Shown here: in pieces, positions 1 through 64,000 of the stretch
How positions within the stretch are numbered: the first letter of the stretch is position 1
How the letters are laid out: each line of letters opens with the position of its first letter
Origin: an uncultured Candidatus Binatia bacterium
GTDB taxonomy: Bacteria; Desulfobacterota; Binatia; Bin18
Direction of reading: 5' to 3'
Length of the DNA stretch: 64,000 bases
Assembly: GCA_965214605.1 (NCBI GenBank)
Contig: OZ243961.1
Coordinates: 3,008,001-3,072,000, forward strand
Translations under genes and position numbers: made by a program
Notes under the pieces: model-generated
Databases searched by the model: none
Told to the model about the DNA's origin: nothing
What the model saw: only the letters and a program-made list of their open reading frames with translations

Positions 1-190
1 ACTGTTGAGCGCCAACATTGACCCACATGTTTTCCGGCCCAACCATCATATACGGATCACGGGTCAGGCCGAGTCCTGAGACGTAGAAGCGGAGGGCCAT
101 CTCTTGGTCGGGAATCGTCACATTGACGTGTTCCATGCCGAGGATGTTGCCGACGTCTTGCGTCTTGCGGTCGTATTTGGGCTGAGCCAT
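1..190 (-). CDS. VOC/glyoxalase-family protein, N-terminal part (runs off the window)
   Basis: Manual translation from ATG at 190: MAQPKYDRKTQDVGNILGMEHVNVTIPDQEMALRFYVSGLGLTRDP. The EHVNV...FY..GLG pattern fits the VOC fold; GGAGG RBS upstream. Confidence 0.7.
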   Translation of the reverse strand, partial: MAQPKYDRKTQDVGNILGMEHVNVTIPDQEMALRFYVSGLGLTRDPYMMVGPENMWVNVGAQQ

Positions 191-318
191 GTTTTGCCTC
201 CTTTGCTCAGACTCTTTAGCGCTGATTATTTCCTTGCCCGCGTTCTTTTGCAAGCTTGGCGGCACGATGGTAGACTGACCCGGATTGAAGCGCCCATGGA
301 AAAGAGGAGGATGCCCCC

Positions 319-1515
319 ATGTCGGCACTCGACCATATTCGTATTCTCGATTTGACCCACTACGAAGCCGGGCCGGCCTGTACCGAACTGTTGGCCTTTT
401 TAGGGGCGGATGTCATTAAGCTTGAGCCGCCGGGCAAGGGGGAGCCGGGCCGCAGCTTCGTGCGCGATAAGCCGGATGTGGACTCCTATCTTTTTGTGCT
501 GCTGAACGCCAGCAAACGCAGCGTCACCCTTGATCTCAAATCCGAGCAGGGCAAAGACTTGTTCCGTGCCCTCGTCAAGCAGGTCGACGTTGTGATCGAA
601 AATTTTTCGCTGGGTACCATGGAGGAGTTGGGGCTTGGCTACCAGAGCCTGCGCGAGATCAATCCCTGCCTCGTCTACGCGACGATTAAGGGCTATGGCA
701 CCTACGGTCCGTGGAGTAGTTATAAGAGCTTTAACTCTGCCGCCCTGGCAACCGGCGGCGCGATCAGCATCACCGGCTTGCCGGACGGACCGCCGATCAA
801 ACCCGGTCCGACCATTGCTGACACCGGAACCGGCCTCCACTGCGCGGTGGGCATTTTGTCAGCCTTACTGCAGCGCAACAAAACCGGCCGTGGGCAACAC
901 GTTGAAGTGGCCATGCAAGACGCCATGGTCAACTACGGACGGGTTCCCATGCGACACCATCTCCAGACCGGGGCGGTCGTGCAGCGCAGCGGCAACCGTC
1001 TGAGCCATGCCGCACCGACCGATACCTATGCCTGTCATCCTGGCGGGCCTAACGACTACATCTACCTTATGGCCACTACTTCGGCCATGTGGGACGCCCT
1101 GCTGCGGGTTATTGAGCGGGAAGATCTGATTGACGATCCGCGCTATACCGGCCGGGCCGAACGCAACGCGCGCTTTGACGAAGTGTACGAGTTTATCAGC
1201 GCCTGGACCCGGCAGCACGACAAGTTCACAGTCATGCACAAAATGGGCGAGGTCGGTATTCCGTGTGGCGCCGTATTTGATTCCCGGGATATCCTCAGTG
1301 ACCCTCACCTGCGCGAACGCGGCATGGTAGCAACGATTGAGCACCCGACGCGGGGCGAGATCACCATGCCGACCTGCGCCGTCCAACTAGACGACTCGCC
1401 GCTTAACCTCAAACCCGCCCCACTCTTGGGGGAGCACAACGGCGAAGTGTATCATGATCTGCTGGGCCTGAGTGCCGAAGCGGTCAAGGAGCTGGAGGTG
1501 GAAGGGGTCATCTGA
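319..1515 (+). CDS. CaiB/BaiF family III CoA transferase (formyl-CoA transferase-like)
   Basis: RILDLT..EAGP..LLAFLGADVIKLEPP, NASKRSVTLDLK, DVVIENF, GYGTYGP; GAGGAGG RBS. Confidence 0.93.
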   Translation: MSALDHIRILDLTHYEAGPACTELLAFLGADVIKLEPPGKGEPGRSFVRDKPDVDSYLFVLLNASKRSVTLDLKSEQGKDLFRALVKQVDVVIENFSLGTMEELGLGYQSLREINPCLVYATIKGYGTYGPWSSYKSFNSAALATGGAISITGLPDGPPIKPGPTIADTGTGLHCAVGILSALLQRNKTGRGQHVEVAMQDAMVNYGRVPMRHHLQTGAVVQRSGNRLSHAAPTDTYACHPGGPNDYIYLMATTSAMWDALLRVIEREDLIDDPRYTGRAERNARFDEVYEFISAWTRQHDKFTVMHKMGEVGIPCGAVFDSRDILSDPHLRERGMVATIEHPTRGEITMPTCAVQLDDSPLNLKPAPLLGEHNGEVYHDLLGLSAEAVKELEVEGVI

Positions 1516-1599
1516 GTGTCCTGCCTGTCTGGAGAATAGTGATTATCTCTCGCACTGTGAGTTTGAGCAGTGCCATGAGCGTCGGATATTAAGAGGGCC

Positions 1600-1900
1600 G
1601 AGTTAATAGAGGAGTGGGCTCTGTAAGCCTGCCGGTCCGGACCGAGACGCAGGGGGACCCCCACGCCCACACCATAACTTGGCTCGGCGTATACCATGGC
1701 GCCACAACCTCCGGTGTTCATCTCGCCGACAACGTCCCCCTATGCCTTGACCTCGACGACGAACCGTGGCCGGATGCTCTGATCCGAACCGGACAAGGGC
1801 GGCCATTCTTTAGTTGCCGCGGACGATGACAGTGAAGGCGCGCCCGAACTGATTGTTGAAATTGCCGCTGGCAGCGCAGGCTACGACCTGGACGACTCTG
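1600..1900 (+). pseudogene. Uma2/DUF820 endonuclease relic
   Basis: Fragments PHAHTITWLGVY, LDLDDEPWPDA and EGAPELIVEIAAGSAGYDLDD lie across frames, with no intact start or end. Confidence 0.7.
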
Positions 1901-2112
1901 GTCAAGGGGTTGGAGTGTCCTGCTCGTGTCCGCCCTGTTTGCCCCGGCGGCGGCTGGCAATCGCCCAGAGGGGTTCGTCGATATCCCTGTTTTCCCTGGA
2001 CGCCTTTTTGGGGGATTCTACGGCTACTTCCTGTGGTGGGAGCGTCTCTTTCGCCGGCGGTACGCCTAGGTGCAGGGGCAATCGGTGGCGGTGATTGATT
2101 GCTCTATGGACA

Positions 2113-2161
2113 CTCTTCCGTTCAAGACGGGCGGCCGACGTGGCGGGCAGCCGTCTTTTCT
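2113..2161 (+). terminator. Possible intrinsic terminator hairpin
   Basis: AAGACGG...CCGTCTT inverted repeat followed by TTTT. Confidence 0.35.
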
Positions 2162-2249
2162 GTGCCTCTCTCCCTGTTTCCCGGTGCGGTCCTCGGGATG
2201 AGGCTGATGGTGATTTTGCCGAGTTCGGAATTCGCTAGGGGAAAAGCCC

Positions 2250-2713
2250 GTGAGCCGGAGAGTATTTTATAGTTTTCACTGTAAACCCGATAACAGGCAT
2301 ACGGCGTAGGTGCGCAATATCGGTGGGATTGAGGGCAATAGCCCCGCTACGGATAATGAATGGGAAACCGTCAAGAGGGGCGGCGATCAAACGCTGGATT
2401 GATAAGGAAATGAAAGGCCGGTCGTGCTGGGTCGTGTTGAGCGGGGCTCACACCGCTAAGTGGATCAACTCCAAGATTCGCAAGGCGTGGGAGGACGGCA
2501 CGGGCGTTGCAGGGATTAATATCCACAGTTTGGAAGATGAGAACGGGAAAGCTTCTTCAATTTTAATCAGGATGGAATCCGTTCGATTTGCTCCCATCAC
2601 TGTCTGCAATCATGCCACGTTATAACCCGCCCTCCCGGACCGGCCAAGACCGGTATACCTGGATCGTAAAGAACTCAGCGGATGTCGTCGAAGAGGTGAT
2701 TCAGATAGGCTAG
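2250..2713 (+). pseudogene. TIR-domain protein (MTH538/DUF1863, ThsB-like), disrupted
   Basis: GTG at 2250 gives MSRRVFYSFHCKPDNRHTA*VRNIGGIEGNSPATDNEWETVKRGG, then a frameshift to AAIKRWIDKEMKGRSCWVVLSG..KWINSKIRKAW..G.G..GINIH. TAG at 2307. Confidence 0.85.
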
Positions 2714-2759
2714 GATGCCCAATAAAAAGTGGCCGAGCACCGTGGCCGGGTCTCTGAGC

Positions 2760-3390
2760 CATGTTTGACACAATGCACGGGTATCAGCCAGACAAATGGC
2801 TTGTCGAAAAAGCAGGAAGGGCCATCAGCATAAGCCGGACCGCTGGAAGCACGATGTTACGCAGTCGATAGACATGGACGAGGCTTGGCGCATAGGCTTT
2901 GCGCCGGAGGTCTACCGGACCACGCTGGCCCCGGCCACCTAGGTGGCCGGGGCCACGTTGACGGCGACAAAGGAGCTACGGGACATCGGCCGCACCACGC
3001 TGATGGACGATCGCGGTGATTGACACCCCTCTTTCGTATATGTACCTGAAAGAGCACCGGGCACTCCAGCGTCACCTCTCGAAGGCCTTTCAGCCAAGTC
3101 CCGGTGAAACGGTACGAGTCGCAGGACTACCGCCGAAACTGCCTATTCTTCCCCGAGCGCAACGTGACCATGTCGGCCCTAACCGAGGCGACCATCATCG
3201 TGAAAGCGGAAGAGACGTCGGGCACCCTGATTCGGGCACGTGCGGCTCTGCAACAAAGGCGCAAGCTCTTCATCCTCGACAACTGTTTCCACAATCCACA
3301 GCTTAACTAGCCGGCCCGGTTTGCCGAGCAGGGTGCCATCCGGATCAAGGACTACGATGACCTCCGAACGCATCTTTCCCACAGCGCCTC
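2760..3390 (+). pseudogene. DprA/Smf-like protein, disrupted
   Basis: RTIAVIDTPL, FFPERNVTMSALTEATIIVKAEETSGTLIRARAAL; frameshifts and TAG at 3308. Confidence 0.8.
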
Positions 3391-4015
3391 ACTGAGGTCG
3401 ACGAGCTGATACGGCCAGATCATTCTGCTGACCGAAGCCGACGCCTGCTACTTCATCGGCGAGTACACGGCACGTATGCCCATAGCGCTACCAACGACGT
3501 GATCTCGAATTCCAAGAAGGAGATGAATCGGCGCGGGCTGCCGGAGCGGCAGTATAAAGAACAAGCGATTCAAACCGTCGCAGACGTCCTTCGGAAAGCC
3601 CTCAATCCGGATGCTCTCCACCGTCTGACCTTCGCGCCAATTCCGCCCTCGAAGGCACGGAACGATCCGCTCTATGACAGCCGTCTCACCTGGATGCTTC
3701 ATGCTATTCGCCCCAAGCCGACTCGGGACACTCGCGGACTCATTACTCAGACAGCAAGCACGGAGTCTGTTCATCCCCAAGGCCATTCCTGAACAGTTTG
3801 AGGCAATGTATCGAATTGACCAAGCATTGGTGGAACCAGCGCCCGATTACATCGCCGTGGTCGACGACATGTTGACGGCAGGGGCGCATTGCCGAGCGGC
3901 AAAATCAATTCTTTCGGCTCGTTTTCCGAAGGCAGTCATTGTAGGGCTCTTCATCGCCCGGTGGGTGCCGGCTAGGGACGAATTCGGCGAGCACGACAAC
4001 TGTGCCGAATATTGA
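3370..4015 (+). pseudogene. Phosphoribosyltransferase (ComF-like) partner of DprA, frameshifted
   Basis: FPQRLTEVDELIRPDH, CYFIGEYT, PIPPSK...DPLYDSR, and the PRPP-binding-like VVDDMLTAGAH. Confidence 0.8.
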
Positions 4016-4379
4016 GGAGTCTGTGCCTCCTTCCGGAGTCAGGGAGGGGGCGTCGGAGGAGTTAATATAGGCAATTCGTGTCCCCTCAAGCAGGTCGGGA
4101 TCCTGCGCACGATGACCGTGAGCACTGCAGGTGTTCAGGGCTTGCGGGTTGACCTAGAGACAACGACTCCGCTCCGAAAAGGGGCGTGCCATAAGGGGTA
4201 CGGTATTGGCAAATATTAAGGAACACCATCATCCGCAATGGAATGGCTGGCTCAAGGCCGCATTTGAATAGAATGGGGCGCTGCCGATCACCGAGCGTGA
4301 CATTGAGGCCCAAGTGCCAAGAGGGCAGGGAGCGAAAACAAGGCAGGAGGCCGCCGTCATTTGGCCGAGGAACGGAATA

Positions 4380-5880
4380 TGGTTCGCCACGGCCGCGTCT
4401 TGGAGGAGCGTGGAATCGGACCGAACTCGAACAGCTAGGTCCGCAGTGTCGCTACGTCGTCACAAAAACCTTGTACGAACGGGGCTTTCCGGTCTGGTTG
4501 CACGAGCAATCGGCGCCTAGGCTGAACAAATGGATAGCGCGCGCGGCGCCCCGTGCCGGGAGCATTAACGACGACCGGACCGGTGGCAGGGTGGCCAACC
4601 AACTTCATCTCGGCCCGCAGGAGGGAATCGCTGACTTCATCGACCGCCTGTCTGCGGCAAGACCAACCGAAATACGTGTCCAGCGTAGCTACAACAGCGA
4701 CGCGGACTAGGCGAGAAAGCGGGCGAAATCCCCGGACAACCTGCTGTGCGACGTGGTGGGGCAGGCGTTTGATACGTACTTGAAGGATGAAAAGTGGGCA
4801 TGGGTGGCAAAGGAGCTGGGGGACGTCCTCCCGAAGACGGGAACGGAGCAGTCTGAACGAGGCGAAGGAACTGAGGAATGCCTTCCCGGAGACGGAACGC
4901 GGGGAGGGGACGCGCCCGGCAGCGGCGCCTGCCGGAGCAGGATACAGAAGACTGGGAAGCCGTTCTGTACTTCCTGCTCCATCTCGTGCCTGTTGATGCG
5001 GTCAGCCGTTTGAAGCATCAGCTGCGCAAATGGTCCATCCTGGAAAAGAAGGCGTCACCGGAGGCAGAAGAACAGCGGTCACCGGAGGTCACCGCCATTG
5101 GACGACTACTTAGTCTCTATCTCGACATGCACGACGCCAAGTTCGAGGGCAGTGAAGGTGTGGCTACAGCCGAAGAACTCAAGGAACTGTTCCAATCCGA
5201 AGACGCCTTTGCCCGAGCATGTCCCGGACAGCTGGGGGCCAGGACGCTGGCCACTACGTGCCCTGGCGCGGGCTGTGGGAGATTTTGCGTTTCGGCAGTC
5301 TGAAGCCGTTGATGCCGATTTTCAGGCAGCATCGCATTACAGACGAGGATGTGAAGAAGCTGACCAAGACGGAAACGCCCGAGAATGGCAAGGCCTCCTC
5401 CTCCCGCATCGCCAGAGACCAGGAGAAGCGCGAAGCGCTGCACGACCAATAGGTGAAAAAGAAAAAAAGTTTTCCCAGGAGGACAAGACCGCTTATTGCG
5501 AGGCGCTGGCCGAGGTGGTCGCGCATCGGCATTTGGCCGCCCATGTTCGCCTCAACAATCACGCCCGTTTGCATAGCCTGCTGATGGGAGTGCTTGGGCA
5601 GTTGGTTGATTATGCTGGGCTGTGGGAGCGTGATCTGTGTTTTTCGACGCTGGCGCTCATCTCACTGCAAAAGAAGAGGCCTCAGGACAATTTCTTCATC
5701 GGAGAAGAGCGCGAGGCTCTGGGCAACGGCCGGATCGTTGATGCCCTGAAAAAATTAAAGAAGAGAGGCGATAAAGGGGACGCCTCTGTACAGGCGATTT
5801 TCTGTCAATTGAAGCGCCTGTTCGGCGCTAATTTTCTCGACAGTAAAAAAGGTCTGGTCAGCATTCGCAACGATTCTTCT
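4380..5880 (+). pseudogene. cas13a: Cas13a (type VI-A effector) relic, central/C-terminal part
   Basis: Collinear fragments TEIRVQRSYNSDAD*ARKRA, DWEAVLYFLLHLVPVDAVSRLKHQLRKW, LYLDMHDAKFEG, RGLWEILRFG and HRHLAAHVRLNNHARLHSLLMGVLGQLVDYAGLWERD match Rhodobacter-type Cas13a as I recall it. It ends at IRND, the start of the HEPN2 RxxxxH motif. Confidence 0.8.
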
Positions 5881-6072
5881 TTCCTGAGACGTCAGAGAAG
5901 AGGAAGACAAAGCGGACATGTCCGGAAAAGGGGACGAAAAAACTGGAGAAATGAGAGAGGCGCCCTTCGGGAGAAGACGCTCCCCTGATCCACAGAGGAG
6001 GGCCGATACGGGACGACAACACAACTGTCCCGCGCATTTGCTCAGCCTTACCTAACATGCTAGCACGAAACC

Positions 6073-6354
6073 ATGGGTCGAGCAAAACAACGACAGCAAC
6101 GCATCCAGCACCTCGAAGAGCAAGCTGCACGGATACAAGCCGAAACGCGCCGCCTCAAAGCCCTCGTCAGTCAGGAAGAGCGGGAGCGGGAGACGCGGCG
6201 AAAAATTCTCGTTGGCTCTATGGTCCTCGCCCTCGTCGAGCGCGGCGAATGGCCCGAACAACGCTTCAAAACCACCCGTGCTCGGGCCCTGTTTGAACCG
6301 CCGCCTCAAACGGCGCCGCCCGTTACCGCTCCAGAGAGGACAATAGATGACTGA
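6073..6354 (+). CDS. Small plasmid mobilisation/TraD-like coiled-coil protein
   Basis: ERERETRRKILVGSMVL motif typical of small mob/TraD proteins. Confidence 0.6.
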   Translation: MGRAKQRQQRIQHLEEQAARIQAETRRLKALVSQEERERETRRKILVGSMVLALVERGEWPEQRFKTTRARALFEPPPQTAPPVTAPERTIDD

Positions 6355-6712
6355 ATACGAAATCGCAGCCTTAGCACTGGCTGAGAGCCGAGTGGGGATT
6401 ATGCAGGGCCAACTCGCCGTCGCGCAGGCTCAAGTCTGGGTCACCGCCGGGCTTGGCCTCCTGCAGTGCCTGTTGATTGCGGGCGGTTTATGGCTGATGT
6501 GGGGTGGGAGCAAGCAGCGGGATCAGCAGCTGGCGCAGCAGGCCGGGCAGTTCGCCGAACTGATCCGCCGCGGCGAACGCCAGGGCAAGGCGCTTGAACG
6601 TCAAGGCGAGGCGCTCGAACGTCAAGGCGAGGCGCTCGAACGCCAAGGCGAAGTCTTAGCCGAGCTGTTGCGCCGGACCACTCCGAAAACCCGGGAAGAG
6701 AAAGCAAAATGA
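6347..6712 (+). CDS. Membrane-anchored coiled-coil protein with ALERQGE repeats
   Basis: One hydrophobic helix followed by heptad repeats; overlaps the upstream stop. Confidence 0.55.
   Translation: MTEYEIAALALAESRVGIMQGQLAVAQAQVWVTAGLGLLQCLLIAGGLWLMWGGSKQRDQQLAQQAGQFAELIRRGERQGKALERQGEALERQGEALERQGEVLAELLRRTTPKTREEKAK
6590..6651 (+). repeat. 21-bp in-frame tandem repeat, three copies
   Basis: gcgct(t/c)gaacg(t/c)caaggcga(g/a) repeated three times. Confidence 0.9.
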
Positions 6713-6773
6713 GCGTGGAAAAAACCGCCAGTCAGACGCCAGGCCGAAGCGGAGGCAAGGAAGGCCCATCCGC

Positions 6774-7030
6774 ATGAGCGCGCTGGCCTTTGACGCTCAT
6801 AAAGCGTCCTGGCCCTCAGGTAGGCGGGCTTCGCCGAGCCGCAAGCTAAGGCCGTAGTCATCAACCACCATGGGCGAAGCCCTTGACGACAACGTCGCCA
6901 CCAAGGCCGCTCTCACCGAGTTCCGCGCCGTCCTCGAAGCCGAGATGGTCCAGGGGTTCAAAGCGCTCTACAAACCCGTGTGGGCCATGGCCGCTGGCAT
7001 CGTGTCACCCTGGTCAAGCTCATTCAATAG
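6774..7030 (+). pseudogene. DUF1640/CCDC90-like protein, frameshifted copy
   Basis: MSALAF*.. then MGEALDDNVATKA..QGFKALYK; paralogue of 7494..7865. Confidence 0.7.
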
Positions 7031-7246
7031 CGAGCACGGCCGGAAGGCCCTGTTATCTGGTGAGGGATTTCGGAGTGGGTTGGATCGAGATCGGGCCGTG
7101 ACGGTCCAATCGGCATGCCGTAGGGGACTGCGCCCCTACGGCACCGAAATATACGACCTCTTATTAGAGATACCCCTCCAATAAAGGGGGGATTACCCCC
7201 CGACCTGCAAGTCTGGAAACTGTGAGGCGCGGAACTATGTAGGCGG

Positions 7247-7470
7247 GTGGCGCGGCCGGCCTACCTGCACCAGCTCAGTGACAGCAGGATGAAGCAGCTC
7301 AAGCATTTCAAGCAGAATTTGCTCCTAGCGATCCGGGGTCTGGAAACGGCAGGCGTGATCAAGTCGTTTGAGTTCCGGGACGACCTGGTCCACGTCCGGA
7401 CTGTGCCGAGCCAGAGCCAGCAGTGCCACTTGATCGCGTGCCAGCCACCTCAGCTCGGCGGCGGAAATAG
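7247..7470 (+). pseudogene. TrfA-like replication initiator, C-terminal fragment
   Basis: LHQLSDSRMKQLKHFKQNL...FEFRDDLVHVRTVPSQSQQCHL resembles TrfA C-termini; no N-terminus. Confidence 0.5.
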
Positions 7471-7493
7471 GCCCGGCATTGAGGGACGCTGTC

Positions 7494-7865
7494 CTAAGAG
7501 ATAAGCTTGAGCAGCGTGACGGTCAGGCCGACGATGCCGACAGCCATGAGCCAGAGCTGTTTGTAGAGCGCTTTGAACTCCTGGGCCATCTCGGTCCGCA
7601 CAGCCGCGATGTCAGCTCCGAGGTCGGCCTTCAGGGCGCCCATCTCGGTCCGCACAGCCGCGATGTCAGCTCCGAGGTCGGCCTTCAGAACGGCCATCTT
7701 GGCTTCGAGAGCGGCGCGGGTCTCGGTGAGGTCGGCCTTGGTGGCGACGTTGTCGTCAAGGGCTTCGCCCATGGTGTTGACCACGGCCTCGGCTTGGCCC
7801 TCCGCGAAGCCGGCCTGTTTGAGGGCGATGACGGCTTTATGGGTGTCAAAGGCCAGCGCGCTCAT
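7494..7865 (-). CDS. DUF1640/CCDC90-like coiled-coil protein with C-terminal TM helix
   Basis: FDTHKAV..LKQAGF.E.QAEA...ATKADL; internal 54-bp tandem duplication; AAGGAG RBS. Confidence 0.85.
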   Translation of the reverse strand: MSALAFDTHKAVIALKQAGFAEGQAEAVVNTMGEALDDNVATKADLTETRAALEAKMAVLKADLGADIAAVRTEMGALKADLGADIAAVRTEMAQEFKALYKQLWLMAVGIVGLTVTLLKLIS

Positions 7866-7889
7866 GGCTGGGGGACTCCTTTCTCGCGA

Positions 7890-8090
7890 TCCTAGCGGAG
7901 CGGGAGTTCAAACAGTGCCCGATCCCTGTCGCATTTCAGGGCGGCCTTGAGCCGTTCTTCGGGCCACTCGCCGCGCTCGACCATTCCCAGGATCATCGCC
8001 CCAACTAAAATCTTGCCTTGCGGTGTGTCGTGCTTGTGCTCCTACTGACTGGCGAGCGCCTTGAGGTAGTGTATCTTGGTTTGTCTCCGC
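7890..8090 (-). pseudogene. Second mob/TraD-like copy, disrupted
   Basis: KALASQ*..KILVGAMILGMVERGEWPEERLK..RALFE; paralogue of 6073..6354. Confidence 0.65.
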
Positions 8091-8259
8091 CCGGCTTACT
8101 CGTCAAGCTACTGGATCCGCTGCCGCCACCTCCTAGCACGGTGCGGGGGGGTGAGCAAGAGCGGATGAGGCATCAGTCATCGCACCCTGGTGGGCTCTGC
8201 TCTTCCTCCCTCAGTATGGAGTGAGGTGTTTTGTCGGAAAAAGGTTGATGAGGGTTTTT

Positions 8260-8654
8260 GGAAACCTTAGCATAGATGATCGGGTTGATGGTCGGGATAT
8301 GGGAGGTGGTATATCGCTCCAAGGTGGTAGCCAACCAGTCCGCCCAGTGTGGGTCGTCCTCAAAGATATCCAGCAGGATATTGGGAGTCCACGAGCAGAG
8401 AGAGCATGCCTCGCCCTGGGTCAACGCGAGGATCTTGTCGGCGGTCATCTTGACGTGGCGGCACCCCGGAACTTGTAAAAACGCTCTCCGGGCTTCGTCT
8501 GCCCGCTCTTCCTTACGATATACACCTGCTCGCTGTCCTCAATAAAATCCACTTCGCTGTAAGGCGTGATGCCGAGTTTTTCCCAAATCGGCAGCGGGAT
8601 GGCAACTTCCCCGTTCACGGCAACCTTCATACATACCAACTCCTCTCCTGCCAC
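8260..8654 (-). pseudogene. AbrB/MazE antitoxin plus truncated PIN (VapC) toxin
   Basis: MKV..NGEVAIPLPIWEKLGITPYSEVDF, then (D)TNILLDIFEDDPHWADW..INPIIYA; frameshifted and truncated. Confidence 0.65.
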
Positions 8655-8673
8655 AGGGTATTACTCACCCTTG

Positions 8674-8988
8674 TCAGTACGACGGAGCAGGCCCGTCGAC
8701 CAGGGCCTGCACGAGGTGCGTCCCATCGCCAAGGAGATTCCAATTGAATAGCAGACCAAAGCCGTTTTCCGTGTCGCCGCCCGCCGCAGCAGAGTGCCTT
8801 CTTGGGGGGACCGTCGTTAAAGACGATCTCAATGCGCTCAGCGTTGCACGCCTAGCCGGAGATGAGACCGATGCCGCTCTGGAAAGCATCGCATGAGGCC
8901 CGGTCTTCTCCAGGGCAGCTCGAGCCCAGACGTGGGAGGCAGCACAGAGGAGCAGCAGACATAGGACAGTGGTCGTGGGCAGCCGCAA
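8674..8988 (-). pseudogene. Secreted protein relic carrying a SFQSGIG / FNWNLLG domain
   Basis: Signal-like MRLPTTTVLCLLLLCAASHVWA; FQSGIGLISG and DTENGFGLLFNWNLLGDGTH lie in different frames. Confidence 0.55.
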
Positions 8989-9704
8989 GCGAGACGGCGG
9001 CGTGATCTGAGTGCATGAGCCCTTCCAGGGGAGAAGAGGCAGATAGGCGCGGCCGCGCCTTAAGGGTGCACCACATAAGCCGCTTATCTCCGTGCTGCTA
9101 GGTGGGGTGCCAAAGGGACGCAGTAGGCTGAAGCCGAGCCTTGTCCAGGAAGACGGATATCGGCGGCCTCTTCTTCAACTTGCTGCGGGTAACATCGAAG
9201 AGGCTGCTCTCCGCGAGTTTTACGATATCCCCTTCCGGTAATGCGAAGAAGGCCAATTTGTGCCTACCCCCGAGCATCACAAAGAGACCGGGCGGAAAAC
9301 TCTGAATGCTGTTGTCGGAAGCTCGTGCAGGAGCAGCTGTATACCACCACAGCGCTCCTGGTTTCGCCAGCACAGCGGTAAAGACGGGCGCGGATGCGGC
9401 AAGAGTCTGAGAGGGAGCACGATGGCGGCGTTCCCTCTACCGCCCTCTTCCCGCTCTTATCTTCTTCGAATCAGGGGGATTCCAATACGGCTCCAGAGGG
9501 CAAGGGAGATGCAGAAACCTTGCTGAAATGGGCCTTCACGGCCTCCGCGCTTGTGTTCAGCGTCGCCAGATACGCCCCCACCCCGCCCAGATCACCCGGT
9601 TGCTCGGCCGGCGGTCGTACCGCTTCCCAACAGGGTATGGCCCACTTCTCCGGGGTGGTTCATTCTGGCGGGGGACGGAAGAGGCGATGCGGTGGTTCCG
9701 ATCA

Positions 9705-12130
9705 TCAGGGAATAATCACGAAGTTCTGGAGGGCCTCTTCCCATGCAAGCGTGGTGGCCTCCCCTGGGCGGGGGAAGTCCGGGACGTTCACCGTCCGGCG
9801 CACTCCCCGCAGGAAGGTCTCCCCAAGCGTCGTTATCCGCACCGTGGTCCGGGCAAACTCCACCCCATCGGCCAGCGCCCGCACCGAATACGTGCCAGGG
9901 CCCAACTCGTTCCAGTTCAGCAGCAGGCTGAAGTTGGTGTGGCTAGCACCGCAAACCCTCCGGGTGTCTCCCCGGGGTGTGCCATAGGCCGCCTGCACCG
10001 GGAGGCCTCCCAGTTCCACGACGATATCCCACCCCGAGAGGAGCCCAATCCCGCTCTGGAACGATCCTAGGGACGGGTTTTCCAGACGAGCGTGGGGCGG
10101 CGGGACAACATTCTGAGGAGAAGACGGCCACGTCATCGATATACCAACCATCTGCCGTCTGAGCCGTGGCGGACCATAGAACAAAAACGAGGCGTATGCG
10201 TTCCCCAACGACATGACTTAAGTCAACAGCAGTCTATGTCCAGGTGGGCTGAGTACCGAGGATGGTTCTGAGATGTTCCTCCGCCCACCAGCTTCCACCC
10301 TTACGTTGCCGTGCAACCCACACGCTGCCCTCATCGTCACGGGCAAAGCCGTACCGATGCCAGAAGGTCAGGGTGGCGACATTGACCCCGGTCAGGTCGA
10401 TGACTAGAGACACAAGATGAACGGCCTGATCAGGCGGATGATTCCCACGCGGGCTGTCCGTCCAGGCTCATCTCCCACTTCGGGCGGACGCCGTGCTTAA
10501 CGCCCAGGGCCGCTCCCCCGACCACCACCCACGGGGGCCGCTCTCCATATCATCGGCAAACAACACCTCATCAGCTCCGGCCTGTGTCCCCGTCCACCCT
10601 CCGATGGTGGGGGCCAGTCCGAGCGGAAGAACGGGAATTCCTCTGCACCGTATAGCTGACGCTCCCCGCACTACGGCCGCTGGCTCTTGACGTGACGCGA
10701 AGCCACGCCGGGTGGCTCACGGTCGCCCACTCGCAATCCCTCCCGCCTCGCCCTGGACGCGGGCGCGGTCAGGACTCGGGCCGAGGAAATCGGCGGACGC
10801 AGACAGAAAAGCGATCCCACTCCTGCACGTGGTCCGGGCGGCGCGAATAGTCACCCGGTAGCCGCTGGCGGTGGCGGCGACGATGGAGAGCTGGACGGCG
10901 TTTTCCGAGTCCCTCAAGCTCTCGCCTTGCGTCTACGTCGCCCCGTCATCGTTCGGGTCGCCATTGTTGTCCACGTCAACGACTTGGGCCTGCCGGTCGG
11001 CCAACCTCGTGTCTACTTTATGGAGGAGAATCCCTTCCTCGGGGATGGCCTCATCGTAGCCGGCAAACAGACGGGCCTCGACTGTGTAGAAGTCAGGCGG
11101 CGCCTCCCCAATCGGGATCTCGGCCATCAGGTAGTCCGCCGCCCCGGGCTGGGCCAGGCGTTCGAGCGTGAGGGGCGTGTTGGGCAAGGCGACATACTGC
11201 CGGTCCGCCGGAAGCCAATCCAGAAAGTCTGTGTGGTAGGCGATGGTGTGTAATGCTACGCTACCATACTCGGGATGAGGCAATGTCAATGCCCCGCTTC
11301 CCATGACATCCCACTGAGAGTCGTACGTCTCCTCATACAGACCCGAAGAATGCAGCAAGCCCAAAGCGTGGCCTATCTCGTGCGCCCAGACATCCTGATG
11401 ATGAGCGTTTGGAGGTATCCATCCATGTCACGCCCTAGAATCTCGTGAGCCCATCCGACGTCATGAAGCAGGAGTCTCCAAAGCCGAAGTTCACAAGAGG
11501 GGGATCAAAATCCCGGTTAAAACCCAGCAAAATCAGGGAAGAAGACATCTGCATCTGCGGCGGCCGCGCAATCTGTGGCTATTTTGTTGATATCATAATC
11601 ATAGTAGCCTTCGTCTCTCTCTAGGGGAGCAAGGTGAGAAGTAGCGTCGTACAATTGTGGCTGGGGCAGGTCGTACCAGCCCACCACGAGGCTACCACTC
11701 CAGTCGACGAGCCCGGCGGAGACCTCTCGCCAATAATGGACCAGGATAGGCCGTCCCCATCAGCCGCTCATCATGGCTGACCAGATGCGGGGTGATATCT
11801 GTCGCATCCGCAAAACGGCACAGAAGGGCCCCCCACGCCTGGAAACCAGTCACGCCGCCCGGAGAGACGAGGCCGCTGGGAGGGGCTCCGCCCGGAGACG
11901 ATTCACGGGCCAAGCGCCTGCTCGGTAAGGCCGTCGCCGGTGCGAGAGAGTTGACGCGCAAGCGCGGAGGACCGGCAGGCTCTAGCTCCGCCCACCGTGA
12001 CCCGTTGGCGGTTCACAGCCACCGGGCCGCCGAGTGGCTGCAGGAGGGCCACGTCAAGGAACAGTTCGCGCTTCTCGCCCGAGTCTTCGGTCAGGACGTT
12101 AGGTCATGGCAGAGGGGTGGCCGGATTCAG
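9705..12130 (-). pseudogene. Large secreted HEXXH metalloprotease (M6/immune-inhibitor-A-like), fragmented, ending in the SFQSGIG domain
   Basis: LLCRFAD; WAHEIGHA.GLLHS..YDSQWDVMG; FTVEAR..GYD; FADDMESG..W..WTDSP..LTFWHRY; then the 9705..10110 domain. Many frameshifts. Confidence 0.65.
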
Positions 12131-12939
12131 ACGGACAATCCGTAACAATTATGCTGACCTAGCCGCTGAGGAACTGCTGCTGGGCGGGCGGAGCGGAGAG
12201 CCGCCCCGTGCTCAGCAGGAACAGGACCACCTCGCTCTTCTCTTTTCGCCAAACCAGCCCCGCATCTTTTCCTCTCCTTATTTGCAAAGCGCAGGAGGGA
12301 CAATGCTGCCCTCGCTTGGCTTTTAGCCCCTCTCTCCCCGCCAGTCCACTCCTCCTTGCTGTGGCCGCCGCCCCCGGCGGGGGCGGACGGGCTTGGGGGT
12401 GGGCCGCATCTACCTCCTTTTCCCGTGCGGGGGAGCAGCGACGGCTGAGCCGCCGGGCGGGCGGCTCTGGACCAGAGACAGCGGGCTTGAGACACGAATC
12501 CCTGCTGGGTAAAAGAGGTTCATTGGAAATGCTCTTTCAGGGAAGGCTGCGGCCAACCCTCAGGACTCCGACAGCTCGACTCTATGACTGATCGTCTTAT
12601 CGCTTACGGCATCCCGTGACGGTACGGGAGCCCTCGACTGGTGGTAGGCCCTCCAGAACTCCGTGCCAGCCCTGCTCTGGTAGTGCGGTCTGAGACTGTA
12701 AGTGGCTGGGGCGGAGAGCTGGAGTGGGTGGGCGGCTCCGTTTTCTCTTTGGAGATACCAGGGCGGCGTTGGTGCCCCCTGTCCGACCAAACGGGGGAGC
12801 TGTGAGATCCCCAACCAAGCTCCCGCAGCGGGGGGCAATCAGCGTGTAGCGGGTCAGCGGCCTCGTTCTGACGGGCGTGTTGCTTTGATTCGCTCGCGGA
12901 GCTCTTCAACCACGACTCGTAAACTTTCCAGGGATATCT

Positions 12940-13236
12940 CTACTCTTTCTGGTCGGCCAGGGCATCCATTTTCTCAGCCAGCTCAAAGTCAAGCTGACTG
13001 ATGCCGCCTACATCGTGGGTAGCCAGATCGACTCTGACGGTGTTGTAGACGTTGAACCATTCGGGGTGATGGTTCATGGCTTCGGCGACCAGAGCAACGC
13101 TGGCCATAAAGCCGAAAGCCCCGACAAAATCTTGAAACTTGTACTCACGGTGGAGCTTGCCCTCAATCACCGCCCAGCCGGGACGATCCGCCAGGGCAGT
13201 TTGAATCTCGGTGTCTGAAAGTCTGCGTCGTGCCAT
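12940..13236 (-). CDS. phhB: Pterin-4-alpha-carbinolamine dehydratase
   Basis: AEAMNHHPEWFNVYNTV..L.THD.GGIS..D..LA. Confidence 0.95.
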   Translation of the reverse strand: MARRRLSDTEIQTALADRPGWAVIEGKLHREYKFQDFVGAFGFMASVALVAEAMNHHPEWFNVYNTVRVDLATHDVGGISQLDFELAEKMDALADQKE

Positions 13237-13333
13237 AACTGCCTCCTTTTGGGTATCGGGACTCTAACCTGACATAATCTTGACAGCCAGACAATAAGAG
13301 TGCCAGACTAGACAGTTGGAAAAGGAGGGGAAC

Positions 13334-14425
13334 ATGGCCCAAGCAGTCTCCCTACAGTCCCCGCGCCTTGAAGCCCAGCAGGACGACCTGATCGAAGACT
13401 TATTTGCCCGGGGTGTGACCGACGGACTGCCGGTCGTGCCGCCGACCGAAGAGCGGGTAGACGCCATGCTCAGCACGGTGGAGCGCGGGTCCCAAGAGAT
13501 ACTCGGAATGGTCGGACCCAACTACGGTCCGGCGACCCTAGAAAAAGTCGCGATTAACGCGGTCATGGCCGGCTGCCATTCGAGTTACTTCCCGGTGGTC
13601 GTGGCCGCGGTGGAGGCCATGTGCGAGGAACAGTTTGCCCTACACGCCATTAATGTAACGACCTTCTCGGCCACCCCGCTGACGATTATTAACGGCCCGA
13701 TCCGCCGTCAGATCGGGGTCAACTGCGGCCATAACGCCCTCGGCCACGGCTTTCGGGCCAACGCCACAATTGGCCGGGCGATTCGTCTGATTATTCTGAA
13801 TATCGGCGGCGCCAAGCCGCAGGAGATCTGTAAAGCGACCCTCGGTCATCCCGCCCAGTTCACATTCTGTGTGGGCGAAGACGAAGAGGAGAGCCCCTGG
13901 GAGCCACTGCACGTTGAGCGCGGCTTTCGGCCTGACCAGAGTACTGTCACCCTATTTGGTGGCCACTCACCATTTCAGATCAGTGACCACGCCAGCCGGA
14001 CGGCCGAGCAACTCGCCCTGTCCCTAGGCTGGACGATGACCTCGGTCTGGAATCATAAAAACTTTCCGGTCTTTTCCGATACAGCGCTCATCCTGGGACC
14101 GGAGCACGCTAAGACCTTTGCCCAAGACGGCTGGTCAAAGAACGATATTCGGCAGTTTCTCTTTGACAAGATTCGGCGTCCGTACCGAGAACTCCGAGCT
14201 GGTGTCAACGGGGGAGAGGGGGCTGGCGTCAGCATGCTCAGAGGGGTCAATGCCAGCACCGAACCACCGACCGACGACACCCTCTACCCCAAGTTTCCCA
14301 AGCCCGAGAGCATTCTCATCCTTGTCGCCGGTGGCACGGCCGGCCGTTTTTCCGCGGCCGTGCCCGGCCTCGTTCGCGGCAGCTCGGGCAGCACCATCAC
14401 CACAAAAGAAATTCAGCCCGCATAA
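13334..14425 (+). CDS. Conserved protein that accompanies UGSC-family selenoproteins
   Basis: TDGLPVVPPT.ERV..ML, EKVAINAVMAGC, RANATIGRA, EESPWEPLHVERG; AAGGAGG RBS. Confidence 0.8.
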   Translation: MAQAVSLQSPRLEAQQDDLIEDLFARGVTDGLPVVPPTEERVDAMLSTVERGSQEILGMVGPNYGPATLEKVAINAVMAGCHSSYFPVVVAAVEAMCEEQFALHAINVTTFSATPLTIINGPIRRQIGVNCGHNALGHGFRANATIGRAIRLIILNIGGAKPQEICKATLGHPAQFTFCVGEDEEESPWEPLHVERGFRPDQSTVTLFGGHSPFQISDHASRTAEQLALSLGWTMTSVWNHKNFPVFSDTALILGPEHAKTFAQDGWSKNDIRQFLFDKIRRPYRELRAGVNGGEGAGVSMLRGVNASTEPPTDDTLYPKFPKPESILILVAGGTAGRFSAAVPGLVRGSSGSTITTKEIQPA

Positions 14426-14435
14426 GGAGGATCGT

Positions 14436-14978
14436 ATGACACGTTTACTAGACCCGACCTCTCAGGTCGAACGCAACGCCATAGAGCTTGCCCCGCGACT
14501 AGAGACCTTGGCCGGGACAACGATCGGCCTGCTCGATATTAACAAGGCCAAAGGCGAATTTTTCCTGGACCGTTTGGAAGAAGTCCTGCGCCAGCAGTAC
14601 GGGGTCAAGGAGGTCTTACGCCGCCGCAAAGTCACCCCGGGCCGAACCGTTCCGGTTGAGGTCAAACAGGAGTTGCAAGAGAGGTGCGACGCGGTCATTG
14701 AAGCCCTCAGCGATTGAGGAGCCTGCATTTCGTGCAGTTCGCACGATGTCGTGGGTTTTGAAGAAAACGGAATTCCGACCGCTAATGTTGCAACCACCGA
14801 GTTTCTGACCGCCGCCCACGCCCAGTGTTCCGCTCTGGGTCTCCCCCGGTACGAGCCAGTCCTGGTTCCCCATCCGATTCAGCCCAAGCTGCCCGAAGAG
14901 GTCCGTGCGCTCGTGGACGGGGTGGTTGACCAGATTGTGGCCAAGCTGCTGAGAGCCAAAGAGCGGCAGGCAGCGTAA
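14436..14978 (+). CDS. UGSC-family selenoprotein (Sec at TGA 14715-14717)
   Basis: AAGGAGG RBS then ATG 14436. The frame continues through TGA as EALSD-U-GACISCSSHD..EENGIP to TAA 14978; hairpin just downstream of the UGA. Confidence 0.85.
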
Positions 14979-15000
14979 TACCGCCGTATAAGAGAGACCG

Positions 15001-15906
15001 GTGCCGACCATCATTGCCACTGACCTCGCCTTCCCCGAGGGGCCGGTGTGGACGGCCGACGGCAGTCTGTACATCACCGAGATCGGGGCCGGGCAGCTCC
15101 GCAAGATTGATGCAGACGGCCAATCATCCGTGTTTGCCAAACCGGGCGGTGGACCAAATGGGGCTGCACGCGGTCCGGACGGCGCCCTGTATGTGACCAA
15201 CAACGGCGGGTTCTCGTGGCACAACGGTCTACCGGTCGGACCGGCTGCGGACTATGAGACCGGTCGGATTGAACGGATTGATCAGACCGGCGCGGTCCAA
15301 CGGCTGTATACCGAGTGTGATGGGACGCGCCTGAGTGCCCCCAACGATCTGGTCTTTGACGCCGAGGGGAATTTCTACTTCACCGACCCGATCCAGCGCG
15401 ACCCTGCGGTCCGTGAGCCTCTCAACCGGCCGACCTCGCGGCCTGGACAGGTCTACTATGCCAGCCCCGACGGGAGCTTCATCCGTCGGGTGGCCGGCCC
15501 CCTCCAGCATCCAAACGGTATTGGCATCAGCCCGGACGGTACAACGCTCCTGGTTGCCGAGACCTTTGCCGCCGCGGTGTGCGCGTTTCCCATTCTCGGA
15601 CCCGGCCAGTTGGGCCAGCGGCGGCCGTTTGGCAGCCTGCCCCAGGGCTATCATCCGGACGGTTTTTGTCTGGATGAGGACGGCTATGCGTTGGTGTGTG
15701 GAGTGCTAGGCGGTGGCATTGTCGTCTTTGATCCAAACGGCAAACAGGCCGAGGTGCTGGCCTGTGAGGATAGAGCCGTCACCAACGTTGCGTTTGGCGG
15801 ACCCGAGTATACAACGCTCTACATTACCGAGTCCGGCCTGGGCCGAGTGGTGACACGACCCTGGCGACGGCGGGGACTCGTATTGTTCTCTGATCGAACG
15901 GCCTGA
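15001..15906 (+). CDS. SMP-30/gluconolactonase/LRE family protein
   Basis: FPEGPVW, PNG, PNDL..D..G..YFTDP, PDG..LD..G, TNVAFGG. Confidence 0.92.
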   Translation: MPTIIATDLAFPEGPVWTADGSLYITEIGAGQLRKIDADGQSSVFAKPGGGPNGAARGPDGALYVTNNGGFSWHNGLPVGPAADYETGRIERIDQTGAVQRLYTECDGTRLSAPNDLVFDAEGNFYFTDPIQRDPAVREPLNRPTSRPGQVYYASPDGSFIRRVAGPLQHPNGIGISPDGTTLLVAETFAAAVCAFPILGPGQLGQRRPFGSLPQGYHPDGFCLDEDGYALVCGVLGGGIVVFDPNGKQAEVLACEDRAVTNVAFGGPEYTTLYITESGLGRVVTRPWRRRGLVLFSDRTA

Positions 15907-15914
15907 GCTTGACG

Positions 15915-16316
15915 TCAGCCCCGGACCCGCTTCATTTCTTCGGTCAGCGGAGCAATGGTCTTGGCGTCAAAATAGTCGTTCCAGCTGCAGATCTTGCCCT
16001 CGCTATTAAATTCAAACCGACCGACCACCGGCAGCTTAACGGTGACATTGCCAACGGCCCAGGTTTCGAGCCGTTCGTTCATCACGGTGTTGCCGGATGA
16101 GGTGGTGTGCTTGATGTCCATCTTCTCCAAGATGTTCTTGTCGCCCTCAATAAAGCTGTCCAACACCTGGCGCACCCCGGCGTGGCCGGTCACCGGCTCC
16201 CAGGGTATATTGTGATAGCTGACGTCCTCAGACAGATATTGTACGCTCTTGGCTAGCTCACCGTCCTCCAGAGACAGACAGAAATCCGTCACCTTTTTTT
16301 CATTCTCTGCGCTCAT
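15915..16316 (-). CDS. Limonene-1,2-epoxide hydrolase / SnoaL-like protein
   Basis: YHNIPWEPVTG, VMNER, LPVVG.FE...GKI..WNDYFD. Confidence 0.85.
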   Translation of the reverse strand: MSAENEKKVTDFCLSLEDGELAKSVQYLSEDVSYHNIPWEPVTGHAGVRQVLDSFIEGDKNILEKMDIKHTTSSGNTVMNERLETWAVGNVTVKLPVVGRFEFNSEGKICSWNDYFDAKTIAPLTEEMKRVRG

Positions 16317-16344
16317 ACGATCCTCCTTGTTCTATGTCTCATCC

Positions 16345-17082
16345 TCACGGAGAGGTCTCACCACTGCCCTTCTCCTGGACCTGACGCAGGGTGCCGTAGG
16401 TGCCGGTCTGGGAGCCGATCCACACCTGTCCCCCCTCGTACAGTTCTTTCTTCCAGATCGGAACGGTCTCTTTGAGGGTGTTGATGGCATAGTGGCAGGC
16501 CTCAAACGCCGCGTGGCGGTGGCTTGAGGAGACCGCAATCGCCACGCTGGCCTGGCCAATATCGACCCTGCCGAGGCGGTGAATCAGGGCAATTTTGAGA
16601 ACCGGCCAGCGCTCCAAGACCTGCTGGCCAATTTTGGTCATTTCTTTTTCAGCCATACCCGGATAGCATTCGTACTCTAGACGAATGACCCGGCGGCCCT
16701 CATTGGTATTGCGGGTTGTGCCCACAAAGCTGGCCAGTGCGCCCGCGCCCGGGTCAGCCACAAAGTCGCTCAGCTCCTGCATATCGATTGGGTCTTGGGT
16801 GATCTTAGATAAGATGCGGGTATGGTCTTGCAGCATAGCGCCTCCACTCACTGGTGGGATAAAGGCAAGCTCGTCATTGTCTTGAAGACGGTGATCCTTG
16901 TCAACGTAGTTCTGGGCTACGGCAAAGGCGATCGAACGCTCAAGTTCGGCCAGCTCAGGTTGCTCTTGGGTCAGCAGCTCCCACACCCGCCCCACGCTTG
17001 TCCCGTCGGGAAGCTCGCGGGTTTCTTGGGTTTTGCCAAGCCGTTCGCGCAGCGAGGCAAAATAGCGCAGTTTAATGCGCAT
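16345..17082 (-). CDS. moaDE: Fused molybdopterin synthase MoaD-MoaE
   Basis: MRIKLRYFASLRE...LAFIPPVSGG is in frame with GA..SFVGTTRN..LEYECY..HRLG..LKETVPIWKKE. Confidence 0.92.
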   Translation of the reverse strand: MRIKLRYFASLRERLGKTQETRELPDGTSVGRVWELLTQEQPELAELERSIAFAVAQNYVDKDHRLQDNDELAFIPPVSGGAMLQDHTRILSKITQDPIDMQELSDFVADPGAGALASFVGTTRNTNEGRRVIRLEYECYPGMAEKEMTKIGQQVLERWPVLKIALIHRLGRVDIGQASVAIAVSSSHRHAAFEACHYAINTLKETVPIWKKELYEGGQVWIGSQTGTYGTLRQVQEKGSGETSP

Positions 17083-17590
17083 GGCGCTCTCCCCGGAGGA
17101 CAAACAGCATATGGCCGAGCTCGGGCAAGACGAGCTTGGTCATCGCCAACTCAACCGCGCCGGTCGAGCCCGGCAACGAAATAATGACTTTTCCCTGGGC
17201 CACGCCGGCAGTGGCTCTGGTCAGCATGGCGGCCGAACCAATATCCTCATAACTCAGCATCCGAAACATTTCGCCAAAGCCGGGAATTTCTTTTTCCAAC
17301 AGGCCCTGAATCGCCTCAAAGGTGGTATCGCGCGGCGCAATACCGGTCCCGCCGTTGGTCACAATGACGTCTACGTCGGGCCGGGCCAGCAACACCTCGA
17401 CCGCCGCCGTGATCTGGTCTGGCTCATCTTTAAGAATCTGGTAGGAGACCACCGGCTGCTCGTGCTCAGCCAACAGGGTTTTGATGCGTTGACCACTGGT
17501 GTCGGTGGTGACGTCACGGGTATCGCTGAGGGTGATAATCGCGCAGCGGGCCGTGCGGTGGGCCTTGTTTTTATGTTCGTGAACCGCCAT
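17072..17590 (-). CDS. moaB: Molybdenum cofactor biosynthesis protein MoaB/Mog
   Basis: IITLSDTR..D.SG, NGGTGIAPRD.T.EA, SLPGS. Confidence 0.93.
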   Translation of the reverse strand: MAVHEHKNKAHRTARCAIITLSDTRDVTTDTSGQRIKTLLAEHEQPVVSYQILKDEPDQITAAVEVLLARPDVDVIVTNGGTGIAPRDTTFEAIQGLLEKEIPGFGEMFRMLSYEDIGSAAMLTRATAGVAQGKVIISLPGSTGAVELAMTKLVLPELGHMLFVLRGERHAH

Positions 17591-17685
17591 AGCAGTATCC
17601 TGTTGGTTAAGAGTAGTCAGCCCCGGAGAGCACCCTCATCCTATAGCGTTCGCCAACACTCTCGCAACCCTGTGGAGGAAGACCC

Positions 17686-18036
17686 GTGGCCCTTATGATT
17701 AGAAAACTCGATCAGCAGCGACACGAACTCAAAGCCCTACGCTATCTGCTGGAATACCATCCCGACAGCCTCCAAGATCGTGAGGCGCTCCCCAAGCGAG
17801 CCGATTTTCAGATTGCTGACTGTCAGCAGATCTACGACGTCCTTGTGGCGAGCAAGACCCAGCACGAAGCCATCCAAGCCATTCAAGCCCTAGAGGATCT
17901 GGAAGACACCGAAGTCGAGTCGTTTTTACGGCTTGGCGGACAGTTCTATCATGCCTATCCCGGTCTGGTAAAAAACCGTGGCCAGGAGTTCCGAGACGGA
18001 ACACTGCAGCTGATCAATCCCGGTGAAGACGAGTAG
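17686..18036 (+). CDS. Hypothetical protein
   Basis: GGAGG RBS, 116 aa, protein-like composition; fills the gap between known genes. Confidence 0.6.
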   Translation: MALMIRKLDQQRHELKALRYLLEYHPDSLQDREALPKRADFQIADCQQIYDVLVASKTQHEAIQAIQALEDLEDTEVESFLRLGGQFYHAYPGLVKNRGQEFRDGTLQLINPGEDE

Positions 18037-18054
18037 GCGCCAGTCCCCCTCCCC

Positions 18055-18978
18055 CTACGACACCGGGATATACGATCCCTCAGGTGCCAAGCCGGCACAT
18101 TCTTTGGGGTGTAGAATCTCGGCCAGCAGCTCGACACTTTCCACAATGCGCGGACCCGGCCGGTTAAAATAGGCGTTCCCATCGGCAATATACACCCGCC
18201 CGGCCTCAACCGCCGGCAGTCGCTGCCAGTCGGGATGGGCTCTCAGCGCTGCCAGCTCGGCCTGTGACTGGGCAATCTTAAAGCCGCACGGCATGACGAC
18301 AATCACCTCCGGCTGTGCCTCAAGCAGGGCGTCCCAGCTCAGCGCCGGGCTGTCAGTGCCGGCTGCGGCCAAGTGGTATGTCCCGCCGGCAATCTCGACC
18401 ATCTCAGGAATCCAGTTCCCGGCGGCCATCAGCGGGTCGAGCCACTCCAGACCCGCTACCCGTGGGCGTTCGAGATGACGGGTCTGCTGCTCGACTTTCC
18501 AGACCCGCTTCTTGAGCGTGGGCAAGAGGTCCCCAGCGTGATTGTCCTGACCAAGGGCTTGGGCTAGGCGCTCCATATCGTACCAGATATCCCCCAAGCG
18601 TTGCGGGCTGAGCGACACAAGGGTGACATCTGAGGACAGCAAAGACCCCACCGCCCCCTCCACCTCGGAGAGCGATACGGCACACACCTCACACTGGTCT
18701 TGGGTGACAATCAGGTCTGGCTTGAGATCCTGGAGGAGGGCGGTTTTCATCCGATAGACACTCAGGCCGTCCTGGACGAGTTGTCGGACACGGGTGTCAA
18801 TCTCACGGCTCGTCCCGGTTGGGTCGAGCTTGGGCTCGGTCAGAACCGGCAAACCCACCACATCCGCCGGGTAATCGCACTCGTGCGACACGCCGACCAA
18901 ACGCTCACGAAACCCGAGGGCGCACACCATTTCGGTGCTGCTCGGGAGCAGGGAGACAATCCGTTTGGGCTCAGACAT
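18055..18978 (-). CDS. BtuF-like periplasmic-binding-protein family (cobalamin/Fe)
   Basis: RIVSLLPSSTE, LVGVSHECDYP, TQDQCEVCAV, YFNRPGPR. Confidence 0.88.
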   Translation of the reverse strand: MSEPKRIVSLLPSSTEMVCALGFRERLVGVSHECDYPADVVGLPVLTEPKLDPTGTSREIDTRVRQLVQDGLSVYRMKTALLQDLKPDLIVTQDQCEVCAVSLSEVEGAVGSLLSSDVTLVSLSPQRLGDIWYDMERLAQALGQDNHAGDLLPTLKKRVWKVEQQTRHLERPRVAGLEWLDPLMAAGNWIPEMVEIAGGTYHLAAAGTDSPALSWDALLEAQPEVIVVMPCGFKIAQSQAELAALRAHPDWQRLPAVEAGRVYIADGNAYFNRPGPRIVESVELLAEILHPKECAGLAPEGSYIPVS

Positions 18979-19086
18979 GCGCCGTCCTCTCTGCTGACAT
19001 TTCAATCGGGTTCAGTCTACCATTGCCCCGCCTGGGCCGCAATGAAGCCCTTGCCCTCGCTGTGCAGACTCGCTACAAAAATCCTA

Positions 19087-20403
19087 ATGCAAGCACGTAA
19101 GGTCTACATTGAAACCTACGGCTGTCAGATGAATATTGCCGATACCGAACTGCTCGTCGGGCTGTTGAAACCGCACGGGTATGAGCCGACCGAGCAGGCC
19201 GAGCAGGCCGATGTGATTCTGCTCAACACCTGCGCCATTCGAGAGCACGCCGAGGAGCGTGTGCTCGGACGCCTGACCGACCTGGTACGCCACAAAACTC
19301 GTCGCCCCAACGTCCGTTTGGGCCTGACCGGCTGCATGGCCCAACACCACCGGGAGCGGCTGCTCGATAAAGCGCCCTTCCTCGACCTTGTCCTCGGTCC
19401 CGATGCGTATCGGAATCTACCAACCCTCTTAAGCCAGGAGGACCCCGACGATCCCCTGGTCTCGGTACGCCTCGACCGGGATGAAACCTACGCCGATGTG
19501 TCTCCGGTCCGGGCTGAGGGCATTCGGGCTTGGGTGACGGTCATGCGCGGATGTGACAAATTCTGCACCTTCTGCATCGTCCCCTACGTCAGAGGGCGTG
19601 AGCGCAGCGTACCGGCCCACGCCCTCCTGAGGCAGGTCCGAGACTTGGCCGAGCAGGGCTATAAGGAAGTGGTGTATCTGGGCCAGACCGTCAACGCCTA
19701 TCACCACGGCCCGTGTGACTTTGGTACGTTGCTGCGGCAGACAGCCGCCATTGACGGCGTTGAGCGTATTCGCTTCACCTCGCCCCATCCCTCGGACATG
19801 AACGAGGCGACCATTGAAGCCATGGCCAGCTGCCCCAAAGTCGCTCCCTACCTGCACCTGCCGCTCCAATCGGCCTCCAATCGCGTGCTGGCACGGATGG
19901 AGCGCGGCTATACCATCGAAGCCTACACTGCCCTCGTTGAGCGGTTGCGGGCAGCCGTCCCCGACCTTGCCCTTTCCACCGATATTATTGTCGGCTTTCC
20001 GGGTGAAGACGAGGACGATTTCCAGGCCACCTACGACTTTATGGAGTCCATTCAGTACGACACGGCTTTTATGTTTAAGTATTCGGTCCGCCAGGGGACC
20101 AAAGCCTCGAAGTGGGGCGATACCCTGTCAGAAGAAGAAAAGGGCGCGCGATTACAGAAGATTATCCGCCTTCAGGAACGCGTTTCCGCTGCGCTCAATC
20201 AGCGGCAGGTGGGCCGTCCCGTCGAAGTTTTGGTCGAGGGGACGGCAAAACGCCAAAAAGACTGGCTGGCTGGAAAGAACAAACAGTTCAAAACCGTGGT
20301 CTTTCCGGCAAATGGCGCCCGGCCGGGCCAGCTCGTGCAGGTCACCGTTGCCTCAGCCACCGCCCACACGCTGGTGGGAGCGGCACATGAGGGAGCACGA
20401 TGA
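19087..20403 (+). CDS. miaB: tRNA i6A37 methylthiotransferase
   Basis: TYGCQMN, NTCAIRE, GCMAQ, radical-SAM GCDKFCTFCIVP, TRAM domain; true start at ATG 19087. Confidence 0.96.
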   Translation: MQARKVYIETYGCQMNIADTELLVGLLKPHGYEPTEQAEQADVILLNTCAIREHAEERVLGRLTDLVRHKTRRPNVRLGLTGCMAQHHRERLLDKAPFLDLVLGPDAYRNLPTLLSQEDPDDPLVSVRLDRDETYADVSPVRAEGIRAWVTVMRGCDKFCTFCIVPYVRGRERSVPAHALLRQVRDLAEQGYKEVVYLGQTVNAYHHGPCDFGTLLRQTAAIDGVERIRFTSPHPSDMNEATIEAMASCPKVAPYLHLPLQSASNRVLARMERGYTIEAYTALVERLRAAVPDLALSTDIIVGFPGEDEDDFQATYDFMESIQYDTAFMFKYSVRQGTKASKWGDTLSEEEKGARLQKIIRLQERVSAALNQRQVGRPVEVLVEGTAKRQKDWLAGKNKQFKTVVFPANGARPGQLVQVTVASATAHTLVGAAHEGAR

Positions 20404-20487
20404 TTGAGAAGCGGCTGACAAGGGGTGATTGAGCCCTGTCGGAAACGGGGCAGTCCGGCTCTGAGGACCGCGTAGGAGCTCGTCACA

Positions 20488-20841
20488 CTAGTCCAACAAC
20501 TCCTCGACCATCTCCCCCGGTCGCGCTAAGACCGCCCGCTCACCGCGAATAATAATCGGCCGCTGCATGAGCTCCGGGTGTTCGAGCAAGACCCTGACTA
20601 CTGCCTCAGGGGTCGTGTAGTCGGCCTCGTTGAGCCCTAGCTCCTTAAAGCGTTTGTCCTTGCGCACCAAATCGGCGGCTGGGTTGGGCAGGAGCGTTAG
20701 GAAACGCTCAAAATCGGTCTGACTCAAAGGATTTTTCAGATATTCGGTAACGTCGACCTCGACGCCGCGCTGTTGCAGAATTCCGAGCGCTTTTCGGGAC
20801 TGGCCTCAGCCGGGGTTGTGATACATCTCAAGTTTTTCCAT
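20488..20841 (-). CDS. arsC: ArsC/Spx-family reductase, probable selenoprotein (U12)
   Basis: GGAGG RBS; ATG 20841 gives MEKLEMYHNPG-U-GQSRKAL..EYLKNP..LMQRPII..ARP. TGA at 20806-20808 occupies the catalytic Cys position. Confidence 0.85.
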
Positions 20842-20911
20842 GCAGATACCCTCCTGTAGAGAATGTTGGAGCCAGCTTATCTGGACCGGGCTCACTCTGC
20901 CAACCCCGCTC

Positions 20912-22096
20912 CTAGGGCTCTCTTGTCACCACTAGGCCGCTGCCCCGGAGCATGGGCGAGCCGTCAATCGCGCAGGCCGCGGCGGCGTTTGGCACCTGGC
21001 GTTTGTCGGCCCGCCCGGTCACCTGCAAAACCGCCTCGGCAATGTGTCCCATGCCGTGCAGGCGTCCCTCGCTCAGGCTGCCCCCAAAGGTATTCACCGG
21101 CAGCTCGCCCTCTAGCTTGATGCGGCCGTCCTGGATAAAGGCGTGGGCTTCCCCCTGCGGACAAAATCCGGCCGCTTCCAGCCAATAGAGGGCTGACGGA
21201 CTAAACCCGTCGTACAGCTGGGCGGTACGCATATCCGTGGGCCCGAGGCCGGACGAAGCCCACAGTTTTTTAGCCAACGAGCCCCCACACGCCATGTAGT
21301 CATCCTGCGAATAGTGAAACAAGGTCCGTCGCCGGCTCGTGTTCTGACCGTAGCCGGCCACATAGGCGGGTGGGCTGGGCAGGTCTCTGGCCCGGTCGGC
21401 CGTGGTCAGAACAAGGGCCACGCAGCCCTCGACCGGAATATCGCAGTCAAACAAACACAGCGGTTCGGCAATGGGACGGGCCGAGAAGTACTCTTGGCGG
21501 CTCATCGGCGTGGTATAAAAATAGGCGTGGGGGTTGAGGTTGGCATTCCGGCGACTGTTCGTCACAAAGGTGGCCAAGTCCTCCCGGCTGGCCCCGTACA
21601 GATGCATGTAGCGCTGCCAGGCCATGGCGTGCCACTGAAAAATGCCCGTACAGCCATAGGGGGCGATAAACTGGGCATCGCCCGCCGCCCGATCGCTCTT
21701 CCACGCCCCATAGCGGCCACGCGGGTTGTGCATCGCCCGCCACACCAGAACGTACTCACACGCCCCGGCTAGCAGGGCATGAACCGCCTCAATGATCGGA
21801 CTGGCAATCATGCCGGTTTCGACCTGGGCGTACCAGCGAATATCCGGGGCTAGCACCAAGTGATTCATGATGTATTCAACACTGACAATATCCTGACCGT
21901 CCTTGTGGCCAGCGCCCAGAAACGGCGCTTCGGGAAACGTTGCCAGCCCGTCCACCTGCTCCGGTCTGACCCCGGCGTCAGCCAGGGCAGCCCGACAGCC
22001 GTCAAGGGCCAGGAGGCCAAGCGGTTTTTCCGAGTGTCGGGTCAGCTTAGAATAGCCCACCCCAACAATGGCGGTTTTGCCTCTTCCGGTCCACAT
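20912..22096 (-). CDS. Thiolase-superfamily protein (Ltp2/SCP-x-like)
   Basis: AIVGVG, PL.LFDC, AQLYDGFS, NTFGGSLSEGRLHG. Confidence 0.88.
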   Translation of the reverse strand: MWTGRGKTAIVGVGYSKLTRHSEKPLGLLALDGCRAALADAGVRPEQVDGLATFPEAPFLGAGHKDGQDIVSVEYIMNHLVLAPDIRWYAQVETGMIASPIIEAVHALLAGACEYVLVWRAMHNPRGRYGAWKSDRAAGDAQFIAPYGCTGIFQWHAMAWQRYMHLYGASREDLATFVTNSRRNANLNPHAYFYTTPMSRQEYFSARPIAEPLCLFDCDIPVEGCVALVLTTADRARDLPSPPAYVAGYGQNTSRRRTLFHYSQDDYMACGGSLAKKLWASSGLGPTDMRTAQLYDGFSPSALYWLEAAGFCPQGEAHAFIQDGRIKLEGELPVNTFGGSLSEGRLHGMGHIAEAVLQVTGRADKRQVPNAAAACAIDGSPMLRGSGLVVTREP

Positions 22097-22144
22097 ACGC
22101 GCCTCCGTCCGTGGTGCTGCTCCCTCTCGCAAGAGGGCATTGGG

Positions 22145-22561
22145 TCACACTATCCGAAACTGTGGGAGGCTGATCTCCGCGTCGACGTCTTCAAAAAAGA
22201 CCTCAACCGATCTGCCAATTTGTACCTTATCCCGGTCGGCCAGCGGCAGGTTGGCGACCATAAACAGGCGTTCTTGCTCTTCCAACTCGACCAGGATGTT
22301 CAGATAGGGAATGTGGTCTTCAAAGCCGGCAATGTTCGGCTGGTGCATGACCGTGAAGCTGTAGACCGTGCCCCGGCCGCTCACTGGCTCGAAATCCAGC
22401 TGCTGCGACTGGCAGGCGTCACACGCCACCCGTGGGGGATGGTTAAAATAGCCACATGCCGTGCAGTGCTGGAGTACCAGGCGGTGGTGTTTGGCCGCGT
22501 CCCAGAACGGCTTGGAGAGCGTATCAACTGCGGGCAGCGGTTTGGGCCGTTTTTCCGACAT
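22145..22561 (-). CDS. DUF35 Zn-ribbon/OB-fold protein
   Basis: PFW...L.LQHCTACG..HPP..C..C, SGRGTVYSFT. Confidence 0.92.
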   Translation of the reverse strand: MSEKRPKPLPAVDTLSKPFWDAAKHHRLVLQHCTACGYFNHPPRVACDACQSQQLDFEPVSGRGTVYSFTVMHQPNIAGFEDHIPYLNILVELEEQERLFMVANLPLADRDKVQIGRSVEVFFEDVDAEISLPQFRIV

Positions 22562-22577
22562 ACCGGACTCCTGTGAC

Positions 22578-25500
22578 TCAGGGTGAGACCGAAATTATAC
22601 TTGAGCGGCTGCTTTTGTGAATCTTCACCTGCATCGGCATTGCTGCGGCGACTTCTTCGACATGCGTAATAATGCCAACCATCCGGCCTTCTTCGCCGCG
22701 CAACTCTTGGAGTGTTTCCGTCACCATTTGCACGCCCTCTCGGTCCAGCGTGCCAAACCCCTCATCCAGAATCAGGCATTCGGTGGAGGTCTTTGCCGCA
22801 CGCCCAGTTGCAACGGTCCGAAAACCTTGCGAGAGAGCGAGCGCAATGGCGAGCGAAGCCAAAAAGGTTTCTCCGCCCGACAGGGAACGGGTCGGCCGGG
22901 CTCGCTGCCGATTTTCGTGGTCAATAATTTGGAGATCAATCGCCCGACCGCGATAGGCAATATCAAACGCATACCGTCCGTGGGTGAGCCGTTGCAGGTG
23001 GCCGGACGCATCGCGCATGAGGGCCTCTATAGCCCCCCGCGAAAGAAAGTCGGTGAACTCCGAGCCCAGCAGCTTACGCAGGTCTGACGCCATGCGTTGC
23101 TCGGTTTCGGCGGTGCGCAGTTTTTCTTCTTCCTGCTCTTTCTCCTTCCAGCGACGTTTGGCCTCGGCCTGTTCCGCCTCTAAACGCCCGCGGTATTCTT
23201 GAAGAGAGAGCCTTTGCCCTCGCACCGTTTCCAGCTGGGGCTTGATATTTGCCCCGTCCTCACCGGCGTCAGCCACGCGTTGCCGGGCAATCGCCTCCCG
23301 CAGCTTTTCCCGTTCCCGTGCGAGCTGGCTTTGAGCCTGTTGCTGTCTGTCCCGCACTTCTTCCAACACGCGCGTTCGGGCTTGCAGGTCGACCTGCAGC
23401 TCGGCGGCCCGACGTTCGGCCCGCCCGTGATTCGCCCGCACGGCGTCTTCACGCTGCGATAACTCTAGGAACCGGCCCTGCTTACGTGACAGCCCGTTGA
23501 GTTCCCTTCCGAGGTCTTCAGCCCGTGGGAAAGACGCGTCTGCGGCCAGACCGAGACATTCTCGGACTGCTCGTGCCTCACGCTCGGCTCGTTGCAACGC
23601 CGCCTTGCGTTCGGACGCGAGCAGGCTGAGAGCCCCCTCGGCTTGGATTTGCCGTGTGGTGAGCTGGTTGAGAGCCGTTTCTGCCCGATGTCGGCCTGCC
23701 TCTGACTCCTTCCTGTGTTGCTCAGCCTGCATCACACGGGTCCGGCGTTGGATAATGCTGTCTTCGGGGTCTGTGTGCGGTGCGTGAAACACGGCAATTT
23801 CGGCCCTGAGCTCCGTGAACTGACGCGTAGCGGTGTTCAGCCTTTCTGTTGACCCTCGCAGCGCTTCGGCGAGCTTTGCCTCTTCTTGTTGGGCGCGTTC
23901 ACGGTGGCGTGACAGCTTCCCCTTTTCTTGTTCGGCAGACACCGCCTGGAGCTCGACATCTTTGAGGGTTGCGCCAAGTTCGTTTTGTTGTGCCTGTAAA
24001 GCCTGCAGGGCTTTGGCAGGAGACGCATGGCCGGGGAAACGTGCCATGAATCGGTCCTGGCCTGCTTGGTAGACGCGGGCGCATTCTTGCAGTTCCTGCT
24101 CTGCAGCCGTAAGCCCCGCCCGTTGTCTGACAACCGTTGCATGGGCTTCTTGCGCTGCTCTCCGTTTTTGCTCCGTGGTCTGTTGGGTGCCTTCCAACTG
24201 CGCCTGCAGTTCCTGCAGACTGTTCCCCGCGTCTTGAGCAGCAGGAATTGTGCCGACGGGTGCCTGACATACCGGACAGGCGTCGCCAATGTGAAGCGTC
24301 TCCCGCAGATGGGCGGCTTCGTGCTGGCGCTGGGCGTCTTCAAGTGCGGTGCGGGCCGCCTGCTCCTGCCCTTGCGCTTGGGCGAGATCGTCCCCGGCGT
24401 GCCGGGCTGTGTGTTCGGCTCTGGCAAGCGCCCTACGGGTGGTCTCACACGTGGCTTGGAGCCGCTCTTCTGCCTCGGCCGCCCCGCGGAGTTCTCGGCC
24501 CAGAGATTCCGCTTCCGCCATCAATTGGCGCTTCTGGCGCTCGTCTTCTCTGGCTCGTTCACGCGTTGCCGTGAGCCTCCGGACCACCTGCTCGTGGAGA
24601 GCCTCTTGGCGCTTCACCTGATCCCGCGTGTGTTGGATGGCCGCTTGTTCGCGGCGCAACGAGTCGATCTGAGCGTGCAGTTCCCGCAGTTCCCGGTCCA
24701 GCTCTTTCCAGCGTTTTGCCGCGCTCAGCTTTTCCGTGAGCATGGCCACGTCGCCGGCTTCGGCAATGAGCTGTTCATAGGCGGCCGTGTGGGTCTGAGA
24801 CTGAGCGCGCGCCTGCTCAACCTCCCGTGTATGTCGCGCGATCCGTTGTGTCAGCGCCTCAACTTCTCCCTGAGCACGGGTATGTTCAGCACTTTTCTGT
24901 TCGGCTTCCTTGTGAGCGACCGCCCAGTCACCAAGATGAACAACGGCCCGTTTGACGACCTCGTGCCGCGCTGTATCATAGCCGAGTGCCTGTCGTTCTT
25001 GACCGATCTGGGCTAATTCACGGGTCAGTCCAGCAACCCGGACTACCACCTCATCGGCCTTTTTTTTTGCTCCCTCTCTCTCTTGCGTACGTATCTGGAC
25101 GTCTCCCTGAAGCTCGGCAGCCCGACTTCGGACCCCTACGACGTGATCGACCTGTTGGGCCACACTTTGCAGGACTTGCTCTTGCTGAGAGAGATGCTCA
25201 AGGCGTTGGTCAAGCTGGGCCAACTCTTCTTGCCGGAGTGTCAGGGACGCCTGGCTCAACCCGGCGTATTGGGCCAAGGTTTCCCGCCGCGTTTCCGCCC
25301 GGGCTTTGGCCTGGTCGGCCACGAGTTTGGCCTGGTCGGCCACGCGCGCGTACACGCCGAGTTCCAAGATTTTGGCGAGCAACTCGCGGCGCTTTTTCGG
25401 CTCGCTGGTCAGAAACTCGGCATAGCGCCCTTGTGGGAGAATGACCGTTTTGGTGAAGCTCTCAAAATCAAGGCCCAATAACTCTTCAACGCGTTTTGTG

Positions 25501-25859
25501 AGGAGAGTGGATCCGGATTGATCCTGTATCCACTCTTGCCCCTCACGTTCGCTTAACCCGGAGTCCGTAATCTGGCCTGTGCGGCGAACCGCTCGAAACC
25601 ACTGCCGACCAACCGTGAAGTCAAGCACGACCTCACACGTCTGCGCCCCGGCTGAAATCACGCCTCTTGAATCCGCGCCGTAGCGTGCCGTGCGACCATA
25701 CAGGCACCACACAATCGCGTCGATCAGCGCAGACTTCCCGCTGGCCATCGGGCCGGTAATGGCGAAGAGGTCGAGCTGTGAGAAGTCTACTTCATGGACC
25801 TGATTGCCTGTCTCCCGAAAGGACATGAAATTTTTGAGGCTGAGTTTTTGGGGACGCAT
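22578..25859 (-). CDS. sbcC: SbcC/Rad50 SMC-family ATPase
   Basis: Walker A GPMASGKS, LPQG, CPVC Zn hook, long coiled coil, LSGGE, LDEGFG. Confidence 0.95.
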   Translation of the reverse strand: MRPQKLSLKNFMSFRETGNQVHEVDFSQLDLFAITGPMASGKSALIDAIVWCLYGRTARYGADSRGVISAGAQTCEVVLDFTVGRQWFRAVRRTGQITDSGLSEREGQEWIQDQSGSTLLTKRVEELLGLDFESFTKTVILPQGRYAEFLTSEPKKRRELLAKILELGVYARVADQAKLVADQAKARAETRRETLAQYAGLSQASLTLRQEELAQLDQRLEHLSQQEQVLQSVAQQVDHVVGVRSRAAELQGDVQIRTQEREGAKKKADEVVVRVAGLTRELAQIGQERQALGYDTARHEVVKRAVVHLGDWAVAHKEAEQKSAEHTRAQGEVEALTQRIARHTREVEQARAQSQTHTAAYEQLIAEAGDVAMLTEKLSAAKRWKELDRELRELHAQIDSLRREQAAIQHTRDQVKRQEALHEQVVRRLTATRERAREDERQKRQLMAEAESLGRELRGAAEAEERLQATCETTRRALARAEHTARHAGDDLAQAQGQEQAARTALEDAQRQHEAAHLRETLHIGDACPVCQAPVGTIPAAQDAGNSLQELQAQLEGTQQTTEQKRRAAQEAHATVVRQRAGLTAAEQELQECARVYQAGQDRFMARFPGHASPAKALQALQAQQNELGATLKDVELQAVSAEQEKGKLSRHRERAQQEEAKLAEALRGSTERLNTATRQFTELRAEIAVFHAPHTDPEDSIIQRRTRVMQAEQHRKESEAGRHRAETALNQLTTRQIQAEGALSLLASERKAALQRAEREARAVRECLGLAADASFPRAEDLGRELNGLSRKQGRFLELSQREDAVRANHGRAERRAAELQVDLQARTRVLEEVRDRQQQAQSQLAREREKLREAIARQRVADAGEDGANIKPQLETVRGQRLSLQEYRGRLEAEQAEAKRRWKEKEQEEEKLRTAETEQRMASDLRKLLGSEFTDFLSRGAIEALMRDASGHLQRLTHGRYAFDIAYRGRAIDLQIIDHENRQRARPTRSLSGGETFLASLAIALALSQGFRTVATGRAAKTSTECLILDEGFGTLDREGVQMVTETLQELRGEEGRMVGIITHVEEVAAAMPMQVKIHKSSRSSIISVSP

Positions 25860-25996
25860 GGTACTAACCGTCAACTCCTTTGGAAATCTCTGCCCTGCCG
25901 CCTCACCCGCCGGTGGCAGAGGTGGCCGGTGAGGGGACATGCACGCTCACTGCCATACCCCTCTCCCCCAAGGGAGGAGAAGGCGACGTGCGGCCA

Positions 25997-27172
25997 TCAG
26001 GGCTCATCGCGTGCGGTGCTGACCTCTTGATAGAGTCGCTCAAATAAGGCCACGAGCTGAGGTTCGGGAGGAGCGTTGCGTTTTGATTTATAGTAACCGG
26101 TAAAAAGTTCGGCCGCTGGACGCTCCTTCGGATTGTGCAGTGTTTCGCTGCCCGTGTCTCTTACGGGCGTCTCTTCAAACCGCAGCGACACCACGCCGGG
26201 CAGAGCACGGATGCGTTCAATCAGTTCAGAAGTTTGGCCTTCCGGCTTTAAGACGACCTCGACCCAGGCGTTCGTGAACTCTTCGGCCTCAGACAGGATG
26301 GCCTCGGCCGTCCCTGTCCGACGCAGCAACGCCTTGCCGTGTGTCAGCGCAATCGGCGAGACGTCCGCGGGTTTGTCCGGATGCGCCTCAATCAGATACA
26401 CACTCTTTTGTTGGCCCCGCTCACCAAAGTCCATTTGCAGGATCGAGCCGGCATAGTGCGTCTGCGCACTTGTCCTGGGCACTTTTTGTGGCTTATGCAT
26501 GTGTCCCAAGGCCACATAGTGCACCTGACCGGGTAAAACCCCAGGATCAATAGGGAAGATGCTTGAGCGCCACTCCCCGCCGCCAAACTCCGTGCCGGCA
26601 ATATGGGCGTGAGCCAGCACGATGGATACTGCATTGCGATCCTTCTGGTGCATTGCTCCTTTCAAGGCGTCCAGATAGTTCTTAACCTCACTCTGATAGG
26701 AACTCAGACGTTCGGTCTCGCTTTTGTCCGTTCCTTCGGCCGCGGTCAGAACGTGGTGGGGATGGAGGTAGGGCAGACAACCCACCAGCGCGCGCTCTCC
26801 CCCCTCCCGTTGAGGAATGGAAACAATGAGATCCAAAGGGTCTACGCTGAGGTCGGCCATCATATACACGCGGAGCAAATCGCCCAGAGGTTTGAGAGTG
26901 CGCAGGCGGGCGGCGTCATCGTGATTGCCCGGAATGACAACCGAGACGATATTCTCGCGGGCGAGTTGGGCCAGGGTCTGAGCCACGAGTTCCTCAGCAG
27001 CAAGGGGCGGCCGCCGCTCATGGAAGATGTCGCCGGTGACCAGAACGGCATCGACCTGTTCGCGCCTGGCAATATCAATAAGCTCGGCAAACACGGCCTG
27101 GTGTTCATCCATCCGGGAGCGACTGCGAATGGTCCGGCCAACGTGCCAGTCTGAGGTATGGAGAAACTTCAT
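25997..27172 (-). CDS. sbcD: SbcD/Mre11 nuclease
   Basis: LHTSDWHVG, GDIF, GNHD, ALGHMH, YAGS. Confidence 0.95.
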   Translation of the reverse strand: MKFLHTSDWHVGRTIRSRSRMDEHQAVFAELIDIARREQVDAVLVTGDIFHERRPPLAAEELVAQTLAQLARENIVSVVIPGNHDDAARLRTLKPLGDLLRVYMMADLSVDPLDLIVSIPQREGGERALVGCLPYLHPHHVLTAAEGTDKSETERLSSYQSEVKNYLDALKGAMHQKDRNAVSIVLAHAHIAGTEFGGGEWRSSIFPIDPGVLPGQVHYVALGHMHKPQKVPRTSAQTHYAGSILQMDFGERGQQKSVYLIEAHPDKPADVSPIALTHGKALLRRTGTAEAILSEAEEFTNAWVEVVLKPEGQTSELIERIRALPGVVSLRFEETPVRDTGSETLHNPKERPAAELFTGYYKSKRNAPPEPQLVALFERLYQEVSTARDEP

Positions 27173-27182
27173 GGCCGGCTTC

Positions 27183-28913
27183 CTAATACTCACTTTCCCG
27201 GACCCGGGCCAGTTTCAGACTCGGCTTGGGCAGCTTCTGCTCCTCAACCCGGGTCGCCCAGGCCGGCTTGGGAAAGCGGACCGGGACAGGCGTTGGGATA
27301 TCCGGCTGCGAGACGATCATCCGGCCTGAGGTCAAAATGACTGCCCGCTGACGGAGTGTGGCGGGCAGGAAGCCGTACTCGGCGCGTTCGGCCTCGGCCG
27401 CGTCTAAGCGTCCGACAATCCGAAACGCCGGGTTGGCCACAATCCGGCGCTCCACCTCAGACGCCGTTTGCTGCGCGCCGATCAGGATCGTGCCGCTCGA
27501 CCGGCCCCGCTCGGCAATTTCCAGCAGTCGCTCGCGAATCGGCGACCAGCCGTCGCGCGGGGCATAGCGGTTGAGCTCATCGACCACAATGAAACACAGC
27601 GGTTCGGCCGAGCCGGTGTCCTCTTTTTCCTGCTGAATCTGCTGCAGAACCGAGCCGACCACAAAACCCTTGCCAATTTCAGACAGCCCGGTCAGGCTGA
27701 CCACCGTCACCTGCTTTTTGCGCCAGTTGATGCTGTGGGCGTTCGGGTCGGCGTCGGCCGGATCGCGAATGATATGGGCGACCTTGTCTTCGGCACTGTA
27801 CATCCGTCGTTGAAAAGCCCCGATTGTGCCCTGGGCGTGATTGGTGCTCGCAGCGAGAGCTTCCATGGCTCGCAGCAGGGTCGGAAAGTCCCGGATCTCG
27901 TGCTCCTCCGGGACCGCTCCGGCGTCTTGCTCAGCGTTTGCCCCTTGCCCTCTCCCCTTTTTTTCGGCTTTGTCGATCGGCAGAAATACGCTTGGTCCCG
28001 GCCCGTCGTGTTTGTCCGCAGTCTCGGCCGCCTCACTCAGGCGACGTTCCATCTGGTAGATCAGGCTCGATAACAGTGAGGCTTCGTCTCCGCTGTCGGT
28101 AAACAGATAGCGCAGCAAACGCTCACGGCAAAAGTCGCGGACGGTCCAAAAGTAGGGCGTGACCTCATCGGCCGGGCGGGAGCCGACCCGAGGCATAATC
28201 GAGCTGCGGGCCTGCTCTGTTGGCGGCACATAGAACTGGACCGAATCAAACGGCGCGGCCGGCAGACCCATGGTCTCGTACTCGCTTTCGTCTTCGAGAC
28301 CGATGGCGTTGCTAGGTTTATCAAGGAAGAGCAAATCCTCGCCCTTGACGTTAAAGATAATCGCGTGGGTGTTCTTGGCGTCGTTCAGCTGACCGCAGTG
28401 CAGTAAACTGTGGAGCAGAAAGGTTGCGTAGGTTGTTTTGGTTGCAATACCCGACACGCCGCTGATGTTCATGTGGGCGCCTTTGCGGCCGTTCAGAAAA
28501 TCGAGATTGCCGTACACCACCTCTTGTCCGGACAAAGACAGCCCGATTGGAAACTTGTACTCCATTTTGTCCATAAAGAGGGCTTGAGCGTACTCTTCTC
28601 CACGGACCACCCGGACCGTATTGCCCGGCAGCGGCGGATAGTAATACTCGGGCTCCAAGCGGGTGACTTTGACATGAGCGGCAATTGACAGCTCGACCGG
28701 CAGACCCTGCTCAGCCTCAACCACGTCCGAGTCAAACATCGAGCCCTGATGGCGCGAACGGATCATATCGACCATGCCAAACAGCTTGAGGGCCCCCTGC
28801 GGCGATTGGGTTTCGACCACCACCGCCTCGTCAACCTGCACGGCTTCGCCCTCCTCCAACAAGACCCAGAATTCCAGCGGGGTGGCGTCCTGCGTCCCAA
28901 TCACTTTGCCCAT
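27183..28913 (-). CDS. herA: HerA-family ATPase/helicase
   Basis: N-terminal HAS-barrel-like region, HMNISGVSGIATKT, FNVKGED, VVDELNRYAP, RGRS.G..LIGAQQ. Confidence 0.9.
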   Translation of the reverse strand: MGKVIGTQDATPLEFWVLLEEGEAVQVDEAVVVETQSPQGALKLFGMVDMIRSRHQGSMFDSDVVEAEQGLPVELSIAAHVKVTRLEPEYYYPPLPGNTVRVVRGEEYAQALFMDKMEYKFPIGLSLSGQEVVYGNLDFLNGRKGAHMNISGVSGIATKTTYATFLLHSLLHCGQLNDAKNTHAIIFNVKGEDLLFLDKPSNAIGLEDESEYETMGLPAAPFDSVQFYVPPTEQARSSIMPRVGSRPADEVTPYFWTVRDFCRERLLRYLFTDSGDEASLLSSLIYQMERRLSEAAETADKHDGPGPSVFLPIDKAEKKGRGQGANAEQDAGAVPEEHEIRDFPTLLRAMEALAASTNHAQGTIGAFQRRMYSAEDKVAHIIRDPADADPNAHSINWRKKQVTVVSLTGLSEIGKGFVVGSVLQQIQQEKEDTGSAEPLCFIVVDELNRYAPRDGWSPIRERLLEIAERGRSSGTILIGAQQTASEVERRIVANPAFRIVGRLDAAEAERAEYGFLPATLRQRAVILTSGRMIVSQPDIPTPVPVRFPKPAWATRVEEQKLPKPSLKLARVRESEY

Positions 28914-28929
28914 GGTTTATCCTTCACTC

Positions 28930-29907
28930 TCAGCCCTGCTGGTTGCGCAGCAGGGCTTTTTCAATGCCGCGTCGGATAAGCTGCGGCTCGCCGAGCCGGC
29001 GTCGCAGCTGACGCTCTAAACCGCCGACCGGCAGCAGGTTTTGCGGTGCACGGGGATCTTTGGGCGCCCGCGAGGCTAGGCGAAAGACTTTAATGCTCGC
29101 CTGGTCGAGTAGCCCGATTGCCTTCCGGGGGCCGAGCGAAGCTTTGACTTCGAGCCGTACGAGGCCGGCAAACGTATGCTCAATCAGGCGCGGCTGGGTC
29201 AGGCGCAGATAGCACGAGAACACATCGTAGCTCTCCCGCTTGCTCCCGCCCTGAATCCGAAAGAGGGGGGTGCGCTCGCCCGGCTGGAGCTGTTCTAGGA
29301 TCTGGGTGCGCTGGTTTGACAGATACATGCGATGGATCGACTTGATCACCCCGACGACCGATGAGCTCCCGCCGATATAGGTCAGATTGCCGTCGGCCAA
29401 AATCAGTTTGTCTGGTCCCGACAGCTGCTCGGCAATGGCCGATTCGGCCTGGCGCATTTCGGTCATCAGCGCCTCACTCAGTTTGTCCTGCGTCGTCGCC
29501 TTTGAGCTGAGGCTGGCGTAGCCAAGGGGAGGGCCACTGCCGGCCGGAACAAAAAAGGGGTCCGGCCCGGATTGGCCGCCGCCGGTGATAAACAGGCGTT
29601 TGACGTGGATGGGCCCTATGGTGACCTGGTGATCAACCATCACGGCTCCGCTGGCCAGCGAACAGAATAGCCCCAGAAAACGGTTCTCGCCCTGGCTCAC
29701 AACCGCTCGGGCGTCGGTGCGCATGACCCCGTCCACGACCGCGGTCATGGCCGGTAGACTAGGCGGCTGGGGACGCTGCGCTTTCCACGGGACGTCTTCG
29801 ACCGGATCCTCTAGGGCTTGGACCGTAGTTTCTGCGCTATTGGCCTCGCGCGGAACCGAAATCTGGCCCGCATAATCGCCGCCCCACGGGTCTAAGGCGA
29901 TACGCAT
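28930..29907 (-). CDS. nurA: NurA-family nuclease
   Basis: DPW, VDGV.R, ADGNL, GVIKS, GERTP.F, KDPRAPQNL.P...LE. Confidence 0.88.
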   Translation of the reverse strand: MRIALDPWGGDYAGQISVPREANSAETTVQALEDPVEDVPWKAQRPQPPSLPAMTAVVDGVMRTDARAVVSQGENRFLGLFCSLASGAVMVDHQVTIGPIHVKRLFITGGGQSGPDPFFVPAGSGPPLGYASLSSKATTQDKLSEALMTEMRQAESAIAEQLSGPDKLILADGNLTYIGGSSSVVGVIKSIHRMYLSNQRTQILEQLQPGERTPLFRIQGGSKRESYDVFSCYLRLTQPRLIEHTFAGLVRLEVKASLGPRKAIGLLDQASIKVFRLASRAPKDPRAPQNLLPVGGLERQLRRRLGEPQLIRRGIEKALLRNQQG

Positions 29908-30016
29908 CCCTTTTTCCTCCGCTGACCCAAATAGAGAACGTCACCCATGAGCCCAGGATCTCCCCCCATTCTCCAGGACAGGTCACGTTTTCGGTCCGGG
30001 GGGAGGCGGATCGACT

Positions 30017-30448
30017 TCAGGGCCGGACCTGGCAGCTCAGCATGGCCGTGCCAACAATCACCCGGTCACCGTTCTGGTTTTCTATTACTACGTCACAGTC
30101 AACAGAGCCGACGCCGTCTTCGAGTTTTTTCTCCGTCACCATGCCCCAACAACTCAGTCTATCGCCGTGCGCGACCGGAGTCCGAAAGCTGGTGTGCAGC
30201 ATGGTGATACGCCAGCCAATAAAATGATTTTTCAGGACCTTGGCCAGAAAGGAGGCACACAACGGACCCGGCACGATCGGCCTGGCAAAGCCGACCTGGC
30301 GCGCCCGTTCGGGATTGATGAAGCGCTGGTCCGTCACCTGCGCCGCCACCGCGTAGCGGCGTACAAGGTCGGTTGTCGGAACCCAGCTGACGGGGCCGAT
30401 CTCATCGCCAAATTCAACCGTATCAAAGGGCAGAGGGGACGTATCCAT
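30017..30448 (-). CDS. MaoC-family (hot-dog) dehydratase
   Basis: RYA..D..F...AR.VGF...IVPG, F..PV..GD. Confidence 0.85.
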   Translation of the reverse strand: MDTSPLPFDTVEFGDEIGPVSWVPTTDLVRRYAVAAQVTDQRFINPERARQVGFARPIVPGPLCASFLAKVLKNHFIGWRITMLHTSFRTPVAHGDRLSCWGMVTEKKLEDGVGSVDCDVVIENQNGDRVIVGTAMLSCQVRP

Positions 30449-30468
30449 AGCGTGCGGCAGTGTGGTGG

Positions 30469-30930
30469 TTAGATCTTTTTGTGCGGCGAGCGGACCATCT
30501 GGCGTTCGCGTAAAATCATCACCGTCCTGCCGCTCTCCTCTTTGACTCGCAGTTCGCGCACAATGACGCCAAGCGGGCCGCTGCGACCGGTCTTCTCGTA
30601 GACGTCGGCGAGGCGTGCCGTGATCGTATACGTCCGGCCGGCATAGATTTCATCGTAAAACTCGAACTCTTGGCCGGCGTACAGGCTGGCCAGACCCGGA
30701 GCGAGCGGAATTTCCGGGACAATCTTATTCCCCCGCAGATGCATACAGTAGGTCGGGGGAGCGATGACGTTTGGGTAGCCGGCTCGACGGGCGGCCTCGG
30801 GGTCGAGGTAGAGCGGGTTGAGGTCATCCACGGCCTCGGCAAATCCCCGGATGTCGTCTGCGGTTACCGCAAATTTGCCGACCTCACTCTCTTTGTGCAT
30901 GAGATCTTCAGGGACCTTGATCATTGCCAT
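30469..30930 (-). CDS. MaoC N-terminal/FAS1-like dehydratase
   Basis: IRGFAEAVDDLNPLY.D.EAA..GY...IAPPT, QEFEF, YEK.G.SG. Confidence 0.88.
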   Translation of the reverse strand: MAMIKVPEDLMHKESEVGKFAVTADDIRGFAEAVDDLNPLYLDPEAARRAGYPNVIAPPTYCMHLRGNKIVPEIPLAPGLASLYAGQEFEFYDEIYAGRTYTITARLADVYEKTGRSGPLGVIVRELRVKEESGRTVMILRERQMVRSPHKKI

Positions 30931-30991
30931 AGGGTACACTCAGCGAGCCGCCACGCAAGGAGCGGCTCTCCAGCCTCAGAGAAGGACAACT

Positions 30992-31279
30992 CTACTCGGC
31001 GATTTTCTCGTAAAACTCCAGTTCTGGAGCGCCGTCGAGCAGGGCGCCTAGGTTCACCCCGAGTTCGCCCAGATGTTTCCGATGGGCCTCAAAGGCGGCG
31101 TCATCCGTATACTCTTCGTAGAACAGAAAGACCCGAGGATCTTTCTTGGATTTACAGAACGTGTAGGCGTGGTTCCCGGGTTCTTTGCGCACCTCGGCAA
31201 CGACCTTATCCCGCATCGTGGCCTCGAACTCTCCCTCTTTCCCCTCTTTGATTTTCAGTTTGGCGGTTAAGGTGACCAT
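30992..31279 (-). CDS. Antibiotic-biosynthesis (quinol) monooxygenase family protein
   Basis: EPG...Y....D...F.FYE.Y.D..AF..H. Confidence 0.88.
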   Translation of the reverse strand: MVTLTAKLKIKEGKEGEFEATMRDKVVAEVRKEPGNHAYTFCKSKKDPRVFLFYEEYTDDAAFEAHRKHLGELGVNLGALLDGAPELEFYEKIAE

Positions 31280-31420
31280 AGCCTTCCTCCTTTTTTCGGA
31301 CGAGATACGCTCCTTTTTGCCTGACTAGGGGGGCTTTGGCAACTCCTGCACGCGTGTCGGCGGCTAGCAGGAGCCGATCAATTGGCGTACCATTGCGGCC
31401 ACGAAAGGAGCGAACAGACT

Positions 31421-32515
31421 ATGAAAGCTGCCGTTTTGTACGAGCCTGGTACCCCCCTGGTTATTGAAGATTTGCAACTCGATCCGCCAAAAGCCGGAGA
31501 GGTCAAGGTCCGGGTCGCCGCCAACGGGGCCTGCCACAGCGATCTGCACGTGATGACCGGTGACATGCGCCAACCCCTCCCCATAGTCTTAGGACACGAG
31601 GGGGCGGGGGTGGTTGAAGAAGTCGGGGCCGGGGTGACGTCGGTCAAAGAGGGCGACCATGTGGTCCTGTCTTTTAACCCGGTGTGCGGCACTTGCCTGT
31701 ACTGTACCCAGGGTAGCCCGCACCTGTGCGAAACTCGGCCCACGACCGCCGGCGTACTGATCGACGGCACGATCCGTTTACATAAAAATGGGGCGGATAT
31801 TCACCACTTTGCCTTTACCGCGTCTTTTGCCGAAGAGACAGTCGTGCACGAGAGCTGCGCGATTAAAATCCGAGACGACGTGCCCCTGGACCGGGCTTGT
31901 TTTGTTGGCTGCGGAACCATGACCGGGGTTGGGGCGGCGATTAACACCGCCCAGGTGCAGCCGGGCAGCACGGTCGCCGTTATCGGCTGCGGCGGGGTTG
32001 GTCTGAACGTGATTCAGGGTGCGGCCATTGCAGGGGCACGCCAGATCATTGCGGTTGACCTGCTCGACAACAAGCTCGAATTTGCCAAAACCTTTGGCGC
32101 CACCCACTGTGTCAACCCGTCTCGGGACGACGCCTTGCCGGCCGTGCTAGAGCTGACCCAGGGGCGCGGGGTGGATTACGGGTTTGAGGTCATCAGCACG
32201 CCCAAGACGATTGAGCTGGCCTTTAAGATGACTGCTCGGGGCGGCATCTGCACGATTGTCGGCGTCTCGCCGGACGGCTCTCGCATTTCGCTCAACCCCA
32301 ACGTCTTTATGATGATGGAGAAAAAACTCCAGGGCTCATACTACGGCTCAACCCGGCCACGCGTTGACATGCCCCGTCTGATCGACATGTATATGGACGG
32401 CCGGCTCAAAATCGATGAGCTCGTCTCAAAGACGCTGCCGCTCGAGCAGGTCAACGACGCCTACGATCTGCTCAAACAGGGCGCGGTGGCGCGGAGCGTG
32501 ATTACGTTCTCCTAG
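31421..32515 (+). CDS. Zn-dependent alcohol dehydrogenase (class III-like)
   Basis: CHSD, GHEGAG, CGTCLYC..G..HLC, GCGGVG. Confidence 0.95.
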   Translation: MKAAVLYEPGTPLVIEDLQLDPPKAGEVKVRVAANGACHSDLHVMTGDMRQPLPIVLGHEGAGVVEEVGAGVTSVKEGDHVVLSFNPVCGTCLYCTQGSPHLCETRPTTAGVLIDGTIRLHKNGADIHHFAFTASFAEETVVHESCAIKIRDDVPLDRACFVGCGTMTGVGAAINTAQVQPGSTVAVIGCGGVGLNVIQGAAIAGARQIIAVDLLDNKLEFAKTFGATHCVNPSRDDALPAVLELTQGRGVDYGFEVISTPKTIELAFKMTARGGICTIVGVSPDGSRISLNPNVFMMMEKKLQGSYYGSTRPRVDMPRLIDMYMDGRLKIDELVSKTLPLEQVNDAYDLLKQGAVARSVITFS

Positions 32516-32530
32516 GCCGGGGATGTCTCT

Positions 32531-33718
32531 TTAATCGGCCACCGCGGGCCGTGTCGCCGGCTGTGGCACGGGCACGCTACTACTGCCCAGGACGCAGCAG
32601 ACGCCGATCAGGCCGCCGCCGATCAGGCCGCCGCTCACAAACGCGCTGGCCAAGCCGAAGTGACTGGCCAGCGTGCCAAACAGGGCCGGGCCGACCATCA
32701 TGCCGGCTCCGTGAGCCATCATCAGGATACTCATGACCGTTCCCATACCGTAGCGCTGTCCCTGCTCCATGGCCACCGCGGTATGAGACGGAAAGGCCAG
32801 CCCGTACATGGCTCCGACCCAGATATTGAGTATCAGCAACTGCCAGAACTCTTGGGCCAGAGGGAAACAGGCCAGGGCTCCGACACTTCCCAGCCCTCCC
32901 AGCGCCATGAGGTAGGTTTTGTTGATCCGGTCGGCTAAGCGGCCGCACGGTGTCTGGAGCAAGGTGCTGACAATCACGTTCAAGGAAATCAGAATGCCGA
33001 CCTCGGTCGTGCTGAGCGGCAGCAGACGGGTGGCCAAGAGGGGCAGAAACACCCAGGTCAGGGCGTTGCTCAGGGCGTACGAAAAACGAAAACAGGCCGC
33101 CCCAACAATCGGCCGACAGGTCAACAGGCTGCGCAAGACAGCGTGTGGGCGCGCCTCGGCGCTGTTGCTCTTAACACGCGGCAGGAACAGGCCAAGGGAT
33201 GCCAGGGCGGCCACACTGAGGCCGCCCATAATCAGAAAATTGACCTCCATGCCCCACAGGTCTTTAATGACCCCGCCCAGCAGCGGCCCGGCCGCAATGC
33301 CGCCCAGCATGGCCGTATTGAGCGCGCCGCTATAGCGGCCCTCCTGCCCGGCGGGCGCGAGGTCGCCGACATAGGCCATAGCCACCGGATGCATAATTGC
33401 GGTGGCCGTGCCATGGACGATCATAATCAGGATAAAGCTGACGACCGTGTCGGCCGGCAGATAGGCAAACGAGGTCAGGCTATAAAAGAGCAGGCCGACC
33501 AAAAGGAAGTATTTTCTCTCCCAGCGGTCGGATAAGCGGCCGATGAACGGCAGGATCAGCGTGCGGGTGGCGGCATGAACACTGAACAGCAGGCCCGCCC
33601 CCAACTCGCCAAAACCAAACTGCTGAACGTAGATGGGTAGAAAGGACATGACCAGGCAGTTGCCCAGCATAGTGGCAAAAACGGCCAGCGACAGCGTCAG
33701 GACCGCGGCGTGCAGCAT
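32531..33718 (-). CDS. MFS transporter
   Basis: About 12 hydrophobic segments; GRLSDRW.RK and GRLADR motifs. Confidence 0.92.
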   Translation of the reverse strand: MLHAAVLTLSLAVFATMLGNCLVMSFLPIYVQQFGFGELGAGLLFSVHAATRTLILPFIGRLSDRWERKYFLLVGLLFYSLTSFAYLPADTVVSFILIMIVHGTATAIMHPVAMAYVGDLAPAGQEGRYSGALNTAMLGGIAAGPLLGGVIKDLWGMEVNFLIMGGLSVAALASLGLFLPRVKSNSAEARPHAVLRSLLTCRPIVGAACFRFSYALSNALTWVFLPLLATRLLPLSTTEVGILISLNVIVSTLLQTPCGRLADRINKTYLMALGGLGSVGALACFPLAQEFWQLLILNIWVGAMYGLAFPSHTAVAMEQGQRYGMGTVMSILMMAHGAGMMVGPALFGTLASHFGLASAFVSGGLIGGGLIGVCCVLGSSSVPVPQPATRPAVAD

Positions 33719-34168
33719 CCCGGTGTGTAATCAGAAATCCTCCGTCTTGTCTGCCCCATCGGTCCGTAGCCGTGCCTGAGGCGAGTCCTATGCCGACCAC
33801 AAGAGATCACCCCATCGGCCCTGGCCCTCGGTGCCTGGCGGGCCCGGTCTGGATATGGGCTGGCGGCCGCAGTCGGTCTAGCGAGCAAATACAGCCGGGC
33901 TCTTTTAGCGCACCGCGGCTGGCCGACGGCCTTGGGAGGGGATGCCTCTCTGGCGGCTTTCAGATGTCCGCTAGCGGGGTGGGCGTTCCTGAAAATTTAC
34001 GCCACAGCCGACCGGTCGTGGCCTGCGGCGGACAATTGTGGGGGGGAGAGGGACCGCCAACGCGCCGCTGTCGGCTCTGGCAGCCCTGTCCGTGCTCACC
34101 CGCCGCTTTCTTTTATTGGCCACGCCGTTGCCCCGATCAGCGCCTGGGGCCGCACGTGAGCCTGGGCG

Positions 34169-35533
34169 CTATTCGGCCTGATAGGCCGCGTGTTGGCGCC
34201 GGCGGCGACTCATGCCTTCCTCGACCGTGCCGGCGGTAATCACTTCATACAGCACGGCCTGTTTGCCCTCCCGTTTACGCAAGACGCGCCCAAGCCGCTG
34301 GACGTGTTCTCGGGTCGAACTCGAACCGGACAGAATCACCGCCACGCTCGCTTCCGGGACATTGACGCCTTCGTTGAGGACTTTTGAGGTCGCCAGCGCC
34401 AGATACTCGCCCCGGTTAAATCCCTCCAGAATGGCTTTGCGTTCTTTGGTCGGGGTCTGATGGGTAATCGCCGGAATCAAAAACGCGGACGAGATCGCGT
34501 AGACCGTATCGTTATCGCTGGTGAAAATGAGCGTCCGCTCCTGCGCGTGCTTTTTGAGCAAAAAGTCCAGTGTACGGAGCTTGGCCGAGGTGCCGAGAGC
34601 TAATTTCTTTGAGCGTTGATGGGCGAGCAGGGCCTGGCGGCCCTGACGGCTGCGGGCGCTCTCCCGGATAAAGCGGTGCCAGCCGGCCAAGCCGTCTAGG
34701 ACAATGCCGTGATCGATAATGAAATTGTAAAAGGTGCCTCTCGCCTGGCGGTACTCGGCCTCCTCCTCGGGAGTGAGATGAACCGTGACCCGCTCGGTCA
34801 CATAATCGGCCAGATAATCTCCGGACAGCTCTTTGATGTCCTTGGCATAGACCTGGGGGCCGATGAGATCGTCGAGCAGCACGTGCCGGCCGTCGGCCCG
34901 CTCTGGGGTTGCCGTCAGCCCCAGCCGATACGGTGCCAAACACATCTGGGCGGCGTGGCTGTACATCTCGCCCGGCAGGTGGTGGCACTCGTCAAAAACA
35001 ACGAGCCCCCAGCGATTGCCGAGCCGGTCCATGTGGCTGTACGCGCTGTCATAGGTGGTGACCGTCAGGGCCTGGAGTTCGTAATAGCCACCGCCGAGCA
35101 GTCCGATCTGTTCGCCAAACGCCGCGCACAGCAGGTCATACCACTGGTTCATGAGGTCAATCGTGGGGGCGACCACGAGTGTCCCGCGTTGCACGCTGGC
35201 AATGGCCATTTGACCGACATAGCTCTTGCCCGCGCCGGTCGGCAGGACAATGACCCCTCGCCGCCCGGCCCGTTGCCAGGCGGCGAGGGCTTCGCTCTGA
35301 AACGGGTGAGGGCGGTGTTCAAGGCGGCTGACAAGCTTAAGCGTCGGATAGGCCGGGGCCACATTCCGACACTCAAGACCGGTCTGTTTGCAGTGTTCGA
35401 GCAGTGGGCGGTAGTAGTGCGCCTGTGCCCGCCAGCGATCGACCCGGCCGTCCCAGTGCAAGAAGGGTGGGGCGTGAAGGTCCTGGGGCGGATCGTCCAC
35501 CACGACAGTGCCGAGATCGAAGCGGAGACGCAT
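34169..35533 (-). CDS. XPB/Rad25-like SF2 helicase
   Basis: LPTGAGKS, DECHH, GLTATPER, EGVNVP, QRLGRVLR. Confidence 0.92.
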   Translation of the reverse strand: MRLRFDLGTVVVDDPPQDLHAPPFLHWDGRVDRWRAQAHYYRPLLEHCKQTGLECRNVAPAYPTLKLVSRLEHRPHPFQSEALAAWQRAGRRGVIVLPTGAGKSYVGQMAIASVQRGTLVVAPTIDLMNQWYDLLCAAFGEQIGLLGGGYYELQALTVTTYDSAYSHMDRLGNRWGLVVFDECHHLPGEMYSHAAQMCLAPYRLGLTATPERADGRHVLLDDLIGPQVYAKDIKELSGDYLADYVTERVTVHLTPEEEAEYRQARGTFYNFIIDHGIVLDGLAGWHRFIRESARSRQGRQALLAHQRSKKLALGTSAKLRTLDFLLKKHAQERTLIFTSDNDTVYAISSAFLIPAITHQTPTKERKAILEGFNRGEYLALATSKVLNEGVNVPEASVAVILSGSSSTREHVQRLGRVLRKREGKQAVLYEVITAGTVEEGMSRRRRQHAAYQAE

Positions 35534-35538
35534 CCCTG

Positions 35539-36750
35539 TTAGACCACCCGTTTCTCGCGCAGGGCGGCGATTTGATCCGTGCTGTAGCCGAGGCTGCCCA
35601 AAACTTCTTGGGTGTGCTGGCCGATCGACGGAGCAAAAGAGCGGATAGAGCCCGGCGTATCGGACAGTTTGACCGCCACACCGGCCTGGGTCACCTTGCC
35701 GGCCTGGGGATGGTCGAGTTCGACCGCCATCTGACGGTGGCGGACTTGGGGATCGTCAAAGACCTCCGGAACGTCGTAGACCTTGCCGACACACACATCG
35801 GCCTTGGCCAGGATATCATACCACTCGTCGCGGGTTTTGGTCATGAGCACGGCTTGGAGCTCTTGGCGTACTTGCTGGTGTCGGTCGGTTGTCCTCTGCG
35901 AGAAGTCGCCCGCCTTCATGCCACAGTCTTTCCAGTCCGGGCGGTCCAACGCATCACACAGATTGTTCCACAACCACGGCTCGGTACAGCCAATGCTCAG
36001 CTGCTTGTTATCTTTGGTATTGTACACGCTGTAATAGGCAAACCCTCCGCCAAAAACGCCCTTGCCCCGACCGGGTAGGGTGCCCTCCGCAAAGTAGTCA
36101 CGGACATTGGGCGTGGCCGCTAGCAGGGAGATGGTGGTATCGAGATAGGACACATCGACTAGCTGGCCTTTGCCGGTACGTTCGCGGGCAAACAGGGCAA
36201 ACATAATGCCGGTCACGCCGTGCATTGAGGCTCCGGCGTAGTCGGCAATAATATTTAGTGGAATTGCCGGCGGTCCTTCGGGCTGACCGATCAGGTTGAG
36301 CACGCCGCCAAGAGCGAGATAGTTGAGATCATGGGCCGGATACTCCCGATACGGCCCGTCCTGGCCAAAGCCGCTCAGGGAGCAGTAGATCAGGCGCGGA
36401 TTGAGCTTGCTCAGCGTGTCATAAGCGCCGCCCAAGCGCTCCATTACCCCGGGCCGGAAGCCCTCGACCAAGACGTCGTAGTCTTTGGCCAAATCTTGTA
36501 GAATGGCCTGTCCGGCGGCTTCCTTCAGATTGAGGGTGATGCTTTTTTTGTTCCGATTGGTGAAATTGGTAGCGAGTTTCCTGGCCTGGTCGGGTGTTGG
36601 TGAAGCGCCCGAGCCAGCCAGTTTGCCCGATGGCGGAGCCTCAATCTTGAGCACCTCAGCGCCCATGTCCGCCAGCATCATGGTGCAGAATGCCCCAGGC
36701 CCTACCCGAGTCAGTTCCAGGACTTTAATTCCGTCTAATGCTCCCGCCAT
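35539..36750 (-). CDS. CaiB/BaiF CoA transferase
   Basis: LADMGAEVLKIE, NRNKKSI.LNLK, EGFRPGV, SGFGQDGP..AHDLNY. Confidence 0.93.
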   Translation of the reverse strand: MAGALDGIKVLELTRVGPGAFCTMMLADMGAEVLKIEAPPSGKLAGSGASPTPDQARKLATNFTNRNKKSITLNLKEAAGQAILQDLAKDYDVLVEGFRPGVMERLGGAYDTLSKLNPRLIYCSLSGFGQDGPYREYPAHDLNYLALGGVLNLIGQPEGPPAIPLNIIADYAGASMHGVTGIMFALFARERTGKGQLVDVSYLDTTISLLAATPNVRDYFAEGTLPGRGKGVFGGGFAYYSVYNTKDNKQLSIGCTEPWLWNNLCDALDRPDWKDCGMKAGDFSQRTTDRHQQVRQELQAVLMTKTRDEWYDILAKADVCVGKVYDVPEVFDDPQVRHRQMAVELDHPQAGKVTQAGVAVKLSDTPGSIRSFAPSIGQHTQEVLGSLGYSTDQIAALREKRVV

Positions 36751-37916
36751 GCGGTCCTCCTTTTGCCAATGAGTCTGGGATTCGTTATAGCCCATTGGAA
36801 CGGAGAAGAGCTAGGGGTGAGGTACGAACGGGGATTGAGTGGTTTTGGGTGATGCTCAGGCGAGGATACATGGGCGTGGAGGGGTGAGCAGATGGTGAGG
36901 CCCACGCTTGGAATGGTCGAGAGACGGTTATGGTGTCTGGATTTGAGCACAGACTCCTCCTAGGGTATGAGGTGGTCATGCTGCGGGAACAGGTAAGGAG
37001 AAAAACATGCGCTCGGACAATGACCACGACAGGCAAAACGAAGCCTTACTGATGACCTACACGCTTCTCTTCGTCAGACTTGATAACGACCGTTTTTACT
37101 ACTCTGCCTAGTCATACCTGACCGCTCGTTTGCAAAGTGGAACAGTCACACCAAAGCCGAATCCGCTTTTTCCATTCCCATGAAGGCACCCCTACCCCTG
37201 GCTGTTTTACGTCCGCTTTGGGCTTATGATGACTTGTCCAAGTTTCCTGTTCTTTTGCGTCTTGTGTCGCCATGATCGGGGCATCAAGAGCTGTGGCATC
37301 CCTGCCCTCTTGAAGAGAAGATTGTACGGTTCCGAACGTGGGTTGCGCAGTCGCTAGAGGAGAATAGCGATACAGAGGATTCCAACGAGGGGTGGCTTCT
37401 TTCGATGCCCCTAGTTCTAAGGAAGATGCCTTTCTCGAGTTGGGAGAAGAAATCTGGATGGAACTGTGGCTCGCCACCTGTTGAACTCTTCGCATACCGT
37501 CTTGTCGTTATATTGTTGCCGGTATGGGCTCGTACCCTGTCGCCGAACCGCGTCACCGTGAGGTTTGGACCAAAGAAACTGTTTTCATTGTGTGCCACCT
37601 TTGTGTCGCTACATAAAGATGGTCTCGCTATCGTCCACGTCTCGGCTGTGGAATTGCCCAGGATTTTGTCTGTACTGTCGGTGACAGGTTTGTTGTCTTG
37701 CAGGACTTGCACTACCACGGTCGGGATACGCCCGTGGTTAAGACTTTTGTATTCACGAGTTTGGAATTAGGTGAGAGATGGTTTCTTTACTTGTTGCTGC
37801 TGTGCCGTGCTCTGCGTCGAGAGGCCCCTCATGACTCAGAGGTGCGGAAAGTTAGGCCAAGTAAGGAGAGCAATTCGTGTTAGACGCATGCCTCCTTGTT
37901 CGCCTTTAGTGGTCTA

Positions 37917-38664
37917 TCAATCTGACACACGCGGCAGGAGATCCAGACGGACCTGGAATCGGCGCCACACGGCACGGTCAAGCAATTCTGGGTGATTGCT
38001 TGCGGCCACGACGACCACGTAACTCGGAAGCGCGTCGATCTGGAGTAGCAGCGAACTGACGACCCGCTTGATCTCGCCCGTTTCGTGCAGGTCGCCACGT
38101 TCCTTTCCCACGGAGTCGAACTCGTCAAAAAAGGACGCAATAGCGCGATCGGGTGATCTCGAAGACTTGGCTGATCCGCTGTGCGGTCTCGCCCAGGTAG
38201 CTACCAATGACTACCTCGTAGCGGACGACCAGAAACGGCACGTCTAACGCGTCGGCAATTGCCTCCGCCAGACTCGTCTTGCCGTTGCCAGGCGGGCCGG
38301 TGAGCAAGATGCGATTGCGTGGTTCGAGGTTGTACGAGCGCAGTAGGTCGGCGCGATGCTGTTCGGAGACCAACTCGCGGACAATCTCATCGGCGTCGAC
38401 GGACAAAAGTAGGGCGTGCAAGTGGCGTTGCGGAGCCGTCTCCGTCAAGAGCGGACCGACTACTCCTGAGTGAGGTGATAGAAGCGGCGGTTGCAGGTCG
38501 CGTCTGTTTTCTCCCTGCAACTGGGCGAGCAGGCGATCTGCCAGAATGTCGTGATTCTTGGCGCGCTCATCGGCGGCCAAGGCATCGACCGTCTTTCGGA
38601 TCTGCCGTTCGTCGCCTTGTCTGCTCGCTTTCACGAGTTTCAAGATCAGGTCTGCTCGGGCCAT
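37917..38664 (-). pseudogene. AAA ATPase (IetA-like), frameshifted and truncated
   Basis: MARADL..., GPPGNGKT, SYLGET; frameshift near 38125 to FDEFD..KERGD.HETGEIKRVV, LDRAVWRRF. Confidence 0.85.
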
Positions 38665-38699
38665 GGCTGTCCGCCATCTCCTTCAACAGTGTCCGCTGT

Positions 38700-38930
38700 C
38701 GGGAGGCTTGGTTCTCCGATGATTTGCGAACCCCTCCGTTTCACACTCAAGCGCCAGGGTATCCGCCCGGATCTCATTGAGGCGCGGGCTTTGGCTTGTA
38801 GAAATGGCAGTTGAAGCTGATCTCGTGACTGCTCCTGACCTCGCCCGAGATTATACCAGGCATCGGGCGCGTAGGGCAACACCTTGCGGCGCGGGAAGGC
38901 TTTGAGGCCGCCTCCTTCGAAGAGCGGCAC
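38700..38930 (-). pseudogene. Type I RM methyltransferase HsdM, C-terminal fragment
   Basis: VPLFEGGGLKAF..KVLPYAPDAWY..EISFNCHFYKPKP..NEIRADTLALE.ETEG. Confidence 0.7.
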
Positions 38931-38938
38931 TCCCGCCC

Positions 38939-39061
38939 AGCAGCTCGCCGCGCAGCGTGGCCCTTGTTGGCGTAGGCGATGCTCGCTCGGCCCATCTTGG
39001 TGTAGTCCGTCAGTGTCGGGGTAGCTGGCGTCGGGTCGGGACCAACCGGAAGCGTCCCGGA
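38939..39061. repeat. ~123-bp imperfect direct repeat, copy 1
   Basis: agcagctcgccg..cagcgtggccctt..gctcgctcggcccatct..gtcgggtcgggaccaaccggaagcgtcccgga; second copy at 42754..42876. Confidence 0.9.
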
Positions 39062-39081
39062 GCGATATTGATTCCGCCATA

Positions 39082-39438
39082 TTGAGAGGTGCCATGAGAG
39101 CCGCTGAACGCAAGCGTGTTGGCGAGCGTTTGCACTCGGCGCAGGTTGTGGTCGCCACTGGAAAGTATGTAGGCGAGGGTTTTGACCTGCCCAGGCTGGA
39201 TACACTGTTTCTCGCCATGCCCATCGCCTGGAAAGGCTCGCTGGCGCAATATACGGAAGGGATCCATCGGGAATCAGACGGTAAAGTACGTGTGACGGTC
39301 TATGACTACGTTGACTGTGGATTCTCCATGCTCCAGCGCATGTTTAATAAACGCGAGAAAAGCTACAAGACGATGGGCTATACAATCCATTTTGCTGGAG
39401 AATCAGCCGATACGGCAAATCAAATCGACACTGTATAG
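39082..39438 (+). pseudogene. SF2 helicase C-terminal fragment
   Basis: ATGKYVGEGFDLPRLDTLFLAMPIAWKG.L.QY..GIHR..VYDYVD; no N-terminal motifs. Confidence 0.8.
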
Positions 39439-39591
39439 GTAAAACGGCCACACAGCGATGACCTCATTGGCTCCACTGGATACCATGATCACATTTAATT
39501 TCTGACATGGTATTTCGAAGCGGTGTCATGAGTTAAGATCCCCCCTATTGGCTAATTGTAAATAAGATTGACAATTAGCTAAAATACGATC

Positions 39592-40808
39592 ATGTTCGCC
39601 GCAAGGTATATTGAGCTGGAGCTTCCCCGATGTATATCTCTCGAGACGCAGAATCCAGAATTCAGCACTTCGCCAGCGACTACCCGGTGGTCGTGCTCAC
39701 CGGGCCGCGTCAGTCGGGAAAATCCACACTGGTGCGACACGCGTTTCCTGAACACCGCTAAGTTTCACTTGAGGATCTTGATCAACGGGATTTCGCTGAA
39801 AGTGATCCCCGCGGTTTTCTGAGCCAGTTTCCCGAGGGTGCCATCTTGGACGAGGCACAACGGTGTCCTGCCCTGTTTTCCTATCTGCAGACACGCGTTG
39901 ATGAATTGATCCGTCCCGGAGAATTCATACTGACTGGCTCTCAACAGTTCGACCTGTTATCGGGCATCACACAGAGCCTCGCGGGCAGGGCCGCATTGCT
40001 TACCCTTCTTCCCATGACGTATGGCGAATTACGGTGCGCAGAAAAAATCGGAGAAAAACTCGACAAGGTACTTTTTGACGGGGCGTTTCCCCCGATTTTT
40101 GACCGCGGACTTGAACCGCATCCTTAGTATGGCAATTATGTACGTACCTACCTGGAACGCGATGTTCGGCATTTAATCAATGTGCAGGATCTGGGCGCAT
40201 TTCAACGCTTCCTGAAATTATGCGCGGGACGTACCGGGCAACTTCTCAATCTTTCCTCGCTGGCCAATGACTGTGGCATTACACACAACACGATCAAAGC
40301 CTGGATCTCCGTGCTGGAAGCTAGTTATATCGTGCATCTGTTGCCGCCCCATCATCAGAATTTCAACAAACGGCTGGTCAAGACACCCAAACTCTATTTT
40401 CTGGATACGGGGCTCGCGACCTGGTTGCTCGGCATTCAGGACATGGATCAACTGGCCACCCATGTTCAGCGTGGCGCATTATTCGAAAGCTGGGTCATCA
40501 GCGAATTGCTCAAGGCCCGTTATAACGCCGGTGAGGCCTCGAACCTGTACTTCTGGCGTGATCGCTCAGGACACGAGGTCGATCTGCTGATTGATCGTGG
40601 AACATGCCGGTCACCACTGGAAATAAAATCCGGCCAGACAATCAACCGGGATTATTTCAAGGGACTGGAATTCTGGCAAAAACTCGCAGGAAAATCCGCC
40701 GGGAAAGCATGGCTTGTATATGGCGGTGACATCCGACAGACCCGTTCCGATGCCACTGTCGTGCCGTGGCATGAAATCAATCCCGAGCAGATTGTAATGT
40801 CCGCCTGA
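39592..40808 (+). pseudogene. AAA_14/DUF4143 ATPase, disrupted
   Basis: LTGPRQSGKS, ILDEAQ, TGSQQF, SLAGR, TYLERDVR, KTPKLYF.DTG, EVD..EIK; frameshifts and TAG at 40125. Confidence 0.88.
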
Positions 40809-41188
40809 TCCGGAGGTTCGGGGGGAATATCGTGGTTGTCATGATTGACAATTATTACCTGCCAGTGCCAGCCATTCCTACCCGATGGTAAACGCGCCTT
40901 TTTTGCACTTCAACATCAGTGGCGTACTTGTTGCCGCAGGTGGTAATACCGTGGAAGATATCACGCTCAGAGTTTGTTGCTATTCCCCACTTGTGTGGCT
41001 GCAAGTGCTGCCGCGTTGCTATGTCGTGCGGCACCAACCTGCCGGTGCCATCGTCACCAGCAAGCATTCAATCCCCTCTTGCAGCAGACCCTTCGAAACG
41101 CGGGATGACGTTGGGCACGAGCCTGGTCGGTATCTGTAAAAATCTTTTGTCAAAACCGCCATCACATTCCTTGCTGTTCCCGGTACGC

Positions 41189-41464
41189 CTATACGGCCTT
41201 CATCTTGACGGTTTTTCCAACCCGGGCCGGCATATTGACCAGTCTGTCAATGGTGAACTTGTCGATCCTGCCGCGCATCAGAGCGCTGATTCTCGGCTGG
41301 TAAACACCAAACACCTCTGCAGCTTCTTTCTGACCAAGCCCTGCATCCTGGATATATTGACCCAGTGCAATCATCAATTCTGAACGAATTTTCAGGTTCT
41401 GCGCCATCGCCGGATTATCCTCCAGCGCCTCAAATACAGTGTGGTAACCTTTTGAAATCGTCAT
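41189..41464 (-). CDS. XRE/HigA-like HTH antitoxin
   Basis: NLKIRSELM..L.QKEAA..GV.QPRIS.LMRG.ID.F..D.L. Confidence 0.85.
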   Translation of the reverse strand: MTISKGYHTVFEALEDNPAMAQNLKIRSELMIALGQYIQDAGLGQKEAAEVFGVYQPRISALMRGRIDKFTIDRLVNMPARVGKTVKMKAV

Positions 41465-41612
41465 TCCTGTTTCCTCTGTTCTGCCAATGCCTTGTACCTG
41501 GCTTTAGCCAACTCGACATCCGCCCTGCGTGTTTCCCGTGTCTCCTTTTGAAAAGCATGCAACACGCACACGGCCTCTTCGAATCGGGCGACATGGATCA
41601 CCCGATACATAA
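41461..41612 (-). pseudogene. RelE/HigB-like toxin, C-terminal fragment
   Basis: YRVIHVARFEEAVCVLHAFQKET..T...D.ELAK.RY; ATGA overlap with the antitoxin; 5' part missing. Confidence 0.75.
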
Positions 41613-41619
41613 GCCGTGA

Positions 41620-42420
41620 TTGCCGCTGATTGCTGGCTGGGAACGGTCTGGCCGCGGTTTATCCCAGACTGTTCCGAACCTATGTCGAGCGGTTCAATTG
41701 GGCGTATCAGGATGGCTATCCGGAACTGCCGTTCATACAGGGCGCCTTCCTGTTCTCACGCTCTATCTGCTCGCGTGCCATGGCGATAGCTGGCGGCCGC
41801 AGGTGTTTTATGAAGATGCTTTTCTGCGCGCCTTCCCGGCGGGTGCTGGATGAAGTGCCACCAAGCCAGCTATTTTTCCCTGAGACGGTACGCCGCTGTT
41901 ACACCTGGCGCACGCTGGTGCATTTCGCAGACTTTCTGGGGTTGGCCACGGTGGAACCTGTCTCCGACGATATACTGTGTCACGATTACCGGGTGAAGGC
42001 TCGCCACTGCTGGGCGAAGCCGTGCGTTTTCAGCTTTCCGAGCAAAGTTTCATGGCGGGACAACGCAAACAGAATGCTCCGCTCGCCGCCTTGCTGGAAA
42101 TCGCATTGAAAGAAAAACTGGTTGATCCGCTCGTCCGCGTGGCAGCCACGCGCCCTGCTGTCCAGCGCGAATGCTTCGATTACCTGAACAACAAGCACTC
42201 TGCCCTGTCACCAGACCGGAAGAAGCAGTCCGAGGGTGGAAAACTGCCGGCGCTGTGGGCCGAACTCGCCCCGGATCCGGACGAACTGGACAAATACGGC
42301 GGCGGCGATTATGACACCAACGCGAATGTGTCAAGCCTGTTACAGGAGATCGAACAGGCGCTTTCCCGGAAAAAGATCGAGGCGAATTACCGCCACGAAC
42401 GTCCTGCCTTACATCGGCGA
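41620..42420 (+). pseudogene. Fragments of two conserved hypothetical proteins
   Basis: Protein-like segments FNWAYQDGYPELPFIQ...FADFLGL and RECFDYL..LWAEL.PD..ELD.YGG, broken by frameshifts. Confidence 0.45.
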
Positions 42421-42556
42421 CACTCAGCTGGCCCCTGGAAAGTACGGCCTCACCGACCGTCTCGAACGCTGCTCCGGCCGGGATGACCAGGTCTGCATTG
42501 AGCGGAGCGTCGAGCGAGAACCGTAGGCTGGTGGTTGCCGCCATTAGGGTGTCAAG

Positions 42557-42810
42557 CTAGCAGCCGCTCAGCCGGCAGAGTTGGATGACGTTCCGGTGCC
42601 GGGACGGTCGGTAAAAAGCCCTCGGCAATACAGGCGTTGAGGTAGTAGGCGAGCATGTCGCCGGCCCCGCAGAATAGCTCCAGCAGTGCGACGCCGAGGT
42701 CGGAGGCGTTGAAGTCCGTCCACGACGGTCGGTGAGCCTCGGCACCCCCGCCAAGCAGCTCGCCGTGCAGCGTGGCCCTTGCTGGCGTAGGTGACGCTCG
42801 CTCGGCCCAT
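42557..42810 (-). pseudogene. Phage/contractile-tail baseplate wedge protein, N-terminal relic
   Basis: MGRASV.Y..K, then WTDFNASDLGVALLELF..AGDMLAYYL....EGFLPT..R.NVIQLC.L.G. Confidence 0.7.
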
Positions 42811-42876
42811 CTCGGTGGCGTCCGCCAGTGTCGGAGTAGCCGGTGTCGGGTCGGGACCAACCGGAAGCGTCCCGGA
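42754..42876. repeat. ~123-bp imperfect direct repeat, copy 2
   Basis: Matches 38939..39061. Confidence 0.9.
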
Positions 42877-43053
42877 CCGGACGAGAAACCCGCTTGGCGA
42901 CTTCCCGACGATTTGTCGGGGCACGGCCCCATCGGGCAGCTCGTGAGAGGTGATGCAGGGCAATGCAAACAAGAAACGACCGATACATAATTAGTTTGAC
43001 AAAGAATCGATTGATTCCTTAAAAGATGGATAGGAAAGGAATGTTTCCCAGCC

Positions 43054-44211
43054 ATGACCCGCGAGACCGGCCATTACCGCATCACGCGCACCCTTGGGGA
43101 GGAATTCCATGCCTTCGTGCCGCGTCCGCTGCCGCCTGCCAATCCGCCGCTAGCGATGGACGGCCAGACGGTGGAGCTCCATGCTGAGGCCATGACCGCG
43201 TTGGCCCGCCTCGCTGTTGCGGGCTCAATGGTGCCGAGCACGGACTGGTTCCTCTACGGGTTTGTCCGCAAGGAAGCGGTTGTCTCCTCGCAGATCGAAG
43301 GAACGCAGGCTACGCTGCGCGACGTCGCCACCTTTGAGGCCACCGAGCGGAGCGACCGTCCGGACGACGTGCGCGAGGTCTGCAACTACGTGGACGCCTT
43401 GGCGCACGCCCGGGACCGGCTTGCGGACCCCAGGGGACTGCCGCTCTGCATCCGGTTGCTGTGCGAGGTGCACCGCATCCTGATGTCGGGCGCGCGCGGC
43501 AAGAACAAACTGCCTGGGGAAGTCCGCCGGTCACAGAATTGGATTGGCGGCAGCCGGCCCGGCAATGCCCACTTCGTGCCGCCCCCACCCGAAGAGGTTC
43601 CGGACGTGCTCGCTGCGCTGGAGCGTTGGCTGCACGAGGACAACGCCCTCCCGCCCCTGATCCGAGCTGGCCTCGCCCACGTGCAGTTCGAGACAATCCA
43701 TCCGTTCCTGGACGGCAACGGCCGCATCGGGCGACTCCTGATTGCGCTTCTAGTGGAGCACTGGGATCTGCTTGATCAACCCCTGCTCTACCTCAGCCTG
43801 GCTTTCAGACGGAAGCAGTCGGAGTATTACGCGCGTCTCGCAGCAGTACGCTGCCACGGAGATTGGGAAGGCTGGAACCGGTTCTTCCTATCTTGCGTGC
43901 GCGAGGCTGCCGCCGACGGCGTTCGCGTCGCCCAAGCGCTCCATGTCCTGGTCTCGTACGACCGTGATCGCATCCTCGCCCATGGCCGATCGACCGTCGC
44001 TGCCGTCCGGCTCTTCGAGTGTCTCCCGTCCCATCCGGTCGTCACCGTTCCCAGGGCTTCGGAGCTACTCAATCTGACGGCGCCTCCGGCACGCAAAGCA
44101 GTAGCGTTGCTGGAGAGCCTCGGGGTGCTGTGCGAGATCTCGGGCAGGCGGCGCGACCGCGTCTACGCCTATCACGACTACCTGCGGATCCTAACCGACG
44201 AGGAGACGTGA
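43054..44211 (+). CDS. Fic-family protein
   Basis: EAVVSSQIEGT and the canonical HPFLDGNGRIGR motif; intact. Confidence 0.95.
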   Translation: MTRETGHYRITRTLGEEFHAFVPRPLPPANPPLAMDGQTVELHAEAMTALARLAVAGSMVPSTDWFLYGFVRKEAVVSSQIEGTQATLRDVATFEATERSDRPDDVREVCNYVDALAHARDRLADPRGLPLCIRLLCEVHRILMSGARGKNKLPGEVRRSQNWIGGSRPGNAHFVPPPPEEVPDVLAALERWLHEDNALPPLIRAGLAHVQFETIHPFLDGNGRIGRLLIALLVEHWDLLDQPLLYLSLAFRRKQSEYYARLAAVRCHGDWEGWNRFFLSCVREAAADGVRVAQALHVLVSYDRDRILAHGRSTVAAVRLFECLPSHPVVTVPRASELLNLTAPPARKAVALLESLGVLCEISGRRRDRVYAYHDYLRILTDEET

Positions 44212-44914
44212 GGCGCAGTCGCCCTCACGTTGACAGCCGGATAAGACCGTCGTTTGCGTCATGTGACATGGGTGTCGACATTCCCGACGTCCCGAGCGGA
44301 GTGACGAGGCTCGTAGGTTTCCCAGGACTCTAGGTTGGGAGCAGCGTAGAGCAGGCGGGTTCCCGCCAGCTTGATTTCGTGCCGGGGACGTCATCCTCCC
44401 TGATGGGTACAGCGACATTGTCCCCGACCGTCTGCTTCTTGAGTAGCTTCAGAAGGCTCACATCCGGGTCTCCCGTCAGCGGGTTCGGGAAATACCTACC
44501 GGAGCGAGCGGCATCATGCCGGATGGTGAGAGGTTCCGCTGCCATCCTGGAACCTCTCACCACCCCCTGTCACCGGGGTAAAAGGGTTGATTTCATTGAT
44601 AATTGGTTAGGTTCCGGTTAGAGGGTGAAAGAGAGAGGAAAAAATATGTCCACATATGAGGGCCGTGTTTTTTGGGCCTGTAGGACGACCACGATACCCT
44701 ACGTTCTTCTTTATCGCTAAGGGGGGAGATTCTCCGAAAACCTTTCACCCGCACGTCGTAACACGTTGATATTGCTCAGCTTGGTTAAAGGGGATATCAG
44801 TGAAGGTCCTGGTGAAGGGGCTGGCAGGCCCGTCGGCAGGCTGCGTGCTGGATACACCACAACTGTGGAGAGTCATGGACGTTAAAGTAGGAATACGAAA
44901 ACGGGGGGATCGCG

Positions 44915-45655
44915 ATGAGATCGTATCGGCTCATGCTTCTATTGCTGGCTGTTGCCTTCCTGGTCGCTATAGGCGTTGAATTCGTGCATGCGCACGGCGG
45001 CGGCCTTGACAACCTCGGCTGCCACAACGACAGGGAACGAAACGAGTATCATTGCCACCGGGACGAACTCGCTGGTCAAACCTTTGCTTCGAAGTCGGAG
45101 GCCGAAAAGGCGTTGGCGGGCGAGGCCCCTAGCGAGTCCAGGTCCCAGAAATCCCCGTCTGCGGGTGCGTCTGATCGGGACCTCTACGGCGACTAGATCG
45201 ACGCGGACGGCGACTGCCAGAACACCCGAAACGAGGTCCTGATTGCCGAGAGTACCGTCCCGGTGAGGTTTGATGCGAGAAGCTGCAGGGTCGTCTCCGG
45301 CCGGTGGGAAGACCCCTATACGGGGCGCGTGTTCACCGATCCCCGACGTCTGGACATCGACCACTTCATCCCGTTAGCCGAGGTGCACCGCAGCGGGGGA
45401 CACGCCTGGACGCCTGCGCAGCGGGAGATACGCCAATGACCTCTCGAATCCTCAGACCCTCATCGCTGTGTGGGGATCGGCTAATCGGTCAAAGGGCGGG
45501 CGCAAAGGACCCGGTGTATTGGCTACCGCCGAACCAGGCCTAGCGATGTGAGTACCTCAAGACCGGGGTTGCTCTTGAAGCGTCATTGGGAGCTTTCATC
45601 GGGCCCGGTGGAGGAGAAGTTCTCGGCCGAAAGTGAGTGCTTCAGTGCGAAATAA
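44915..45655 (+). pseudogene. Secreted YHYH-domain + HNH (DUF1524-like) nuclease, disrupted
   Basis: Signal peptide, HGGGLD..GCHN....YHCH; TAG at 45194; then DADGDCQNTRNEVL, WEDPYTG, LDIDHFIPLAE, ANRSKG, WLPPN. Confidence 0.8.
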
Positions 45656-46588
45656 GGACTGTGAGGAGAGGACGGTTCGTCTCCTGAGCGGTAGCCTCGT
45701 AGAATTAGGAGTCCGTGCGAACATCATGACCTGGGCGACCACTCCGAAGTTTCTCTAGAAGTATCGGCCGTCACTCGAGTCGAATATTGATTCGTTGCCT
45801 ACAGTCCGTGCACCGGTCCAGCTCGTTGACCACTCGCGCTGTGACGGCTGCCAAGGTGAAGATGTCGGCCTTGATGTCGCTCTCGAACTTCTCCTCGTTG
45901 TCCTCAAAGACGAACAAGGTGATGTCCGCTGAAAACGCCTGCCTCTTGATCTGGATTGAGGAACGCTGGCTGAAATGTGTTCAGGTCCATGCGCCGGTCC
46001 CCGCTCGGACTGCCCCTCGTGGCGGTCTCAGCGGTGACTGACCAGCGCGCCCGAAAAGGTGTCGGGTAGGATGGGAGGAGAGAAGGCCGTGCCGGGTTCA
46101 AGGATCAAAGCCGGGCACGGTAATCGGCTCCGGTGGCTGCTCCTCAAGGTATTCCGCCAAGCCGTGAGCGATCAAGGCGGCGAGGAGGGCGCTTGCCTGC
46201 TCCTTGGACCCATCGCCTTTGACGGCCAATTCGATCCCGGCCAACCTTATTGGCGTTGTGCAGGACCATGTCGATGTAATCCTCGGGTGTCGCCTGATCG
46301 GAGAAGAGCGTCGCTTCCCGCGTGGCCTAGACGACCTCGAGGGTCGTCTTGCCGGTGAAGATTTTCCCCTTCGCCCTGGAGCGGCTTGCCCCCTAGGGCG
46401 GTGTTCTTGAGATGCGCTCTCGTGGAATCGTTTCTCTTAATGAAGAATCGGGGAATCCGGAAACGAAACGACGGGGGCGCGTGCAGCCCCCATGCTTGCA
46501 CGCGCCCACCCCGCGTGGATTTTCCTAACGGGAGAATCGAAGAGCATGGAGGAAGGGGCGTAACCCCTTGGAAACACGCCAGATACGA

Positions 46589-46609
46589 CAAAGCCCCTTC
46601 GGGGCTTTG
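46589..46609 (-). terminator. Perfect hairpin downstream of tRNA-Asn
   Basis: CAAAGCCCC-TTC-GGGGCTTTG. Confidence 0.55.
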
Positions 46610-46648
46610 CGTGAACTATCGAGTCGCTGGAGTTCGCGCCCGAAAAAA

Positions 46649-46724
46649 TGGCTCCTCGGGTAGGATTCGAACCTACAACCCATCGGTTAACAGCCGATTG
46701 CTCTGCCGGTTGAGCTACCGAGGA
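46649..46724 (-). tRNA. tRNA-Asn(GTT)
   Basis: TCCTCGG acceptor stem, TAGCTCA D-arm, CTGTTAA anticodon loop, GGTTCGAATCC T-arm, encoded CCA. Confidence 0.98.
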
Positions 46725-46839
46725 TCGTTGAGCGCTGGCGCAGATGCCGCACCGTGGACGAGATTTTGTAGCAAAGGCCAGGGCAAGTGTAAAGATGGGA
46801 AGAAGATCATGGTCGGTTCCTCTGCCTACTTGTCCACGA

Positions 46840-47436
46840 CTACATCTCCCGCCGGCCTTCGAGAGCGCGGCCTAGGGTGACGACGTCGGTATACTCCACA
46901 TCGCCGCCCATGGGAATGCCGCGGGCGATGCGGCTAACCCGCAGGCCGAGCGGTTTGATGACTTTTGCCAGGTACAATGCAGTGGCTTCGCCCTCGGTGG
47001 TGGGGTTGGTCGCGATAATCACCTCTTGGGTCGAGCCACGGCGTAGCCGTTCAAGCAGGGGGGCGATCTTGAGATCGTCCGGGCCAATGCCGTCTAGGGG
47101 CGACAGGACGCCGTGCAGGACGTGGTATCGGCCCCGGTATTCATGGACGTTCTCAAGCGCCATCAGGTCGGCCGGTTCCTCAACGACGCACAGCGCCTCG
47201 TCGTTGCGTTTGGCGTCAAGACAGATGGCACAGCGCTCGCCTTCGGCCAGACCAAAGCATTCTTGGCACAGGGTCGTTTCGGCCTTGACTGCCCAGACCG
47301 CTTCGGCTAGCGCTTCGGCATAATCACGGTCGGCATTCAAAATAAACATGGCCAGGCGGGTGGCCGTTTTTTCGCCAATGCCGGGCAGCCTGCCGAGTTG
47401 TTCGACCAAACGTGCCAATGACGGGGTGAGATTCAT
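46840..47436 (-). CDS. recR: Recombination mediator RecR
   Basis: LPGIG.K.A.RL, C4 Zn finger, YHVLHG.LSP, ATNPT.EGEATA. Confidence 0.97.
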   Translation of the reverse strand: MNLTPSLARLVEQLGRLPGIGEKTATRLAMFILNADRDYAEALAEAVWAVKAETTLCQECFGLAEGERCAICLDAKRNDEALCVVEEPADLMALENVHEYRGRYHVLHGVLSPLDGIGPDDLKIAPLLERLRRGSTQEVIIATNPTTEGEATALYLAKVIKPLGLRVSRIARGIPMGGDVEYTDVVTLGRALEGRREM

Positions 47437-47759
47437 GGCGTCAGGCCGGGGATTTTGAGCCCGCCGGTCAGCTTGCCTACCTCCTCGGCCATCATCTTTT
47501 TGGCCTGATTGATGCCCTGATTTACGGCCGCAATGACGAGGTCTTGGAGCATCTCCACGTCCGGCTCTTCGCCGTCCAACAGAATCGGATCAATCGTGAG
47601 CGATACCAGCTCTAGCCCTCCGTTGACCTCGGCTCTGACCATACTGCCGCCGGCCGTGGCGGTGACAGTCTTGCGGGCGGCCTTTTCTTGGACCTGGCTG
47701 AGCTGACTCTGTATCTGCTGGGCCTGTTTCATGATGTCGCCAATGTCAAAATCTGCCAT
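47433..47759 (-). CDS. ybaB: YbaB/EbfC nucleoid-associated protein
   Basis: MKQAQ..Q, AGG.MV, D.EMLQDL..AAVN; located between dnaX and recR. Confidence 0.95.
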   Translation of the reverse strand: MADFDIGDIMKQAQQIQSQLSQVQEKAARKTVTATAGGSMVRAEVNGGLELVSLTIDPILLDGEEPDVEMLQDLVIAAVNQGINQAKKMMAEEVGKLTGGLKIPGLTP

Positions 47760-47786
47760 ACGGACTCCTGTCTATGCCTTGCGTTC

Positions 47787-49574
47787 CTACGGCCGCCTAG
47801 TGCCGCCCCGGATACGGGTGCTCTGGACTTCTCCGCCAAGCACGTCGAGAACGGTTCGTACTAGCGAGTCTTCGTTTGTGTCGGCAGGACTCTTGCGATG
47901 CGCATCGTCCGGTCCGCCTGCCGGACTGGTCGAAACCGAGGGCGGGACATTTGGTGGAGCTGGGCCGGTCGCGCGTGATGGAGCGGTAGACTGCGACAGA
48001 CCGTCCTTGGTTATCTCAACCCTCAGCAGTCGGCCAAAGACCCGACCTGCGGCTTCTTCTAAAATTGTGCGGTTCTCTTTGCGTGCCAGCTCCTTGAAAT
48101 AGGGCTCTTTGTTCACCCCAATGGTCAGCACGGTCTGGTCGAGGTTGTGGAGGCGGCCCGCCTTAAGGGCAAAAAATAGCGATAGCTTGTCCTTTTGAAC
48201 GGCGGACAACAGGCGTTCCCAGTCATCCTGTCCGGTCTCGTTCGGGGGGGGGGCTGGAACCGGCTGTAGGGGGGGGGTAACCTTGGCCGGGCCGGGGCGC
48301 CGCGGACTGTCGGGCGCTGCGGTGGGGGCAGGGGACTCCGACGGCGAAGGTAGCGGCTGGGGCGAGCGGCCCGGCTGGGGCATCGAAGTTTGAGTTGGAG
48401 CTTGAGCCGGGGCCGGGCTGGTGGAGGTGCCAAGCTGCTTGTGCAGCGCCTTGAGCTGAGCCAGAGCCTCGTCAATCGGGACGATCGGTGGCTGGCTGGC
48501 CAGCTTGACCAGACTCATTTCAACCGCCAGTTGGGTATAGGCGGTCCGGTTGATGTCGTCCTCGGCCCCTAACAGCAGGCTGAAAAAACGCTGGAGGTCT
48601 TCGAGCGAGCGTTTGGCAGCCTGGTCTTTGACCGCTTTGACCTCATGGTCGGGTAAATCGCTCAGCACGGCCGGGTCGTCGCACACCTTGGCAATGACCA
48701 GATGATGAAAGTGCTCCAGCAGATCGTGGCACAGCCGCTGCGGATCATAGCCGTACTCATACAGATCTCCGGCAATGCGCAGTACCTGGGCCGGGTCATG
48801 GGCCAGGATCGCATCGATGATCCCAAACAGCACCTGACGGTCGGCGACCCCAAGCGCCTGGCGGACGGTTTGGGCGTTGATCTGGCCGCTGCTCCAGGTC
48901 ACAACCTGCTCAAGCAGAGACTCGGCATCGCGCAGACTGCCGTCCGCCTCTCGCGCGATTAAGGACAGGCCGACCTCATCACACGTAAAGTCTTCGTGCT
49001 CGGCCAGGGCGGTCAGCTGCTTGATCAGGTTACGCAGCGGAATCCGTTTAAAATCGTAGCGCTGGCAGCGCGACACAATCGTGGCCAGAATTTTTTGGAT
49101 CTCGGTGGTGGCAAAGATGAATTTGACGTGGGCCGGCGGCTCTTCGAGGGTTTTTAGCAGGGCGTTAAAGGCCGCGTTCGACAGCATGTGGACTTCGTCG
49201 ATAATGACGATCCGAAAGCGGCTCTTGGCCGGACGGTATTGCACGCCTTCGGCAATGTCGCGGGCGTGATCGACTCCGGTATGCGAGGCCCCGTCAATTT
49301 CCAGGACGTCGATTGAGCTGCCGGCAGTAATCTCGGTGCAGTTGCTACAGCTGTTACACGGGTGGGGTGTCGGCCCGTTCTCACAGTTCAGCGCCTTGGC
49401 CAGCAGCCGGGCAATGGTGGTTTTGCCAACGCCGCGTGGACCGGTGAACAAAAACGCGTGAGCGATCCGGCCGCTCTGAATCGCGTTCTGGAGGGTCCGG
49501 GTCACGTGCTCCTGGCCGACCACCTGGTCAAAAGTTTGAGGTCGCCACTTACGAGCGAGGACGAGATAACTCAT
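47787..49574 (-). CDS. dnaX: DNA polymerase III gamma/tau
   Basis: LARKWRPQ.F, GPRGVGKT, IDEVHMLS..AFNALLKTLEEPP, SRC. Confidence 0.98.
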   Translation of the reverse strand: MSYLVLARKWRPQTFDQVVGQEHVTRTLQNAIQSGRIAHAFLFTGPRGVGKTTIARLLAKALNCENGPTPHPCNSCSNCTEITAGSSIDVLEIDGASHTGVDHARDIAEGVQYRPAKSRFRIVIIDEVHMLSNAAFNALLKTLEEPPAHVKFIFATTEIQKILATIVSRCQRYDFKRIPLRNLIKQLTALAEHEDFTCDEVGLSLIAREADGSLRDAESLLEQVVTWSSGQINAQTVRQALGVADRQVLFGIIDAILAHDPAQVLRIAGDLYEYGYDPQRLCHDLLEHFHHLVIAKVCDDPAVLSDLPDHEVKAVKDQAAKRSLEDLQRFFSLLLGAEDDINRTAYTQLAVEMSLVKLASQPPIVPIDEALAQLKALHKQLGTSTSPAPAQAPTQTSMPQPGRSPQPLPSPSESPAPTAAPDSPRRPGPAKVTPPLQPVPAPPPNETGQDDWERLLSAVQKDKLSLFFALKAGRLHNLDQTVLTIGVNKEPYFKELARKENRTILEEAAGRVFGRLLRVEITKDGLSQSTAPSRATGPAPPNVPPSVSTSPAGGPDDAHRKSPADTNEDSLVRTVLDVLGGEVQSTRIRGGTRRP

Positions 49575-49606
49575 GGCTAGAAACGCTACGGGGTGCCACC
49601 CTTCTG

Positions 49607-49729
49607 CCGTCAGGGGTGATAGCTAGGCTGCCCTACGGCACAGGGTCGAAATCGGTACCGCTGCTTCCTTCCGGACCTGACGGGGTTCCCGACCTCCCTT
49701 GCGCAGGACCTAGCTATCACCTCTGACGG
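49607..49729 (-). ncRNA. ffs: SRP RNA (4.5S)
   Basis: GTCAGGTCCGGAAGGAAGCAGCGGT core with a long closing stem GGTGATAGCTAGG/CCTAGCTATCACC; upstream of dnaX. Confidence 0.95.
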
Positions 49730-51340
49730 AGAGGGAGTCTGTTGAACAGGCGCCGTAAGTCGTTGATTGAAGGCCGCCTCCTCGCTGTTCCCGAACATCC
49801 CTGACCGTATAACTGTATGGAGCCAGGCAATGCAAGTGGACTTTTCCATTCTTTGCATTTCAGCGGCGTCCCGACAAGGGGGGCGCGACCAAAGACATCG
49901 TCCGAGGCCGTGAAACCGGTCTTGGACATCCTTGTGATGTAACGGCCGGGCAAGACCGGCGTTTCAACAGTGCCTCAACACTGGGCCGAGGGAAAGGGGG
50001 CCATGAACACCGGCGATCTCGGCATCTCCAGGCGGCCCCACTCTGCGGTCGCCTTCCCGCATCCCAAAGACTCCCTTTCGATTATGAAGAGAGTAGAGAT
50101 GCTGCTCCAGGGGGCGAAAGAAGAGGAGAGAGCATGAAGAACCTGGACTAAAGATGCCTTTCCGCGCCGTGCAGACCAATGGGGTGGCGAACGGGCTATA
50201 ACGTTTGCCGTAACGCTCTCTCGCCCTGTGGTACGTACTGTGGAGTATCCGCATAGACGACGGATTATGACACCGCTCTTGCGTTTACTAGGAAGCTGAC
50301 TGCCGACCTGAATTTCTACACCAATGGCGCCAGTACGCTGACCCCTGGTGCCCTCAAGTGACACAGCGGTTTCGGCTGCAGCCCCTCGGCTCGGAAATAA
50401 CCCCAGCTCAGTATTTCATCGGTGCCTACGACGGCCGGAGCCGTCCCTCTCTCCCCTCTGTCCATCAACAACAACGGCTTTATCCCCCTCGGGTTGTTCG
50501 GCTCCGTAGCAGCGGACATGCTCCCCAAGGTAGGAGTGTCCAAAGTCAGCGCGACCGCGGCAGCGTAAGAGCGGAGGCGTTGACAGGGTAAAACGAAAAT
50601 AGCGGCACCCCTGTCCCTGCCGCAACGGGTCCCTTTGGAAGCAACAGCAATGCGGGTGGGCGAGAACGGGAGCAGCACGATCACCGCCCTGTTCGCCGTC
50701 GACCCCAATGAGCAGGACGCCGTCACCGCCCTCCCGCGCCCTGCTCACGGCTAGCGCCGCCCGGAACGTACCGGGCGACCCTAGCGACACGTCCGGGGAC
50801 ATCGCTCTAGCACGAGGCCATGCTGCCGCTGCGGCGGAGAGCATGGAAGAGCGTCTGCGAAGTCTCTTGCTGAAGGCTTTCGCAGCGTGGTGAGGCTCTC
50901 TGACATTGCAGCGGGTTTGCGCCACAAACGTTGGAAACTGCTCAAGCTGACCCCAGTTTGGGGTCGGAAGGGCCCGGCTTTGACGGGTGGGGATGAGGGA
51001 CTGAGATCAGCGTTGCGGTATTGGCAACATATCGAAATGGTGTTAAAGCTGGCGCAACACAAGGGAGAGTAGTTTTTGAGCAAAAACAAGGACAAGAAGA
51101 ACAGGAGGCGGCTTTCGCTAATCTTGGACAAGGCCGACTTGCCGCGTCTCTGGACCTGTCCGCGGCATGGGTGATCCGGCGAACGGTGTCTGAGTTCGTC
51201 GTTCACGACCACCTATGGAATTGAGCTGACTCTCTCGCTCCGGCCGTTCGGCTCCGATACCACACAGGAGCGGAATAAAGAAGCCGGAGCGCAGGTGTGG
51301 TTGATAGACGCAGTTGAAATTCAGGGGAGTAGGGCGAACC

Positions 51341-53176
51341 GTGGCACATACAAACGGCCTCATCTCATTTCTGCGCCACTACGGCCCCATCCCGACTAGC
51401 GACAACATGTATGACGAACTCATACAGACAGAGATTGAGCGACATCAGATCAATCCGGCAATCCATATCCCGCCCGTGCTGCTGAAAGACGTCCGCGCCA
51501 ATTTCGAATCCGCAGCACCCAAAAACGTCATCCTTACCGGCACGGCTGGCGACGGCAAAACGTACTACTGCCGCCGCATCTGGGAATATTGCGGGGGCGA
51601 TCCGGAAGCCTGGAAGGCAGGCGAAAAGATTGTCTCGCTCACCCTTGTCAAGTCCGGCAAAAGGCTGACCATCGTCAAAGACTTGAGTGAATTGACGCAG
51701 GCGGAGAAAAGCGATCTTCTCTCAGATCTCGCCAAAGCTGTGGAGGGCAAGAGTTCGGCCGACGTGTTCCTCGTTGCCGCGAACGACGGTCAGCTCCTTG
51801 CCACATGGCGGGACTGGTCGGATTCGCAGGACGAGAATGCGCACCGCGTGTTTAAGATTGTCGAAGACTTACTTGTGGGAGGCCGCACGACGGATGATGC
51901 CCTTGATTTATATCTGTACAACCTGAGCCGTCTTGATGCTTCGACCCACTTTGAGGAATTGATCGAACAAATCGTGGAACATCCCCAATGGTCTCAGTGC
52001 CAGGGCTGTGAACTGCTCAAGGCGAATGGCGCGCCCACCTGTCCCATCCGGATCAATCGCGAGCGCTTGCGCCTTCACACCGACGGATCGGTGTTTCGGC
52101 AGCGTCTCAGCGCCTTGATGAAACTGGCCCGGGCCAACAGGATGCATCTGCCAATCCGCGACCTCTTCCTGCTCTGCGTCAACATCCTGCTCGGCGACCG
52201 CCACGGACGCCAAATTCTTCTGACCTGCCGGACTGCAAAGAATCGCGTAGATAACAAGGAGTACCGTCTGACCAATCCCTACGCAAACGTATTCGGGATG
52301 AACCTGCCCGAGCGACAACGCCAGCAATATCAGGTATTCACGACGCTGGAGACGTTTGGAATCGGCCGCGAGACGGATAACCAATTCGACAACCTCCTGA
52401 TCTACGGGGCCCACGACCATTCCGATCTCTACCGGCGGCATGTGACCATGGATACCTATTACGGCGCAACGGCCTACGAACTGTATCTGCGCGATTATCT
52501 TGAAGGCGAACGGGAGAACATTGCTGAGTTCATGCGTTCCCTTTCCCGGCAGCGCCAGCGGCTGTTCTTTTCGCTGTCTTCAGACCACACACTTGATCCT
52601 TGGCGACTCACCGTCTACAAGGCATCCGGGCGGTTTCTGGAATTTCTCTCCGGTCTGGCCAGCGGAGCCGACATCTCGCGCACGACCGAGTTGCTCGTGC
52701 GCGGTCTCAACCGAACATTTTGCGGGATGATGATCGATGACGGCACGACACTCTATTTGGCCTCCTCAGGCGGTGACGGGCAGGGACGGATTGCTACGCT
52801 CCTCAACTACGATCTCCCAACCACACGGAATCGCCGCTATCCTTACCTCCGTTTTTCACTGACGCCGGATCGGGCCGCGCCGTGGTTGGAAATCGTTGAT
52901 CCGCACGGCGCAAACGACGATATCGTAGACCGTCTCACGCTCCAACTGACACATTTTGAGTACCTGGTGCGCGTGGCCAGCGGCAGCTTGCCGGGGAGTT
53001 TCTCTCGCCAATGCAACGAGGATTTTTTGGATTTCAAGCTGAGGCTGATCAAGAGACTCGATAAGTTGATCGGTGAAGAACCGTCTTCGTCGGACGAGAT
53101 CAATCTGCAGGCTTTGAGCGTCGATGAGAATGGAAGGCCGCATTCCGACCCTATCCGGATAAGGCTGAGCCCATGA
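51341..53176 (+). CDS. P-loop protein, DndF/DptF-like
   Basis: GTG start after GGGGAG; ILTGTAGDGKT, VKDLSE, LVAANDGQL, CQGC...CPI.IN. Confidence 0.7.
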   Translation: MAHTNGLISFLRHYGPIPTSDNMYDELIQTEIERHQINPAIHIPPVLLKDVRANFESAAPKNVILTGTAGDGKTYYCRRIWEYCGGDPEAWKAGEKIVSLTLVKSGKRLTIVKDLSELTQAEKSDLLSDLAKAVEGKSSADVFLVAANDGQLLATWRDWSDSQDENAHRVFKIVEDLLVGGRTTDDALDLYLYNLSRLDASTHFEELIEQIVEHPQWSQCQGCELLKANGAPTCPIRINRERLRLHTDGSVFRQRLSALMKLARANRMHLPIRDLFLLCVNILLGDRHGRQILLTCRTAKNRVDNKEYRLTNPYANVFGMNLPERQRQQYQVFTTLETFGIGRETDNQFDNLLIYGAHDHSDLYRRHVTMDTYYGATAYELYLRDYLEGERENIAEFMRSLSRQRQRLFFSLSSDHTLDPWRLTVYKASGRFLEFLSGLASGADISRTTELLVRGLNRTFCGMMIDDGTTLYLASSGGDGQGRIATLLNYDLPTTRNRRYPYLRFSLTPDRAAPWLEIVDPHGANDDIVDRLTLQLTHFEYLVRVASGSLPGSFSRQCNEDFLDFKLRLIKRLDKLIGEEPSSSDEINLQALSVDENGRPHSDPIRIRLSP

Positions 53177-54699
53177 ATCAACGTCTCAAAGCGCCGGCCA
53201 AATACGATGTAAACATCTGGGTGGACGAGGCGATCTGGGGACATCGTCTCTACAACGACCAGACTCCCTGGCTGGTCTTTCTGGAGTTTCTGGCCATCTT
53301 CCGATCGCGAAACCAAGAAGGTACGGCACTCAATGAAAACGGCCGGAATGGTGCGCACGAGTCCTTTACATACAACATTCCCCGATTAATCCCGCTGCGT
53401 CAGCTCATTTTTAACAATCCGCACCTTCGGCATATCGAGGCGACGCACGATGCCGACTCCGAACGCTGGCACCAGTGGTTGAACAAGTTCGGGACGGACG
53501 GCGATTTTAGCTCTCTGAAGGATCGTCTGGGCTCCTTTTCCCACCTCGCGCGGGTGATTGAGTTCTTTCAGACCACGGCCGTGGAGCCCCACCGCCGGCG
53601 TCGCTGGAGTTCAAAGTTTCTTTTTCCTTACGGCCCGGACTGTCTCTATGCCGATCTCCCAGCGAATATCAACGGGAGTCCTGACCGGCGGTTCTTTGCG
53701 CGCGGCGGCGAGTTGCTGTACCTCATGCTGAGCCGCAGTGGTGCGAGGGCGGAGGTCGCCCAGACGATCTCCGACAGACTGCTGCGCACGAATGAACAAT
53801 GGAACCGTGTCGTTTCCGCTCTGCTGCCGAAAGGTCTTGGCGCAGACTCAAATCTTGTGTCTAGCACGATCGGCTATCTCCCTTTTGCCAAGCGAGCTGA
53901 GTACGAGTCACTGGCGGATACATGGCGTCGCCTGCTGCGGCTTGACGTGCCCGCAGAGACGCTGCTCGATCCACTCGTGCGGCTCTCGGCTTTGCACATG
54001 CTGCTCTACATGCTACGCCGCGCGCTCGAAGAAATCGGCGAACCAAACGAGCCGAAATTCGTTCTTGAAGTTTCCTCCCCCAGAAAAACTACGCTCTTTG
54101 ATCTGTCAGCCGAAAACCTCCGAGCCAACAGAATGCTATCCACTCGTGCGGTACGTGCCCACGTTGAGTCGGCAAGAGACACCAAAGCGTGGCAAAAAGC
54201 TCTCGCCGCGCGTGCGCCCGGCGACCTCGTACGGAAATACTTGACCAAGCAGTTCCAATGGAACCCGGATGACAGCCCCCCGTCCGGCGATCCGGAGAGG
54301 ATCTTTCAGACCCTCCGCTCCTACGCGGAGAAGCGCCATCAACAACACGTGGCGAAAGTCCACCTCGAATGGGCGCGGCAGCTCGGGCTCGCCGTATCGC
54401 GCCGGGGTACGGGAACGTGGTATGCGCCGGATGACTCGCTGCTGAAAGCGCTTGTCATGTGCGTGGTCGACGAAGGTCGGGAGGAGTATCATCGGTTTCT
54501 CGCCAAACTCTATGACCATTTCCGGCTCGTGATTGGCGCAAGTGAGGCAGAACGCGCCTTTGGCAGCTTGCCGACCGATCAAAACGCCTTTATGCAGAAC
54601 TCGCAACGCCTCGAGCAGCGTCTGCGGACGCTCGGTCTGCTGCACCGCCTCTCCGATGATTGCGCCTATGTTGAAAATCCGTTTAGGAGCCGGGTATGA
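53173..54699 (+). CDS. DndG/DptG-like protein
   Basis: ATGA-coupled to both neighbours; C-terminal LGLLHRLSDDCAYV resembles the DptG end motif. Confidence 0.6.
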   Translation: MNQRLKAPAKYDVNIWVDEAIWGHRLYNDQTPWLVFLEFLAIFRSRNQEGTALNENGRNGAHESFTYNIPRLIPLRQLIFNNPHLRHIEATHDADSERWHQWLNKFGTDGDFSSLKDRLGSFSHLARVIEFFQTTAVEPHRRRRWSSKFLFPYGPDCLYADLPANINGSPDRRFFARGGELLYLMLSRSGARAEVAQTISDRLLRTNEQWNRVVSALLPKGLGADSNLVSSTIGYLPFAKRAEYESLADTWRRLLRLDVPAETLLDPLVRLSALHMLLYMLRRALEEIGEPNEPKFVLEVSSPRKTTLFDLSAENLRANRMLSTRAVRAHVESARDTKAWQKALAARAPGDLVRKYLTKQFQWNPDDSPPSGDPERIFQTLRSYAEKRHQQHVAKVHLEWARQLGLAVSRRGTGTWYAPDDSLLKALVMCVVDEGREEYHRFLAKLYDHFRLVIGASEAERAFGSLPTDQNAFMQNSQRLEQRLRTLGLLHRLSDDCAYVENPFRSRV

Positions 54700-57600
54700 A
54701 GAGAAGTGAGCTGATTGCCTCGGTGGCGCTCGATTTTATCACGGCGCAAATGCAACAAGAACCGCAAGGATCGTTACGGTTCTGCATGCTCGGCCTTGAG
54801 GCGTCCCTCGTCCGTTCGATAGCAACGGCCGTTCTCAATGATCAGGAGAGCCGCGAACTTGTCTCGGTCAAGATCACAACGGTGTTTGATCCCGACGGCA
54901 CCCTGCCTGAAGACGCTCGGAGCGACCAATCCGTCACGCACTGGCGCCACTGCCGGCTTGCGGACGGCAAACGCGCCGTTCTGTTCGCCGCGTCTCAGGA
55001 GGAATTGCAACGGAACGACAAGAGTGTCGAGAAGGTTATCAAGATTGAAACCGATATGTTACGCACCCGTTACAACGCATGGCTTGATCACGCCGGCCTG
55101 ACCGTAGAGCGTCTCGACGTGGCGGGACGCGAGCAGCTGCAAACCGCCCTGCAGGCGATAGACGCCACGCATGTCGCCCGTACAATTGAGACCTTCGCCG
55201 ATTTTATCCTCGCGGTCGCCGAGAGCATTCTCATCAAAGGGCTCCCGCTCCAGAAAGCCGTCGACAACGCATTGCCCAGCCTGCGTCTACCCCGGTATTC
55301 GGGATATTTCGAGCGCATTCCAGCGAAGAAGCGAACACAAAAGGGGGAATGGAACAAGATATTCCGGCGACTGCGCACCCGAATCCGTCCCTTTCTCATT
55401 CGTGAGACCGAACGCAACGAACCGATCTCCGAAGACCAGCTTCGTGCCAATCTGGACAAGATTGCAGATCAGCTGACGGAGACCGAGCGCCGGACAGTCA
55501 AAGCGTTTCTGGAGGCGGACGTCAAACCGGATGATTGGTGCGACGCACAAAAGGCGCTGGTCGCCCTGGACTGGCGTCGAATCTCAGGCCTGTTTGAAGG
55601 CGTGACGAAAACGAGGCCTTCTCCGCTTGGCGGGGAGACCAAAAAGTTCTTCGACGACGAGTTCGGCGACCAGCTTGATGAGCAGGAGCGTGAACTCCTG
55701 GCCGGAGTGTTTCCCAAGGAACCCTCCGACGATCTCCAGGAGTTTTACGAAGAGCACAGGGAGGAGCTTGCGAAGGACAAAAAACTGTCCGGCAGGTGGG
55801 AGCGCTATATCTATCGCAACCCACAGACCTATCCGGATTTTCTCCTTGGCCTTGTCGCGACGGTCGACAGCCTACGACGGCGAACGCGGGACGATGGGCC
55901 GATCGAAAACAAGCTGGTGGTACGCATTCCGAACGCCCGCAAAAAGAGCTTTTGGCGCGGCAAGACCCCGCGTATTGCTCGCTACTTTGCGTTCCGCTAT
56001 CGGGGGCTTGGAGCGCTTCTCGGACCGGACGTTGAACTCGATTTCGGGAAGCTTGCGGATTTCTACTTTCCCGAGCCCGACGACGGTCTCGCAAAAGTCA
56101 CGTCCAGATCCAAAGAGGCGCGCTCAATCAAATTCGAGGTGCTCCTTGACCCGGACGGAGCCAAAGCCACGCTCATCTTCTACTGGGAGATGCCGGTCGA
56201 CGCGCTCGCAACCGCCCTGCCCGACGATCTCTTGAGCGTGGCAAACCTTGACCAAGCGCAGGCATTATTGCCCACCGCAGACATTGCGCGGCAGTCCGTC
56301 GGTGCTAAAGGCAGTATTCAGCGGATTGTGCTAAACGACGTCAACACGATCCGCGACGTCACGAACACCAACAACGGCAAGCTGGTTGCGCCCAATGAGG
56401 ACAGCGGGGACCGGAGCGGAGCATTCCGCTCGGCGCTCGAGGAGTTGCTAAGTGTCCTCAATCCCCCGGACCATCGGCGTATCGGGAGCGCCTTTGAGGA
56501 TTTTGTTGGTGCGTACACCAAAGCCCTCCGCGACTGGGTTTCCGGGGACGGTGCGGGCCTTGCGTCTGAGGCCCTGACGGCGCAGGCTGAAAAATATGGA
56601 GCGGTGTTGGAATGTCTCCTGCGGGGAGCCAACAAGGACCTCGCGCGTGAACGGCTCTGGCCCGAACTCATGCGCCTTGGCATCGCAAATGTGGGCGCTG
56701 GCGTCCCGGCGGCCATCATCACCCCCTGGCATCCCCTTCGCTTAGCCGGAATCAAGGTCAAGACGGACCAGGTGGTCCGGCTAGTCCAGGACGTACTCCG
56801 TGGGAATGAGGACGATATCTTTCGCAGCGACTTGCTGTTCGCACAGATTGAGCGCGATCTCGTATCGCCCTACTACCCGGAAGTGTGTATCGGATTCGAT
56901 AAGGACAAGCCTATGCTGTTGGCCGCAGCGGACTCCAGCTACGATTACACGCTGGCGGAGCCGCCGTTGCGGCAAGCGCGTCCAGATGGGGATGACGCAC
57001 TCGATGTTGAGCCCGGCGTGGCCGCAAAAAGATTTAGTGAGGTCGGCGAACAGTATCTCAAACTTTTGCCACATGAGCGCAGCAACTTTTCCGTTGTGCT
57101 ATACAACGCCGAATCCAAGGCGCTGCCGAGCGCCCTCGCATCCGAGCTCTCGAGTATGGTTGAGCAGGAAAACGAACTCCAGTGCGATTTGCTGCTGACG
57201 CATTCAGACCCGAAACGACTTCGACGCATCTACGAACAACAGAACGTCGCTGTGAGTAACGAGTCCGGGTCGTTGATGGCCAGCGAATCGGCACCAAACT
57301 TCCTGTCACGTCTTCGCGTCGGGTTTTGCGAGGCAGCGGATCTCTCCGCCGATGAGAACGGCCGGGCTACCGACCTGGTCGCTCTGCAGGATGTTGTCGC
57401 GCGCAACGCCAAGCTGGTTTGGAAGCCGGCACCGGGACACCGCCATCCCGACCTCGCGGACCACGTTCCCGCACGATGGTCGCGGCGACGACCGATAGGG
57501 CCGGCGGACACGGCGACCTCCGTCTACCTGGCCTGCCCGGCCCAGCCGCGGGTCGGCCAGCTCTATCTCAGCGCCGTGCACGGGTTCCTTGATGGTGATA

Positions 57601-60080
57601 ATGCGAGCGCCGGAGACGTGATACCAGCCCGCGAGGTGAAGTTTCGCGGCACCGACAGCGCGGACGTATTCAGCCGGACGCACCGGATGGGGGAGTGGGT
57701 TGTCAATTTCGACGAACTCGTTGACCGGCGGCTGCTCGCAAACAACGGCGTGCGGGTGGTCCGTCATATGCCTGACCGGCGGATTGAGCGCAACATTGTC
57801 GTCTCAACGACATCAAAGCCACGCTTGCTGCGGGTTCTCCTGCGTGAACGGCTGGAACGACTCGACCCGGCGATCGTGAAGGGCGATGACGTGATCGACG
57901 GATTGATCGACCAAGCCAATACCTTATCCGGGCAGGGGGTCATGCGCGCGGCGCGCTACGGACGCTACGCGAATGAACTTCTTGGCATCGTGCTTTCGAT
58001 GGAAAAAATCCGTCAAGAGCTCGGGGGAGTGGATTTTCCTCTTGGATGGTACTTTCTGGACGACTTCGCCTCGTGGTTTGGACAACGCGAAGAACAGATC
58101 GCTGACATCATGGCGCTCGCGCCGCGGGTCGAGGACGGAGAGCCCGTCCTCAGGATTGCCATCTCGGAAGCAAAATTCGTTGCCTCAAAGGGGTACCGGG
58201 CGCAGGCCAAGAAGTCTGCAAAACAGCTTCACGAAACCGTGGAGCGGATCAGGCGTGCCCTCGACCCGCTCCACAAACGAATCGACCGAGAGATCTGGCT
58301 TCATCGCCTCGGCGATTTCATGCTTGAAGGAGTGGAGCCTTTCGACTCGTCAAAGCTGAATGGCTGGGATCTGTACGGATGGTCCGATGAGGTACGGCAG
58401 AACAAGGTGCGTATTGAACTAAGCGGGTTCTCTCACGTGTTTGTACACGATGATGATGAAGCCGTGGATGCGGATGACTCGAGGCCACTCAAGGGGATGC
58501 CACATTGTTCTCAGCAGGTCTTTGACAAACAGGGTGTGACCGATGCGTGCCGTTCGTTCGCGGCCCGGCGCGCACGGCGTGGACAATCCTCAGACGACGC
58601 GGCGGGATGGGGCGATCCCCTCGTATCCTCAAGGAGCGGCGGCTCAGCAACGCCGACCACAAGGACGCGGCTGGTGGAAGGTGGCGCTCCGTCGGAACCC
58701 GCACCCGTCGTGTCCACCCATAATCCGAATCCAGCAGAGTCGGTCGCCGCCGACCGCCGTGAGATTGGAGAACAGCCTACCTCCTCGACGCTCCTATCGG
58801 CCTCGACGAACGCGCCCGCCGCAACGGAGCTCGCGAACAGTCATCAGAACGTGGCCGCGGACTATAGCGAGAAGTGGCCGTCGGGCGAACTCGCAGCCTG
58901 GGTCAATGCCGGGCGGATTTCCGAAGAAGAGGATGAGGAAGCCAAGGCGTGGCTTGATACAACCGTCAAAGCGCTGCAGCGTGCATTGCGCGGATACGAG
59001 ATGACGGCCGAGTTGGTCGGTGTCCGATTGACGCCGAACGCGGCGCTCGTGCGCTTTCGTGGGTCAGACGCTCTCACCGTGCCGAAAGTTGAGAAGCGGC
59101 GCCAGGAATTGTTGACTTCCCACGCCGTTGAGGTCATCAACGTCCTGGCCGCGCCAATGGAGGTAGTCATCATGGTCGCGCGGCCTAGTCGGACGATATT
59201 GCGCCTGCGCGATCTCTGGCGACAACGCGCTCTGCCGGTAAGCGCACCGCGGACGAATACGAGCCTGCTGCTGGGCGCTCGCGAGTCCAACGGCGAGCTG
59301 CTGTACCTCAACGTCGGGGGCAGTTTTGGCGGACAACAGCCGCACGGGCCGCATACACTCATCGCTGGCGAGACAGGGAGCGGCAAAGGCGTTCTTGTTC
59401 AGTGCCTGCTGCTTGATATCTGTGCGACCAACGCACCGTCCTCCGCACGCATTGAGATGATTGATCCAAAAGCTGGCATTGATTTTCCGTGGTTACGGCG
59501 GATGCCACATCTCAATGGGGACCTCATAACGGACCGTAAGGCGGCGATCGGTGTACTGGAAGCCCTTGTCGAGGAAATGGAACGTCGGAACAGGTTGCTC
59601 GCGGAAGTCGGGGTCACCAATCTGTCCCGCTACAATCAAAGAGTCGCACCAGCGGACCGTTTAGCGCGGATCTGGCTGTTCCACGACGAACTGGCGGACT
59701 GGATGATGAACGACGATTATCGCGACGCCGTCGAATTGAATGTAAACCGCCTGGGTGTCAAAGCGCGTGCATCCGGCATCAATCTCGTCGTTGTCACACA
59801 GCGGCCCGACAGGGATGCTCTGCCCATGCAACTCCGGGCAAATTTGGGCAATAGACTCCTCCTTAAAGTGGCCGACAAGAGGAACTCCATCCTGGTCCTT
59901 GATGAGCCGGGCGCCGAGCGGCTTCTTGGGCGCGGACACCTTGCGGCAAAGTTATCCGGCGAAGGCAAGGTCATTCTGGCCCAGGTCCCGTTTGCCAACG
60001 AAGAGGAGATCATGGAACTTGCAAAGCTTATTGAGAAGGCATGGACGGGTCAGGAGATACCCGCAGGCCAAGGCAGCTAG
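54696..60080 (+). CDS. 1794-aa protein with C-terminal FtsK/HerA ATPase, DndH/DptH-like
   Basis: PH.LIAGETGSGKG, IDPK, FHDE.AD, ARASGI.L...TQRP, GAE.LLG.G; large N-terminal region containing PWHPLR. Confidence 0.8.
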   Translation: MKRSELIASVALDFITAQMQQEPQGSLRFCMLGLEASLVRSIATAVLNDQESRELVSVKITTVFDPDGTLPEDARSDQSVTHWRHCRLADGKRAVLFAASQEELQRNDKSVEKVIKIETDMLRTRYNAWLDHAGLTVERLDVAGREQLQTALQAIDATHVARTIETFADFILAVAESILIKGLPLQKAVDNALPSLRLPRYSGYFERIPAKKRTQKGEWNKIFRRLRTRIRPFLIRETERNEPISEDQLRANLDKIADQLTETERRTVKAFLEADVKPDDWCDAQKALVALDWRRISGLFEGVTKTRPSPLGGETKKFFDDEFGDQLDEQERELLAGVFPKEPSDDLQEFYEEHREELAKDKKLSGRWERYIYRNPQTYPDFLLGLVATVDSLRRRTRDDGPIENKLVVRIPNARKKSFWRGKTPRIARYFAFRYRGLGALLGPDVELDFGKLADFYFPEPDDGLAKVTSRSKEARSIKFEVLLDPDGAKATLIFYWEMPVDALATALPDDLLSVANLDQAQALLPTADIARQSVGAKGSIQRIVLNDVNTIRDVTNTNNGKLVAPNEDSGDRSGAFRSALEELLSVLNPPDHRRIGSAFEDFVGAYTKALRDWVSGDGAGLASEALTAQAEKYGAVLECLLRGANKDLARERLWPELMRLGIANVGAGVPAAIITPWHPLRLAGIKVKTDQVVRLVQDVLRGNEDDIFRSDLLFAQIERDLVSPYYPEVCIGFDKDKPMLLAAADSSYDYTLAEPPLRQARPDGDDALDVEPGVAAKRFSEVGEQYLKLLPHERSNFSVVLYNAESKALPSALASELSSMVEQENELQCDLLLTHSDPKRLRRIYEQQNVAVSNESGSLMASESAPNFLSRLRVGFCEAADLSADENGRATDLVALQDVVARNAKLVWKPAPGHRHPDLADHVPARWSRRRPIGPADTATSVYLACPAQPRVGQLYLSAVHGFLDGDNASAGDVIPAREVKFRGTDSADVFSRTHRMGEWVVNFDELVDRRLLANNGVRVVRHMPDRRIERNIVVSTTSKPRLLRVLLRERLERLDPAIVKGDDVIDGLIDQANTLSGQGVMRAARYGRYANELLGIVLSMEKIRQELGGVDFPLGWYFLDDFASWFGQREEQIADIMALAPRVEDGEPVLRIAISEAKFVASKGYRAQAKKSAKQLHETVERIRRALDPLHKRIDREIWLHRLGDFMLEGVEPFDSSKLNGWDLYGWSDEVRQNKVRIELSGFSHVFVHDDDEAVDADDSRPLKGMPHCSQQVFDKQGVTDACRSFAARRARRGQSSDDAAGWGDPLVSSRSGGSATPTTRTRLVEGGAPSEPAPVVSTHNPNPAESVAADRREIGEQPTSSTLLSASTNAPAATELANSHQNVAADYSEKWPSGELAAWVNAGRISEEEDEEAKAWLDTTVKALQRALRGYEMTAELVGVRLTPNAALVRFRGSDALTVPKVEKRRQELLTSHAVEVINVLAAPMEVVIMVARPSRTILRLRDLWRQRALPVSAPRTNTSLLLGARESNGELLYLNVGGSFGGQQPHGPHTLIAGETGSGKGVLVQCLLLDICATNAPSSARIEMIDPKAGIDFPWLRRMPHLNGDLITDRKAAIGVLEALVEEMERRNRLLAEVGVTNLSRYNQRVAPADRLARIWLFHDELADWMMNDDYRDAVELNVNRLGVKARASGINLVVVTQRPDRDALPMQLRANLGNRLLLKVADKRNSILVLDEPGAERLLGRGHLAAKLSGEGKVILAQVPFANEEEIMELAKLIEKAWTGQEIPAGQGS

Positions 60081-60174
60081 GAGCTGTCGGCAGGCAAAAA
60101 AGGGTTTTGGCTGTCTGAAAATCTCGTCGATATGGCGAGGCTCATCGGCAAGCCGTAGCGGATTCAACACCGCC

Positions 60175-60775
60175 TTAGTGGCTTGCTAGCGGCAGATGTG
60201 GTCCGTGATAATCAATGACGATCCTTTTCTTCTCGCTAACCCAACGGAAATGAACGCGAAGGGTTTTCGTTTTGTCATCCTCGACCCCAATCTTGAGGGG
60301 CGACTCCATGAATATTGCCTTGCCTTCGTAGTCAAAAGTCCTGACTTGTCGTAGAGCCTTATCTCTAGCCACAGTTTCCGCTTCCTTCGCCGCGCACTCA
60401 TTTTTACCGAGGCACTTCTTGGTCCTGCTATTTCCATCTTTCATAAGAACGAGCTGGTACTCCGTCACCAGACGAATCCGCCTGTCCAATAGGCGACGGC
60501 TGTTTTTGAAAGGAGTTCATGTTTGTAGCGCTCTTCCGCGCTCTCTCAAGGGCCAAGCATTTGTTGCCATGTATACTCTGAACGACATTGAGGCACTCCA
60601 ACGGGGTAGGCGGAGCGCTTCGGCATGCGAGATCTCTGAGTTTGTCTATGTCGGCAGCAATGGCGCGTCCCGCGCCCGTACTAACAAGGCGGTCTTTTAG
60701 GGCCTGGATCTGATATTCCTTTTTCTTCAGTTCGGCGCTTGCATCTTCGCCCAAGGCTCTTGCTTCTGGGCTCAA
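60175..60775 (-). pseudogene. C-terminal part of a conserved island protein with a RelE-like tail, frameshifted
   Basis: RTFDYEG..IFME.PLKIG......LRVHF.W....IVI.Y.G.HL, split across two ORFs. Confidence 0.55.
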
Positions 60776-60860
60776 TCGTATGACTGCCGAAGAGGGCGCC
60801 GACGCGCTTACTACCGAGGTGGCTGGTGTGTAGGTGCACGCCAGCGCTTACGCAGGGGGG

Positions 60861-60970
60861 GGCTGCTCGCCGTTCATGTGGCTATTAGGTTTGTGATTGC
60901 CGGACCGGAGACTGCGAGGACTGCGGCCCGCAGGGCTGCTCGCCGTTCATGTGGCTATTAGGTTTGTGAT
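60861..60970. repeat. Two identical 37-bp direct repeats separated by 36 bp
   Basis: ggctgctcgccgttcatgtggctattaggtttgtgat at 60861..60897 and 60934..60970. Confidence 0.9.
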
Positions 60971-61090
60971 GGTCTACCGTGAGTCTCGAACGCAACCCGA
61001 GCGCCAGCCTGGGCGATGTCGCAACAGGCTTCAACGTCCGTCGTCCGTTCGAGTTGGCATCTGTGTTCAGTGGCGAGGGTTTTCACAGCT

Positions 61091-61702
61091 TCAGGCCTCC
61101 ATCTTCTGAATCAAGGTTTCGACCAGGCGCTTGGCCTGAAGCGAGGCCTCGGTCACCTTGACGGGGTCGATTTGGGCAAGGATATCGAAGGAATGTCTAC
61201 CCTTGCCATATTCGCCCTTTTTTTTGCAGCGCCGAGTCGCGGCCTTGAGTCCGTTGAGCACCTCGGTTTTGGTGACGTTTTCGACGTCGCTACGAGCCGG
61301 CAACGCACCACGATAGAATCCGTCGCCGAAAAACAACCCTAAAGTGTCTTTGTCGGCCAGAAACCACGCCTCCATGCACCGTACCATAAGGTGCGCGCTG
61401 TCGTCCGTAGTTGCCGCTGGACGCTCCCAGCGGTCCCGGTCTTTGAGGTGTGCTCAAGATCCGTTTCCCACCGCTACCGGCGCCTCGCTGTCTACCAGCA
61501 GGAGGATAAAGTCGTCTGCACCGGCCTTGTTGAGTGCGGTACAGAAATCGCCAAATGCCTGATGCCGCCCTCCGCTAGCAACAATCTTCGGCATTTGACC
61601 GTCGAGTCCAGCCTTGCGGAAGAACTCGCTGAAACCTGCGCGGCAACGTGTCCTCACGGCACTGACGTCTCCGCCACCCTCCACGTAAACTGTGACGTTC
61701 AC
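61091..61702 (-). pseudogene. DUF4276 (TOPRIM-like) protein, frameshifted
   Basis: VYVEGGG, SGGR..AF..F, LLVDSE, MV.CMEAWFLAD, Y.KG.HS. Confidence 0.85.
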
Positions 61703-62863
61703 CAGCGGTTACCCCCCAGTTCGCCCTTGCGCCACAACTCTCCGAGGCTGTAACGCTGCAACCAGTCGGAAAGATCCGCCTTATCGAGACGCCGCATATT
61801 GGTCTGGCCACGGTGCTTCTCGCACACCACCACACTTTCCGGTGTGTCGGTCAGCGCATCGACCAACACCTCGGACTGGGTCGTCACCACGAGTTGGCAT
61901 CGCTCCGACGCCTCGCGTAGAAGGTCGCTGAGTGTCGGCAAGATGTCAGGATGTAGGCCGAGCTCAGGTTCTTCGATGCAGACCAGTGGTGGCGGCTTCG
62001 GGTGACAAAGGATCGCCAACAGGCAGAGATAACGCAGCGTCCCGTCCGACAGTCGTCTTGCCGCCACGGTGATATTATCTTCCTGGAGGAAAACCTGGAC
62101 GGTTCCAGCTTCGATAATGATGTCGAAGTCGGACACCCCTTCATACAGCTTCCGTAGGGCCTCGAGAATTTGGGCCTTTGCCTTCGGGTCGCGTTTCAGA
62201 CTGCTCAGGACCAGTCCCAGGTTCTTGCCATCCTCGACGAGGAAATCATTTGGCAGATCCGCCCTTTGAGGTAGGCGCGGCAAGGTGTATCGCCCGAAGC
62301 TCCACTCGCGGTACAACCGCATTTGACCGAAGACTTCGCCAATGTAAGTCAGCTCGGGATAGTGGTCGGGATCCCTGCGCTGTGAGAGGATGGACTGCTC
62401 CGGGTTGATCTCTTCACGTAAAAGCTTGCGCTGCCCGATCTCTTTGACGTTGAGATAGGGAACCCCATGCTGATACGCAAAATAGAAGTAGGGTTGATTG
62501 TGACCTGCATCCGGCCGTTCGTTTTCTATCCGTTCGTCGGTTACGTCAAATCGCTGGCCCTTCTCCGCGAAACCTAGACGGTATCGCAAGGCCTGCGGAC
62601 CTTTCGGGTTTTCCACGATCACGTCAATGCGCGCGGAAGACGCTTTGGGGTCACCGCGCCAAATCCACTCGTGAATCCCTCCCCCCTCGCGGATCGGCGC
62701 CGTGAGATTCCTTGGCGCCGCCTGGAGCAAATCGATTGCTTCAATGAGGTTGGACTTACCCGAGCCGTTTGGGCCGATCAGGATATTTAGAGGTCCCATG
62801 TCCAGCGTGTCGGTGTCGGCCGAAAGAGAGAAAATTCTGCAGTCTGATACTTCGAATGAGCAT
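61699..62863 (-). CDS. AAA_21/ABC-type ATPase, 5' frameshift near 62820
   Basis: MLIRSIRLQNFLSFG (ATG 62863) is out of frame with LIGPNGSGKSN; LSDGTLRYL, IEEPELGLHPD. Confidence 0.88.
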
Positions 62864-62929
62864 GTTCTTGCCTCCTCTACTCACCCCCATGGGACCTTGT
62901 TTGAGCTGCTCAAGCTTGGTCTTTGCCAC

Positions 62930-63490
62930 CTAGGCATCGATCTCGTCCGGGCGAGGGGCACGTAATCCTGCTGTCAGAAATGGAGGACCAGTGAACCTTG
63001 TAGGATCTTGCCGGTTCGGCACCGACTGTGGCGAAGGCACGCACCCAATCTCACCGGCCCGATTCCCGCACCCATTGATCTGCAAACAGTCAAACGTGCC
63101 AGATGACGAGATCATCGGGCTGAAGACCATCTACCTCTCGCAGACTCGGTCGCGGGTTGCTCCCCCAAGCTTCGGCTGCCGGCCGCGTGGGATGAGCACG
63201 TGTCGCTGGATGCGCTCACGCAGCGGGGCCTTGGCAGTATCGTTGGCTTGGAGGGGCCGTTCATCTATCACAGGGTCCAGACCTTGAGTCGCTTCTTCAG
63301 GCATACTTTGGAGTGCCCTGATAAGGTCACCGAGGGTTTTCGCGTCGTGGGACGGCCAAGGAATCAAGAGGTCCAGGGCTTTTTGATTGAAATCATAGAA
63401 CTGCTCTCGCGTGACGACCTGGCCAGTCTCAGACGCGTCGCTGCGCCGGCGAGGTCTCTAGCTGTCAGAGTCGGTCCGACGAAACTCTAG
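62930..63490 (-). pseudogene. Fragment of a large hypothetical protein
   Basis: Protein-like pieces W..HD..TLGDL, KA.LRERI and PDDLIIWH.WLF.D.W broken by stops and frameshifts. Confidence 0.4.
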
Positions 63491-64000
63491 CTTGATCTGC
63501 GCGCCCCAAAGACTTCGGCCTAGGTATCGTTCTAAAACTGCTCATAATTAATGTCCTTGTTTTCCGGAAAATGGTTTGTCAACAGTGTCATCAAACATCG
63601 TGGTGCAATCTTGTAGGAGATGAATAAGACGCTTTTCTTGCTCTTCTTCCGGGAGTTGTAAAAGTGATGTGGCCACTTCATCTACAGTTTCCAAAATGGA
63701 ATCAATACCGTGGAAAAACATTGAATTTCTATGAAGTTTTCGTTATTATTGCGTTCTGTTGCTTTATTAATAACACTGTTAAGATAAGGAATGAAACCAT
63801 CGTGGAGTACTTTCTTTCGTAATTGTGAATATTCAGAAAAATTAGACCCGGTTAATAGACAAGGTGAAACAGTAGCCAGAATACATGAAACAATAGTCAT
63901 AATAGATGAAAATCTTTCTCCCCTAATAAACCTCCGTGCATCTCAAACCATTGCTCTACCGAGGCCGCTGTCTGCGGCATCTATAACTTGAAGATTGCCT

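Follow-up and report, generated by a model that had tools for sequence, protein, structure and literature searches.

The Cas13a proteins of solved structure, PDB 7os0_A (1304 aa) and 5xwp/5xwy (1159-1160 aa), are complete and active, unlike the gene remnant described here. Among solved structures, the best match was 7os0_A, whose residues 961-1018 aligned with the last piece of the relic (E 3.9e-10); only these 58 residues, a helical segment that precedes the HEPN2 motif, gave a significant alignment. We take 7os0 to be Cas13a of Rhodobacter capsulatus; this would agree with the R. capsulatus-type likeness remarked on in the initial annotation of the locus. The GC-rich Cas13a clade is well populated, with proteins of about 1160-1200 aa and 36-nt repeats. 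Forty-three named cas13a loci, titled Binatia, Nitrospirales, Alpha- and Gammaproteobacteria, Dehalococcoidia, Spirochaetaceae and others, were recovered by a pattern scan of species-representative genomes, for which an alignment query gave the loci and a single-protein query gave none. An array with a period of 66 was present in 30 of the 43, mostly directly 3′ of the gene, and in 34 of the 43 the frame ran on from the match start for 1100 aa or more with no interruption; the longest frames reached only 654-894 aa in L015, L026, L034, L048 and L054. Within a collection of 5.8 billion proteins, 123 matched the last piece of the relic at E ≤ 1e-10, and the best identity was 67%, so that no near-identical intact copy is on record in that collection. 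A literature search found no paper joining Cas13a and Binatota.

Among the 61 genomes searched (the source genome, G000, and 60 relatives), five matched Cas13a, three of them above the cut-off. Excluding the source genome, four of the 60 genomes matched, all of the same family (4/36), and 400 further genomes, sampled evenly across the phylum, gave no match. The initial annotation had called the system rare, which holds locally by these counts but not in public data, given the 123 proteins above. It had also suggested that relatives may hold an intact Cas13a, and two do: G006 and G035 carry full-length genes (Table 1) with arrays of 36-nt repeats and ~30-nt spacers just 3′ of cas13a, the array of G006 counting about 29 repeats and its Cas13a containing both R-N-x-x-x-H motifs. 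The G033 copy and the G002 stub resemble the relic in clade, in family and in a loss still in progress, but they differ in what is left, since the G033 copy has nearly its full length and one stop, G002 retains no more than the N-terminal start, and the relic keeps the middle-to-late part of the gene. No array was found near the G033 cas13a within 10 kb on each side. In G006, the interval between der and queG contains the intact gene and, next to it, a type ISP-like restriction-modification enzyme of 1164 aa with N6_Mtase and Type_ISP_C domains (L009 13808-17299, minus strand).

The locus lies in a window of 64,000 nucleotides, the whole stretch of DNA that was analysed, from a source genome of 4.37 Mb in 9 contigs that is 99.99% complete. 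The plus-strand segment 4414-5874 of this window was confirmed as a cas13a pseudogene fragment descended from the Cas13a family. In an NCBIfam profile scan of its five frame pieces, NF038188 (Cas13a) was the sole family returned for each, and the profile order was collinear across the five, from 612 to 1090 of 1192 positions, which is far beyond chance. PADLOC models of Cas13a matched four of the five pieces, with no match for the 5219-5449 piece, and a Pfam scan of all five returned no family; the Cas13a entries PF28192 and PF28350, listed for database relatives, gave no match in a Pfam copy that perhaps did not include them. Searches by tblastn with three full-length relatives placed the relic at residues 567-1029 of the intact G006 protein, with 56-64% identity and E-values down to 5e-89, over frames 1, 3, 2 and 1. 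At the nucleotide level, blastn against the G006 cas13a gave 73-74% identity over 4414-4769 and 4928-5874, and the similarity ends at 4414 and 5874. The initial annotation had proposed a Cas13a relic from peptide blocks in three frames, and its window peptides TEIRVQRSYNSD, LYFLLHLVPVDAVSRLKHQLRKW and HARLHSLLMGVLGQLVDYAGLWERD are all present. It had pointed to a Cas13a HMM and a homology search as the check on this proposal, with the lack of a collinear match counting against it, and the collinear match was obtained; its span of 4380-5880 contains the Cas13a region, but the homology begins at 4414 and not at 4380.

Table 1. Features of the relic and its island in the window, and Cas13a genes in genomes of the same genus or family
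Feature	Position	Strand	Details
Island holding the relic	1897-12809		~11 kb; not present at this site in five other genomes of the genus
Thoeris ThsB TIR-like fragment	2323-2622	+	PF08937 profile 44-99 of 100; PADLOC ThsB 2e-19
Dead ShosTA toxin-antitoxin pair	3104-4012	+	PADLOC E 3e-19, 1e-9, 2e-13
ShosA (DprA-like) fragment	3104-3307	+	also Pfam DNA_processg_A, 8e-14
ShosT (phosphoribosyltransferase) fragments	3499-3789 and 3674-4012	+	two frames
Plasmid-type gene fragment	4057-4355	+	internal stop; 76-79% nucleotide identity to L056
Relic, piece 1	4414-4839	+	frame of 4243; NF038188 profile 612-709 (E 7e-7, 27.7 bits) and 713-746 (E 0.004, 15.2 bits), NCBIfam; holds in-frame TAG 4708-4710
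Relic, unconserved linker	4840-4931	+	first frameshift (frame 1 to frame 3) inside; exact site cannot be placed
Relic, piece 2	4932-5236	+	frame of 4878; NF038188 profile 773-872 (E 1e-18, 66.9 bits), NCBIfam; ends at shift in G5 run 5234-5238
Relic, piece 3	5237-5452	+	frame of 5219; NF038188 profile 886-940 (E 2e-5, 23.1 bits), NCBIfam; ends in TAG 5450-5452
Relic, piece 4	5455-5874	+	frame of 5098; NF038188 profile 944-1090 (E 6e-25, 87.4 bits), NCBIfam; entered via shift in A-rich run 5456-5468
tblastn segments of the relic	4414-4839 (frame 1), 4932-5288 (frame 3), 5204-5464 (frame 2), 5458-5874 (frame 1)	+
Inverted duplication 3′ of the relic	6096-7003 against 8123-7531		70-84% identity
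Multi-copy family, short ORFs	9700-12240		66-77% DNA identity; several places per same-genus genome
Cas13a of G006 (same genus)	L006 1345-4875	-	1176 aa; 788 bits; no stop
Cas13a of G035 (same family)			1171 aa; 784 bits; no stop
Cas13a of G033	L010/L005		834 bits; near full-length; one TAG where relatives have W
Cas13a of G002 (same genus)	L012 9816-10034		N-terminal stub, residues 1-69 up to 1-112 by query

The relic contains two in-frame TAGs and at least three frameshifts, and no continuous ORF is left. Both TAGs, which the initial annotation had placed at 4708 and 5450, were found in frame: the first belongs to the frame of ORF 4243-4710, where intact relatives align R, N or K, and the second, in the frame of ORF 5219-5452, stands opposite a W (TGG) that is conserved among the relatives and from which it differs by one base change. 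The linker is delimited by the tblastn segments, which stop at 4839 and resume at 4932 in a different frame. Homology ends with S-I-R-N-D at 5860-5874, the opening residues of the HEPN2 R-N-x-x-x-H motif, which relatives read as R-N-D-L-x-H, and the relic is left without the histidine and all that lies beyond it, in agreement with the earlier description of a gene that stops at IRND inside this motif. At the other end, the N-terminal ~566 residues including HEPN1 are missing, and the HEPN1 motif of the relatives, LRNASFHF at residues 457-464 of the G006 protein, falls within this missing part. The loss of the N-terminal half with HEPN1, likewise described at the outset, extends to the whole genome, in which this half was found nowhere.

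A six-frame NF038188 search of the whole genome returned the same four places of the relic and none elsewhere, with no match anywhere to profile positions 1-611 and 1091-1192, and tblastn with three intact Cas13a proteins against the genome (E ≤ 10) gave the relic and chance-level matches only. Neither a CRISPR-like array nor the 36-nt repeat of the clade was found within the window; in the whole genome, the 24-nt core of this repeat was not found with up to three mismatches, and blastn-short of repeat units from the arrays of the named loci gave matches of 20 nt at most. The other CRISPR arrays of the genome carry repeats unrelated to the type VI-A repeat. One of them, at G000:C1:528854-529950, consists of ~16 copies of a 36-nt repeat, unrelated to that of type VI-A, with ~30-nt spacers, and has cas1 and cas2 matches ~0.2-1.5 kb away; further arrays occur at about 1.69, 2.30-2.31 and 3.92-3.93 Mb. 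As the initial annotation had stated, no cas1, cas2 or array is nearby: the window contains neither cas1 nor cas2, and those of the genome lie far off, beside unrelated arrays. The lack of nearby cas1/cas2 carries no weight, because a scan of 10 ORFs on the flanks of the intact genes in G006 and G035 gave no cas1/cas2 match either.

Judged from its sequence, the fragment cannot make an RNA-guided RNase: a guide source, HEPN1, a complete HEPN2 and a continuous frame are all lacking. The relic belongs to Cas13a by descent but fails as a functional member on every test: the top single piece scores 87.4 bits against the curated NF038188 cut-off of 150 bits and coverage falls short of full length, neither of the two HEPN R-x-x-x-x-H catalytic motifs is present in full (HEPN1 absent, HEPN2 cut), and no 36-nt-repeat array adjoins it as in a type VI-A locus.

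The relic shares 54-64% identity with intact proteins over 456 aligned columns, compared with 54-82% for the eight closest intact proteins among themselves, and its decay at the amino-acid level is modest, with identity within the intact range. It keeps 139 of the 158 columns that are invariant in these eight proteins, and 19 are replaced. In the leave-one-out control, seven of the eight intact proteins lose 3-10 of 161-168 invariant columns, the exception being L018, which loses 27 of 185, more than the relic does. The dS between the relic and the G006 gene was 0.62 (Nei-Gojobori), the lowest of eight comparisons, the other seven being at least 1.19, and omega (dN/dS) for this pair was 0.40 versus 0.15-0.31 across 28 intact pairs. 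The losses of invariant columns and the raised omega indicate that constraint on the relic is apparently relaxed. The G006 protein is the closest copy by dS and by identity (64% over 443 aligned residues), and its domain order is identical; nevertheless, the G006 gene is full-length with both HEPN motifs, an array and a type ISP neighbour, whereas the relic has none of these and sits elsewhere in the genome.

For the core CoA-transferase gene (window 319-1515), the single core gene used for comparison, dS was 0.57 to G006, 0.68 to G005 and 0.69 to G004. A quick tree from an unfinished search grouped the relic with G006, L018 and L033 (SH-aLRT 90), with the inner fork unresolved and with terminal branches of 0.35 for the relic and 0.25 for G006. 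In our reading, based on this one core gene and the unfinished tree, the relic and the G006 gene would have split at about the time when the species did, and on the same basis the relic may have been unconstrained for the minor part of the time since that split.

The locus is almost certainly a non-functional remnant of a type VI-A effector, left by a cas13a gene that was present in the lineage or on a resident mobile element and then lost its function and decayed. A cas13a of the GC-rich clade, to which G006 and G035 belong, could have been carried in either way. The first ~566 codons, HEPN1 among them, would have been lost through a deletion or recombination that fused the remainder to plasmid-derived debris, and a separate event would have taken away the last ~147 codons, starting within the HEPN2 catalytic motif. 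The latter loss presumably took the array too, which in intact relatives sits just 3′ of the gene, and the remaining 1.46 kb may then have acquired its two nonsense mutations along with three or more frameshifts, of which two lie in homopolymer runs. We infer both the past function in the lineage and this order of events, and the gene probably once worked in this chromosome. The initial proposal that the lineage once had a type VI-A system agrees in part with these results, as dS to G006 (0.62) is close to that of the core gene (0.57), but the relic occupies a different site from the G006 gene and abuts debris of a plasmid gene.

The surroundings of the relic bear on whether the gene ever worked here. 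The gap between window positions 3-1511 and 12950-16329 measures 84 bp in G005 and 45 bp in G002, and about 0.9, 1.2 and 2.6 kb in G003, G004 and G006, which places the relic in an island of ~11 kb that is private to this genome. Apart from the 296-aa frame of the relic, the longest ORF of the island is at most 197 aa. The 5′ neighbour of the relic is the plasmid-type gene fragment, which places the junction within 4356-4413, and the 418-aa homologue of this fragment comes after ParA on an 80.6-kb contig of G004, the ParA families being matched. With a neighbour of this type, the Cas13a piece could have come in already dead, and it is possible, though unlikely, that it never worked here and arrived truncated in a mosaic of plasmid or island debris that integrated with the CoA-transferase gene on one side and the gene at 12950 on the other. 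Such an arrival is consistent with the privacy of the island among the five same-genus genomes compared, with the ParA-associated 5′ neighbour, and with the three different contexts in which the three Cas13a traces of the genus (the relic, the G002 stub and the intact G006 gene) are found. The absence of Cas13a from the 400 other genomes of the phylum sampled points the same way, as does the mixture of Binatia, Nitrospirales, Alpha- and Gammaproteobacteria records in the close clade of the gene tree, which indicates horizontal spread. Against it, the dS of the relic to G006 equals that of the core gene, as would be expected under descent from the ancestor of the genus, and the relic region resembles its surroundings in G+C content (0.55-0.60). 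A donor from within the genus would give the same figures, and the two readings are therefore hard to separate.

Flank synteny of the relic with the cas13a loci of G006, G033 and G035 was not found, and the der-queG interval of this genome (C1, about 446.4-450.4 kb) gave no Cas13a match. This interval (L061) spans ~4 kb with few ORFs and weak remnants of the type ISP enzyme.

The stretch, or part of it, is contained in 11 public sequencing runs. Contigs of four runs from three studies, compared with window positions 3900-6400, showed no indels and two substitutions (5396 T>C and 5572 C>T); the run X5 records that span 4340-4890 and 4883-6400 were identical to the window, and run X6 covered the stretch partially. 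One of the compared runs may be the source of the assembly, and the other studies are independent of it; all compared runs are contigs, so that rare variants cannot be excluded. The frameshifts, which the initial annotation had marked for verification, are thus reproduced without indels by contigs from three studies, and the lesions are real and not assembly errors.

Retention of the remnant for some new role, such as that of a truncated protein or RNA from ORF 5098-5988 (296 aa), is very improbable. The identical relic is present in runs of several samples and studies and is therefore stable in the population, and the 296-aa frame stays open across the last piece; however, the TTG start of this frame lies within a different reading frame of the gene, the first 119 residues result from out-of-frame translation and match no family, 19 of the 158 clade-invariant residues are replaced with omega raised, and the neighbouring genes are also dead. 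That the gene is intact in the cell, its stops and shifts being assembly errors or being bypassed by TAG read-through and programmed frameshifting, is scarcely credible, for although both in-frame stops are TAG, as is the one in the near-full-length G033 copy, and two shifts fall in homopolymer runs, a classic site of long-read errors, the runs of three studies give the same sequence with zero indels, both TAGs are one base from codons of the relatives (TGG for W, with AAG an option at 4708), and a read-through product would still be without residues 1-566 and all past the R-N-D of HEPN2, parts that were found nowhere in the genome. TAG recoding was rejected.

With a decayed type VI-A effector as the preferred reading, the locus should be annotated as a cas13a pseudogene and not as a defence system. 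This is ordinary gene decay, by which the existing knowledge of Cas13a is unchanged, and the locus offers a clean example of stepwise type VI loss inside a graveyard of defence genes. Intact members of the GC-rich Cas13a clade, which occur in a genome of the same genus as well as in named records from Binatia, Nitrospirales and proteobacteria, could be mined as enzymes. Just the C-terminal part of the domain remains in the ThsB fragment of the island (Table 1), and a second ShosTA locus of the genome, L060 (G000:C1:878000-881500; ORFs 906-1826, 1741-2277 and 2124-2516), shares ~70% DNA identity with window positions 3005-3765 and has a full-length ShosA (307 aa, 306 bits) and a ShosT split over two frames. 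Thoeris ThsB, ShosTA and Cas13a are all self-toxic defences of the abortive-infection type. It is doubtful, however, that the dead ThsB, ShosTA and Cas13a side by side in one private island, the split second ShosTA and the decaying cas13a genes of the family reflect a systematic, cost-driven shedding of suicidal defences rather than random decay.

On the 3′ side of the relic, 12 ORFs of the island part 5875-12809 were scanned. The ORF at 6073-6354 was considered as a MobC/TraD-like gene and dropped, as Pfam and PADLOC gave no support, and Pfam gave no match for the three ORFs tested from the multi-copy family at 9700-12240. The inverted duplication carries a small coiled-coil ORF and CCDC90-like/DUF1640-type genes, and related copies of it are scattered in the same-genus genomes, three of them on one small contig of G005.

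Follow-up and report, generated by a model that had tools for sequence, protein, structure and literature searches.

A full-length SspFGH restriction trio encoded 0.99 Mb from the sspABCD phosphorothioation genes in a Candidatus Binatia genome

DndFGH (DptFGH) is the restriction partner of DndABCDE, which carries out double-strand DNA phosphorothioation (PT). SspE is a single nickase that is stimulated by PT and inactive without it. A single-strand counterpart, IscS-SspBCD-SspFGH, is described for Vibrio anguillarum FF-93 by Wang et al. (2021, mBio, PMC8092258). According to that paper, IscS-SspBCD writes the phosphorothioate at 5'-CpsCA-3' on one strand, and SspFGH inflicts damage on unmarked DNA and stops phage DNA replication. 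All three genes, sspF, sspG and sspH, are required. SspFGH alone is toxic to PT-less Escherichia coli, in which TUNEL-positive cells appear, and this toxicity is rescued by SspBCD, including that of another species, but not by DndBCDE. Named features of the system are the Walker A motif of SspF and the FtsK/SpoIIIE-like C-terminus of SspH. DndFGH follows the same logic, attacking unmodified DNA and being toxic without PT, and SspE and SspFGH can share one writer with additive protection (both PMC8092258). Nickase and translocase activities are reported for the complex of DndF, DndG and DndH (PMC11662687). The terms SspF, SspG, SspH and SspBCD do not occur in the text of Rakesh, Aravind and Krishnan (2024; PMC10853773), which has nothing direct on this trio.

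Here we examine an FGH-type trio in a 64,000-nt stretch of an uncultured Candidatus Binatia genome, called the window (contig C1, C1:3008001-3072000). Positions refer to the window unless they carry a contig or locus prefix. An initial annotation, made from the letters of the window, had presented the trio as an orphan and as a possible new system. We find a published system, SspABCD-SspFGH, whose only unusual feature is the split of about 1 Mb between writer and restriction module.

The sspFGH genes and their products

The genes and their recognisable motifs are as follows.

51341..53176, + strand: sspF, 611 aa from a GTG start; an alternative TTG at 51314 gives 620 aa
53173..54699, + strand: sspG, 508 aa
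54696..60080, + strand: sspH, 1794 aa
51539-51562, + strand: Walker A motif GTAGDGKT of SspF, residues 67-74, P-loop NTPase
58104..58175, + strand: candidate PD-(D/E)xK-type nuclease motif of SspH, D1137...E1158-A-K1160, assigned by motif
59337..60023, + strand: FtsK/SpoIIIE-type ATPase (DNA translocase) domain of SspH, PF01580, E 7e-27, residues 1548-1704
59367-59390, + strand: Walker A motif GETGSGKG within the FtsK/SpoIIIE domain of SspH, residues 1558-1565

The three intact, ATGA-overlapping reading frames reported earlier at 51341-60080 (611, 508 and 1794 aa) are all open. They lie in the order F-G-H, co-oriented on the + strand, and ATGA is present at both junctions (4-bp overlaps at 53173-53176 for sspF/sspG and 54696-54699 for sspG/sspH). 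By gene order and overlaps this is the operon layout of SspFGH.

Matches to PADLOC models extend over the whole of each protein: SspF matches PDLC02793 (E 5.3e-221, model positions 1-600 of 600), SspG matches PDLC02799 (E 8.4e-194, positions 3-498 of 498) and SspH matches PDLC02806 (E 0, positions 1-1765 of 1766). By these profiles, the three proteins are full-length members of the named SspF, SspG and SspH families, and the system is the already known SspABCD-SspFGH. The matches bear out the earlier view of an FGH-type, phosphorothioate-linked restriction trio with SspFGH as its known analogue. They overturn the claim that the trio is a divergent, undescribed system, against which the initial annotation had itself set a match to an already named system. 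No Dnd model in PADLOC matched the trio at E <= 0.01, Pfam and NCBIfam returned no family for SspF, SspG or residues 1-1500 of SspH, and a sequence search of the PDB with SspF and SspG found nothing.

Both features named for the Vibrio system are present here. In SspF, the G..GDGK[T/S] motif and cysteine cluster pointed out earlier correspond to the Walker A motif and to C220, C223 and C234. The Walker A motif, a KDLSEL block at residues 113-118 and H214/C220/C223/C234 are invariant in 27 sequences. Among the neighbours of SspF in a protein atlas, the nearest cluster with a name is DptF (score 0.91, rank 25), which we take as a lead only. The C-terminal motif noted in the second gene (LGLL..LSD..AYV) is also confirmed, SspG ending in ...LGLLHRLSDDCAYVENPF. 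With an AlphaFold model of SspG (mean pLDDT 65.7, pTM 0.69) as query, the sole PDB match at E <= 0.001 is the crystal structure of DndG, 7exx (E 8e-4, probability 1.00, 373 columns, 15% identity), with low TM scores of 0.31 and 0.35; weak MukE matches come next. By this model SspG is a remote structural relative of DndG with a shared G-subunit fold, at a distance where sequence similarity is undetectable.

For the large N-terminal region of SspH Pfam has no family; a variable linker at about 1290-1500 joins it to a C-terminal FtsK/SpoIIIE motor of some 250 residues, in agreement with the FtsK/HerA ATPase previously placed at the end of the third gene. The C-terminus (residues 1550-1776) matches the FtsK structures 2iuu and 2iut at E about 1e-34 (2iuu, 4.7e-34). 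Within the N-terminal region, D1122, D1123, E1132, E1133, D1137, E1158, A1159 and K1160 do not vary among 26 sequences of 36-77% identity, and D1137...E1158-x-K1160 resembles a PD-(D/E)xK nuclease core, making it a candidate for the DNA-damaging site. A structural model of residues 700-1290 is confident only for about 1044-1290 (pLDDT mostly 70-95), and a fold search with it against the PDB gave no match at E <= 0.001 (best HamA, 8vx9_A, E 0.06; FokI, E 0.28), so the nuclease assignment stays at the level of the motif. The residues D1137, E1158 and K1160 of SspH and the DndG-like fold of SspG offer simple mutagenesis targets in a system whose biochemistry is thin.

In two Nitrosomonas loci (L007 and L012) the best SspH match ends at residues 1282 and 1314, before the linker and FtsK domain, and the protein may be split or truncated at these loci. 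PADLOC has separate models for the N-terminal ~1255 residues and for the C-terminal motor, which is consistent with such a split.

A second version of the trio is present in the assembly on contig C4, with SspF and SspG matches of 98% identity. We considered a second genomic copy and rejected it, reading C4 as a strain-variant haplotig. All 14,617 bases of C4 are colinear with C1:3058223-3072835 at 98.55% identity, covering the sspFGH end of the surrounding island. Contigs C3, C5, C7 and C9 behave alike, being 96-99% colinear copies of C1 stretches, and this supports the reading of C4. All five are probably haplotigs from strain heterogeneity, not duplications, although such contigs could pass for gene duplications.

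Comparison of the two variants is informative about the condition of the genes. The C4 copies of sspF, sspG and sspH are also open (612, 508 and 1794 aa), giving 8.7 kb of open frame in both variants, and the genes differ by 1.0-1.6%. Synonymous and nonsynonymous codon differences number 13:15 in sspF, 11:8 in sspG and 34:20 in sspH. Given about three times more nonsynonymous sites, this is a synonymous excess, and the codon differences point to purifying selection on sspFGH.

In a scan of the region, promoter and terminator counts equalled the shuffled expectation; chance alone would give 3.1 sigma-70-like promoter sites where three were found, and no such site lies upstream of sspF. A perfect 38-nt direct repeat (60860-60897 and 60933-60970, 73-nt spacing), shared by the C4 variant, follows the end of sspH at a distance of about 0.8 kb; each copy comprises a small hairpin and, after it, a T-rich tail.

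The distant writer and the homologous loci

As stated in the initial annotation, no dnd, ssp or methyltransferase gene was found within C1:3008001-3072000, and PF01555, PF02384, PF00145 and PF02086 gave no methyltransferase match there. The trio is an orphan only at the scale of the window. A complete cluster of sspA (divergent, - strand), sspB, sspC and sspD lies on the same chromosome at C1:2063468-2069922, with PADLOC matches that are all near full length (sspA E 4e-128, sspB 5.4e-107, sspC 0, sspD 3.3e-138). It supplies the Ssp writer, sspBCD plus cysteine desulfurase, in the same genome as the trio, and it includes the only DUF4007/SspB gene in the 4.37-Mb assembly (C1:2064774-2065616). 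From sspD to sspF (C1:3059341) the distance is 989 kb, a departure from the usual layout, in which the trio adjoins sspBCD. A genome-wide search for DndC (TIGR03183) found none.

The writer appears compatible with the trio. SspC and SspD of this genome match the same PADLOC sub-models (PDLC02780 and PDLC02782) as the sspCD products encoded beside the closest homologous trio (locus L003), with bit scores of 1331.8 versus 1364.6 for SspC and 458 versus 456 for SspD. The locus is very probably a functional SspFGH module acting in trans with the sspA/sspBCD writer 0.99 Mb away. By analogy with the published system, the distant sspABCD would protect the cell against this trio. PT dependence, toxicity without PT and the need for all three genes are taken from the literature and would likewise apply here by analogy.

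In the mechanism that we propose, SspABCD would put sulfur on one strand of host DNA (5'-CpsCA-3' in the systems studied). One complex would be built from SspF as NTPase, SspG as a DndG-like subunit that serves as scaffold or contacts DNA, and SspH as nuclease plus FtsK-type translocase, and it would patrol DNA by means of the SspF P-loop NTPase and the SspH FtsK-type motor. Tracking along DNA, the complex would nick it unless PT marks are met, and phage DNA replication would be blocked.

To place this arrangement among its relatives, we surveyed the neighbourhoods of 29 loci that encode SspG relatives (38-79% identity). In 22 of the 29, the stretch retrieved includes sspB, sspC or sspD. The other seven loci are mostly cut by contig ends, and a DUF4007/SspB gene is found elsewhere in five of the seven genomes, which were searched as two sets (four of five and one of two positive). 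An Ssp writer gene thus accompanies the trio in 27/29 trio-bearing genomes or loci. SspB was not found in the other two genomes (G044 and G046), both metagenome-assembled genomes of unstated completeness. Among 40 relatives of the genome studied here, three, related at the family level, have SspG, and in each of these sspB lies within 10 kb on the contig that carries SspG. Such trios are thus nearly always accompanied by an Ssp writer. Since SspFGH is toxic without PT (PMC8092258), an intact trio is to be expected only where a writer exists, and the near-universal writer agrees with this prediction. Two observations count against action in trans: the writer lies apart from the trio, whereas 22 of the 29 homologous loci have the two side by side, and the trio-bearing G044 and G046 show no SspB.

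The survey also bears on the suggestion, made in the initial annotation, that the trio uses another self mark or acts alone. An autonomous FGH-type complex of this kind would recognise, for example, methylation, or no mark, and would be independent of phosphorothioation. It would suit a window without a modification gene, and the C-termini of SspG and SspH weakly resemble MAD7 and mad8 of MADS, the methylation-associated defence system, a similarity indicating that FGH-like parts can pair with methylation elsewhere. The full-length matches, however, are to SspF, SspG and SspH and not to MADS, the genome carries an sspABCD of the matching sub-type, and the sole methylase in the island (HmaB) is a fragment. 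The writer genes that accompany homologous trios in 27 of 29 cases speak against PT independence, as does the toxicity of SspFGH without PT in the published system (PMC8092258). The suggestion is left unsupported for members of the SspF/G/H families in a genome with sspABCD, and we rate it very improbable.

A related alternative accepts the presence of sspABCD but holds that it does not serve the trio, its PT motif or density being, for example, unsuited, and that the trio is tolerated via another self mark or control mechanism. This would make the trio a PT-independent FGH-type system. We consider it highly improbable.

The same writer may have a second client. Right after sspD lies a Pbe-like stretch (C1:2069901-2077252; L033 14901-19302 and L065 1520-4252). 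Its first gene encodes a 716-aa protein whose sole match is a sigma-70 region-4-like HTH. Next come genes for a PbeA-like helicase (E 1.3e-151) and for a PbeC-like ABC ATPase (E 4e-44), and then an ORF of 161 aa. From these matches, the genes after sspD look like a Pbe/CxC-type module attached to the Ssp writer. We lean towards the view that one resident PT writer provides a shared mark for two independently acquired cassettes, the distant SspFGH and the adjoining Pbe-like module, and a shared writer is more likely than PT independence.

In the two congeners with sspBCD, other genes occupy the position right after sspD: one of 815 aa in G006 (L043 3345-5792), and two of 633 and 801 aa in G004 (L044 1070-5373). 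Their products match no PADLOC family or give only a weak REase_II match, and Ssp writers may have in them additional partners that are as yet uncharacterised.

The sole DndB-family (DGQHR) frame of the genome (C1:2088425-2089345; L065 15470-16309) carries one internal TAG, lies 20 kb from sspABCD and adjoins a weak pAgo/SIR2-like match (L065 12931-14217). Probably it is either a remnant or part of another system that uses a DndB-like gene.

The defence island and separate histories

The trio is the leftmost cargo of an island of about 41 kb, which spans 49750-64000 of the window and C1:3072001-3098535 (L063 and L064). The following features mark its border and its other contents.

49618..49715, - strand: ffs, small SRP RNA, Rfam RF00169, 71.4 bits
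61699..62799, - strand: HEC-01A-type AAA_21 ATPase, full length, PADLOC PDLC04177, E 4.4e-173; Pfam AAA_21 positions 1-304 of 304
L063 2008-5625, just beyond the window: PsyrT/PsyrA, intact island member
L063 12751-13485: HEC-02B, truncated, model positions 1-237 of 344
L064 2146-3597: HmaB methylase, truncated, model positions 80-425 of 967

The ffs gene is the last conserved feature before the island, and the left border lies at about 49750. Synteny with the congener G006 ends at C1:3057753, just after ffs, and resumes at about C1:3098535, which places the trio leftmost; in G006 the island is absent between ffs and the next conserved gene. For the congener G004, synteny begins at C1:3098596 among the matches listed. 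The 1.6-kb interval between ffs and sspF contains no recognisable gene, and three of its small ORFs, scanned against Pfam, gave no match. A TatD-like DNase is also among the island genes, and no integrase was seen among the island ORFs scanned. The HEC-01A ATPase is not part of the Ssp system.

The island had been described as otherwise ruined. This holds for HmaB and HEC-02B, which are truncated, and not for HEC-01A, which is full length, or PsyrT/PsyrA, which is intact. The fragments invite another explanation, in which the trio is intact but idle: a recent passenger of a decaying island, silenced or catalytically dead, with PT unneeded. The lack of a sigma-70-like promoter upstream of sspF, in a region where such sites are no more frequent than by chance, would agree with this. 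Against an idle trio stand the catalytic-looking motifs, all intact and invariant, the 8.7 kb kept open with a synonymous excess in two diverged variants, and the compatible writer in the genome. We think an idle trio unlikely.

The trio and the writer have separate evolutionary histories. SspG is found in none of seven congeners and SspB in two of the seven. SspA, SspB, SspC and SspD are 81, 73, 74 and 87% identical to those of the congener G006, and SspB, SspC and SspD are 53, 60 and 84% identical to those of L003. Probably, sspFGH was acquired alone, in the ~41-kb island beside ffs, by a lineage that was already phosphorothioating its DNA. The split layout illustrates, in a natural setting, the modularity that PMC8092258 demonstrates by experiment: a PT-dependent restriction cassette can be gained alone where the host already marks its DNA.

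The locus carries little weight as a discovery, the system being already published. It is instructive for annotation: defence callers that work by neighbourhood would mark this trio as incomplete or orphan despite the partner in the genome. Such tools would miss a distant partner, so apparently orphan restriction modules call for a genome-wide check before they are called new.

Other parts of the window also encode genes of note. A cluster of four genes at 22578-29907 (- strand) encodes proteins that are SbcC/Rad50-like (1120 aa), an SbcD/Mre11-like phosphoesterase (398 aa), weakly matched to a HAS-barrel (HerA-like; 576 aa) and of the NurA-domain type (325 aa), and by these matches resembles an archaeal-style Mre11-Rad50-HerA-NurA set. 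A 208-aa frame at 40182-40808 (+ strand) contains nothing but a DUF4143 domain (model positions 11-160 of 160), probably without the usual N-terminal ATPase part. An intact Fic/DOC protein is encoded at 43054-44211 (+ strand), and local G+C content falls to 0.53-0.57 at 36-42 kb.

Comparison with known systems

Outside the Ssp systems, the nearest described relatives are DndFGH and MADS. Like DndFGH, the trio has a G subunit whose model matches DndG (7exx), and the DptF cluster lies near SspF in the atlas. Unlike DndFGH, it matches no Dnd model at E <= 0.01, and DndC is absent from the genome. Neither the profile match nor the dndBCDE genes that would place it in DndFGH/DptFGH were found, the only related gene being the DndB-family frame with the internal TAG.

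The trio resembles MADS locally, at the C-terminus of SspG, where residues 380-497 are similar to MAD7 (NCBIfam, E 2.6e-10, 40 bits), and in the FtsK domain of SspH, which is similar to mad8 (PADLOC, E 7.2e-23). The matches are partial, however, the 40 bits for MAD7 compare with a cut-off of 410, and the locus does not belong to MADS. No methyltransferase or MAD1-6 gene is nearby, and the neighbouring HEC-01A matches mad3 only weakly (E 2.9e-17). FGH-like parts coupled to methylation do exist as a named system, and this locus is not one.

SspABCD-SspE uses the same Ssp writer; it differs in its effector, and among the genes scanned beside the writer of this genome none matches an SspE model.

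The closest counterpart is the FF-93 system. In a limited literature search, which covered the main text of PMC8092258 in part, we found no account of SspFGH trios apart from their writer. The two systems are alike in the F-G-H order, the SspF Walker A motif, the FtsK-like C-terminus of SspH and the presence of an Ssp writer in the genome, and the trio matches full-length the PADLOC models named after the FF-93 system, a comparison made via the models. They differ in that the FF-93 writer is adjacent, whereas here it lies 0.99 Mb away, with the trio in a separate defence island and the writer accompanied by its own neighbouring Pbe-like module.
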